From positions 161,636,001 through 161,700,000 of the forward strand of contig NC_086097.1 in NCBI RefSeq assembly GCF_963921235.1: a DNA stretch of 64,000 nt. Reading direction: 5' to 3'. Below are positions 1-64,000 of the stretch, one piece after another. The notes under the pieces are model-generated. The model had not been told where the DNA came from, did no database searches, and worked only from the letters and a program-made list of their open reading frames with translations. The stretch's first letter is position 1. Each line of letters opens with the position of its first letter. A program made the translations under genes and the position numbers. This stretch comes from Mobula hypostoma. Its lineage: Eukaryota.

Positions 1-214
1 AACTGGAAAAACAAGCTGCATTGAAAACTATACAGAGAATGCAAAGCAGCTGCAACTGTATGTGAAATTTCACTTAATTTCTTGGTGGTGCTACGCTGGT
101 GCTATTGCAATTTCTGCTGGGCCTATAGCACCAGCTAGTACCACCTTAGCGCCGCCCGTGGTTTTACTGATGAATAACAATAGAATACCTGTGTATTAAG
201 ATTCACATTGGTTA

Positions 215-3200
215 GACAAGCTTGAAGAACAAGAACAAGACTGCGCAGACGTGTGACGTCGGGCAGTGAAGCGCGGGAGATTTAAAAGGAACAGAGCTTC
301 GTACAGTGGGCAGCATAGTTTGCGGGCGGCAGAGTGAGCCGGGAGCACAGTGAAGGCTTAAGGGCTTTGGCTCAACGGGCTTAGGCGGAAACGGGTAAGG
401 TGAGGAAGGTTTGGTATTCATTTTTTGTTGTTATTTGAGGAGAGGGGCAGTATGAGGGTAAGGGCAGCTTGTTGTTCTAGGTGCCGGATGTGGGAGGCCC
501 TGGAGTCTCCAAGCCTCCCGGACGTCCACATCTGCGCCAGGTGCACCGAGATGCAGCTCCTAAGGGACCGCGTTAGGGAACTGGAGCTGTAGCTCGATGA
601 CCTTCGTCTGGTCAGGGAGAGCGAGGAGTTGATAGAGAGGAGTTACAGGCAGGTGGTCACACCGGGGCCACGGGAGGCAGACAAGTGGGTCACGGTTAGG
701 AGGGGGAAGGGGAAGAGTCAGGAAATAGAGAGTACCCCAGTGGCTGTGCCCCTTAACAATAGGTACTCCTGTTTGAGTACTGTTGAGGGGGACAGCTTAC
801 CTGGGGGAAGTGACAGTAGCCGTGCCTCCGGCACAGAGTCTGGCCCTATAGCTCAGAAGGGTAGGGAAAGGAAGAGGAAGGCAGTTGTAACAGGGGACTC
901 GATAGTAAGGGGGTCAGATAGGCGATTCTGTGGATGCAGTCCAGAGACCCGGATGGTAGTTTCCCTCCCTGGTGCCAGGGTCCGGGATATTTCTGATCGC
1001 GTCCAAGATATCCTGAAGTGGGAGGGTGAGGAGACAGAGGTCGTGGTACATATAGGTACCAATGACATAGGTAGGAAAAGGGAAGAGGTCCTGAAAGGAG
1101 AATATAGGGAGTTAGGAAGGGAGTTGAGAAAAAGGACCGCAAAGGTAGTAATCTCGGGATTACTGCCTGTGCCACACGACAGTGAGAGTAGGAATGCAAT
1201 GAGGTGGAGGATAAATGCGTGGCTGAGGGATTGGAGCAGGGGGCAAGGATTCAAGTTTTTGGATCATTGGGACCTCTTTTGGCGCGGGTGTGACCCCTAC
1301 AAAAAGGACGGGTTACACTTGAATCCTAGGGGGACCAATACCCTGGCGGGGAGATTTGCGACGGCTACTGAGGTGACTTTAAACTAGAATGGTTGGGGGG
1401 TGGGAAGCAAATTAAAGAGACTAGGAGAGAGGAGGTTAGTTCACAAAAGGGGGATGGGAACAAGTGCAGAGAGACAGAGGGGTGTAAAATGAGGGTAGAA
1501 GCAAAAAGTAGTAATGGCAGGCCAGCAAATCCAGGGCAAAAATCAAAATGGGCCACTTCTCAACAAAATTTTATAAGGGCTAAGAGTGTTGTAAAAGCGA
1601 GCCTGAAGGCTTTGTGTGTCAATGCAAGGAGCATTTGTAACAAGGTGGATGAATTAAAAGTGCAGATTGTTATTAATGAATATGATATAGTTGGGATCAC
1701 AGAGACATGGCTCCAGGGTGACCAAGGATGGGAGCTCAACATTCAGGGATATTCAATATTCAGGAGGGATAGACATGAAAGAAAAGGAGGTGGGGTAGCA
1801 TTGCTGGTTAGAGAGGAGATTAACACAATAGAAAGGAAGGACATTAGCCGGGAGGATGTGGAATCGATATGGGTAGAGCTGCATAACACTAAGGGGCAGA
1901 AAACGCTGGTGGGAGTTGTGTACAGGCCACCTAACAATAGTAGTGAGGTTGGGGATGGTATTAAACAAGAAATTAGAAATGCGTGCAATAAAGGAACAGC
2001 AGTTATAATGGGTGACTTCAATCTACATATAGATTGGGTGAACCAAATTGGTAAGGGTGCTGAGGAAGAGGATTTCTTGGAATGTATGCGGGATGGTTTT
2101 TTGAACCAACATGTCGAGGAACCATCTAGAGAGCAGGCTATTCTAGACTGGGTATTGAGCAATGAGGAAGGGTTAATTAGTAATCTTGTCGTGAGAGGCC
2201 CTTTGGGTAAGAGTGACCATAATATGGTGAAATTCTTCATTAAGATGGAGAGTGACATAGTTAATTCAGAAACAAAGGCTCTGAACTTCAAGAAGGGTAA
2301 CTTTGAAGGTACGAGACGTGAATTCCCTAAGGTACACTGGCAAAGGACACTTAAAGGGTTGACGGTGGATATGCAATGGCATTTAAAGATCGCATGGATG
2401 AACTATAATTGTTCATCCCAGTTTGGCAAAAGAATAAATCAGGGAAGGTAGCGCACCCGTGGCTGACAAGGGAAATTAGGGATAGTATCAATTCCAAAGA
2501 AGAAACATACAAATTAGCCAGAAAAAGCGGCTCACCTGAGGACTGGGAGAAATTCAGAGCCCAGCAGAAGAGGACAAAGGGCTTAATTAGGAAAGGGAAA
2601 AAAGATTATGAGAGAAAACTGGCAGGGAACATAAAAACTGACTGTAAAAGCTTTTATAGATATGTGAAAATGGTTAAGACAAATGTAGGTCCCCTACAGA
2701 CAGAAACAGGTGAATTGATTATGGGGCAGTGAGATGGAGGAACTGAGGGAAATACATGTTAGTAGGGAAGTGGTGTTAGGTAAATTGAAGGGATTAAAGG
2801 CAGATAAATCCCCAGAGTCAGACGGTCTGCATCCCAGAGTGCTTAGTAGCCCAAGAAATAGTGGATGCATCCGTGATAAATTTTCAAAACCCTTTAGATT
2901 CTGGACTAGATCCTGAGGATTGGAGGGTGGCTAATGTAACCCTGCTTTTTTAAAAAGGAGGGAGGGAGAAACCGGGGAATTATAGACCAGTTAGCCTAAC
3001 TTCGGTGGTGGGGAAAATGCTAGAGTCAGTTATCAAAGATGAGATAACAGCACGTTTGGAAAGCGGTGAAATCATCGGACAAAGTCAGCATGGATTTGTG
3101 AAAGGAAAATCATGTCTGACGAATCTCATAGAATTTTTTGAGGATGTAACTAGTAGAGTGGATAGGGGAGAACCAGTGGATGTGGTATATTTGGATTTTC

Positions 3201-4375
3201 AAAAGGCTTTTGACAAGGTCCCACATAGGAGATTATTGTGCAAACTTAAAGCACACGGAATTGGAGGTAAGGTATTGATGTGGATAGAAAATTGGTTGGC
3301 AGACAGGAAGCAAAGAGTGGGAATAAACGGGACCTTTTCAGAATGGCAGGCAGCGACTAGTGGGGTACTGCAAGGCTCAGTGCTGGGACCCCAGTTGTTT
3401 ACAATATATATTAACGACTTAGATGAGGGAATTAAATGCAGCATCTCCAAGTTTGCGGATGACACGAAGCTGGGCGGCAGTGTTAGCTGTGAGGAGGATG
3501 CAGGGTGACTTGGATAGGTTAGGTGAGTGGGCAAATTCATGGCAGATGCAATTTAATGTGGAGAAATGTGAGGTTATCCACTTTGGTGGCAAGAACAGGA
3601 AAACAGGTTATTATCTGAATGGTGGCCAATTAGGAAAAGGGGAGGTGCAACAAGACGTGGGTGTCATTATACACCAGTCATTGAAAGTGGGCATGCAGGT
3701 ACAGCAGGTAGTGAAAAAGGCGAATGGTATGCTGACATTCATAACAAGAGGATTCGAATACAGGAGCAGGGAGGTACTACTGTAGTTGTACAAGGCCTTG
3801 GTGAGACCACACCTGGAGTATTGTGTGCAGTTTTGGTCCCCTAATCTGAGGAAAGACATCCTTGCCATAGAGGGAGTACAAAGAAGGTTCACCAGATTGA
3901 TTCCTGGGATGGCAGGACTTTCATATGATGAAAGACTGGATCGACTAGGCTTATACTCGTTGGAATTTAGGAGATTGAGTGGGTATCTTATTGAAACGTA
4001 TAAAATCCTAAAGGGATTGGACAGGCTAGATGCAGGAAGATTGCTCCCGATGTTGGGGAAGTCCAGAACGAGGGGTCACAGTTTGAAGATAAAGGGGAAG
4101 CCTTTTAGGACCGAGATTAGGAAAAACTTCTTCACACAGAGAGTGGTGAATCTGTGGAATTCTCTGCCACAGGAAACAGTTGAGGCCAGTTCATTGGCTA
4201 TATATAAGAGGGAGTTAGATATGGCCCTTGTGGCTAAAGGGATCAGGGGGTATGGAGGGAAGGCAGGTACAGGGTTCTGAGTTGGATGATCAGCCATGAT
4301 CGTACTGAATGGCGGTGCAGGCTCGAAGGGCCGAATGGCATACTCCTGCACCTATTTTCTATGTTTCTGTTTCTA
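215..4375 (+). mobile_element. Near full-length CR1 LINE, inactivated (5'UTR, ORF1 Zn-finger/esterase, ORF2 APE+RT)
   Basis: ORF1 from ATG 452 has CxxC..CxxC, a stop at 590-592 and SGNH esterase motifs (GDSIVR, VVVHIGTND, DGLHLN). ORF2 has APE motifs (GITETW, GDFN, SDH) and RT motifs ([12 protein letters not shown]) broken by frameshifts and an internal deletion near 2727. CR1-type 3' end with TTTCTATG-like tail. Confidence 0.95.
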
Positions 4376-5383
4376 ATATATGATGAGCATACTGGGAAAA
4401 ATATGCAGTAATCATGGACCTACAAGAAAATGACTTAAAAACTGTATTGTATATATAGCTAACTTCTGAAGAACATACCTATGGAGAATCCAAGCTTAGT
4501 ACAAATTAAACTATTGATCCCTTTCTTGATAAATTAGGAACAACTGTTAATGAATTAACAATTTTGTACTCTTTCCATAAGAGAGAAGGCAATGGCATCT
4601 TTCTTTTTAATCAATAAGATGTAGGAGCAGCATTAGGCCACTTGGCCCATTGAGTCTGCTCCGCATTTGATCAAGGCTGATTAATTATCCCTCTCGAGCT
4701 CATTCTCTGGTAACCTTTGATGCCCTTCCTAATCAAGAACCTATCAGCTTCCACTTAGAATGCTGTATATTCAAAGATTTGGTACCTACAGTTTTCTGTG
4801 GTAATGAATTCCACAGGTTCACTGTCCTCTGGCTAAAAAATTCCTCCTCATCTGTGTTCCAAAGGGATTTCCTTGTATTTTGAGGCTGTGCCCTCTAGTC
4901 CTAGACTCCCCCACCATGGGAAACATCCTCTCCACATCCTCTCTATCTAGGTCTTTCACTATTTAATAGGTTTCAATGAGATCCCCCCCCCATTCTTCTA
5001 AATTCAAGCACATACAAGCCCAGAGTCATCAAACACTCCTTATATGATAAGGCTTTCAATCCCAGAGTCATTCTCATGAACCTCCTCTGTACCCTCTCCA
5101 ATGTCAGCAGTATTCCTTCTAAGATAAGGGGCCCAAAACTGCTCACAATCTACTCGAAGTGAGGCCTCGCTATTGCCTTTTAAAGCCTCAGCATTACATC
5201 CTTGCTTTTATATTCAGGTCCTCTCGAAATGATGCTAAAAGTGCATTTGCCTTCCTCACCGCTGACTCATCCTGCAAGTTAACCTTTAGGGAACCTTGCA
5301 AAAGGACTCCCAAGGGCCTTTGCACCTCCGATTTTTGAATTTTCTCCTTGTTTAAAAAACAGTCTGTGTTTTTATTCCTTCTA

Positions 5384-6335
5384 CTGTATCATCTACAGTA
5401 CAACGGCCAAGCTGAGAGGTTTGTAGATACCTTCAAACGGTCACTTCTGAAATGAAGAGGGGACGGAGCATTGGCCAAGGCCCTTTAACACATTTTTCCT
5501 TACATAACAGTTTATACCAGACCCAGGTGTCGAGAAGAAGTCTCCAGCTGAAGTGTTTTTGGGAAGAAAACTGGGCATAGTATTGGATGCAATGCTGCCA
5601 GTGTCCAACATCCAAGACAGCAAATGGTCAGGTGCACAAATGCAGCCACACAGACTTTGGTCAATGGGTGAAGTCATTCAAGCCCGCAAGTGCAGTTAGG
5701 CCAGACAGTATCGCAATGGGCAAGACTGCTGGGTACCAGGTTAGATTGTCAAAATAAGGAAAGTGCTCTATGGAGTTATCATTGACGAATATCCACGGTA
5801 GCTTGACAACAACCAGTTGCAGCCACGTGCTCTCCAAGGCACAGCAGGTTCATCGGGCAGGCCATCAAACACAAAGTTGGACCGTCATCTCCTCCTGGAA
5901 GGGTTCAATTTATCTTGAACAAACCAACCAACAAAGCCGGCACAGCTGCAAGCAACATTGCAACAAGAAAGTGAAAACCTGCAACCACTAAGAAAGACTG
6001 ATCGCTAGTGCAAGTTGGTTGTTCCAATCCTAATCAACCCTTGGCTCAAATCTACAGGTAATCAGCTTCAACGGGGAGGCATTATGGGAGCCGAAACAAC
6101 CAATGCTTATTATTTGGCTGACAATCAGTTCCAGGCTGACTTTCACTGATTCATCATTGTTCCTCACAATGTCTGAATTGTTCTTGGGTAAACAAATTAA
6201 ACAAGTCATGCTTTGGGATGCATTGTTGGGATTTTTGTAGTTGCGAAGTTTTACTGAATAAAGGTTTATTTCATGTTCTGGCTTCGGTCTATCTCCTGGC
6301 TTTGGGTCTCAGCAGTTATAGGCAAGCAAGCATAA
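5384..6335 (+). mobile_element. Gypsy LTR-retrotransposon 3' fragment (integrase C-part, PPT, 3' LTR)
   Basis: Translates YHLQYNGQAERFVDTFKRSLLK...KSPAEVFLGRKL (Gypsy integrase core end). Purine tract aacggggagg at 6070-6079 is followed by a ~250-bp LTR-like segment containing AATAAA. Confidence 0.75.
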
Positions 6336-6934
6336 CCACCATACACTTTCCTACACTATATTCAATCTACCACTTCTTTGCTCATTCTCCTAATCTGTAC
6401 AAATTCTTCGGCAGATTCCCTACTTCCCCAATACTACCTGCCCCTCCACCTATCTTCATATCATCCACAAAACTGGTCACAAAGCCATCAATTCTGTTAT
6501 CCAAATCAGTGACAAATAATGTGAAAAGAAGTAGTCCCAACAACGACCTCCTCAGAATAACTCTAGTCACTGGCAGTTAACCAGACAAGGCCCCCTTTAC
6601 TCCCACTCTTTGTCTTCCTCCAATCAGTCAATCTTCCATCCATACTAGTATCTTTCCTATAATACCATTAGCTCTCATTTCGTTAAGCAACCTCGTGTGC
6701 AGCCTTCTGAAAATCCAAGTACACAACGTTCACTAACTCTCCTTTATCTATCATGTCTGTTACTTTCTCGAGGAGTTCCAACAGCTTTGTCAGGCAAGAT
6801 TTCCCTTCAAGAAAACCATGATGACTTTAGACTATTTTATCATGTGCTTCCATATACCCCAAATACTCATCCTTAATAATGGACTCAAACATCTTCCCAA
6901 CCATTTAAGTCAGGCTAACTGGCCTATAATTTCT

Positions 6935-7413
6935 ACAGGAGCACGATTGAGAGCATCCTGACTGGCTGCATCACTGCCTGCTCTGGGAACTGTTCTTCCA
7001 GCAATCACAGGACCCTGTAGAGAGTGGTGCAGACAGCCCGGTGCATCTGTAGATGCGAGCTTCCCACTATTCAGGACATTAACAAAGTCAGGTGTGTAAA
7101 AAGGGCCCGAAGGATCATTGGGGATCCGAGCCACCCCAACCACAATCTGTTCTAGCTGCTACCATCCAGGAAACGGCACCGCAGCATAAAAGCCAGGACC
7201 AACAGGCTCTGGGACAGCTTCTTCCACCAGGCCATTAAACTGATTAATTCATGCTGACACAACTGTATTTCTATGCTATTGACTGTCCTGTTGTACATAC
7301 TATTTATTACAAGTTACTATAAATTGCACGTTACACATTTAGACAGAGACGTAACGTAAAGATTTTTTACTCCTCATGTATATGAAGGATGCATGTAATA
7401 AGGTCAATTCAAT
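6935..7413 (+). mobile_element. Rex1/Babar-type LINE 3' fragment
   Basis: ESILTGCITA...HPNHNLF.LLPSRKRHRSIKARTNRL.DSFFHQAIKL C-terminal signature, then 3'UTR and caatt tail. Confidence 0.8.
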
Positions 7414-9269
7414 TTGCTTTCTTTTGCCTCCATCCCTCTTTTAAAGAATGGAGCAACATTTGCATTTTTTCAGTCCTCTGGAACCATTCCAGAGTATAGT
7501 AACTCTCGAAAGATAACTACTAATGCCTCCACCATCTCTTCAGCTACCTTTTCAGAACCGCATGGTGTAGTCCACCTGGTCCAGGTGACCTATCTACCTT
7601 CAAACCTTTCAGCTTCCAAAGCACCTTCTCCTTGGTCAGAGCAACTATACTTCATTCTGCGTCCATGACATTCTCAATTTTTTTGGCAAACTGCTGGTAT
7701 CTTCCATACTGAAGACTGAGGAAAAATACTTATTAGGTTTGTTCACCATTTCTTCCCTCCCTCATTACTACTTCTCTAGAGTCATTTTCCAACAGTCTGA
7801 TATCCACAGTTGCCTCTCTTACTCTTTATATATCTGAAGTTTTAGTATCCACTTTTATATTATTGCCTAGCTTGCCTTCATATTTCATTTCTTCTCTCCC
7901 TATTGCTTTATTTAGTTGACTTCTTTTGTTTTTTAAAAGCTAATTTTTACCATATTATACACCCTTTCTTTTGCTTTTATGCTCTCTTTGACTTCCCTTG
8001 TCAACTTTGGTTGCCTCAAACTCCAATTAGAATACTACTACTTCTTTGGGGATGTTTCTACCCTGCACCTTCTAAAATGCTCCAGAAACTCCAGCCTTGC
8101 TGTTTTGCCATCATCCCTGCTACTGTACCCTTTTAATCAACTTTAGCCAGCTCCTCTCTCATGCCTCTGTAATTCTCTTTACTCTACTGTAATACTGATT
8201 GTACACTTATTGTAATCAAGAATCCAAATCAGCATGACAAACAAAGAAACACACATCACAATGATCAGGTATTGACGGTGAGTTGACCCACAAAGGTGAA
8301 AATGTAGATAATCCATCCTTGCACATAGACACTCACGCAGGCAAAATTTCTCAACTAACCTTTGTATGCTATTTCTTTTCTGAAGAGACAATCTTCCAAT
8401 AACTAAATCACATACATCCAATCGGATTTCACATCGCTTGATGTAAATTATGGTACAGAATATCTACATCAAAAGGGAACATTCCATCCAATGTGTCAGG
8501 ATAGGTCTACATCCAGCAGTACACAGCTCTAAATACTAATCCCAGCAATGTACTTTATAAATCTGGTGAGTATTTCTGTCACTCTCTGGTTAAGAAAATG
8601 TTTCCTCCCCTCCCCTCTAACCTTTCTACTAATTGCTTTAAGATTACGTTTGCTGACTTTTCAGCCATCTGCCAGTGGAAATAGGTCCTTCACGTTTACC
8701 TTACCCAGATCCATCATAATTTTAGCCAAGTCTATCAACCATTTATCAGCTTTCTTTGTTTCAAATTAAGCATAGCTTATTGTGCATTTCCTCACTATTG
8801 TTATTTCCCAATCCGTGGAACATCCTCATAAACTTCCTGTAAAATCTCTGCTGATGTGGTTACGTCATTCCTGCAATGCATATGTTTTTTTTAATTGAGT
8901 TGTTCTAAACTCAATTTGCTACTCTCCTTTAGATTTTTTAGGGTTTTTTTTTTAAAGACAGAATCTTATTAAAAGCCTTGCTGAAGTCCATGCAGACTTC
9001 ACCAGACATCTGGCCTTTCATTTGACCTCATTGGTGCCCAAAAATAATCCAGCACACAGAGAACTTTGTTGGTGTTGAACAGGCAGATTCTCCCGACTAC
9101 TAAATGCCATTCCAGCTAATACTCCAACACACTTCAAATTCAATTTTGGCTGCCCTATCTTATTAAAATAAAAGTTCCAGTAAGCTTAAATGGAATGAGG
9201 GAACCGGCATCCTGGACAGTGGTAAATGAGTATGGGAAACATCACCTGTTTGGTCAAACACTGAACCAT

Positions 9270-10505
9270 AAGAACTTATGAAGGTTCAATCGTTAGGTAT
9301 TAATATTGAAGCAGTAAAATGGATTCAACAGTGGCTGGATGGGAGATGCCAGAGAGTAGTGGTGGATAACTGTCTGTCAGGTTGGAGGTCGGTGACTAAT
9401 GGTGTGCATCAGGGATCTTTACTGGGTCCAGTGTTGTTTGTCATATACATTAATGATCTGGATGATGGGGTGGTAAATTGGATGAGTAAGTATGCAGATG
9501 ATATTAAGATAGGTGGCGTTATGGATAATGAAGTAGGTTTTCAAAGCTTGCAGAGAGATTTAGGCCAGTTAGAAGAGTAGGCTGAAAGACGGCAGACACG
9601 AGGAAATCTGCATATGCTAGAATTTCAAGCAACTTCCTAGAGATGCTGCCTGGCCTGCTGCGTTCACCAGCAACTTTTATGAAAGATGGCAGATAGAGTT
9701 TAATGCTGATAAATGTGAGATGCTACATTTTGTAAGACTAATCAAAATAGGACATACATGGTAAATGGTAGGGCATTGAGGAATGCAGTAGAACAGTGTG
9801 ATCGAGGAATAATGGTACATAGTTCCCTGAAGGTGGAATCTTTTGTGGATAGGGTGGTGAACAAAGCTTTTGGTATGCTGGCCTTTATAAACCAGAGCAC
9901 TGAGTATAGGAGTTGGGATGTAATGTTAAAATTGGACAAGGCATTGGTGAGGCCAAATTTGGAGTATTGTGTACAGTTCTGGTCATTGAAATATAGGAAA
10001 GATGTGAACAAAGTAGAGAGAGTACAGAGGAGATTTACCAGAATGTCACCTGGGTTCCAGCACCTAAGTTACAGAGAAAGGTTGAACAAGTTAGCTCTTT
10101 ATTCTTTGGAGCGTAGAAGGTTGAGAGGGGTCTTGATGGAGGTATTTAAAATTATGAGGGGGATAGATAGAGTTGACGTGGATAGGCTTTTTCCATTGAG
10201 AGTGGGGGAGATTCAAACAAGGGGACATAAGTTGAGAGTTAAGGGGCAAAAGTTTAGGGGTAACATGAGGGGGAACTTCTTTACTCAGAGAGTGGCAGCT
10301 GTGTGGAACGAGTTTCCAGCAAAAGTGGTAGAGGCAGGTTCAATTTTGTCATTTAAAAAAAAATTGGAAAGGTACATGGACAGGAAAGGAAGGGAGGGTT
10401 ATGGGCTGAGTGCAGGTAGATGGGACTAGGTGAGAGTAAGCGTTCGGCACGGACTAGAAGGGCCGAGATGGCCTGTTTCTGTGCTGTAATTGTTATATGG
10501 TTATA
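9270..10505 (+). mobile_element. 5'-truncated CR1 LINE (RT half)
   Basis: ORFs 9278-9580 (QGSLLGP, YADD) and 9758-10429 (LVRPNLEYCVQFW); CR1 3' tail. Confidence 0.92.
9597..9679. mobile_element. 83-bp Penelope-like terminal remnant with internal inversion
   Basis: 14-bp TSD tgaaagaYggcaga at 9583-9596 and 9680-9693; the two halves match the PLE terminus in opposite orientations. Confidence 0.8.
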
Positions 10506-11248
10506 ATAGCTGGGTAACAAATAATTTAAGTTTTATTGTAATTTAACAAGAAAAAAGCATGGAAATTTCTCAAATACTCCCTTCTTTTAACAAGTTGATC
10601 TCAATTGCCCTAATTTTTCTGTGCATTCATAACTAACAGCTTCTTGTCTATTAGAATGGATCTCAATAATTTCACTGGTACCAAATTTAAACTGGCCTGT
10701 AATTATTTTGTTAATATTTTCTTCCTTCTTAAGCAACAATATAGCAATAGCTCTCCTGCAAACCTCTGGTCCATTCCTATTACCAAAATTGTAGTTGGAG
10801 CTTCTGCAATCTTTCCCTTCCTTCTTTTAACAGCCTGGCAACCAAGAAAAAGTGCAATGGGATTTAGCAAGCAAAAGTGTTAAATCTTACAGTACTCTGT
10901 GCACCTTTTGCCCATGCAATATTTCCACACTCATCCACTTTAATCAGCATCAATCCAGCTTATGAAATATTGGCAATAAAAGAACAATTTTCCTCTGTCC
11001 TGGAAATAAACTGGAAGAAAGGGGATTTATATTTGCTGGTAAATCCAAGTGACAATTAAACTATTGAATATTGCAGTAGCACCATGCAAGAGAAACATGA
11101 ACAACAAGTAAACGATCAGGAAACCCCCAGCTTAAAAGCAATTTTGTGGAAACTGCAAATTCAGTGATTTCAGACTTCCGCCACAGTTTTTGACTTGAGA
11201 TATCAGCTCAGGGCTGTCCCACTCTTACACTCAGAAATGCTCCCCTTT

Positions 11249-11292
<44 letters not shown>

Positions 11293-11294
11293 AC
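11249..11294. repeat. Compound (TC)n(AC)n microsatellite
   Basis: Direct inspection. Confidence 0.97.
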
Positions 11295-12368
11295 AATGAC
11301 ATTGGCTTGGGTCAGCAGTCAGCAACAGTCTGAGGAAATAGTGAGTGTGGTGGTTTATCCATGGAAATGCGAACAAAATTTAAACAAAATTCACTCCCCA
11401 TGAGGCTGCTCCTTCATTCACTAAGATCATGCCTGATCTAATCTTGGTCTGGACACCATTTCAAATGTGCCTCATTCTATGCTTTTAATATATTCAGTGA
11501 TTCTGCTTCCCCATCCCCAATTATTGTAGCAGCACTCCTAAACTGGTACCATCAGCATAAACAGCATCATTCATTTTCTTTAAAATAAGGTTCATGTTTC
11601 CCACACTCACTTTAATACTGGTTAGACCAGAGCCTCATTTCTAGCATTCCCTTTAAACTCACTGGGACTTTAAACATAACTATTATTCTACTGCATAGCC
11701 CAAAACTGGCAAATGAAAATTGTGTTCGGGTTTTATTAGGCATAACATTAAATAGTCTCGAAAGTCTGCTATTGTTCACCACGAAATACCAAATGGTGCT
11801 GGACTATTTGTTACTGCAGAAAGGATTCTAAAATACAAAGCCAACATTTTGTGAAAAAAAAAATCAATAACAGGATATAACCTGACAAAAATTACAATGC
11901 ATATTACATGATTTAAGGTCCCCCTTTACACTCTTTTCGCAATCATTAACGTCATAAGGATATGTGCTTTTTCCAAATACCGTAATATGGTGAAGGAAAA
12001 GGCGAAAGGGACAAGGAAGGAACCTAATAATGCCGTTCTTTGAGTTTACATTGAATTATCTTGGAATACAGCTGCAGACTGAGAACAGAAAGTGGGAGGA
12101 TGACTTCCTAAATAGTTAAATTCTCAACATTAAAAAAAATGAGCTCTATGCATTGTTGCCCAAACCATGGCTCGCTTGTTATAAAATAGCATAGCTTAAC
12201 AAAAAAAATTATAAATCCAAAGGACTTTACCAGTTTTGATTTCGACAGCCTATTTCTTGGAGTTTATTGATCGATTTAGATTTTAATATATTAACAAGTT
12301 CTTTGAAAGCCTGTAATTTTGTTATTCTTATTTGCTTCTAGAAATAAATACCTCTGATCTAGTGAAAA

Positions 12369-13428
12369 CGCATCTCCCCCATTTCACGTACATCTGCTCT
12401 CACTCCATCCTCCCGCCACCCCACTAGGAATAGGGTTCCCCTGGTCCTCACCTACCACCCCACCAGCCTCCGGGTCCAACATATTATTCCGTAACTTCCG
12501 CCACCTCCAACAGGATCCCACCACTAAGCACATCTTTCCCTCCCCCCCCCCTGCATTCCGCAGAGATCGTTCCCTACGCGACTCCCTTGTCCATTCGTCC
12601 CCCCCATCCCTCCCCACTGATCTCCCTCCTGGCACTTATCCATGTAAGCGGAACAAGTGCTACACATGCCCTTACACTTCCTCCGTTACCACCATTCAGG
12701 GCCCCAAACAGTCCTTCCAGGTGAGGCAACACTTCACCTGAGAGTCGACTGGGGTGATAAACTGCGTCCGGTGCTCCCGATGTGGCCTTCTATATATCGG
12801 CGAGACCCGACGCAGACTGGGAGATCGTTTTGCTGAACGCTCTGTGCGCCAGAGAAAGTAGGATCTCCCAGTGGCCACACATTTTAATTCCACATCCCAT
12901 TCCGATATGTCTATCCACGGCCTCCTCTACTGTAAAGATGAAGCCACACTCAGGTTGGAGGAACAACACCTTATATTCCGTCTGGGTAGCCTCCAACCTG
13001 ATGGCATGAACATCGACTTCTCTAACTTCTGTTAAGGCCCCACCTCCCCCTCGTACCCCATCTGTTACTTATTTTTATGCACACATTCTTTCTCTCACTC
13101 TCCTTTTTCTCCCTCTGTCCCTCTGAATATACCTCTTGCCCATCCTCTGGGTCCCCCCACCTTGTCTTTCTACCCGGACCTCCTGCCCCATGATCCTCTC
13201 GTATCCCCTTTTGCCTATCACCTGTCCGGCTCTTGGTTCTATCCCTCCCCCTCCTGTCTTCTCCTATCATTTTGCATCTCCCCCTCCCCCTCCAGCTTTC
13301 AAATCCCTTACTCACTCTTCCTTCAGTTAGTCCTGACGAAGGGTCTCGGCCTGAAACGTCGACTGCACCTCTTCCTGCAGGTGTTGCTTGGCCTGCTGCA
13401 TTCACCAGCAACTTTGATGTGTGTTGTT
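12369..13428 (+). mobile_element. Penelope-like element 3' part (GIY-YIG endonuclease + terminal repeat)
   Basis: Translates FT..STGVINCVRCSRCGLLYIGETRRRLGDRFAE...RLEEQHLIFRLGSLQPDGMN; 9-bp TSD tagtgaaaa at 12360-12368 and 13429-13437. Confidence 0.9.
13328..13365 (+). ncRNA. Minimal type I hammerhead ribozyme (PLE-associated)
   Basis: TAGTC-CTGACGA-AGGGTCTCGGCCT-GAAAC-GTC-GACTG: stem I TAGTC/GACTG, core CUGANGA and GAAA, short stem II, palindromic ACGT stem III, GUC cleavage triplet. Confidence 0.8.
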
Positions 13429-13934
13429 TAGTGAAAATGACGGTCATGTTTGTCAAATAACCCTGCTGTACCCCACTTAGTGACTTATCTACACAAACCA
13501 AGAGCAATCTAAATTGGAAAAAAATAGCAAACAAAAACAGGATGAAGTACTTACGATGCTTAACAGCTTTGAATCGCCATGTATAGCATCCAAAGGCGAC
13601 TTCGAAAAATTTGCACAAAACTTATCTGCTGGGGCGATTGAAGATGACAGGATTCCACTCTAGCTCCGGGGATCCAGAAGTGGGTGTCAGACAAGCGGAC
13701 TCTGCCACGCATGGAGCAGCTGGTGACTACAGACGGCTTGGCACAGCAGAGTTCTCTCTTCACCCACTCCGCTGACAAAGGAAACAAAAACTTTCATCGA
13801 CTATCACCTGACAACGTTCTCCGAATCTTTGTTCAAAAGATCGATCGCTTTAGGGTTTTTTTGTCCCTACTCTGTCAACACACAAAACTATTTTTATTTC
13901 CCCATTCCAGTTTGATTTCCTTCTAGCTGGAATT

Positions 13935-14180
13935 TGCCATCTCCGGCGCAGGTTCGCGCGCGCCGCACAACCATACAGGTGACGTCGGGCACGAGCGCGC
14001 CGCAAAACCACGCAAGTGACGTTGAGCACGAACGCACCGCCCCAAGGCGTGATTTAGGGCGCGCGACTGCACGGCCCATGGGGTGATGTTGAGCGCATGT
14101 GCATCACACTGTGACGTTCTTAACGCGGCAGCCGTTGGAGTGAGGGTGGAGGTGGAGGTGGAGACGGGCACGAACCAATG
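13935..14180. promoter_or_regulatory. CpG island, probable (bidirectional) promoter with CRE/ATF motifs
   Basis: Dense CpG in an otherwise CpG-depleted window; TGACGT motifs near 13980, 14017 and 14112; YY1-like GCCATCT near 13937; splice-donor-like sites on both sides (minus ~13554, plus ~14186). Confidence 0.7.
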
Positions 14181-14480
14181 TTCAGGTAGATTGGATTATA
14201 TTGCAGATGGTTAACCAGAACCTTCGTTAGGTTTTGTTGAAACCGAAAAGCACTGAACGTACAGGAATAAAAACAGTAAATGCTGAAAACTGTTAGTCGG
14301 TTATACAACATTAGCATGGAGAGAGATTCCCGTGGTCCATTATAAATGTGCATTAGTTGCTGTACTCGGTATTCTTGTGTTTCAACACTTTTTCTCTCTC
14401 CCAAGAACGTCAAGAAAAACGGGGAAGTGAGTCAAGTTTTGAACTTGCGCGACCATGTAACATAATAATGGCTGATCCAA

Positions 14481-14623
14481 CATAAAAGTTAGTCCTGACG
14501 AAGGGTCTCGGCCTGAAACGTCGACTGCACCTCTTCCTACAGATGCTGCCTGGCCTGCTGCGTTCACCAGCAACTTTTGATGTGTGTTCCTTGAATTTCC
14601 AGCATCTGCAGGTTGTTTGCATA
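14481..14623 (+). mobile_element. Short Penelope-like terminal-repeat insertion
   Basis: Matches 13326-13428; TSD gctgatccaa at 14471-14480 and 14624-14633. Confidence 0.85.
14490..14527 (+). ncRNA. Minimal type I hammerhead ribozyme (PLE-associated)
   Basis: Sequence identical to 13328-13365. Confidence 0.8.
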
Positions 14624-15047
14624 GCTGATCCAATCTTGATTTCAAAATCACTATCCTACTCAGTTCCCATGAGACACGAGGAACTGCAGGTGCTGGAATT
14701 TAGAGCAGTCCTAACAGAAAGTCTGAGCCCAAAATGTCATTTGTCTCTGCCTTCACAAATGCTGCTTGACCTGCTGAGTTATTATAGCAGATTGTTTTTT
14801 TTTGCTGCTGACTTCAAAATCAGTTCACTTTTGTCTTGTCCTCATGTCTGTCAGTCTTTTGCTTTAATATTTTAAATGACTACTTCTTTAGTTTATTGGG
14901 TTCGAAATTTCGAAGAAGTCTGGATAGAAGAAATACTTAATGTCTGTTTAACACTGTTCCCCTTAGTTATAATTACAGGCCCTTGGTCTGATAAGACTAT
15001 GGTCTGCATCTAGCTTGTCCCAGTTTCCTATATTCAAACCATATCCT

Positions 15048-15175
15048 TGATGTCCTGCCGAAGGGTCTAGGCCTGAAACGTCGACTGTACTTTTTTCCAT
15101 AGATGCTGCCTGGCTTGCTGAGTTCCTCCAGCATTTTGTGTGTGTTGTGTGGATTTCCAGCATCTACAAATTTTA
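15048..15175 (+). mobile_element. Penelope-like terminal remnant with altered hammerhead core (CTGCCGA)
   Basis: gtcctgccgaagggtctaggcctgaaacgtcgactg followed by agatgctgcctggc. Confidence 0.75.
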
Positions 15176-16789
15176 TCTTTGTCCCTGATTCTTGATGTTT
15201 CTGTATGAAACTGTTCTCTTGTTATCCATGCTGCCATGCCCTCTCTGAAGATTGTAAATTTTAGTTGATTGTTTCTCTGCCTTCTAAACACTAATGGGTA
15301 TACAGTATATTTAACCTGCTTGTTTTCTTCATACATTCACCCTTCATCTCAGAAATCAGCCTAGTTAACCCTTCCTACATTAATCAAATCCAAATATATA
15401 CTTCCATTAATATTACAACTAAACATGACTACGACACACTTGATTTCCCCCTAATCCAATGCATTCATATGCATTGTAAGTGGTTGATGTCCTTCAGTGA
15501 TTGCCTATGGTACCCTACCTAATTATTCAATGTCAATCCATAAATCATCAATTTATGCTGCCTCTATATTCTGTTAGCCAATCCCCTAATCATATCAGAG
15601 TATTACTCCCAACCACATGCTATCTCCGCTTGTACTGTAACCTTTTATGAGGCACTTTTTGACTGCCTCTGGAAATTAAAATACACTACATCTTCAGATT
15701 CCCACTATCAACATTGTTTGTTATGTGCTGAAGGAACTTGAGCAAATTTGTCAAATATAATTTTGTTTCAATATATTGTCATATGCTTTTCCCAGTATCC
15801 TTTATCTACCTGCTTTGGTAATGGAATCAAGCAATTTCTTAATGAACAATTTTAGGCTTCCTGGTCTCCAGTTCTGTGATCCTGTCCCCTTTTTTGAAAA
15901 GGAAAAAAAAAAAAATATATATATATATATATATAATTTCAGAATTCCTTAAGCTCCTTTAAGGCCCAAGAATAGAGGCCATAATGTCCAAAGAACAGAC
16001 TATAGGGAACATAAGCATCGAACTTAATCAATTTCCCTTAAGCCATAATAGACCCATAGGCCTGCGATAAAAAATTGCTTTCTAAATAGCATTATCCACT
16101 TGTAAGATCAAAAACAGTTATATGTAAACTTCCAACTATATTTCTTTGTTTAACTTCTGGTCATAAGGGAGTTAAGTCTTCAGTTGTTAAAATGGAAATG
16201 GAAAGCAGTAATCAGCTTAAAGTTTAAAGCACTTACTTTAGAACAGCTTTGAAAATAGCTCAGTCCATAGAACACATTATGTCTAAGGAAACTCAGTGCA
16301 CTGCTTTATTAGTGCTCAAAGTTCAATATAAGACAATGGGTTGTTTAATTTGGGTTGTTTCCAATAGGCAAGCTAACTCTTAAGTTCCTTAGTTCAAAGA
16401 AGGCTGCAAAAGGAATTAGCTTTTGTAGCGTTAACTGTGAACTGTAAACATTAATCTGTGTAAAGATACTTTTAGACCTTTTGTGTTAAAAGGACGTCTG
16501 AGGAAATAGATCTGTGTGAAGTCACCCAAGTGGGCGAAAAACAGTATCAATGTAGAGTGCAGTTCAGGCTTATTAGGAATGGGATAAGGAACATCAAGAA
16601 AAAGATATGGAAGAAACACTGGGCAAACTGGAATTCATTGCACCAGCTTCAGTTGCTGAGTTGAATGATTCATTGGTATGCATCATGGTATGTATTTTTA
16701 GTTTATAGGAATTGTACCTGTGTTTTGGAAATCCTTTGAGTTTAAGAAATCATTTGTGCTTTGTGTTTTGGGAATTGTTTATAATTTGA

Positions 16790-17860
16790 AAATGTTTAAG
16801 ATAAAAAATCTTCTGAGTCTTAAATGTGTTTTAAGAGTGTTGTTTGGATTTAAACATATACCACTAAATAAATAAACTTTAATTGCTGGTGGTGTCTTCT
16901 TCTTGCTAGGGAGGGGGACCCACTTCTCCAATAGTAGGTATTGGCAGCTAAATTTGCTATGAAGGATAAACAGTTAAGTAAACTAGTTTTTGAAGCTTGG
17001 GTAGATACCGTATAATCTCCCTTCAGTGAGACTACTCATGGCAATTTATATCCTATAGGGCTTAAGGTCTTCATTTGAGTTCACAACTTCTTAGACAGCA
17101 AATACAATACCAACACAATCAGCACCCGACATGGTCACCTTTTAACAAAAGTATTATTTTAGGAAGAATTAGTTCAACTCAGAGAGCTCGCGTTAAGTGC
17201 TACAGCACCCCTACCTAGCACTATAGAATGGTCGACATCCTGGTTCCCAGCAGTTGCACAGGCAAATGCTGGTTGATATTATGAATATGTTAATTATGTA
17301 GCAGAAATATGAGATAATACCCCAACTGCTCCTCCAATTGAAGGAGATGAATACTTTTTTCTTCAAATCAGAAACTGTAAAGATGATGTGATAGAACACA
17401 GCAGTAATTCCTTCCAGACACACGAGGTAGTGCCCACAGCAGTAAACCCTAAAGGTACTAATGAAGCCTGGAGAACAGATGCTCGAGAACATGCATTAGA
17501 ATTACAAAATTAAAACATTGGCGAATTTTAACTGTAATTTGGAAATGTTTAAAATGTGTTTTAAGAGTGTTGTTTGAATTTAAATGTTTATCACTAAATA
17601 AATAAACTATGTTTTAAACTACTTTGTTAACTGGAAGTATCTTCTTGGTAGGAAGGAAGGACCCACCACTCAAATAGTAGGCACTAGCAGCTAAGCTCAC
17701 AGTGAAGAATAAACAAGGAAGTAAACTAGTTTTTGAAGATTGGGTAGATACAGTGTAATCTCCCTTTAGTGAGAGTACTCGTGGCTATTTATATCCAATA
17801 GGGCTTAAGGACATCATTTGAGTTAAGAACTTCATGGTCATCAAACCCAGTACCATCACA
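16790..17860 (+). mobile_element. Old LTR-like direct repeat pair with short internal segment (putative ERV/LTR relic)
   Basis: Diverged ~330-bp direct repeats at ~16790-17117 and ~17530-17860, each with AATAAA and ending in CACA; degenerate PBS-like sequence after the first copy. Confidence 0.5.
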
Positions 17861-18514
17861 GGCCAAAATCATCTCCTCCTCGTGCCGTTAGAAAAACGTG
17901 GCTCAATATTACATCTTCTGGTGAGTTGATTTTATATTAACATTACATCACATTATTTAGTAAATTTGAATGTGGACATGGATGTTATTTTTGTTAATAG
18001 CAGAATAGCACATTTTTGAGAGCACGTTTTCCGATGTTATGTATAACCATTTACCTCTGGTTGCTCAAATGTTCCATTAAAATAACAATGCATAATGGAA
18101 CTTTGTTTTGACAGCTGTTTATGGGTAGGTCACATCAGGACTGAATACCACTGTTCCGTTGAAGTTGCTGTTTTTAAATGAGATTTTAAACCTAGGACAT
18201 ATCTGCTACCATAAGTAGATAATAGAATTTCATGAGAGAAGAGGATTTCACCTTGCTTGAATATTTATTGCTTAATTAACATCTCTGAAAATACATTGTC
18301 CCATGTTACAAAATAGAGTGTAAATTACCAAGAGATACTTTGAGCTGTTCTGAAACTATCAAAAGTGCAACAAATCAGGAGTGCTGTCCTTCCCAACTAT
18401 GAATGCTAATGATATTTAGGAAACCTTGCCAATGAAAATATTTCTCTCAGCACTCCTTCCCCTACCCATAAAAAAATATATATATATAGACATCCGTCCC
18501 ACAACGTGAGGGAA

Positions 18515-21500
18515 TAATAAACTCTTCAATCAGGTGGTGGTTCTCTTGGTGGCCAAACAAGAGTTTAATAGAAAAACAAAATACATTTAAGTCAGACAGC
18601 CTCTTGAACAATGTTTCTTTCAATTTTATATCAATTACAATTCAGCAAAACATGCTGAGCTGTCTCTGGAGTACCACAGTCACATAATCCAGTAGGATGT
18701 TTTCCTATTATCTTTAAATAATAGTTTAGCCCACAATGCCCCAACCCAAGTCTTTGTTAATTTCACCTTATCTCTATGATTTAAAAAGTAACAGTCTGAG
18801 ACCTTTTTAACTAGTGGGTGACTAGAAAAGAAATGCCTTCCCTTTAAAAACACAAACACGAGGAAATCTGCAGATGCTGGAATTTCAAGCAACACACATA
18901 AAAATTGCTGGGGAACGTAGCAGGCCAGGCAGCATCTATAGGAAGTAGTACTTGCCCTGACGAAGGGTCTCGGCCCGAAACGTCGACTGTACCTCTTCCT
19001 ATAGATGCTGCCTGGCCTGCTGCATTCACCAGTAATTTTTATGTGTGATGCCTTTCCTTTAATTCATTTTTCCAATCCTCCTGCCACTTATTCTCTGTAC
19101 ACTTTTTTATCCTACTTCTCAATTCTGCTATGCCTGGGGGTACTCTAATTTCTACTTGCCTGCTCTGTAAGGAAGACTTTGCAGTGCCATCCACAATTTC
19201 ATTTCCCTCCACCCCAGCATGCCCAGGTATCCATGTAAATCTGACTTCACAACCCATCTTCCTTACTCTAAACAAAACTAAGAGAATCTCAATAACTATG
19301 TCAGGACGAGCTTTTGATTTATTCCCCTTTATAGCATCTAAGGTCTACGGCAGCAGCAGAATCCGAACAGATGATAACCCTGCATGGTCGAGAATCTTCC
19401 ATCCACCATAAGGCCCAGAGGACTGCTAATAATTCTGTTGCAAAGACAGAAACACCATCTGAAACCCGGTGACCAATCTTAACTCCAAGTTGAGACACGT
19501 ACATCCCAAATCCTGCCTTACTGCTCTCTGGGTCCACGAGCCATCAGTGAAAAACTTCAGATAAAATCCCCATTTATTATTTAAATATTCATTTATGATC
19601 GAAGCTGTTGAAATTGCTCTGCTTCCTTGAGGCTGAAAAAGGAGGAATAGGTCTACTTCTAGTTCTGGCAAAAGCCAAAAAGGAATGGGTGGCAAGCAAA
19701 TTTGGTCAGCTATGTCTTCCTCAATCAGTTACAATTTCACAGCCCAGTTATTAACCAAATCTAAAAATGAATATTTTTTAATTTTACTTTGGCTCTCCAA
19801 CTTCCCCTGCAAAAGACATCTTGATGGACAGCTGTGATTGAAGCCATTTAGTTTTGCCCAATACTGCAGGCCCAACTGAACTAGTCTTAAATGTAGAGGC
19901 ACTTCTCCCATCTCCACACATAATGCAGGGACTGATGTTGTTCTAAAAGCTCCACAACAGAGTCTAAGTGCTTTGGCCTGCACAGTGTCTAATTTTTCAA
20001 GCACTGCCACAGCAGCGGAACCACAAGCAATACAACCATAATCAATAACTGATCTAATCATAGCTAGATATATTAAGTACATAGTTTCCCGCCCTGCTCC
20101 CCAGTCACATCCAGCAATACTTTTCATAACATTTAAAACTTTCTCACACTTTCCAATTGTTTTATCTATATGAACCCTCCAAGTAAGTCTTTCATCAAAA
20201 CAGGCACCTAAAAACTTGAATACCTCAACTTTTTCTGATGGAGAATCATATAGACACAATTCACAATCAGGAATCTTTCTTCGAAAGCCAAAAATTATAT
20301 ATTTGGACTTAGAAGCAGAAATCCTGAAACCCCATTTATTTTCCCAGTTCTTAACTGACCTTAAAGCCTTTCGTACCTGCTTTAATTTATACTTGACGTT
20401 TCTTTCTGTTTTCCAGATTGCATCATCGTCTGCAAACAACGATTTGCCAAATCCTGTTCCTACCTGATCAAAGATATCATTTATCATGACATTAAAAAGA
20501 ACCGGACTAATGACGCTTCCTTGAGGGGTACCATTACCTATTTTAACTGACTTGGAGCTTGTTCCGCCTATTCTTACTTGAATTGTCCTTTCCTTGAGAA
20601 AATCTTTGATCCAATTAAACATTCTACCTCTAATTCCCGCATCATAGAGTTTAATTAATAAACCATCCTTCCATAGTAAGTCATATGCTGTTTCAATATC
20701 TAGAAATGCACTTACCATTACTTCTCTAATTTGAAATGTTTTTTTAATATCGTGATCTAAAAGGGCAAGAAATTCCATTGTTGATCTTCCAGTTCTAAAA
20801 CCATTTTGATAGGCAGCAAAATGTCCCTTCTTTTCTAAAAAGTAAAGTCTGTTGGTGACCATTTGTTGCATAGTTTTACAAAGCCCTGATATTAAAGCTA
20901 TAGGCCGATACAAACCGGGACTAGACGCGTCTTTACCTGGCTTTAAAACTGGAACTACCACCGCATGCTTCCATTCTACTGGTAATTTTCCTTCTTTCCA
21001 CACAATTAAACAAAGCTAGCATTTCTATTAATACAGAGTCATCTAAATGCTTAAGCAATTCATAACACAGTCCATCCCTACCAGGAGAAGTACTTGAACC
21101 TGATTGGACATCTTCCTGAAGGGAGAAAAACAAATTTATGGAGCTATTATCATCCAAACTCCTGTCCAGTTTCCAACTTTCCTTTAACATAATTTCCTTT
21201 CTCAAATCACCTGTTTCTCCAGAACTGTGTAATGCTCGGAACACCTCTACAAACATATCAGCCTTTTACTTATTAGTTACAGCTTCAATATCTCCTTCCA
21301 GCAAAGCTGGGATAGATGGTTTTCTATATATCCCTGACATTCTGTGAATGATTGTCCATAGCTGCTTCTTTTTTTTAGATTATGAGGACACTCAGTTCTC
21401 ATTTATTGTCATTTAGAAATGCATGCATTAAAAATGGTACGATGTTCCTCCAGAAAGTTATTACAGGTTTCTTAGGGGCAAGCGTTCCACAAAATCTTCT

Positions 21501-23935
21501 CCAACTATCCCTCTTTGCATTTTTAATTACTCTCCTTGCTACTGCTCTTTCCTTTTAATACTCCATAACATTATCTAACACTGGGTACTTTCTTAATTTC
21601 CTGTAAGCTCTTATTTCTGTTTCTTACTGCTACATCACAATTTTTATTCCACCACGGAACTAATGCTCGAGCCTTCGGAACATTCTGTAGCAGAATAGTC
21701 AACTGAGCAACTTTATGAATTATAGGAGAGGGATTTATTCCAATCGTCTATGGAGCCCTCGCTATCAATCTCTTCTATTATATCCACAGTTTTCTCCTGG
21801 TACTCATCCCAATGGGCCAAAGAAAAATTATACCTAGCAGCCCTCTCCTCAACTTCTACTATCAAATTTCTACCAAATCTACATAATATAGGATAGTGAT
21901 CACTTCTTAGTGTGTATCTGTCCATAGCATCCCATTCCCCGACCCTGGCTAAGTTTGTGGAAGCGATTGATAAGTCTAAGTGACTACAAGTATTCTTTAC
22001 AATTTTAAATCTTGTAGGCCGTCCATCATTTAGAAGTACCATGTTGTATTTATCTAGAAACTCCTCCACTACAGTTCCATTACTATATTTACTTTCACTA
22101 CCCCATATAGGATTATGGGCATTGAAATCTCCAACACAGATTACTGGGGATCTTACCTTATTCATAATTTCATCAAAATCTGATAACATCATATTACATG
22201 GATTATAAAAGTTAATCAAAGCTGTGTGACCACAAGAGCTCCAAACCTCCACAGCCACAATTTCAAGGTTAGATTTAAAATCAAGTCTTCTAAACTGAAG
22301 TCCTGTTTTTATGAAAGTTGCACACCCTCCACCAGATTTACCTGTTCTGTCAGTTCTCAAACTGTCATATCCAGGGATCACAAAATCTAAATGAGGCTTT
22401 AACCATGTCTCCTGTATACAGATCAAATCAGGCTTATCTTTAAAAGTTCCAACAAATCTTTTTAATTCTTGACCATTTGCAATTAAACTTCTTGCATTCC
22501 ATTGTAATATTAAAAACATCCAAATACTAATTATCGGCCTCTTCATCCACATGAAGCTGCTCCATACTCTCTGACCCTGACAACTGGGAGGTATTCAGTG
22601 ATTATTTGTCTGTCATATACTCAGGTAATTTTTCCAGTAACACCTGTGTCATATCAAGGAATCTCTGTGCAGCCCCAACAACTGCTTTTTATCATATCCG
22701 ACCTCTTGGTTGTAGTTTTAGCCCCGAACAGTACATAAATAACAAACGCCAAAAAAGACTCTTTAGTCGTCAACAACATGTGTGAAGGAACCATAGTTGG
22801 AGAACGCGGAATGTGCTGACTCCCCATCGATCCAATCATTTCTTTACTTATCCTTTGCTCCCTATCAACTTTCCTTACTGCCTCAGCATATGATATTTTT
22901 TGTTGGTTACGAACAACCTGAATCTGCTTTGCCTTGATAAAATACTCACATCCTCTGAATGCCACTACATGGTCCCTTCCACAGTTACTGCATTTAGGCA
23001 CCGCTGCCTTACATGCTTTAATATCATGATCCTCTCCACATTTCACACATTTCTTTTACCTCAACATGAACCGGCAACATGTCCAAATCTCTGGCAATTA
23101 TAGCAGCGCAGGGGAGGTCTAATATATTCCCTAACTTGATATGACATGCTCCCACAAGTAGACTCTAGTTGGAAGAACATCACCTGCAAAAACCAGTAGG
23201 ACAGGAGAATCCCAATCACCTCCTTCTCTCAATTTTAATCGTTTGGCTTCAATCACTCGACCACTTTTAATATTCTCCAAAATTTCTTTTTCAGTTATGC
23301 CAGACCAAATACCATACACTCTCCCCCCCCCCCCCACAACTCCCTTCCTTTCTTTCAGAGTAATACACTCCACTTTCACAACGAATTTTCCCACCACTTT
23401 AGCACTGCTATATTGGTCAACATCTTTGCAACAAATTTTCAGCAATCCATCAGACAAAATCGGCCTGGAATCCTTTACCTATTTGGTTCTGTAATGCTGC
23501 TGCCACTTTCAAGGGATTAAGGGCTCTAAATCCTCCTTCCCCTTCCATCTGACCTTTAATTTTATACAGAACTAAAAATTCCTCCAAGTCACTCCATTTC
23601 CTCAATTTTTTGTCCCCCATTACATCAGATCTTTCACTTGATGCACCCTTTTTTGGCTACCCTTACTTCTGGAGTATTCTACAGTCTCCCACCTTCGTCC
23701 TTCAATCTCAACCCCCCTCCCCCCTTTGCAGCCATAGGCGACAAACTAACCCTTTCCAAAAACTACTGGGCTGAATAAAGGGGAAGAAAATAAATTAATA
23801 AAATACATAAAATCAAACAAACAGGCCAACCAAAATTTAAGGAAAACCACCACTGATCCCCCTGTCTCCTGCCCCAAGCCACCATTTGTCTCAGCAGTCC
23901 TCCCACCCAAGTCCCCCATCCCCACCATTCAGCTG
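18515..23935 (-). mobile_element. Full-length decayed I-group LINE (Nimb/I-like) with RNase H
   Basis: ORF1 with CCHC knuckles (CY.CQRFGH...C, KCGEDH...C, CSNCGRDH...C); APE (QWNARSL, CIQETW, GDFNAH, SDH); RT (YRPIAL, GTPQGSVISP, FADD); RNase H (FTDGS, TELLAV, ICSDS, WIPGHAGVEGNE). Many frameshifts. Confidence 0.9.
18848..19047. mobile_element. Penelope-like inverted terminal insertion nested in the I-group LINE
   Basis: 15-bp TSD atgccttYcctttaa at 18833-18847 and 19048-19062; two arms in opposite orientation; hammerhead core at 18957-18989 lacking the 5' strand of stem I. Confidence 0.85.
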
Positions 23936-23949
23936 TGCCTCCAGAGTTC

Positions 23950-24345
23950 CTTGCTCTTCCTCTTTGAGGATGTTTACAGCAACAGGTGCATAAAGAAGAT
24001 CATCAGTGACACCAGTCACCCCAACCATAAAGTGTTTCAGCTGCTTCTGTCTGGCAAGCAGCACTGCAGTATTAAAGCCAAGACCAACAGGCTATGGAAC
24101 AGCTTCTTTCTACAAGCCATTAAATTTATGAAAGTTTAAACTTTGGAAAATAGAGGACTATGGGTAAGCTGAGTAATTTCTAAGGTAGGGACATGTTCAG
24201 CACAACTTTGTGGGCCAAAGGGCCTGTATTGTGCTGTAGGTTTTCTAAGTTCATAAATTCATATGTTTGTACATTGTAACAGAGTCATAACGCAAAGATT
24301 TTTACTCCCTCACGTTGTGGGATGGATGTAAGATTTAAATAAATT
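23950..24345 (+). mobile_element. Rex1/Babar 3' fragment with a nested CR1 3' tail (~24135-24250)
   Basis: ORF 23951-24139 (HPNHKVFQLLLSGK..SIKAKTNRL.NSFFLQAIK). Confidence 0.75.
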
Positions 24346-25461
24346 TAGTAATAAAGTGAAGTGGGAAACAGGACAGCAAATAGAGAAGGATGGATGAAGA
24401 GGAAGAGAAAAATCTGAAAGGGGTGAGAGGAATATAACCAACCCAGCAGTAAGAATTCACTTATTTAACTTCTATTTAATAAGTGTTGACAAAGAAATAT
24501 CCCAGAAGAATTAAGAACTTTAAAAACAAACTTGCAGAGACATTTTCTTTTTTGAAATCCTGTGGAATGGCTGGCTAAAAGTATGTCTTATAGATTTACA
24601 GAGTCACAAATAAAAAGCAGCTTTCATTTAACTGAGTCTGGATTTATCCTTAAAAACTTCATAAATCAAGTGAAAGCCATTTGTAAGCTTTACAAAATGC
24701 AGATAAATCCAGAATATTACCCCATCAAAGTACCTTCACCTGACGATGGTTAAATTATCAAACCAGCTGATGTACCTCTGAGAGGACAATTAATCAAGTC
24801 AGTAACATGGAATTGAGGTAAATCCAAAATAATGAGTTGGCCAATTAGGACAGAGATAAGAAGAAAAGTCTTCACACAGCAAGTTACTGAGTATGTACAA
24901 GAGAAATTTTTGGATCATGGAAGCTCTAAGGGGCCCATGCAGGTAGTGGTGTTGATGTAGAGCCAAGAGTTTACTGAATGGCAAAATGGACTACTTCTCG
25001 AATTCTCAGTTATATTGAATCTGTTGATATGTTAACTAGTGGCCTTCATGAGATAAAACCCATCCGTAACTTGGCTGGTATGTAAATGAATAATGATGGT
25101 CTCCCTCAGGATATCAACATGTCTAAATGTCACGCCTAGCAGCATAAATCTACAGAACTGTCTGCGTGACAATGAATAGAACATAAAAATATACCAAACT
25201 GAAAGGGAGTGAGTCGCTTGTGTCTGCTCTGCTGGTCTGTGGAATTATGGCTGATCTTTACAGCAGCTCTGCCCTCTTGGACGGATCCCATTCCCCTTGA
25301 TTCCATTAATATCCAAATATCACACCGTTTTACCCAGAGCAGTGGTTCCCAAACTATTTTGGGTTACCACCTTCATAGCTCCCAGACCACATCCAGCACC
25401 CTCCTCTTCCTTTCCAGCTATTACATTAAAAACTATAAATAATTTTGATTTACACTGCACA

Positions 25462-28400
25462 GTGAAAGAAAATGACATAGCAAGGAAGACTGAGGAGGTC
25501 CTGGATAGTGAATATAGAGAGCTTGGTAGGAAGTTGAAAAGCAGGACCTCAAGGGTGGTAATCTCAGGATTGCTACCTGTGCTACGTGCCAGTGAGGGTA
25601 AGAATAGGATGCTCTGAAGGATGAACAAGTGGCTGAGGAACTGGTGTAGGGGGCAGGGTTTCAGATTTCAGGATCATTGGGACCTCTTTTGGGGCAGGTG
25701 GGACTTGTATAAGAGAGACGGATTACACTTGAACTACAGGGGGACCAACATCCTTTCAGGGAGGTTTGTTAGTGCTGTTGGGGAGGCTTTAAACTAGATT
25801 TGCATGGGTATGGGAGCCAGAGTGCCAGAGCTGACAGTGGTGCTGGGGTGAAAATAAATGATGTTAAAAGTTCAAGCAAAGCCGCAAATAGAAAGGTTGT
25901 GAGTGGTGGTAATAATCTTCTGAGGTGTATATATTTCAATGCTCGGAGTATTGCGGGGAAGGCAGACGAGTTGAGGGCGTGGATTGACACGTGGAATTAT
26001 GACATTATAGCAATTAGTGAAAATTGGCTACAGGAGGGGCAGAACTGGCAGCTTAATATTCCAGGGTTCCGATGTTTCGGATGTGATAGAGGCAGAGGAA
26101 TGAAAGGTGGGGGGCGGGGGGCGGTGGTAGCATTGTTTGTCAGGGAAAATGTTACAGCAGTGCTCAGGCAGGACAGATTAGAGGGCTTGTCTACTGAGTC
26201 CTTATGGTTGGAGCTGAGAAACAGGAAAGGTATGGCCACATTAGTGGGGTTGTATTATAGACCACCCAATAGTCAGCGAGAATTGGAGGAGCAAATCTGC
26301 AGAGAGATAGCAGGCACTGCAGGAAACATAAAGTTGTGGTGGTAGGGGATTTTAATTTTCCACATATTGATTGGGACTCCCATACTGTTAGGGGTCTAAA
26401 TGGGTTAGAGTTTGTAAAATGTGTTCAGGGAAGTTTTCTAAATCAATATATAGAGGGGATGCAATATTAGATCTCCTATTAGGAAACGAGTTAGGACAAG
26501 CGACGGAAGTGTATGTTGGGGAGCACTTTCGTTCCAGTGATCATAACAACATTAGTTTCAACTTGATCATGGGTAAAGATAGTTCTTGTCCTGGGGTTGA
26601 AGTTCTAAACTGGAAGAAGGCCAAATTTGAAGAAATGAGAAAGGATCTAAAAAGCATGGATTGGTACAGGTTGTTCTCTGGCAAGGATGTGGGAAGCCTT
26701 CAAAGGAGAACTTTTGAGAGTGCAGAGCTTTTATGTTCCTGTCAGGATTAAAGGCAAAGTGAATAGGAATAAGGAACCTTGGTTCTCAAGGGATATGGCA
26801 ACTCTGATAAAGAAGAAGAGAGAGTTGTGTGACATGTACAGGAAACGGAGTAAATAAGGTGCTTGAGGAGTATAAAAAGTGCAAGAAACTACTTAAGAAG
26901 GAAATTAGGAGGGCTAAAAGAAGACATGAGATTGACTTGGCAGTGAAAGTGAAGGATAATCCAAAGAGCTTTTACAGGTATATTAAGAGTAAAAGGATTG
27001 TAAGGGATAAAATTGGTCCTCTTGAAGATCAGAGTGGTCGGCTATGTGCGGAACCAAAAGAAATGGGGGAGATCTTAAATGGGTTTTTTGCGTCTGTATT
27101 TACTAAGGAAACTGGCATGAACTCTATGGAATTAAGGGAAACAAGTAGTGAGATCATGGAAACTGTACAGATTGAAAAGGAGGAGGTGCTTGCTGTCTTG
27201 AGGCATATTAAAGTGGATAAATCCCCAGGACCTGACAGGGTATTCCCTCGGACCTTGAAGGAGACTAGTGTTGAAATTGTAGGGGCCCTGGCAGATATAT
27301 TTAAAATGTCGGTGTCTACGGGTGAGGTGCCGGAGGATTGGAGAATGGCTCATGTTGTTCCGTTGTTTGAAAAGGGATCAAAAAGTAATCCGGGAAATTA
27401 TAGGCCGGTAAGTTTGACGTCGGTAGTGGGTAAGTTATTGGAGGGAGTACTAAGAGACAGAATCTACAAGCATTTGGATAGACTGGGACTTATTGGGGAG
27501 AGTCAACATGGCTTTGTGAGTGGTAGGTCATGTTTGACCAATCTATTGGAGTTTTTCGAGGAGGTTACCAGGAAAGTGGATGAAGGGAAGGCGGTGGATG
27601 TTGTCTACATGGACTTCAGTAAGGCCTTTGATAAGGTCCCGCATGGGAGGTTAGGAAAATTCAGTCACTAGGTATACATGGAGAGGTGGTAAATTGGATT
27701 AGACATTGGCTCAATGGAAGAAGCCAAAGAGTGGCAGTAGAGGATTGCTTCTCGGAGTGGAGGCCTGTGACTAGTGGTGTGCCACAGGGGTCAGTGCTGG
27801 GTCCATTGTTATTTGTCATCTATATCAATAATCTGGATGATAATGTGGTAAACTGGATCAGCAAATTTGCTGATGATACGAAGATTGGAGGTGTAGTGGA
27901 CAGTGAAGAAGGTTTTCAAAGCTTGCAGAGGTATTTGGACCAGCTGGAAAAATGGGCTGAAAAATGGCAGATGGAGTTTAATGCAGACAAGTGTGAGCAC
28001 ATTGGAAAGACAAACCAAGGTAGAACATACAGGGTAAATGGCAAGGCACTGAGGAGTGCAGTAGAACAGAGGGATCTGGGAATACTGATACAAAATTCCC
28101 TAAAAGTGGCGTCACAGATCGATAGGGTCATAAAGAGAGCTTTTGGTACATTGGCCTTTATTAATCAAAGTATTGAGTATAAGAGCTGGAATGTTATGAT
28201 GAGGTTGTATAAGGCATTGGTGAGGCCAAATCTGGAGTATTGTGTTCAGTTTTGGTCACCAAATTACAGGAAGAATATTAATAAGGTTGAAAGAGTGCAG
28301 AGAAGGTTTACAAGGATGTTGCTGGGACTTGAGAAACTCAGTTAAAGAGAAAGGTTGAATAGGTTAGGACATTATTCCCTGGAGCGTAGAAGAATGAGGG

Positions 28401-28781
28401 GAGATTTGATAGAGGTATATAAAATTATGATGGGTACAGATAGAGTGAATGCAAGCAGGCTTTTACCACTGAGGCAAGGGGAGAAAAAAACCAGAGGACA
28501 TGGGTTAAGGGTGAAGGGGGAAAACTTTAAAGGGAACATTGGCGGGGGGGGGGCTTCTTCACACAGAGAGTGGTGGGAGTATGGAATGAGCTGCCAGACG
28601 AGGTGGTAAATGTGGGTTCTTTTTTAACATTTAAGAATAAATTGGACAGATACATGGATGGGAGGTGTATGGAGGGATATGGTCAGTCTGCAGGTCAGTG
28701 GGACTAGGCAGAAAATGGTTCGGCACAGCCAAGAAGGGCCAAAAGGCCTGTTTCTGTGCTGTAGTTTTTCTATGGTTTCTA
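25462..28781 (+). mobile_element. CR1 LINE (second subfamily; partial ORF1 + broken ORF2)
   Basis: Esterase tail (RVVISGLLPV), APE (YFNARSI), RT (MDFSKAFD, FADD), CR1 3' tail. Confidence 0.93.
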
Positions 28782-29231
28782 AAATAGGAAGTGAAAATTC
28801 AAAGCAGTGACAAATAATTGCAAAACTTATTCAGATTTATTTAAAGCAACAAAGAATGATTACAGTAAAAATAATTTTCATCACCAATTTTAAAGTGTAC
28901 ATTAATAGTCCAACTATTTTTCACCACTCAATGAGATGGATAGGTTTGGTGCAGTGATATCAGCTTCTCAACATCAGGCTGAATGTCACTCAGAAGGAGT
29001 CTCAGATCCCCACATTCGGTAATTTGCTGTCTGTTTTGTTGCTTTGAAAGACTTTGGGTGACTGCACTGGAACCATGCTCCACTAAGTATGATGTTGGAA
29101 AGGCAATAAAGAATATCATGACCTTTTTCCACAGTGCAGTACAGCATTCAGAGATTACTTTCTACAACCAAGAGTCTTAATATGACTTTTTGATTCGCAG
29201 CTTCAGCTCAAAGTCATATTGTGGCAAGATC

Positions 29232-32200
29232 AGAAACAAAGAAACATTGAAAATAGGTGCAGGAGTAGGCCTTTCGGCCCTTCGAGCCTGCTTCGCCATT
29301 CAGTATGATCATGGCTGATCATCCAACTCAGAACCCTGTACTAGCCTTCCCTCCATACCCCCGATCCCTTTAGCCACAAGGGCCATATCTAACTCCCTCT
29401 TAAATACAGCCAGTGAACTGGCCTCAATTATTTCCTGTGGCAGAGAATTCCACAGATTCACCACTCTCTGCGTAAAGAAGTTTTTCCTAATCTCGGTCCT
29501 AAAAGGCTTCCCCTTTATCATCAAACTGTGACCCCTCGTTCTGGACTTCTCCGACATCGGGAACAATCTTCCTGCATCTAGCCTGTCCAATCCCTTTAGG
29601 ATTTTATACGTTTCAATAAGATCCCCCCCCTTAATCTTCTAAATTCCAGAGTATAAGCCTGGTCGATCCAGTCTTTCATCATATGAAAGTCCTGCCATCC
29701 CAGGAATCAATCTGGTGAACCTTCTTTGTACTCCCTCTATGGCAAGGATGTCTTTCCTCAGATTAGGGGACCAAAACTGCACACAATACTCTAGGTGTGG
29801 TCTCACCAAAGCCTTGTACAACTGCAGTCGTGCCTCCCTGCTCCTGTACTCGAATCCTCTTGCTATGAATGCCAGCATACCATTCGCCTTTTTCACCGCC
29901 TGCTGTACCTGCATGCCCACTTTCAATGACTGGTGTATAGTGACACCCAGGTCTCGTTACACCTTCCCTTTTCCTAATTGGCCACCATTCAAATAATAAT
30001 CTGTTTTCCTGCTTTTGCCACCAAAGTGGATAACCTCACATTTCTCCACATTAAATTGCATCTGCCATGAATTTGCCCACTCACCTAACCTATCCAAGTC
30101 ACCCTGCATCCTCTTAGCATCCTCCTCACAGCTAACACTGCGACTCAGCTTCATGTCATCCGCAAACTTGGAGATGCTGCATTTAATTCCCTCATCTAAG
30201 TCATTAATATATATTGTAAACAACTGGGGTCCCAGCACTGAGCCTTGCAGTACTCAACTAGTCACTGCCTGCCATTCTGAAAAGGTCCCGCTTATTCCCA
30301 CTCTTTGCTTCCTGTCTGCCAACCAATTCTCTATCCACATCAATACCTTACCCCCAATACCATGTGCTTTAAGTTTGCACACTAATCTCCTGTGTGGGAC
30401 CTTGTGAAAAGCCTTTGAAAATCCAAATATACCACATCCACTGGTTCTCCCCTATCCACTCTACTAGTTACATCCTCAAGAAATTCTATGAGATTCGTCA
30501 GACATGATTTTCCTTTCACAAATCCATGCTGACTTTGTCCGATGATTTCACCGCTTTCCAAATGTGCTGTTATCACATCTTTGATAACTGACTAGCATTT
30601 TCCCCACCACTGATGTTAGGCTAACCAGTCAAAAATTCCCCAGTTTCTCTCTCCCTCCTTTTTTAAAAAGTGGGGTTACATTAGCCACCCTCCAATCCTC
30701 AGGAACTAGTCCAGAATCTAAAGAGTTTTGAAAAATTATCACTAATGCATCCACTATTTCTTGGGCTACTTCCATAAGCATTCTGGGATGCGGACCATCT
30801 GGCCCTGGGGATTTATCTGCCTTTAATCCCTTCAATTTACCTAACACCACTTCCCTACTAACATGTATTTCCCTCAGTTCCTCCATCTCACTGGACCCTC
30901 TGTCCTCTACTATTTCCGGAAGATTATTTATGTCCTCTTTAGTGAAGACAGAACCAAAGTAGTTATTCAATTGGTCTGCCATTTCCTTGCTCCCCATAAT
31001 CAATTCACCTGTTTCTGTCTGTAGGGGACCTACATTTGTCTTAACCAATCTTTTTCTTTTCACATATCTATAAAAGCTTTTACAGTCAGTTTTTATGTTC
31101 CCTGACAGTTTTCTCTCATAATCTTTTTTCCCTTTCCTAATTAAGCCCTTTGACCTTTTCTGCTGGACTCTGAATTTCTCCCAGTCCTCAGGTGAGCCGC
31201 TTTTTCTGGCTAATTTGTAAGTTTCTTCTTTGGAATTGATACTATCCCTAATTTCCCTTGTCAGCCACGGGTGCACTAGCTTCCCTGATTTATTCTTTTG
31301 CCAAACTGGGATGAACAATTGTTGTAGTTCATCCATGCGATCTTTAAATGCCATTGCATATCCACTGTCAACCCTTTAAGTGTCCTTTGCCAGTGTACCT
31401 TAGGGAATTCACGTCTCGTACCTTCAAAGTTACCCTTCTTGAAGTTCAGAGCCTTTGTTTCTGAATTAACTATGTCACTCTCCATCTTAATGAAGAATTT
31501 CACCATATTATGGTCACTCTTACCCAAAGGGCCTCTCACGACAAGATTACTAATTAACCCTTCCTCATTGCTCAATACCCAGTCTAGAATAGCCTGCTCT
31601 CTAGATGGTTCCTCGACATGTTGGTTCAAAAAACCATCCCGCATACATTCCAAGAAATCCTCTTCCTCAGCACCCTTACCAATTTGGTTCACCCAATCTA
31701 TATGTAGATTGAAGTCACCCATTATAACTGCTGTTCCTTTATTGCACGCATTTCTAATTTCTTGTTTAATACCATCCCCAACCTCACTACTATTGTTAGG
31801 TGGCCTGTACACAACTCCCACCAGCGTTTTCTGCCCCTTAGTGTTATGCAGCTCTACCCATATCGATTTCACATCCTCCCGGCTAATGTCCTTCCTTTCT
31901 ATTGCATTAATCTCCTCTCTAACCAGCAATGCTACCTCATCTCCTTTTCTTTCAGGTCTATCCCTCCTGAATATTGAATATCCCTGAATGTTGAGCTCCC
32001 ATCCTTGGTCACCCTGGAGCCATGTCTCTGTGATCCCAACTATATCATATTCATTAATAACAATCTGCACTTTTAATTCATCCACCTTGTTACAAATGCT
32101 CCTTGCATTGACACACAAAGCCTTCAGGCTCGCTTTTACAACACTCTTAGCCCTTATAAAATTTTGTTGAGAAGTGGCCCATTTTGATTTTTGCCCTGGA

Positions 32201-33305
32201 TTTGCTGGCCTGCCACTACTACTTTTTGCTTCTACCCTCATTTTACACCCCTCTGTCTCTCTGCACTTGTTCCCATCCCTCTTTTGTGAACTAACCTCCT
32301 CTCTCCTAGTCTCTTTAATTTGATTCCCACCCCCCAACCATTCTAGTTTAAAGTCACCTCAGTAGCCCTCACAAATCTCCCCGCCAGGATATTGATTCCC
32401 CTAGGATTCAAGTGTAACCAGTCCTTTTTGTAGAGGTCACACCTGCGCCAAAAGAGGTCCCAATGATCCAAAAACTTGAATCCCTGCCCTCTGGTCCAAT
32501 CCCTCACCCACGCATTCATCCTCCATCTCATTGCATTCCTACTCTCACTGTCGCGTGGCACAGGCAGTAATCCCGAGGTTACTACCTTTGCGGTCCTTTT
32601 TCTCAACTCCCTTCCTAACTCCCTATATTCTCCTTTCAGGACCTCTTCCCTTTTCCTACCTATGTCATTGGTACCTATATGTACCACGACCTCTGGCTCC
32701 TCACCCTCCCACTTCAGGATATCTTGGACGCGATCAGAAATATCCCGGACCCTGGCACCAGGGAGGCAAACTACCATCCGGGTCTCCGGACTGCGTCCAC
32801 AGAATCGCCTATCTGACCCCCTTACTATCAAGTCCCCTATTACAACTGCCTTCCTCTTCCTTTCCCTACCCTTCTGAGCTACAGGGCTGGACTCTGTGCC
32901 GGAGGCACGGCCACTGTTACTTCCCCCAGGTAAGCTGACCCCCCCCCCCCCCAACAGTACTCAAACAGGAGTACCTATTGTCAAGGGGCACAGCCACCGG
33001 GGTATTCTCTATTACCTGACTCTTCCCCTTCCCCCACTAACTGTGACCCACTTGTCTGCCTCCCGTGGCCCTGGTGTGACCACCTGCCTGTAACTCCTCT
33101 CTATCAACTCCTCACTCTCCCTGACCGGACGAAGGTCATCGATCTGCAGCTCCAGTTCCCTAACGCGGTCCTTTAGGAGCTGCATCTCGGCGCACATGCC
33201 GCAGATGTGGACGTCCGGGAGGCTTGGAGACTCCAGGGCCTCCCACATCCGGCACCGAGAACAACAAGCTGCCCTCACTGTCATACTGCCCCTCTCCTCA
33301 AGTAA
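29232..33305 (-). mobile_element. CR1 LINE, same family as 215-4375, lacking most of the 5'UTR
   Basis: ORFs 33012-33461 (part), 32343-32954, 31276-32337, 30629-31354 and downstream RT pieces are collinear with the first copy. Confidence 0.95.
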
Positions 33306-33799
33306 CAATATCAGTTCTTCCTCCATCCTTCGTGTTAATTCCTCATTACAACTGTTGAGGAATGGATTTATTATCCAATCTGGAATTTGCATTGTGAAAA
33401 GATTCTGAAATCTCTCTGACATGTCTTTATCTCCGGTGGGCACAATATACTTGAAGATCATAATCTAGTATACTTTCCAACTCGAATAGACTCAGAAATT
33501 GGAAAAAGTCATGGCGGCCAATGTTGCAGTTAAATAGGGTTAACTTGGACGGAAATGTGGAGATGACTGGTTTGACTTTAATAAGATTTATGTAACTTCT
33601 TTGAAATTGAAGATTGATTTAATTATACGTTGCAAATAATTATGACAAGGACTATCATTCCTAATATTTATGAATTTATTACGGAAAGAAACAGTTGAGT
33701 CTTCAAAGAATTTTATCAAAAGATGCAGAAAAGCTTCTCAGACAGATTCCTTTTCAGAGCCTGACTTCTGTGTGCAACAGCAAATGTTCAAACTGTTCA

Positions 33800-36088
33800 C
33801 AAACAACAGAAAATCTGCAGATACTGGAAATCCAAGCAAAACAAATGCTGGAGGAACTCATGCAGCATCTATTGAAAAAAGTACAGTTAAACGTTTCAGG
33901 CAAAGATCCTTCAGCGGGAGAAAAGAAGATGAGCTTTAAAGGGTGTGGGTAGGGGAAGGAGAAACACAAGATGATAGGAAAACCAGAAGAGGGAGCGGTG
34001 AAGTAGAGAGCTGGGAAGTTGATTGGAGAAAGAGATACAGGGCTGGAGAAGGAGGAATCTAATAGAGGACAGAAGGCCATGGAAGAAAGAAAAGAGGGGA
34101 GGAGCACCAGAGGGAGGTGATGGGCAGGCAAAGAGATGAGACTGAGAGAAGGAAAAGGGGAGGGCAGGGGGAGGTATTACCGGAAGTTCGAGAAATCAAT
34201 GTTCATGCCATCGGATTGGATGCTACCCAAATGGAATAAATAAGGTGTTGTTCTTGCAACCTAAGTGTGGCCTCATCGTGACAGTAGAGGAGGCCATGAT
34301 AGACATATGGGAATGGGAAGTGGAATTAAAATGGGTGGCCACTGGGAGATCCCACTTTTTCTGGTAGATGGACCATAGGTGCTCGGCAAAGTGGTCTTTC
34401 AATCTACATTGGGTCTCACCAATAATGAGGAGGCCACACCGGACACATTACAGGACCTCAACATACTCACAGGTGAAGTGTCGCCTCAGCTGGAAGGACT
34501 GTTTTGGGCCCGGAATGGTAGTAAGGGAGGAGGTGTAAGAGCAGGTGTAGCACTTGTTCCGTTTGCAAGGATGTGCCAGGAGGGATGAATGGATAAGGGA
34601 GTCACACGTAGGGAACAATCCCTGTGGAAAGCAGAAAGTGGGGGGCGGTGGGGCCGGAGGGAAAGACGTGCTTGGTAGTGGGATCCCATTGGAGATGACG
34701 GAAGTTGCAGAGAATTGTGCTAGACATGGAGGCTGGTGGGGTGGTAGGTGAGGAAAAGAGGAACCCTATCCCTGGTAGGGTGGCGGGATGATGGGGTGAG
34801 AGTAGACGTGTGTGAAATCAAAGAGATGCAGTTGAGGGCAGCATTGATGGTAGAGGAAGGGAAACCCCTTTCTTAGAAGAAGAAGGACATTTCCTTTGTT
34901 CTGGAATGCAAAGCCTCATCCTGAGAGCAGATGCGGTGGAGACAGAGGAATTGAGAGAAGGAGATTGTGTTTTTACAAGTAACAGGATGGGAAGAGGTAT
35001 AGTCCAGGTAGCTGTGAGAGTCCGTGGGTTTATAATAGATATCAGGTGGTGACGAGAGGGCATACAGTAGTGAGATATGCCAACTAGTGGAATGGTGCCA
35101 CAGCAACAACCTGGCACTCAACGTCAGTAAGATGAAAGAGCTGATTGTGGACTTCAGGAAGGGTAAGACAAAGGAACACATAACAATTCTGATAGAGGGA
35201 TCAAAAGTGGAGAGAGTGAGCAGCTTCAAGTTCCTGAGTGTCAAGATCTTTGAGGATCTAACCTGGTCCCAACATTTTGATGTAGTCATAAAGAAGGCAA
35301 GACAGCGGCCATACTTTATTAGGAGTTTGAAATGATGGCATGTCAACAAATACACTCAAAAACTCAAAAATAGTTGTACTGTGGAGAGCATTCTGACAGG
35401 CTGCATCACTGTCTGGTATGGAAGGGCTACTTCACAGGACCAAAAGAAGCTGCAGAAGGTTGTAAATGTAGTCAGCTCCATCTTGGGCACTAGCCTACAA
35501 AGTACCCAGGACATCTTTAGGGAGCGGGGTCTTAGAAAAGCAGCGTCCATTATTAAAGACCTCCAGCACCCAGGGCATGCCCTTTTCTCACTGTTACCAT
35601 CAGGTAGGAGATACAGAAGCCTGAAGGCACACACTCAGCGATTCAGGAACAGCTTCTTCCCCTCTGCCATCGGATTCCTGAATGGACTTTGAAGCTTTGG
35701 ACACTATCTCACTTTTTTTTTGATATACAGTTTTTCTGTTTTTGCACATTTTTAATAATCTATTCAATATATGTAATTGATTTACTTGTTTATTATTATA
35801 ATGTTTTTATTTTTTTTCTCTCTCTCTGCTAGATTATGTATTGCATTGAACTGCCGCTGCTAAGTTAACAAATTTCACATCACATGCCAGTGATAATAAA
35901 CCTGATTCTGATTCAGAGTTGAGGTCTGAAGATGCGAGTTCAGTGGGGCAGGAACAAGCTGAAATAATGCGTCTACCTGGACAAGTGGGTTTGTGGATCT
36001 TGGACAGGAACTAGAAACGGGAGGTGCGGGATGCAGGGACTATGTAGTTGGTGGCAGTGGATGGGAGATCCCCAGAGGTTGATGATAG
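33800..36088 (-). mobile_element. Penelope-like element (RT C-part + GIY-YIG), degraded
   Basis: DIYYKPTDSHSYLDYTSSHP...SQFL.L.RICS; 15-bp TSD tgttcaaaYtgttca at 33785-33799 and 36089-36103. Confidence 0.88.
35046..35913 (+). mobile_element. Rex1/Babar 3' fragment nested in the Penelope-like element
   Basis: WCHSNNLALNVSK.KELIVDFRK; ESILTGCITVWYG; LLPSGRRYRS; (ctgatt)n tail. Confidence 0.88.
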
Positions 36089-36663
36089 TGTTCAAATTGT
36101 TCATCATTCTCAATATAAAGCTCTCAAACTAGTTGAGAATTGCAATTATGGGTCGTGATTTCATTTACCACTGCGATAACAGTATTTAATGATTTGTGCA
36201 GTCAACCACTTAGGTTTTTTTGTGACAAGGTGTCGTCTGTAAATTACACAGAGAATGGTAATTAGGTACAGCTTTTTTCAAGAAAGTAAACAACCCCATG
36301 GTGGCATCCTGCCATTGACATTGATGGTGTCTCATCTGTTGCACAAGCAAGGATATCGATGAGCAAAATGCCCTTCTCTTTGAAAAATTGTTCAATAACC
36401 CAAAATATTGACTCTTCATATCAATTTCTAGTCTCCTTGCAAATAACAACTCTTGAACCACGTTTCATCTTTTATGAAGCAAACATAACCGAAAAGCAAC
36501 AATTTGTTGCCTGGCAACATTGACTCAATAACTGTGCTGTAAATTCTGTTGTCCTAAGTATGTTGCATATTGTGTCATCCACATTCTCAGACATTTCATT
36601 TATTTGTCCTTGAACTGAGTTGTGCTGAATGGAATCGCTTTAATTATTTGGTCTGGTGACTTA

Positions 36664-39545
36664 TAGAAACATAGAAACATAGAAAATAGGTGCAGGAGTA
36701 GGCCATTCGGCCCTTCGAGCCTGCACCGCCATTTATTATGATCATGGCTGATCATCCAACTCAGAACCCAGCCTTCCCTCCATACCCCCTGACCCCTGTA
36801 GCCACAAGGGCCATATCTAACTTCCTTTTAAACATAGCTAATGAACTGGCCTCAACAGTTTGCTGTGGCAGAGAATTCCACAGATTCACCACTCTCTGTG
36901 TGAAGAAGTTTTTCCTAACCTCGGTCCTAAAAGGCTTCCCCTCTATCCTCAAACTGTGACCCCTCGTTCTAGACCTCCCCAACATCGGGAACAATCTTCC
37001 TGCATCTAGCCTGTCCAATCCCTTTAGGATCTTATACGTTTCAATCAGATCCCCCCTCAATCTTCTAAATTCCAACGAGTACAAGCCCAGTTCATCCAGT
37101 CTTTCTTCATATGAAAGACCTGCCATCCCAGGAATCAATCTGGTGAACCTTCTTTGTACTCCCTCTATGGCAAAGATGTCTTTCCTCAGATTAGGGGACC
37201 AAAACTGCACACAATACTCCAGGTGTGGTCTCACCAAGGCCTTGTACAACTGCAGTAGTACCTCCCTGCTCCTGTACTCGAATCCTCTCGCTATAAATGC
37301 CAGCATACCGTTCGCCTTTTTCACCGCCTGCTGTACCTGCATGCCCACTTTCAATGACTGGTGTATAATGACACCCAGGTCTCGTTGCACCTCCCCTTTT
37401 CCTAATCGGCCACCATTCAGATAATAATCTGTTTTCCTATTTTTGCCACCAAAGTGGATAACTTCACATTTATCCACATTAAATTGCATCTGCCATGAGT
37501 TTGCCCACTCACCCAACCTATCCAAGTCACCCTGCATCCTCTTAGCATCCTCCTCACTGCTAACACTGCCACCCAGCTTCATGTCATCCGCAAACTTGGA
37601 GATGCTGCATTTAATTCCCTCATCCAAGTCATTAATATATATTGTAAACAACTGGGGTCCCAGCACTGAGCCTTGCGGTACCCCACTAGTCACTGCCTGC
37701 CATTCTGAAAAGGTCCCGTTTATTCCCACTCTTTGCTTCCTGTCTGCTAACCAATTCTCCACCCACACCAATACCTTACCCCCAATACCGTGTGCTTTAA
37801 GTTTGCACACTAATCTCCTATGTGGGACCTTGTCAAAAGCCTTTTGAAAATCCAAATATACCACATCCACTGGTTCTCCCCTATCCACTCTACTAGTTAC
37901 ATCCTCAAAAAATTCTATGAGATTCGTCAGACATGATTTTCCTTTCACAAATCCATGCTGACTTTGTCCGATCATTTCACCGCTTTCCAAATGTGCTGTT
38001 ATCACATCCTTGATAACTGACTCCAGCAGTTTCCCCACCACCGACGTTAGGCTAACCGGCCTATAATTCCCCGGTTTCTCTCTCCCTCCTTTTTTAAAAA
38101 GTGGGGTTACATTAGCCACCCTCCAATCCTCAGGAACTAGTCCAGAATCTAACGAGTTTTGAAAAATTATCACTAATGCATCCACTATTTCTTGGGCCAC
38201 TTCCTTAAGCACTCTGGGATGCAGACCATCTGGCCCTGGGGATTTATCTGCCTTCAATCCCTTCAATTTACCTAACACCACTTCCCTACTAACATGTATT
38301 TCGCTCAGTTCCTCCATCTCACTGGACCCTCTGTCCCTTACTATTTCTGGAAGATTATTTATGTCCTCCTTAGTGAAGACAGAACCAAAGTAATTATTCA
38401 ATTGGTCTGCCATGTCCTTGCTCCCCATAATCAATTCACCTGTTTCTGTTTGCAGGGGACCTACATTTGTCTTTATCAGTCTTTTCCTTTTTACATATCT
38501 ATAAAAGCTTTTACAGTCCGTTTTTATGTTCTCTGCCAGTTTTCTCTCATAATCTTTTTTCCCCTTCCTAATTAAGCCCTTTGTCCTCCTCTGCTGAACT
38601 CTGAATTTCTCCCAGTCCTCAGGTGAGCCACTTTCTCTGGCTAATTTGTATGCTACTTCTTTGGAATTGATACTATCCCTAATTTCTCTTGTCAGCCACG
38701 GGTGCACTACCTTCCTTGATTTATTCTTTTGCCAAACTGGGATGAACAATTGTTGTAGTTCATCCATGCAACCTTTAAATGCCTGCCATTGCATATCCAC
38801 CGTCAATCCTTGAAGTGTCATTTGCCAGTCTATCTTAGCTAATTCATGTCTCATACCTTCAAAGTTACCCCTCTTTAAGTTCAGAACCTTTGTTTCTGAA
38901 TTAACTACGTCACTCTCCATGTTAATGAAGAATTCCACCATATTATGGTCACTCTTACCCAAGGGGCCTCTCACGACAAGATCGCTAATTAACCCTTCCT
39001 CATTGCTCAAAACCCAGTCCAGAATAGCCTGCTCTCTAGTCGGTTCCTCGACATGTTGGTTCAAAAAACCATCCCGCATACATTCCAAGAAATCCTCTTC
39101 CTCAGCACCTTTACCAATTTGGTTCACCCAGTCTACATGTAGATTGAAGTCACCCATTATAACTGCTGTTCCTTTATTGCACACATTTCTAATTTCCTGT
39201 TTAATACCATCTCCGACCTCACTACTACTGTTAGGTGGCCTGTACACAACTCCCACCAGCGTCTTCTGCCCCTTAGTGTTACGCAGCTCTACCCATATCG
39301 ATTCCACATCTTCCCGGCTTATGTCCTTCCTTTCTATTGCGTTAATCTCTTTTTTAACCAACAACGCCACCCCACCTCCCCTTCCTTCGTGTCTATCCCT
39401 CCTGAATATTGAATATCCCTGAACGTTGAGCTCCCATCCCTGGTCACCCTGGAGCCATGTCTCTGTGATCCCAACTATATCATAATCATTAATGATCCCA
39501 ACTGTGATCCCTCTGTGATCCCAACTATATCATAATCATTAATGA
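36664..39545 (-). mobile_element. Young 5'-truncated CR1 LINE
   Basis: Uninterrupted ORF2 frame and intact (TTTCTATG)n tail. Confidence 0.96.
36761..39370 (-). CDS. CR1 ORF2 open frame (partial APE + complete RT), 869 aa, N-terminally truncated
   Basis: [39 protein letters not shown] and FADD with no stops. The native start is lost, so expression is doubtful. Confidence 0.7.
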   Translation of the reverse strand: MALLVKKEINAIERKDISREDVESIWVELRNTKGQKTLVGVVYRPPNSSSEVGDGIKQEIRNVCNKGTAVIMGDFNLHVDWVNQIGKGAEEEDFLECMRDGFLNQHVEEPTREQAILDWVLSNEEGLISDLVVRGPLGKSDHNMVEFFINMESDVVNSETKVLNLKRGNFEGMRHELAKIDWQMTLQGLTVDMQWQAFKGCMDELQQLFIPVWQKNKSRKVVHPWLTREIRDSINSKEVAYKLARESGSPEDWEKFRVQQRRTKGLIRKGKKDYERKLAENIKTDCKSFYRYVKRKRLIKTNVGPLQTETGELIMGSKDMADQLNNYFGSVFTKEDINNLPEIVRDRGSSEMEELSEIHVSREVVLGKLKGLKADKSPGPDGLHPRVLKEVAQEIVDALVIIFQNSLDSGLVPEDWRVANVTPLFKKGGREKPGNYRPVSLTSVVGKLLESVIKDVITAHLESGEMIGQSQHGFVKGKSCLTNLIEFFEDVTSRVDRGEPVDVVYLDFQKAFDKVPHRRLVCKLKAHGIGGKVLVWVENWLADRKQRVGINGTFSEWQAVTSGVPQGSVLGPQLFTIYINDLDEGIKCSISKFADDMKLGGSVSSEEDAKRMQGDLDRLGEWANSWQMQFNVDKCEVIHFGGKNRKTDYYLNGGRLGKGEVQRDLGVIIHQSLKVGMQVQQAVKKANGMLAFIARGFEYRSREVLLQLYKALVRPHLEYCVQFWSPNLRKDIFAIEGVQRRFTRLIPGMAGLSYEERLDELGLYSLEFRRLRGDLIETYKILKGLDRLDAGRLFPMLGRSRTRGHSLRIEGKPFRTEVRKNFFTQRVVNLWNSLPQQTVEASSLAMFKRKLDMALVATGVRGYGGKAGF

Positions 39546-39619
39546 TTATGCACAACCTTACTCAGAAATTCCCTTACTGTTGGTTGAATCAATGGTATGA
39601 GACTTTCCTGATTTAGCAA

Positions 39620-40783
39620 TAGAAACATAGAAACATAGAAAATAGGTGCAGGAGTAGGCCATTCGGCCCTTCGAGCCTGCACCACCATTTATTATCATGG
39701 CTGATCATCCAACTCAGAACCCCGCCCCAGCCTTCCCTCCATACCCCCTGACCCCTGTAGCCACAAGAGCCATATCTAACTCCCTCTTAAACATAGCCAA
39801 TGAACTGGCCTCAACAGTTTGCTGTGGCAGAAAATTCCACAGATTCACCACTCTCTGTGTGAAGAAGTTTTTCCTAATCTCGGTCCTAAAAGGCTTCCCC
39901 TCTATCCTCAAACTGTGACCCCTCATTCTGGACCTCCCCAACATCGGGAACAATCTTCCTGCATCTAGCCTGTCCAATCTCTTTAGGATCTTATACGTTT
40001 CAATCAGATCCCCCCTCAATCTTCTAAATTCCAACGAGTACAAGCCCAGTTCATCCAGTCTTTCTTCATATGAAAGTCCTGCCATCCCAGGAATCAATCT
40101 GGTGAACCTTCTTTGTACTCCTTCTATGGCAAAGATGTCTTTCCTCAGATTAGGGGACCAAAACTGCACACAATACTCCAGGTGTGGTCTCACCAAGGCC
40201 TTGTACAACTGCAGTAGTACCTCCCTGCTCCTGTACTCGAATCCTCTCGCTATAAATGCCAGCATACCATTCGCCTTTTTCACCGCCTGCTGTACCTGTA
40301 TGCCCACTTTCAATGACTGGTGTATAATGACACCCAGGTATCGTTGCACCTCCCCTTTTCCTAATCGGCCACCATTCAGATAATAATCTGTTTTCCTATT
40401 TTTGCCACCAAAGTGGCTAACTTCACATTTATCCACATTAAATTGCATCTGCCATGAGTTTGCCCACTCACCCAACCTATCCAAGTCACCCTGCATCCTC
40501 TTAGCATCCTCCTCACTGCTAACACTGCCACCCAGCTTTGTGTCATCCGCAAACTTGGAGATGCTGCATTTAATTCCCTCATCCAAGTCATTAATATATA
40601 TTGTAAACAACTGGGGTCCCAGCACTGAGCCTTGCGGTACCCCACTAGTCACCGCCTGCCATTCTGAAAAGGTCCCGTTTATTGCCACTCTTTGCTTCCT
40701 GTCTGCTAACCAATTCTCCACCCACACCAATACCTTACCCCCAATACCGTGTGCTTATAAGTTTGCACACTAATCTCCTGTGT
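39620..40783 (-). mobile_element. Young 5'-truncated CR1 LINE, sister of 36664-39545
   Basis: 338-aa open RT C-terminal frame with shared diagnostic residues (DIFAIEG, YEERLDEL, LPQQTVE). Confidence 0.95.
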
Positions 40784-42030
40784 AACGTTAGCTATGTAAC
40801 GTTGTATGAAGCATACAAACCATCACTGTTTTGTTGTGAAGTGTTGGTAAACATGTTTTGAAGTGTTTTAGTTTAAGTTTCCATGAAGTGGGTGAAAATA
40901 AGCTAAGGTTTTGTTTTGTTTATCAGAGTGTTTGGCTTATCAAATGTTCAGGAGCCTGGATGGTTTCTTTGCCTCATTTGAAAAAAAAGTTCTTCGCACA
41001 GACAGAGTGGCTGTTGTTGGTTGCTTGGTGCCAGTATAAATCCATATTTGAGATACTCCACACTATACTGCCTACTCTACATTTTTGTTTGGTCTGCCTC
41101 TGCCATTGCCATTATGGATTAACGACCACAGTCAATCACCTATTATTTAAGTCCATCGTCAAGGACTGCGTTCAATAAAAGGGAAAGTAAAGACATCATC
41201 ATAGCTCAAGCAAAACCTGACACTGCTTGAAGGTACATAAAGTGAGACAACAATATCTCGGTTGGGCCATGGGCAAGAGAAATGCGGTCAAGATCATTTG
41301 CAAGGGCAGATTCTGAACTTTGCCCCATTGAACACCATATACTGACTCACAGGCATTGCACTACAGTGTGACTAGAGTTTGGTAATAATACTAGCTAACA
41401 CTGTACAACAGTGATCGGCAATAATGTGTTGGCTGGACCTGGAAATAAATTAAATTCTTCAGTCCGGACCCTCCATGATATGCCAAATACAGAAGAGTCG
41501 CATTGCATTTCAATAACTATAATGTGCTTTGAGTAAAGTCTGAGAGAATGGTGGGTAAACAAGAGATGAGGTGATTACGTGATCATTGTAATCCGTTATG
41601 AGGCACTGAGATTCAAATGCTTTTAATAAGTAATTTATTTTTTAAATTAAGCCTGTAATCCCTCAGCTGCCCCTTTTGCTACCAAGTGCCACCCAACACC
41701 CCCTTTATCCTTATGGCCCCCTTAGAAATTCCCACCAACCCCAGTGGGGCAATATTGCCCATGTTGGGAACCCATGATAGAGGAATCACTTGTATTAGCA
41801 AACACAAGTGACCTACAGTGCCATTTAAGACTAAAATCTGTTATACCAGTTTGTATGTATAGAATATTTCAAGAAAAGTTTTCCTGCAGGTATAACTTGA
41901 GTGGTAGAAATATGACAGTTCTTTATTACTGAGAAGATCTGAGATTCATGTAGGCAGGAATATTGATGTAGTGGAAAGATTTCAAGATGACAAGGAAGTG
42001 TAATGAAAAATTCCTGGCACTCAAAATCAT

Positions 42031-42290
42031 AACACAGTTAGTTCTACACCTGATACCACAGTTAGTTCTATACCTGATATCACAGTCAGTTCTATACCCG
42101 ATTCCACAGTTAGTTCTATACCTGATACTACAGTTAGTTCTATATCTGATACCACAGTTACTTCTATACCTGATACCACAGTTAGTTCTATACCTGATAC
42201 CACAGTTAGTTCTATACCTGATACCACAGTTAGTTCTATACCTGATACCACAGTTAGTTCTATACCTGATACCACAGGTAGTTCTATACC
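42031..42290. repeat. 24-bp minisatellite, ~11 copies (cctgataccacagttagttctata)
   Basis: Direct inspection; the right-hand copies are perfect. Confidence 0.97.
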
Positions 42291-42937
42291 CACCACTGCT
42301 CCTTGAGGTTACTTTCCTCTTCCAGGACATATCTCGTTGCAGTTCTTCCCAACAATCCTTGGAGAGTTGTAACACCATTTCATTGCAGAGTTATACAAAC
42401 ACCTATGATACTGCATCAACATTTCAATAATGTGTTTAATAATTAATCGTTCCAAGAGCAGTTCATTAAAACTTCCCTATGTCAGTACCCTGCAGCACCA
42501 ACATACTATAAAATCAGTTTAAAGGCGGTTCTGGGGGCTATATGGTATGAGGCTAGCATTGCAACAGCTCCAAAACTTTGCAGGAAAGTAGAAAAGAGAC
42601 TTATATGATTTTAACAATAACCTTGACACTTACCTATTTTTATCAAAGCAACAAATAGAACTGACTTTTTGCCCTCTATATTTAATCTGGAAATAGCCAA
42701 AATCTGTTAAATTATATAATGTAGTTTATATTAGGAAGCACTAAACTTCTTGAATCTGTAACAAAGTACTGAAGAGTTTTTTTTTAAATAGCTGAAAGAA
42801 TTCCTTTAACTTGACAGAAAGCAATTTGAATCTTTTGAATGCTTTGGCTGTACCAGAAATTTTAGATTTTTAAAAATAGAATTATCAATTTAGTTCCAAT
42901 TGAGCATTTATGAATATCCTATGTCCATATAAATTCA

Positions 42938-43448
42938 AATGGGTGTATGTTCATGGTCTTCTGCTACTGTAGTTCATTCACTTCAAGGTTCACCACATTG
43001 TGCATTCAGAGATGCTCTTTTGCACACCAATGTGATAACCTCTGTCTATTTGAGTTATTGTCGCCCTTCTGTCTGCATGAACCAGGCTGGCCATTCTCCT
43101 CTGACCTTTCTCATTAACGAGGCATTCATGCCCACATACCGATCACTCACTGAGTGTTCTTTATTTTTTAAAACCATACCCCAAACTCTAGAGAATGTTG
43201 TGTGTGAAAATCCCAGCAGATCACCAGTTTCTGAGTCAATCAAACCACCCTATCTAGCACCAACAATCATTCCACAATCAAAGACACTTAGATCACATTT
43301 CTTCCCCATTGTTTGGTCTGAACAACTACCGAACCTCTGGATCATGTATGGATGCTTTTATGCATTGAGTTTCTGCAACATGATTGGCTGATTAGATACT
43401 TGCATTAATGGGCAGGTGTAGAGGTGACCAGCTGACCACCGAGTGCAA
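42938..43448 (-). mobile_element. Tc1-like transposon remnant
   Basis: SETGDLLGFSHTTFSRV (Tc1 N-terminal HTH); homologous to 57603-58096. Confidence 0.8.
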
Positions 43449-46261
43449 GTCCACCACTTCACCAGTACTATGAATAAGACCTCAGGTAATAATAGTTTAT
43501 GTTTTGAAATTGTTTACCCAAATTAAAATTTTAAGGAAAGAGGCAAAAAAATCTAAAGATAAATTTATATTAGAGCAAGTATTGATAGGGACTGATTTTT
43601 TAATCTATCCACTAACACAGTATATCACAAGTTGTACTGCTTCACTCACCAGAGAGCAATTTCTTTGTTGGAAACATAATTGTATCTATAAGTAGCAGAA
43701 GGTCTTAGTTTGAACAAAAAAAACAGTGCTTGCCACAGATTGAGTTTTAAAGTGCAATTAAGAATCTGGAGAACTCTAAGTACAACAATTTGTAACTTAT
43801 CTTTTACACTTGAGAAATTTTGCATATTTAGCTGACTGTACGATCCTTGGTCTCAGGTCACAGGCACAAACATCAATTGCATATGTATGATTCTAAGAAG
43901 GGGAGCAGTTCATTCTGTCAGCTTTTCAAATCTAGGAATATATTTTTCAACACAATGTACATTTACTCCTCGTCTACCCTGCTGGGCCCTTTTGGAGAAC
44001 CTGTGGGCTCAGATGATGTTCTTTCTGTTAAAAATAAAAGGCTGCTGCGTAAGAAAAAAAAACTCCATCTCACATAGCAACTTGAATTATGCATCACAAA
44101 TCTGAAACATATGTTCCCATAATGCTTCAGAACTCAATACATTTAACTTTCTGCTTGATGAAGAGACCATCTCCAAGTCATCAAGGTCTTAATCATGTTG
44201 TGGACCAGGTCAAGCAAAATCCCTGATATTTCCCCCACTATACATCTGTAACCCTCTCTCACTGTAGGCTTGTAAAGAGTTAGCTAGCACTGTGAATGCA
44301 AACTAACGGTAACATAACTACAATGCATGGTGAATGACGATGGCCATTTCCAATAAACAAACATGTCTAGGGTAAATATGATCTGGATAAACACGAAACG
44401 TAAAAGATTGAATGTTCTTTTAAGGGAAATTAGGACTGTTACTTGTATGAATACTGACACATCCTGTAATTTAATACACACCAGTATAAGCTTAGATTAA
44501 AAGTTGTATTGACAAAATATTTTAAACTATAACAAACTTAATAAAGAACAAAGCCCAATACACATATTAATTAGCCAATAATGAGCTCATTGTTGCATAA
44601 TCAATCCAGTTTGCTTCACTTCATTTACTCACGGTACCGAACAATTCTGCCTGAAAACAAAGTCCAAGCGAAACAGAAATAAATATCTACGCAACATCCA
44701 AGGGCAAAGTATCAAACTTTCTCCGAAGTCATGTGATAACTAGCTAATTAAAAGTTATCTGTACATTCTCCGTGAGACCATTGTCTGCATGAGGATCTTC
44801 TGACAGCAGTATCTGTCCTTCCAAATGAGTTCAGTGAGCATTCCACCATGTTCTTCACACATATTTGGCATCTATCTCCATTTTTATCATCTCTCTCTCC
44901 TTCCTCCAGCTCTTTCCCGAAAATAGCTATCCCACTCCCACTGGAATGTTCTGGGGCATCTTATTGAACAGAATGTTAACCAGACAAATCCTGTTGGCTA
45001 TTACAACACATCTAATATAGTCAAGTGAATTATTATTTTAAACAGCAAAAAAATGAAATATTCAATTGTACAATGTAATTAAAGGAGCACATTGCATTTT
45101 GAGAAAGTCCACAGAAAATAAAATACCCAACAACATAACTGTATTAATAAAATAAGAATGGTCTTAAACTAGGGGTACTACACAGATATTGACCATTTCC
45201 AGATAGTCATTGATCAAAATTTAGGAGTCAGAACAATAACTAAGTTCAAGTTCAAATATAAAGCAAAGTACAGTATTTTCAAAGAATAATATTATTTATT
45301 AATCACATTACATGCATTGAGATGTACACAGATGTGAACTCACTAACTAAAAACAGGAACTGGCTTTGATTAGTCTTTTGTCTACAACATACTGAAATAT
45401 TTTTGGATAGACTTCTTAACAACAGATAATAATGTTCAGCAGTATTTTTCTTGTAATTTTATTCTGAAATCATTTTAATTAGTATGGATAAAGAATATTG
45501 GAGCAAAGAAATTTTAGAACATTTGTCAGCCGAAGTGCTGAAGTACCTAAATAGAAGCCCACATACAGTTATATACATTTTACAAAATGCTTCTATTGTA
45601 ATAAAACTGAGCCATGTATAATAGAATATATGGAACTATTCAAAGCCAATGATTTATATTTTATATAGGAAGATGAAGAGGGTTCCAGAATCCAAAGATA
45701 CTAATAAAAAAAACTGTCATAACAATGTAATGTAATGAACATATATCAATATCCTTCAAAATATATAGCGTATTAATAAATAGAAATCTCATCTTATTAT
45801 AGATAAACAGACATGCTGCAGATAAATCTAATATTGACTGGATGGGTGTATATGATCTAAATAAATAATAAAGGGATGAAAAGGAAATACATTAAATGAT
45901 ATATCTTCCATGGATAAAGAAATGGAGATTAAATTTAAATTAGAATTAAAAAGGTAAATATAATCATGTAGTCCAAACTGGATAAATGAAAATGCGGTGC
46001 AAAGACACAAGCCCTCTACATAAATGATTCAATCCAATCAATAATCAGGACTGCCTTGCTCTGGCCCACACCAGAAAGATAACTGAACCTATCTATCTCA
46101 ACTGGTAACCCAGCAATTTGTCTCCCTCATAACCTGGAGAGATCCTCATGCATGAACTTGCTCTGCTTAAAGAGTAAGCATTTGAGATTTTTCCAATTTG
46201 CCTACCAGCCTAAAAACAAAATGCAAGTGTATTGATACACATACAGATCATATTGTTCTGA

Positions 46262-47457
46262 ACTGGACCTAGAGATGGCGCCAGTGAACCACAGTGACAT
46301 TTTGTTGGCTCAGTACAGTACAAAACTTCTAAATAAACCTCCTTTGAATTACTCTCATGGCAATCTGTACCCTTTACAGTAATGTAGTTCACTTTTAAAT
46401 TGACTTACTGAACTACAAAGTTCACGATCTCCTGAAGGTACATTTTGTTGAAGACACGGTTTCAGCTGGGACTGCTGAGGGCGAGCGACAACTAGCAGTT
46501 AACAAAATATGAAGTGCAGTTAGATACTTATTAATAACACTTTTTCTGTCAAAAAGAAGTCACGGTAAACAATCACTGCAAACAATGACGAGGTGAATGA
46601 AGGCAAGGCTGAGTTGAGGGTTGAACTGCATGCGTGTGAAGCAAAGTCTGAGGTCAAGGCATGTTCAAGGTGGAGTCAGGGCAAGTGGAGTGGAGGAGAG
46701 GCAGATTCAGGGCCTGTCCACCTAAACTGGGAGCAAGGTTTGATTGATCTAAGCACCAGGCCAATTTGGAAAGATCGGGTATGGGCCGATCCACGTGGTG
46801 GCAGGATCCATGCCCACAGCGTATCGGTGTGACAGGACCTAGATCTGAGAGTGAGGAATGACCCGATGTTTAGACAATTTAAACGCCAGGCCAGAACCAG
46901 ATGCAAGGGTTAAGCCAGTTCTGCTCGCTGCTCTGCAATGATTCACTACACTGAGGCTGTGGGCCTGCTCCAGGTGCTCTGGGCTTCATGTTTCTGGACT
47001 CAGCGACTTTTACCCCATATGTGCTGAACTGAGGCTAAGCCTGCGGGCCTGCTCCGGCTGCTCTGGGCTTCATGTCTGTGGATTCATTTATGTTCTCAAT
47101 GTTATTTGCTTACTTTTATTGCTTGCACGATTTTTGTTCTCTCCCTGCACATTGGGTGTTTGTCAGTCTCTTTTTTATGTGTTCTTCTGGGTTTCTTGGT
47201 CTGTGGCCACCTGTAAGGAAACAAATCTAAAGGTTGTATAATGTATTCGTACTTTGATAATAAATGTATTTTGAACTTTTGAACTTTTCTTTTGCATACT
47301 GGTTGAAAGCCCAAGTTGTTAGAGTCTTTCATTGATTTTAATTTTGGTTATTATTCTATTATGGATTTATTGAGCATGCCCGCAAGAAAATGAATCTCGG
47401 GGTTGTAAATGGTGTCATATATGTATTTTAATAATAAATTTACTTTGAACTTTGAAT
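46262..47457 (+). mobile_element. Unclassified non-autonomous retroposon with two (tttgaac)n-type tails
   Basis: Starts agatggcgcc; internal duplications; AATAAA plus tttgaactttgaa tails near 47280 and 47450. Confidence 0.45.
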
Positions 47458-49178
47458 GACTGATACAGTCTTTTATCAAAATATTGCAGAAGTCTGGAGA
47501 AACTTTTTAATCCAGTGCTTTCAGAGATGTTTACAAATTTAGAGTGTTCAGCAGGGTCCTGGCCAGAAACATCAACTGTACTCTTTTTTTTCCCTAGAAG
47601 CTGCCTGGCCTGCTGAATTCCTCCAGCATTTTGTGTGCATTCCCACCTTTTACATCTGGATGACTACCAGTATCCACATGACTCAGCAGTGAAGAATAAA
47701 GGAATACACCCATTACAGTTTACTTTGGATGGTTTCCTGCCAGGATGACAGAATCACACCCTGAGAGAATCTGTTTTACATCACTGTACTTATGGATATT
47801 CTTAAAATAGCAAACAGTTTTGACGAAATCCCTGATTTGTTAGCTTTTGGATTGATCCTATAACATCCAAAACTTGTCCCTTTAGTCAGTATCTTTAATC
47901 TTAAGTGATTCAATAATGGACAACCATTTTTTCACATCATTGAAAGAACATCCTAAATCTGTAATAATCTCTGAGGGCACTGGATTAAAAAGTTCCTCTA
48001 GACTTCTGCAATATTTTGATAAAATACTATATCAATCATACATGGTTTATTTAAACTCAGCAACTTAGGCTTAGCCCTTTTGCCTGCAACACTATCATCT
48101 TTCACTTTTGTATATGGTTGTATTTCTCTGTTCTTTGCCCTCTCCCAGGAGCTCAATCATTTCCATCTGTTCAATGTTTAGATTAAGTGAATTAAATCAC
48201 TAGTATTCCTCCAACTCACAACATCCCCTGGTTGATATCATTTCTCTTTTATCTTACTTAATTATGTGCCTTGTGATATCCTCAAACAGCAATATCCTAT
48301 CCTGTTTGCCAAGGGAATGTCCTTATATTATTTTGTATTGATGTTTATAAACAAGGCAAGGAACTAGTCCTTCATTGAAGGCAAACAAAATTCAATTAAA
48401 AGTGATGAATTGTGCAATATCATATCAAACTACATTATAGATAAAGTTCTCAAAGCTTTATATACAATCAATATGTACTATAAATTCCAATCTAATACTC
48501 TTTGGAAATAAATTATTGAAACTACTTTCATCACTAACAATGAATTTCAGATCATAGCTGCTCTCCACATGAAAAAAACAACTTTTTCTCCTGTTTTCCT
48601 TCATGCCAACAACTTTATATCTCTGTCCAAAAGTAGATTCTGAAAATCTGAAATAAAACATTGGAAATACTGGGCAGATCAAGCAGTATCTGTTGAAATA
48701 TTAAGTGTTAATGTTTCAGGTCAGAAATGAAACAAGTATTGAGTTGCTGAGAAAGGAGAAGGGCCACAGAGTACAAAATAGGATAGAGACCAGGAGATAT
48801 TGAAAGGCATAATTTATAGTGGTGTTGGTTGAACAGAGTGGTAAAGATATGTAGATTGTGTAATCAGGTGGAGACAAATGAAATCTGAATAACCAAAAAA
48901 GGAGGTTAAAAAAACATTGGGTGCTGGGAATGCAACTTAATAACTGAAATAACTGTCTGAAAATGTTAAATTCATTATTGAATCCTTGAGGCTGCAGTGA
49001 GTCATCAGACTCCAGAAAATTCAGAGTAGAAATGGCTGATGAATTAAAGAGATAGATAACTGGAAGCTTAGGGTCACCCCAGTGAACTTCCCAGAGCTGT
49101 AAACTTAGTGCAGAGGGCAGCATATCTTGAGCACCAAAAGCAGTAAACTGAATTGGAAGAAGTAGAAATGAATCATTG

Positions 49179-50056
49179 GGCCAGGCAGCATGTCTGGGAA
49201 AAGGTACAGTCGACGTTTCAGGCCGAGACCCTTCTTCAGGACTGACTGAAGGAAGAGTTAGTAAGAGATTTGAAAGTGGGAGGGGGAGGGGGAGATCCAA
49301 AATGATAGGGGAAGACAGGAGGGGGAGGGATGGAGCCAAGAGCTGGACAGGTGATTGGCAAAGGGGATATGAGAGGATCATGGGACAGGAGTCCGGGGAG
49401 AAGGAAAAAGGGGGGGGGGGAACCCAGAGGATGGGCAAGGGGTGTAGTCAGAGGGACAGAGGGAGAAAAAGGAGAGAGTGAGAGAAAGAATGTGCGTATA
49501 TAAATAAATAATGGATATGGTACGAGGGGGAGGTGGGGCATTAGCGGAAGTTAGAGAAGTCAATGTTCATGCCATCAGGTTGGAGGCTACCCAGACGGAA
49601 TATAAGGTGTTGTTCCTCCAACCTGTGTGTGGCTTCATCTTTACAGTAGAGGAGGCCATGGATAGACATGTCAGAATGGGAATGGGATGTGGAATTAAAA
49701 TGTGTGGCCACTGGGAGATCCTGCTTTCTCTGGCGGACAGAGCGTAGGTGTTCAGCAAAACGGTCTCCCAGTCTGGCATCGGGTCTCACCAATATATAGA
49801 AGGCCACATTGGGAGCACCGGACGCAGTATATCACCCCAGCCGACTCACAGGTGTAAGTGTTGCCTCACCTGGAAGGACTGTCTGGGGCCCTGAATGGTG
49901 GTAAGGGAGGAAGTGTAAGGGCATGTGTGGCACTGGGTCTCGGCCTGAAACGTTGACTGTACCTCTTCCTAGAGATGCTGCCTGGCCTGCTGCGTTCACC
50001 AGCAACTTTGATGTGTGTTGCTTGAATTTCCAGCATCTGCAGAATTCCTCGTTTGC
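49179..50056 (-). mobile_element. Penelope-like element with inverted terminal arm, apparently nested in an older PLE relic (~48630-50225)
   Basis: GIY-YIG C-part (RLGDRFAEHLRS...RLEEQHLIFRLG); perfect 14-bp TSD gaaatgaatcattg at 49165-49178 and 50057-50070. Confidence 0.9.
49207..49244 (-). ncRNA. Minimal type I hammerhead ribozyme
   Basis: CAGTC-CTGAAGA-AGGGTCTCGGCCT-GAAAC-GTC-GACTG; perfect stem I, variation at the free N7 position. Confidence 0.78.
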
Positions 50057-50679
50057 GAAATGAATCATTGTTTCATTTCTGAAGAGTGTTTATATCCCTG
50101 GTCAATAGAATGGAAGGAGGTAAAAAGGCAGGTGGTTGTATGGAAAGGAGCCATGAGCAGTAGTATCCTAGAGGTGGAGAAGTGAACCAGAGCATCACAG
50201 AAGGAAAAGTCCTTTCAGAATGAGAAATGTAAAACCACCGTCTCCTTTCCCTCGCAAAGGCGCAATGTAGTTGGGTAAAATGAGGCTAAGGACAGCTTCT
50301 TCGCAGTTGAGAGAGGCAACAGTATGTGTGCTGGAAGAGAAGTCATTGCCAACAATTCTTTGGCTGTGACACCATACATGTGAAAGATTTAGTTACTAAT
50401 TTTAATTTCATTCCTTTAAAAGGTAAATGGGTGAGGACAATGGGTAACAACCGTAAATGGATGTTGCTTGCATTTTTGTATATGTTCAAAATGTTGCCGA
50501 AACAAAAAGATGTAAATAATTTGGTCAGACAGCAACTGCAGGACACGCTAACTTGCTTTTCTTTCCACTGCCTGTCCTGCTGCATATTTCCAATATTTTC
50601 TGATTTCCAGCATCTTTAAGTTTTTTTTGCGTTTCAGTTATCGCTCACCAGCATCCACTAGAGGGACAACGGGCGCAGT

Positions 50680-51292
50680 TTCAGGCAACACACACAAAAA
50701 ATGCTGGTGAATGCAGCAGACCAGGCAGCATCTATGGGAAGTACAGTCAACGTTTCAGGCTGAGACCCTTCGTCAGGACTAACTGAAAGAAGAGATAGTA
50801 AGAGATTTGAAAGTGGGAGGAGGAGGGGGAGATCCAAAATGATAGGAGAAGACATGAGGGGGCGGGATGGAGCGGAAGAGATGGAAAGTTGATTGGCAAA
50901 AGGCTGAAGGGAGAGGATCATGGGATGGGAAGCCTTGGAGAAAGGGGGTGGGGAACCCAGAGGATGGAGTTATAGTGAGAGGGACAGAGGGAGAAGAGAG
51001 CGAGAGAGAAGGTGGGGATAATAAATAAATAAATAAATAAACAAATAAGGGATGGGGTGGAAGGGGATTAAGGGAAGTTAGAGAAGTCAATATTCATTTC
51101 ATCAGTTTGGAGGCTACCCAGACTGAATACAAGGTGTTGTTCCTCCAACCTGAGTGTGGCTTCATCTCGACAGCAGAGGAGGCCGTGGATAGACATATCA
51201 GAATGGGAATGGGACGTGGAATTAAAATGTGTGGTCACTGGGCGATCCTGCTTTCTCTGGCGGACAGAGCGTACGTAGGTGTTCACCGAAAC
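50680..51292 (-). mobile_element. Penelope-like element 3' part with hammerhead at 50744-50781 (GUU site)
   Basis: RLEEQHLVFSLGSLQ; TAGTC-CTGACGA-AGGGTCTCAGCCT-GAAAC-GTT-GACTG. Confidence 0.87.
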
Positions 51293-52110
51293 GGTCACAC
51301 CGGAGTTTACAACTTTCGCTTGATGAGATTAAATGTAATCGGAGTGCTCCACCTTTCGGACAGGGCAAATTCCTGTCGTCAGGAGACGCTCCAAGTGTTG
51401 GAGGATGGGGTACAAGGATCACGATGAAAGTGCTATGTCCGATACAAGGCCGGAATGGCGCACACGCCAGGAGACACGAAAACTTCCGGAATTCAAGGCC
51501 CAGTTTAATGATCGAAGAGGTGGGATTCTGGGAATGAAGCGCATGGAAATGTCAACGCACGCGAAAAACGCGTCGCTCCACCTGCATCTAAAATATATTT
51601 GTTTAATTTTCGTACGCTTTAATACTATATATTAGAACAGCAGGTTTTCGAGGATCTAGCATAGTGAATTCATACTGAGACCGGTGAAGCATTGTTTCCC
51701 TCTTTACATGGATATCTGGCATTAATGGTGGAGGAAGGGGAAGCGCCGGATATCCTGCTGCCTTGTTTTTCATGATCTAATCCTCTCGAGCGTTTGCCGG
51801 AGGGTTCAGTACAATGCTACTCGAAAGTGTTCAAAGCTGGCTGGGGTGTTAATGGTCTGAGACATCTGGAATTTTAACACAAACAAAATTTCAGTCGGCA
51901 CTCTTACGTAGGTGCGGATATCAATAATGCCAAAATATTAGAATTTACTTTACAGTCTTATCACCCACAGGCAGCTTTCCAACACTGCATTTTGCTTCCT
52001 TTTTTTTACGGCAGCAGGCATCCGAGTTGAAGCGACGTTTGTCCTCGGCATTTAAATGCCTTGACCCGCCAAACAGCCACAGTCAGTCAACGGATGTTTC
52101 TCGAACGATG
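51293..52110. promoter_or_regulatory. CpG-rich unique region, possible promoter/enhancer
   Basis: Retained CpGs in non-repeat DNA; ETS-type ACTTCCGG at 51482-51489. Confidence 0.45.
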
Positions 52111-54137
52111 AACTTCTTGCAATTAATAGGCAGAATGGGAGGGCAGTGAAACAAAAGGAACACGAGTGGTTCAATTTCAACATGTTCCCATCATTCCTCC
52201 CCCCCCCCAACGCAATAGTAAAATATGTATTGAAAACTAATTGACGGCAAGTGTAAAATTTAAGCTATCAGCAGCAGCTGAAAAAGTATACCAAAGTACA
52301 TATGGATAAATTGACACACGGGATACATTTGATGGCTTTGATGTTCAATTTACACGACAAGAAAATACTAATTACTCTCAGTTGCCTGCTACTGGTATAA
52401 TATCAAACTTTAAAGTAATTTTATACATATGAGATTAAACTGAGTATTTAAATACCAATAATCAGTAGTTGAAACCATCCTTTGACTAAGTATCTCAATA
52501 AGGAGAAGTCAATCAAATGAAAGGGCTAAATCGATGCATTTTTATTGCCTTGATGAAATTTCATCTTTTAAAAAGATATATTTGTGTAAAATGGTAGATT
52601 TTAGTCATTTTGTAATTTTAAAATGAGCATAAAATGCTTTGTAGTTGCATTATATCTGGCAGGAAAGACCAGCAAAGATAATGGTTTCCTTTCATAGCTC
52701 TACAACGGAAGTTTGTGGTAGCAGTCTTCAACAGAGGAAACTGAGATTAGCCACAGATAATGGTTACAGTGGTAACTCAAGTGGGAAAATATGAACCACA
52801 GAGAAATTAGTGAAAGAAGCTAACATGAATAATATATTAATTCAGGAACTGGGCACACCTGTCGAGATATTTATATTTTTTATTCGCATATATTGATCTG
52901 TAAATTAAAATTGGCTTTAATTCATAAGACATAAATAACTTGGCATTCTCAGAGGTTAATTCCCTTTGATTTACAAAAATATTTATATTTTTGAACGCTT
53001 CAGTTCCATTGGTATTTAATTTATTCTGTTGATAGTGTATTCCAAAACAACTCTGGTTTGCTTCCTTTCTACCAGGATAATTATGTGAAGAAAACTGCCT
53101 GGTGATTTGTCCCAAGACTGCCACACTCATTATTTCTGTGTTGGATGACACTGGATCTAAATTAGGCTACAACTTGATTTAAAAATGTTCATACTTAAAA
53201 CTCTCCCCTTCCTACTACTTTAAATATCTCCAACCAGTCACTGAAATGTTTAAACTTGTTTAATTCCAGAAATTGATGAATTGGCTTACTGTAGTGATGT
53301 ACAGTGGAAAAACTTATCAGGCTTATCCGTCATAGAAATCTTTTTATTACAGCATTGAGGTAGTAATAGCTAAGACAATAGCAAAATACAGAATAAAGTG
53401 TTACACTTACAGAGAAAATTTAGCCAAAATAAGGGGCAGAAACGTGTGCATCTATAATTTATTTACACCACATTCAACTGTTGAAAGCTGAAATCAAAGG
53501 TCTGATATTTCCTCTCTAAACCAAAATTTGTAAACTTACTTTCCTGTAAAATGCTCCTTAAAACTTCTTCCCTGTTATCCCTTTTATGGTTTAATGTCAA
53601 ATTTGGTGTGATAACACTGCTGTGAAGCAGCTTGGTATTTCTTCAGCATTAAAGAAGCTATGTAAATGCAAGTTGCTTTTATTGCGAAAAAAAAACTTGA
53701 ATAATGAATCCAAATGTAAGTAAATGTGATAATGATGTAATCTATCAAAGTTTTTTATTGAGGGATTCACTCAGAATGTGTATATTATATTTATTTATTC
53801 TTCCAGATGTTACGAGTTACATTTTCAATTTGTAAAACTAAACTGAACAATTGTCAACATTTTTGGGTGTGTATTTGAAAACAATAATTATTCACTTGGC
53901 ATATACTTTAACCAGTCCAAATATCTCTTGGTGAATGGTTTGATGAAAATGCTTTCTTACTGCTGTGCCTGATTTACATCCATGATTAAAAAAGATGGTG
54001 AATGTTTCATTTTATGACAACATACTTGTGAAATTTATTCACCTGACACACAGATACCACGGATATTTTGAGGAATTATTCCAAAAGGCACAGTTAATTT
54101 GTTAGGTTGTAAATTAATTTTAAGTGCTTTAGTCATT

Positions 54138-55122
54138 GCCATAGTCATAGTCATACTTTATTGATCCTGGGGGAAATTGGTTTTCGTTACAGTTGCACCA
54201 TAAATAGTTAAATAGTAATAAAACCATAAATAATTCAATAGTAATATGTAAATTATGCCAGGAAAGTCCAGGACCAGCCTATTGGCTCAGGGTGTCTGAC
54301 CCTCCAAGGGAGGAGTTGTAAAGTTTGATGGCCACAGGCAGGAATTGCTTCCTATGATGCTCTGTGATGCATCTTGGTGGAATGAGTCTCTGGCTGAATG
54401 TACTCCTGTGCCCACCCAGTACATTATGTAGTGGATGGGAGACATTGTCCAAGATGGCATGCAACTTGGACAGCATCCTCTTTTCAGACACCACCATGAG
54501 AGAGTCCAGTTCCATTCCCACAACATCACTGGCCTTACGAATGAGTTTGTTGATTCTGTTGGTGTCTGCTACCCTCAGCCTGCTGCCCCAGCACACAACA
54601 GCAAACATGATTGCACTGGCCACCACAGACTCGTAGAACATCCTCAGCACCGTCCGGCAGATGTTAAAGGACCTCAGTCTCCTCAGGAAATAGAGATGGC
54701 TCTGACCCATCTTGTAGACAGCCTCAGTGCTCTTTGACCAGTCCAGTTTATTGTCAATTTGTATCCCCAGGTATCTGTAATCCTCCACCATGTCCACACT
54801 GACCCCCTGGATGGAAACAGGGATCACCGGTACCTTAGCTCTCCTCAGGTCTACCACCAGCTCCTTAGTCTTTTTCACATTAAGCTGCAGATAATTCTGC
54901 TCACTCCATCTGACAAAGTTTCCTACCGTAGCCCTGTACTCAGCCTCATCTCCCCTACTGATGCATCCAACTATGGCAGAGTCATCAGAAAACTTCTGAA
55001 GATGACAAGACTCTGTGCAGTAGTTGAAGTCCGAGGTGTAAATGGAGAAGAGAAAGGGAGACAAGACAGTCCCCTGTGGAGCCCCAGTGCTGCTGATCAC
55101 TCTGTCGGACACACAGTGTTGC
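54138..55122 (-). mobile_element. Rex1/Babar LINE, 5'-truncated, open RT C-half (277 aa)
   Basis: STGAPQGTVLSPFLF, KFSDD, LNVKKTKELVVD; (tatgac)n tail. Confidence 0.92.
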
Positions 55123-55234
55123 AGAAATTAGAAATTGTTGAAAAAACTGACTTACAGAACTGTTCCAGTGTAGAACAAGAACAAAATGTGTCAGTGTAGC
55201 TGTCTCAGTTTTACATCTATCACAATAACTATCA

Positions 55235-55760
55235 ATTCCTCAAACTATCCGTGGTATCTCTGTGTCTGACCAACATGTTATTGCATTTGTTACATTGATA
55301 GCTAGGAGGGCCGTTTTGTTGAAGTGGAAGGATACATCAGCTCCCACTTTGTCACAGTGGTTCTCTCAAGTGATCCATGTCTTAGTTTGGAGAAAATTAG
55401 AAGTTGAACCTTTGAACCTTAATTTGATTTTGAGAAAAGATGGGGTTCATTTGCTCGTTATTATCATTTGAGTTAATTGATAGATTTCCTCCATGATCTA
55501 ATTGTAAATTTTTGGTACATTTTTTTTCTTGCTGGTGGTTTGATGTTTACCTTTAGAAGCTTTTTGTATGACGCATCACTCTGGGGTTGAACACCTAATG
55601 GGGGTCCCCCCCCCCCTTTTTTGCTTAGTAGGGTTTTTTTATCACCAAAATTTTTTCAATCTTTAAAATAATGTTTTTTTCTTGAGACATTGTAAGTGTT
55701 GCTTACTTCGATGTACTCGTGTTAATTTTAGATAATAATAATAAAAAAGATTTGAAAAGA
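55235..55760 (+). mobile_element. L1/Tx1-like LINE 3' fragment
   Basis: IAFVTLIARRAVLLKWK...PTLSQW...LEKI C-terminal signature, T-rich 3'UTR and A-rich tail. Confidence 0.7.
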
Positions 55761-55962
55761 AAGAAATTCATTCAGCTGTTAATGCAAGTGTATATAGGGC
55801 ATTTCCTTTAAATTTGTACAAAACAACATTGTTGTACACATATCTGTTGTTGATACGCAATTTCTGTTCAACAATATTAGTATATTTATTTATGCTCATT
55901 GGTTGAGAACATAAAAAAAAGACCGTGTCGTCAATTACCAGCCCTACATGTCCTGTATCTGA

Positions 55963-56990
55963 TCACAAACAAGAGAAAATCTGCAGATGCTGGAAATCCA
56001 AGCAACACACACAAAATGCTGGAGGAACTCAGCAGGCCAGACAATATCTATGGAAAAGAATACAGTCAATGTTTCGGGTCAAGACCCCTCAGCAGGACTG
56101 GAGAAAAAAAGATGAGGTGTACATTTAAAAGGGGAGGGGAGGAGAGGGGAGGGAGAAACACATGGTGATAGGTGAAACCAGGAAGGGGAGGGGTGAAGTA
56201 AAGAGCTGGGAAGTTGATTGGAGAAAACGATACACGGCTGGAGAAGGGGAAAATCTAATAGGAGAGGAAGAACAGTAGAGGAGGCCATGGTTTGACATAT
56301 CAGAATGGGAATGGGAAGTAGAATAAAAATAAGTGGCCACTGGAAGATCCCGCTTCTTCTGGCAGATGGAGCATAGGTGCTCGGAAAGCGATCTCTCAAT
56401 CTGCATTGGGTCTCACCAACAAACAAGAGGCCACATTGGGAGCACCAAACACAGTACATAACCCCAAAAGACTCCCAGGTATCGCCTCACGTAGAAGGAC
56501 TATTTGGGCCCCTGAATGGTGGTGAAGGAAGAGGTGCAGGGACGGGTAACAACACCTTATATTCCTTCTGGGCAGCCTCCAACCTGACGCCATGAACATC
56601 AATTTCTCTAAACCTCCTGTAATGCCCCCCATACCATTCCCCATCCCCTTTTCCCCTTCTCATCTTATCTCCTTGCCTGCCCATCACCTCCCTCTGGTGT
56701 TCCTACCCCTTTTTCTTTCTTCCATGTCTTTCTGTCCTCTCCTATTAGAATCCCCCTTTTCTTTCACCAATCAACTTCCTAGCTCTTTACTTCACCCCTC
56801 CACTTCCCTGTTTCACCTATCATCTCGTGTTTCTCTCTTCTCCCTCCCCCCTCACATTTTAAATCTACTACTCATCTTTTTTTCTCGAATCCTGCTGAAG
56901 GGTCTCAGCCCAAAACGTTGACCATACTCTTTTTCCAGAGATGCTGCCTGGCCTGTTGAGTTCCTCCAGCATTTTGTGTTTGCTGCTTGG
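55963..56990. mobile_element. Penelope-like element arranged as an inverted pair (minus arm to ~56545, plus arm after)
   Basis: YCVWCSQCGLLFVGETQCRL; both ends carry the terminal repeat with a CTGCTGA-variant hammerhead core. Confidence 0.85.
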
Positions 56991-57602
56991 TTGTCCTGTA
57001 TCTGTGTGGCTTGTAAAAAGTAGTTAAGAGTCAGATAACTTATTCTGGGTCTGAAATCACACGTAGGCCAGACCAGGTATGAACAGGCATGAAACAGATG
57101 GTCTGTAATGATAATCGGATCGTTCAATATAAACCATGATGGACACAAACCTTTTATTCCAGATTAATTATCCATTACAAACCCTATTTATTTTATGTAA
57201 TTGTTTAATCTACAGGAACAGATTGTAACTATGAAGTCAGAAATTCAATCTCCAATCTTGATCGGGTTTCATCTGAGCTCTCCCAGCAGTTAACTTGAAT
57301 ATGCAACATGTTCTGGCTTTCACATAAGACCAAATTGTTTCTTTTCTTTGGATATAGTCCAGTATCAAATATCCAGTTAATATACAGTACTAGACTAAAT
57401 ACAAAAAGACAGATTCTATTAAACTCACTAAATATTTTTGTGCATCACTTGGGATCACTTTTAGACTTAATATATTTCAGTATGACACTGGGACAAAATT
57501 TAGTTTGAATTTATTAATAGCTGGGATTCTGAATAAGGCCATTTATTAACCTGCAATAGATGAAACTGGTTCTTCATTGTTGTTCTCTATCCTATTAAAT
57601 TT

Positions 57603-58096
57603 ACATTCACTGACCACTGTATTTGAAAGCATGCAGAGGTGGCCAAGAGGTTCAGTTGTTGTTCAGACAAACATCAAAATGGGGAAGAAATATGTCTAAA
57701 TGATCATGACATTGGAACAATTGTTGGTGCCAGATGGGGTGGTTTTAATATCTTCGAAACTGCTGATCTGCTGGGGTTTTCTCAGACAATAGTCTCTGGA
57801 GTTTACAGAGAATGGTATAAAAAACAAAGAAGCACGCAGTGAGCAGCAGTTCTGTGCTTGAAAGCACCTTATTAATGAGAGAGGTCAGAGAAGAATTGCC
57901 AGATTTGCTGACAAGAAGGCAACACTAACTCAAATAACTACATGTTACAACAGTGCCGTTCAGAGGAGCATCTCTGAATGCACAACAAGTCAAACCTTGA
58001 AATGAATGGGCTACAGCAGCAGAGGATCACAAACATACGTTCAGTGGCCAATTTATTAGGTACAGGAGGTGACTAATAAAATGGCCACTGAACGTA
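57603..58096 (+). mobile_element. Tc1-like non-autonomous element ending in a TIR hairpin
   Basis: GTIVGARWGGFNIFETADLLGFSQTIVSGVYREW; terminal TA..cagtggcca.tttattag / ctaataaaatggccactg..TA. Confidence 0.85.
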
Positions 58097-58139
58097 TTTA
58101 TTGTCAGGGCCCATGAGAAAGTAAAGGGGATTTTATAAC

Positions 58140-58990
58140 ATAAAATTGTATGCAGAACTGGCTTTTTTGGCCCACAATGTCTGTGCTGACCATGATACCA
58201 AAGGAAACTAATCCGATCTGACTGCACATGATCCATATACTAGCATCCCCTTCATGGTCATGTGTCTGTTGGAGTGCCTCTTAAATGTTCCTATCATGCA
58301 TTCATTCACTACAACCGGCAGTGCAAACCAGTGAACGACCACTTCCTGTGTTTAAAAAAAACTGTCCTGCACTTCATCCTTAAACTTTCCCCTTCTCACC
58401 TTAAAGGCATGCCTCCTAATTTTTGACATTTCTACCATGAGAAAAGGATTCTGTCTATCCTACCTTTGCCTCTTGTAATTCTATGAACTTCTAACAGGCT
58501 TCCCCTCAGCCTCTGCCATTCCAGTGAAAACGATCTATCCAACCTCTCCATATTGCTGATACTCTCTAATCAAGGCTACAACCTGAGGAACCTCTTCTGC
58601 ACCTTCTTCAAAACCTCCATATATGACTAGAAGTGTAAACAGTATTTAAAGGTCACCTAACCAAAGTTATATGCAATTGTAACATAACTTCTCTTGTACT
58701 CAACACCCTGACCAATAAAGGCAAGCATGTTATATGCCTTCTTTACAACCCTATCTTCTTATGTTAACATTTTCAGGGACCTATGGGCTTGGACCCCAAG
58801 ATCACTTGGCATCAATATTTTTAGAGGATCAGTCATTTACAGTGTGTATTCCTCTTACATTATACCTCCCAAAGTGTAACACCTGGCACTTCTCCAGATC
58901 AAACTCTGTCACTTCTCCTTCCTTATCTCAAATTGATCTGCAGTATATCCTGCTACGTCTTTTGACAACCTTCTTCAATATCCATAACTT
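58140..58990 (-). mobile_element. Old degraded CR1 3' fragment
   Basis: Similarity by eye to the CR1 RT C-terminus and 3'UTR. Confidence 0.65.
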
Positions 58991-59559
58991 AGTAACATAT
59001 GAATCATACCTTCAGATATCAGAAAAGAAAATCAAGATATTATTTATGAGCTCCTTGAGTCAGAAGATACTACTTTTAAGAACTTTTAAATGTTGAATTA
59101 ACTCACCAAGGCTGTTTAAACTCACTGGAGCCACAATCCATTTAACTTCATGGGGTCCTGGTTCCCATGCCTCTTTGAAGCTCACCTAGTTCTGTTTCCC
59201 AAACTCCCTTAATTCTCATTGGTCCCATTTCTTAGAACTCACTTCAACATATTGGGTTCACTGGAAAATTATCATCTAGAAAAAGTAAATTAAAAGTGTG
59301 GAGGATTAATTGATTAATTAGAATAACATTATATCGTCCAGAAAGTGTACCTGTCTGACAGGTAAAATTCTGTGCGTATAGGTCTGATGGACTTTCACTA
59401 TATTTTAAATTTTGATTTTCCTGAATTTGTTATATTTTGCTTTTTGATATTTCTCCCCTTCTGCTGGAGTATGATAGCATATGTTGTTAGTATTTTACTA
59501 ATTTGAAATATTCTAAGGCGAAAAAGGAATCAGATCCACGCAGAATCAAACTGACAAAT

Positions 59560-60105
59560 TTACCATTTCTATGGCCTTCATAAATCAATGTATTGAGTAC
59601 AGAAGGTGAGATGTTATATTTGAAAGAGAACAGAGAAAATATACAAGGATGTTGCTGGGTCTGGAGGGCTTGAGTTATAAGGGAAGATAAAATAGGTTAG
59701 AATTGTATTCTTTAGAACTTAGAAGATCGAGAGGAGATTTGATAAGGTATATAAAATTATAAGGGGTTTAGATAGGATAAACGCAAGCGGGCTTTTTCCA
59801 CTGAATTTGAGTGGGCCAACAACCAGAAGCCATGAGTTAAGAGTGAAAGGTGAGTACTTTAAGGGAAACATGAGGGGAAACTTCTTCACTGAGAAGGTCA
59901 TGTGGAATACACTGCCAGCAGAAGTGGTGCATGTGAGCTTGATTTCAACATTTAAGGGAAGTTTGGACAGATACATTGATAGCAGGGATATGAAGGACTA
60001 TAGTCCCAGTGCTATTCGATGTGAGTAGGTAGTTTAAATGATTTTGGCATGGACTAGATGGGCTAAAGGGCCTGTATCTAAGCTGTACTTCTCTATGACG
60101 CTATA
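59560..60105 (+). mobile_element. Degraded CR1 3' fragment
   Basis: TRSHELRVKGEYFKGNMRGNFFT; CR1 tail. Confidence 0.8.
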
Positions 60106-61084
60106 TGAAACGCCCTATATCATTGATTAAATACTTAAGAATTCTTAAACATAACTTTTTAAAAACATTCGCGTCAGAGAGTAGTGAATTTTTGGAATTC
60201 ATGACCCAAGAGGTCAAGGAAATTGAGTTGCTGAACATATTCAATTGAGAAATCAATAGATTTTTAGACAGTAACCACATTAATTGATATGTGATTGGTA
60301 CAGTAAAAGGACTCCAAGGTAAAAGATCAGCTATAATCTTATTGAATTGTGGAGCAGACTCAACGAGTTGAATAGCCTACTCCCAGTTCTATTTTTTAAT
60401 CCGTATTGAAATGATCTAAGAAGATGTAATTTTCTACCCGATCACTGAATCCCAATTCTAGCAGATCCACTTTAAACTTCTATTGTCCCTACCGAACACT
60501 TACTTTCTTCCCACCAGTGCAATATTCCAAATGGAACTTGATTATACATTTCTGGCGCTGTTAACCTGTAGAGTTACCTGGGCCACTCTTCTGTGTCCTT
60601 TGATCCTGAACTTTACCAAACACCACAAAAAATGTATTTTTTTTCAAGTAACATAACTTATCAAAGGATATGGAAAACAATCAACTTCATTGCTGGAATG
60701 TCAGGAAGAAAGAAAGAAAATGTGATCGCTCCAGTTGAATTAGTGAAGTAACTCGATCGAAGATTACTATACCATAACAAAGAAACAAACTCTTTTTCAC
60801 ATTACTTCATACTTTAACAACATGTCAAACCTCCCTTGCCCATGTACAACTAACCTTCAACCTCACATTGGGTTCATACGTAAACTGTATTCTGATGTTG
60901 CTATGGGTTCAATGCTAAATTTCAGAAACTTAGGAAATGCATTCATACACTACCAATTTAATTGCTGTTTAAAATGCTACTGTAAATTATTTATTTGAAT
61001 ATTCAGATTGGTTACAAACCTATGTATATATGCATGTACTAATTTAATCTAATTTCTCTTGACACTCAATATGTGTAGTGTACT

Positions 61085-61995
61085 TCAAAATCAGGTTTAT
61101 TAACGTTGTCTTATATGCTCTGAAATTTGTTGTTTTGTGGCAGCAGTACAGTCTGAAGATATAAAATTACTACAAATTATAAAATAAATATTAGGTGCAA
61201 AAAAGGGATAATGAAGTAATGTTCATACAGTGTTCAAAAATTTGATGTTGGAGGGGAAGAAGCTGTTTCTGAAACATTGAGTGTGGTCTTCAAGCTCCTG
61301 GACCTCCTCCCTGATGGTAATAATGAGAAGAGGGCATGTCCTGGATGGTGAGAGTCTTCAGTGATCAGTGCTGCCTTCTTGAAGCACTGTCTCTTGAGAT
61401 TGCCCTTGATGGTGGGAGAGTTGTGCCCATGATGGAACTGGCTGAATCTACAATCCAGTGCATGGAGCCTCCATACCAGGCAGTGATGCTGTCCACCGAA
61501 TATCTATTAGATATTTAGAAGAGTCTTTGGTGACAAACTAAATCTCCTCAAACTCCTAACAAAGTAGAACTGCTGGTGTGCCTTATACATGATTGTATTA
61601 ATGTATTGGGCCCAGGATAGATCCTCCAAAATGTTAATACCCGGGAACTTAAAGCTGCTCACCTTTTCCACTACTGATCTCCAAATGACGACTGGTACCT
61701 GTTCTCCAGAGATCCCCTTCTGAAAGTTCACAATCAATTTATTGTTCTTGCTAATGTTGAGTGTGAGTTTGTCGTTGCAACTCCTGTTTGCCTTGTCACC
61801 ACGTAAGATTTTACCAACAACATGGTGTCATCTGCGAATTTATAGCAGGTACTCAAACAGTACTTTTCCACACGGCTGTGAGTGTACAGAGAGTAGAGCA
61901 CAGGGCTAAGCATGCATCTTTAAGATGCACCTGTGTTGATTGTCAGTGAGGAGGAGATATTACCAATTCATACTGACTGAGGTCTCCCATTGAGG
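61085..61995 (-). mobile_element. Degraded Rex1/Babar fragment
   Basis: KFADDT; VEKVSSFKF.G.NI.EDLSW. Confidence 0.75.
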
Positions 61996-62169
61996 AAGTT
62001 CATGGATTAAAGTCCATTAATTGTCTTGTGTTTCTGTGATATCATTCTGGAGGAACATTGTATCATTTCTTAATGCATGCATTACTAAATGACAATCAAA
62101 GAGGACTGCGTGTCCTCATAATCTAATCTAATCTAAATGTGATTGAAGTCAAAAGCCTATAGAAACTAG

Positions 62170-62878
62170 AGATGTAATAAAGTATTTATTAACAAAGTAC
62201 ATATATGCCACCATATACAACCCCGAGATTCATTTTCTTGCAGGCATACTTAATAAATCTATAATAGAATAATAACTAGAATAGAATCAATAAAGGACTG
62301 CTCCAATTTGGGCATTCAGCCAGTGTGCAAAAGACAACAAACTGTATAAATACAAAAAGAAATAAATAATAATAATAATTAAGCAATAAATATCAAGAAC
62401 ATGAGATGAAGAGTCCCTGAAAGTGAGATCAAAGGTTGTGGGAACATCTCAGTGATGGGGCAAGTGAAGTTCAGGGAAGTTATCCCCTTTGGTTCAAGAA
62501 CCTGGTAGTTGAGAGGTAATAACTGTTCCTGAACCTGGTGGTGTGAGTCCTGAGGCTCCTGTGCTTTCTTCCTGATTGCAACAGCAAAAAGAGAGCATGA
62601 CCTTGGTGGTGGGGCTCCCTGATAATGGATGCTGCTTTCCTGCGACAATGTTCCGTGTAGATGCTCTCAATGGTGGGGAAGGCTTTACTTGTGGTGGGGA
62701 AGGCTTTACCTGTGATGGAGAGGGCCATAGCCACGACTTTTTGTTGGATTTCCCATTCAAGGACGTTGGTGTTTCCATACCAGGCTGTGATGCAGCAAGT
62801 CAATATACTGTCCAAGTTTGTCATAGTTTTAGATGTCATGCCAAATCTTCACAAACTCCTCAGAAAGCAGAGGTGTTA
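62170..62878 (-). mobile_element. Rex1/Babar 3' fragment
   Basis: SILTCCITAWYG...GHALFLLLQSGRKHRSLRTHTTRFRNSY. Confidence 0.8.
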
Positions 62879-63059
62879 CAATAGTGAGTTCATCACAGAT
62901 TGGATAATGGAAATTAAGAAAATTTTGTCTCTTTATAAATGCTATTCACACTAAAAATATGAGTAATTGTAACATTACTACAAATTTACATTTTTTTTTA
63001 CAAATAAAAAGACTTCATCACTGTGGATGTAAGTGCTACTGGGCAACAGTCATTTAGGC

Positions 63060-64000
63060 AGGTTACATCACTCTCCTTGGGCACAGTATGATTGAAGCCT
63101 GCTGGAAGTAGGTGGGTACCACACACTGCCGAAGCAAGAGGTTGAAGATATCGGTGAACACACCAACCAGTTGGTCAGCGCAGGTCTTCAATACTCGACC
63201 AGGTACTCTATCTGGACAGGATGCTTTCCTTGGATTCATTCTCTTGAAGGCAGCCCAAAAGTCATCTACAGATACTGTGACCAAGGGATCACTGGGGGGC
63301 ATGGGGGTGTGTGATGGTTCCTCCTGTTCTGGTGGTCAAAGTGAGCATAGAAGGCATTGAGCTCACCTGGAAGAGAAGTTCTGCTGTCCCCTATGTTGCG
63401 AGATTTAACTTTGTAGGAGGTTGTGGCATTCGAACCCTGCCACAGCTATCAAGCATCCCTCATTGATTCCAGTCTTGTCCGGAATCTCCACTTCACTCCT
63501 GAGACGGCTTTCTAGAGATAATACCTGCACCTCTTATAGCATTCTTGAACGCCTCTGATCTAGCTCTCAGCAAGTTCCGGGTTTATTGTTCATGCGGGGT
63601 TTCTGATTGGGGTAAACCCTGAATGATTTTGTGGGGACACACTCATCCACAGCTGTTTTAATAAAGTCCGTTACAACCCTGGCATAATCATTCAGGTCCC
63701 CAGATGAGTTCTTGAACACGGCCCAGTCCACTGTCTCAAGACAATCATGTAATTGTTCCTCTGCCTCCCACAAACACCTCTGAGTTGTCTTGATCTTTGG
63801 AGCCTTGTATGTATGCAGGTAGCAGGAATACAGCCAAATGGTCTGATTTGCCAAGATGTGGTCTCAGAAAGGAATGATAGGCAATCCTTATCATAGTGTA
63901 GCAATGGTCTAGTGTGTTGGGACCTCTGGTGCAATAGGTTATGTGCTGGCAAAAATTGGGCAAGGTTTTCCTCAAACAGGCCTGGTTAAAGTAACCAACT
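63060..64000 (-). mobile_element. Rex1/Babar ORF fragment (APE end to RT start), runs off the window
   Basis: TRGPNTLDHCYT, HLGKSDH, PNQKP, PRKASCPD.VPGRVLKTCADQL. Confidence 0.85.

What the first reader, a model, noticed from the sequence alone, without database searches (positions are those of the whole stretch)
13328..13365. Penelope-like termini carry a minimal hammerhead ribozyme, in many copies
The terminal repeat reads stem I (YAGTC) - CTGANGA - stem II (GGGT-CTCG-GCCY) - GAAAC - GTH - stem I' (GACTG). Intact copies are at 13328, 14490, 49207(-) and 50744(-). Partial or variant copies are at 15051, 18957, 49935, 56063(-) and 56890. Variation in intact copies is tolerated: N7 C/A, cleavage GUC/GUU, U-G versus C-G in stem I, and G/A in the stem II loop. 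Stem III is only the palindrome ACGT, as in the minimal PLE hammerheads reported to need dimerisation. PLE hammerheads are established; whether this family has been described I cannot tell.
Basis: partly seen in the sequence, partly recalled or inferred. Interest (0 to 1): 0.75.

Follow-up and report, generated by a model that had tools for sequence, protein, structure and literature searches.

The report
Minimal hammerheads in ray Penelope retrotransposon
The flagged 38 bases are a real, tiny self-cutting-RNA motif at the end of an abundant Penelope-type jumping gene in a ray-like fish genome; this kind of motif is already known, it would likely cut only slowly and in pairs, and the copies here were made from RNA that was likely uncut at this site.

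Summary
Observation confirmed. Four intact minimal type I hammerheads lie at 13328+, 14490+, 49244- and 50781- (0 such sites in 300 shuffles), among 12 copies in 64 kb. They end 5'-truncated or fold-back insertions (11-15 bp target duplications) of an endonuclease-bearing Penelope-like element with a Neptune/Nematis-type linker; the nearest proteins are from rays. No cartilaginous fish is among that paper's 56 aligned examples, so this is a new member of a known kind. Corrections: no two-sided covariation in the window, and 4 of 6 'tolerated' changes are at CpG. Extras: four 'variant' copies form a second subfamily with a shared A6C core change; no arm starts or ends at the cut site; tail ends fall in two classes; the 15 bases upstream are predicted to sequester the core. 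Cleavage is untested and genome-wide variation was not measured. The scan has reported this family, the A6C lineage and the copy-end patterns before, in this and other genomes.

The parts
13328..13365 (+). Intact minimal type I hammerhead (subfamily A); predicted cut after C17 = 13360
12371..13428 (+). 5'-truncated PLE insertion: linker with CX4CX2C, GIY-YIG-type endonuclease end with in-frame stops (ORF stop 13033-13035), pyrimidine-rich UTR, hammerhead, short tail; target duplication 12360-12370 / 13429-13439
13313..13325 (+). Upstream pyrimidine stretch predicted to pair with the core 5' strand and block the hammerhead fold
   Evidence: folding prediction only
14481..14620 (+). 140-bp insertion: 10-base likely inverted tail remnant, intact hammerhead 14490-14527, long tail; target duplication 14468-14480 / 14621-14633
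15052..15187 (+). Short subfamily B insertion starting inside stem I; A6C core; long tail; 11-bp target duplication
18848..19047 (.). Fold-back insertion: long-tailed arm without hammerhead (-) and arm from 18956 (+) with canonical core but truncated stem I; 15-bp target duplication
49179..50056 (.). Fold-back insertion: main copy 49179-49934 (-) with intact hammerhead 49207-49244, and inverted stump 49935-50056 (+) starting in stem II; 14-bp target duplication
50680..51290 (-). 5'-truncated PLE copy with intact hammerhead 50744-50781 (GUU cut site); no target duplication found
55962..56991 (.). Fold-back subfamily B insertion with two opposite, decayed A6C hammerheads (56063-56100 -, 56887-56924 +); 13-bp target duplication
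33794..35043 (-). Longest PLE remnant (reaches the region after the RT core); subfamily B, decayed A6C hammerhead at 33885-33922
9597..9679 (.). Tail-only fold-back insertion without hammerhead; 14-bp target duplication
47553..47643 (+). Decayed subfamily B-like stump starting in stem II
14706..14743 (+). Strongly decayed hammerhead-like copy of an older related element

Best explanation
The motif is a minimal type I hammerhead carried in the terminal repeat of an endonuclease-bearing Penelope-like retrotransposon of a ray-like fish; in the element's tandem source copy two such motifs would likely pair through their ACGU palindromes and cut each other slowly, while the solo copies in this window are likely inert passengers copied from RNA that was not cut at this site. 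Shown: motif, position 3' of the ORF on the sense strand, independent insertion units with target duplications, arms that run through the cut site. Inferred: a single motif has no stem III loop, so it would need a partner; in the double form each core cuts the partner strand after C17; cutting is probably slow and helped by the element's protein; reverse transcription starts inside the RNA at two sites 50-105 bases 3' of the motif, primed by the two staggered DNA ends, which gives single copies and fold-backs with one long and one short tail.
For: Descriptor hits 4 versus 0 in 300 shuffles. Fit to the consensus CUGANGAH-G..C-GAAA-palindrome-UH of PMC4209133 Fig. S3. ORF end 94% identical to a Mobula hypostoma protein; 8 of 11 hits carry ray or skate names; 5 of 8 scanned hits match GIY-YIG at E 5e-4 to 8e-3, below Pfam's cut-off; the Atlas places relative P0004 with HTH_animal/RVT_1/GIY-YIG clusters at 0.96-0.97. 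Target duplications of 11-15 bp for 7 of 11 units. Tail ends of 14 arms: 6 at +51 to +68, 7 at +87 to +104, 1 at +28; 4 of 4 fold-backs have one long and one shorter arm; 0 of 14 arms start or end at the cut site, as for the tail and internal RT starts in PMC8557442 and PMC11167929. Intact copies are cross-compatible for a double hammerhead: 5 of 5 stem I pairs both ways, 4 of 4 stem III pairs. Subfamily A core: 0 of 60 cells changed against 24 of 322 in the tail. Published min-HHRs: no cleavage as monomer, low as dimer (PMC4209133); protein-assisted in the anole element (PMC11167929).
Against: No cleavage test and no RNA-end data: the runs laid were contigs, and their RNA label is a guess. 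No two-sided covariation. The rest of the motif changes in only 6 of 151 cells, so an unchanged core is weak support. No direct tandem pLTR-ORF-pLTR is in the window. Nearest-neighbour energies do not favour the double hammerhead (-11.5 versus -22.0 kcal/mol for two monomers of 13328), although such models omit core contacts. With N7=C the monomer is predicted to mispair GACG with CGUY. A subfamily with A6C also spread.
Confidence: 0.65

Rival explanations
1. The hammerhead is now a passenger: cleavage is not needed for spread in this lineage, and the sequence is kept because it lies between the RNA start and the RT start sites or is bound by the element's protein.
For: 4 of 4 subfamily B copies that cover position 6 have C, 5 of 5 subfamily A copies have A. 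A6C gives kobs under 0.1/min (PMC3088659, passage) and cripples Mg2+ cleavage (PMC7151607, results). Core mutants did not affect insertion in vitro and no RNA-seq reads ended at the cut site in the anole element (PMC11167929). 0 of 14 arms end at the cut site.
Against: The least diverged subfamily (A) has a perfect core, 0 of 60 cells changed. Subfamily B keeps the other 10 core positions, both stems and the palindrome in its majority sequence. The four B copies share descent and count as one event.
Confidence: 0.2
2. Cleavage is switched by the RNA's 5' context: the pyrimidine stretch just upstream clamps the core in the 3' repeat, while an RNA that starts (or is spliced) at the front edge of stem I has a free core; in the double form that free core cuts only the partner, or nothing until protein refolds it.
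For: With 15-20 upstream bases the predicted stem II probability falls from 0.97 to 0.01 (13328), 0.70 to 0.00 (49244), 0.97 to 0.03 (50781); 3%, 1.3% and 4.3% of 300 upstream shuffles do as much. Three short arms start within -3 to +5 of stem I; 44 and 20 contigs have loose ends before 13329/13330. An AG after a pyrimidine tract sits just before stem I, where the D. virilis intron ends (PMC4209133).
Against: The three copies are not independent; subfamily B copy 56100 shows no clamp at 20 bases; adding 20 downstream bases relieves it in 50781; a U-rich upstream flank is general in min-HHRs and any pyrimidine run pairs with GAAGGG. None of the 15 joints shown (of 215) is a GT..AG skip ending at stem I, and the majority of subfamily A lacks GT at the stop-codon site. 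Loose ends there also arise from other subfamilies' different UTRs.
Confidence: 0.1
3. Neighbouring solo copies act as double hammerheads in host transcripts (50781 with 49244; 14490 cutting 15050).
For: The four intact motifs form two same-strand pairs 1162 and 1537 bases apart (0.0017 under random placement, a post hoc test), each next to a CpG island, and are cross-compatible.
Against: Each copy is a separate insertion; PLEs tend to insert near each other (PMC6765202, passage); a CpG island lies between 13328 and 14490; no host gene was identified (0 host-gene domains in 205 frames); both members of the 50781/49244 pair carry the predicted clamp.
Confidence: 0.04
4. The match is chance.
For: The bare core pattern also hits 5 unrelated sites in the window; the motif is not unusually stable; Rfam has no match.
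Against: The full descriptor gives 0 in 300 shuffles, and the motif sits where PLE hammerheads are reported, with the extra base and the palindrome.
Confidence: 0.01

Closest known systems
[quoted passage not shown]
   Same: Type I; CUGANGA plus one unpaired base; GAAA-C-G-U-H with ACGU palindrome; 5-bp stem I; U-rich upstream flank; 3' of the ORF in 5'-truncated copies; opposite-strand neighbours in fold-backs.
   Different: No cartilaginous fish among the 56 aligned examples; stem II is short (4 bp) and closes with G-U in all four intact copies; one subfamily has A6C, not mentioned in the parts read.
Poseidon element of Anolis carolinensis, Frangieh et al. 2024, PMC11167929 (read: parts 1-2 of 4)
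   Same: Hammerhead in the pLTR; copy ends at two sites 3' of it (optional tail); no ends at the cut site.
   Different: Other clade: the element here has the CX2-5CxxC linker absent from Penelope/Poseidon; whether the ORF starts inside the hammerhead could not be tested.
Neptune and Nematis clades of EN+ PLEs, Craig et al. 2021, PMC8557442 (read: passages)
   Same: C-terminal GIY-YIG with two cysteines inside the motif, linker zinc-finger-like motif, inverted 5'-truncated arm, one-sided 30-40 bp tail, target duplications.
   Different: No RT tree was built, so Neptune versus Nematis is not settled; no full-length copy in the window.
Non-LTR retrozymes, Li et al. 2026, bioRxiv 10.64898/2026.07.22.740005 (read: parts 1-3 of 5; supplements not seen)
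   Same: Type I hammerheads related to PLE pLTRs; reported in the one chondrichthyan genome sampled.
   Different: Retrozymes are tandem arrays; the copies here are dispersed single or inverted insertions.
A6C hammerhead of phage Bcep176, PMC3088659 (passages) and PMC7151607 (part 1 of 4)
   Same: Same core change as subfamily B.
   Different: A single phage ribozyme, not an amplified minimal retroelement motif.

Membership tests
min-HHR of metazoan PLEs | Core C3 U4 G5 A6 N7 G8 A9, G12 A13 A14, A15.1-U16.1, H17 | tested here: met
   4 intact copies, plus 18952; subfamily B has C6 and does not meet it
min-HHR of metazoan PLEs | One unpaired base between A9 and 10.1 | tested here: met
   A in all intact copies; this register is 1.4 kcal/mol better than the alternative
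min-HHR of metazoan PLEs | G10.1 paired with 11.1 (mostly C; U in several published members) | tested here: met
   G-U in 4, G-C in 3 of 8 distinct copies; G-U members seen in Fig. S3
min-HHR of metazoan PLEs | No stem III loop; palindromic 15.1-16.1 | tested here: met
   ACGU
min-HHR of metazoan PLEs | Lies in the terminal repeat of a PLE, sense to the ORF | tested here: met
min-HHR of metazoan PLEs | Compensatory changes within the family | tested here: inconclusive
   0 two-sided changes in 8 distinct window copies; sample too small, genome-wide variation not measured
min-HHR of metazoan PLEs | Self-cleavage as a dimer | not testable with these tools
   pairing is possible on paper; needs a cleavage assay
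Rfam hammerhead families | Score at a family's gathering threshold | tested here: not met
   no hammerhead family at E up to 5 in the window or up to 10 in 13280-13420
EN+ Penelope-like elements | RT followed by C-terminal GIY-YIG endonuclease in one ORF | tested here: met
   window pieces align to residues 73-417 of P0001, which bears the YIDD motif and a GIY-YIG match; no RT core in the window
EN+ Penelope-like elements | Target duplication, inverted 5'-truncated arm, one-sided tail | tested here: met
EN+ Penelope-like elements | Partial tandem forming two direct pLTRs | tested here: inconclusive
   none in this window; no genome was available
Neptune/Nematis clades | CX2-5CxxC linker before the endonuclease | tested here: met
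   CX4CX2C in the window translation and in P0001, P0002
Neptune/Nematis clades | Placement by RT phylogeny | not tested
   no reference RT set at hand
Non-LTR retrozymes | Tandem units each with a hammerhead | tested here: not met
   separate insertions with their own target duplications

The most novel reading that the evidence does not exclude
In ray Penelope elements the hammerhead is a gated, largely dispensable module: the upstream pyrimidine tract clamps the core in the 3' repeat so the template keeps its tail, only an RNA that begins at the front edge of stem I exposes a core, and a sister lineage spread with a crippled A6C core. The two subfamilies would then be a natural pair for testing what PLE hammerheads are for.
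Probability: 0.15. Interest if true: 0.55.

Novelty: new member of a known kind. Interest (0 to 1): 0.22.

Why it matters
Little as a discovery: minimal hammerheads are reported from PLEs across animals, and this adds a ray family. The role of PLE hammerheads is still open (PMC8557442 says so; PMC11167929 found cleavage dispensable in vitro). This family offers two sister lineages, canonical and A6C, with many copy ends, which makes that question testable.

Tried and rejected
No genome is held for this window, so copy number and tandem source copies could not be examined. A family pattern found 0 matches in metagenome and prokaryote contigs. Rfam: no hammerhead match. Run X21 (raw DNA reads, another organism) laid 0 reads and is no test. 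A per-position table of the motif's variation across genomic copies was not obtained, which leaves covariation and the genome-wide share of A6C open. A protein search with a frame translated across an A6C copy found nothing. Intron from the stop codon to stem I: not supported by the 15 of 215 joints shown, and the donor-like GT is missing in most of subfamily A; not excluded. Host genes at the two CpG islands: 205 frames scanned, 1 hit (an RNase H fragment), none a host gene. The core-like site at 51382(-) folds as a long hairpin, has G at position 17 and no palindrome; rejected as a hammerhead. Literature: searches gave no paper that describes a shark or ray PLE hammerhead family; Lunse et al. 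2016 (PMC5785218) is not held and the supplements of the 2026 preprint were not seen, so either may list it. One search timed out and was rewritten.

Full report
Observation. The 38 bases at 13328-13365 parse as a type I hammerhead: stem I TAGTC, core CTGACGA, one unpaired A, stem II GGGT-CTCG-GCCT, GAA, the palindrome ACGT, C17 at 13360, and stem I' GACTG. A descriptor that needs the core, a stem II, U16.1-H17 and a stem I of 4 bp or more finds 4 sites in the window and 0 in 300 dinucleotide shuffles. The five partial copies are present too, and a covariance model built from 9 copies finds 12 at E<0.05, 9 of them by construction. Rfam has no hammerhead match at E up to 5 for the window or up to 10 for the 141 bases around the motif. 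The motif alone is no more stable than its shuffles, so the case rests on sequence pattern and position.

The host element. Long copies carry, 5' of the motif on the same strand, a broken ORF end. Five of 8 scanned hits match GIY-YIG weakly, below Pfam's cut-off; the Atlas places P0004 among HTH_animal/RVT_1/GIY-YIG clusters at 0.96-0.97. Window pieces align to residues 73-417 of P0001. The linker has CX4CX2C, the motif that marks Neptune and Nematis and is absent from Penelope/Poseidon (PMC8557442, passages). No RT tree was built. The family is abundant: 20 of 24 listed runs hold part of the stretch, and 14398, 9237 and 6591 contigs were laid from three runs (contigs, RNA label a guess, depth is not copy number).

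Insertion anatomy. Seven of 11 units examined have 11-15 bp target duplications, so each motif came in its own insertion. There is no direct tandem pLTR-ORF-pLTR in the window. Of 14 arms, 6 end 51-68 bases past the motif, 7 end 87-104 bases past it, and 1 ends at 28; two of these arms served as the alignment axis. All 4 fold-backs have one long and one shorter arm, and the 140-bp unit at 14481 begins with 10 bases that are the reverse complement of tail sequence. No arm starts or ends at the cut site. Short arms start at about -3 to +2, +3, +5, +14, +14, +44, +44 and +97 on the motif axis. This fits the one-sided 30-40 bp tail of PLEs (PMC8557442) and the two internal RT start sites of the anole Poseidon element (PMC11167929, parts 1-2 of 4). 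It follows that the RNA copied was not cut at its 3' hammerhead, or had been rejoined. I ran the boundary analysis after reading earlier scan notes that report such patterns.

Variation. Among 8 distinct copies no pair changes on both sides, and the structure does not beat the shuffles. In subfamily A, 0 of 60 core cells differ against 24 of 322 tail cells (P about 0.01), but only 6 of 151 other motif cells differ, and 4 of these 6 lie at CpG. Solo copies are not under selection after insertion, so this mostly reports the source sequence and its age. In one search none of the 40 variant rows shown (of 162) falls inside the motif, which says only that 13328 is the majority form. Genome-wide variation was not measured.

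A second subfamily. Tail sequence splits the copies in two. All 5 subfamily A copies that cover position 6 have A; all 4 subfamily B copies have C. A6C is reported to slow cleavage (PMC3088659, passage) and to cut Mg2+ activity sharply while keeping Mn2+ activity (PMC7151607, part 1 of 4). The four copies share descent, so this is one event: a source element with a weakened core still spread. I noticed this before looking at earlier notes; the scan had already reported it for this genome (e1-7808234) and another (e1-9834341).

Mechanism. With no stem III loop a single motif cannot close the core; ACGU lets two motifs form a 4-bp intermolecular stem III, and each core would then cut the partner after C17. 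Intact copies are compatible for this. Published min-HHRs do not cleave as monomers and cleave weakly as dimers (PMC4209133); the anole motif needs the element's protein and is not needed for insertion in vitro (PMC11167929). Folding predictions point the same way: the double form is not favoured, N7=C copies mispair the core, and 15-20 upstream bases sequester the core in three subfamily A copies, more than 96-99% of shuffled upstreams do. The clamp is absent at that range in B copy 56100 and is relieved by downstream bases in 50781, so it is a lead only. I commit to slow, dimer- and probably protein-dependent cleavage in tandem source copies, with solo copies inert (0.65). Dispensability (0.2), a 5'-context switch (0.1) and action in host transcripts (0.04) are the rivals.

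Comparison with what is known. The motif fits the consensus of Fig. S3 in PMC4209133, and none of its 56 rows is a cartilaginous fish (supplement file 1 unreadable). A 2026 preprint reports hammerhead tandem repeats in one chondrichthyan genome (10.64898/2026.07.22.740005, parts 1-3 of 5; supplements not seen). Lunse et al. 2016 is not held; I saw its title and a review's summary (PMC6765202, passages). Searches gave no description of this family. It works like, and meets the testable features of, a metazoan PLE min-HHR; it is not a member of an Rfam family by score and not a retrozyme array.

Verdict. Real, correctly read, and ordinary: a new member of a known kind, already seen many times by this scan. 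Interest 0.22. The most novel reading not excluded, a gated and largely dispensable ribozyme with a natural A6/C6 pair of lineages, has probability about 0.15 and would deserve about 0.55.

Noticed in passing
window 15050+, 56100-, 56887+, 33922-: Second subfamily, defined by its tail, with C at core position 6 in 4 of 4 copies (A in 5 of 5 of the other subfamily).
   Followed up: partly
window 13376 back to 13329, runs X11 and X12: Contigs join the base after the motif's flank back to stem I with 4 letters between (depth about 30): possibly a head-to-tail hammerhead repeat of about 52 bases somewhere in these genomes, the size of the smallest retrozyme units.
   Followed up: no
window 13801-14300 and 51201-51500: Two CpG islands, each next to a pair of intact same-strand hammerheads. 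The first looks like a two-way promoter (donor-like sites near 14188 + and 13553 -); genes not identified.
   Followed up: partly
window 13311-13326: Pyrimidine tract ending in AG just before stem I, like a 3' splice site; older copies read GTAAT across the ORF stop codon, and relative P0004 is annotated with further residues after that point.
   Followed up: partly
window 51330-51400 (-): GC-rich hairpin holding CTGACGA and GAAA just 5' of a PLE truncation point; not a valid hammerhead.
   Followed up: partly
window 593-4280, 19729-23055, 25773-28345, 30629-33464, 36761-40754, 54279-55127: Several LINE copies (endonuclease and RT domains; two with an SGNH/GDSL esterase ORF1), one with a 922-aa open frame at 36761-39529.
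   Followed up: no
window 58031-58099: Near-perfect inverted repeat with sub-threshold matches to miRNA hairpin models on both strands; probably a small transposon.
   Followed up: no
window 16820-17120 and 17550-17860: Two direct copies of a roughly 300-base sequence about 740 bases apart (seen, masked as repeat), with an RNase H fragment at 19054-19344 (-); possibly LTR-element remains.
   Followed up: no
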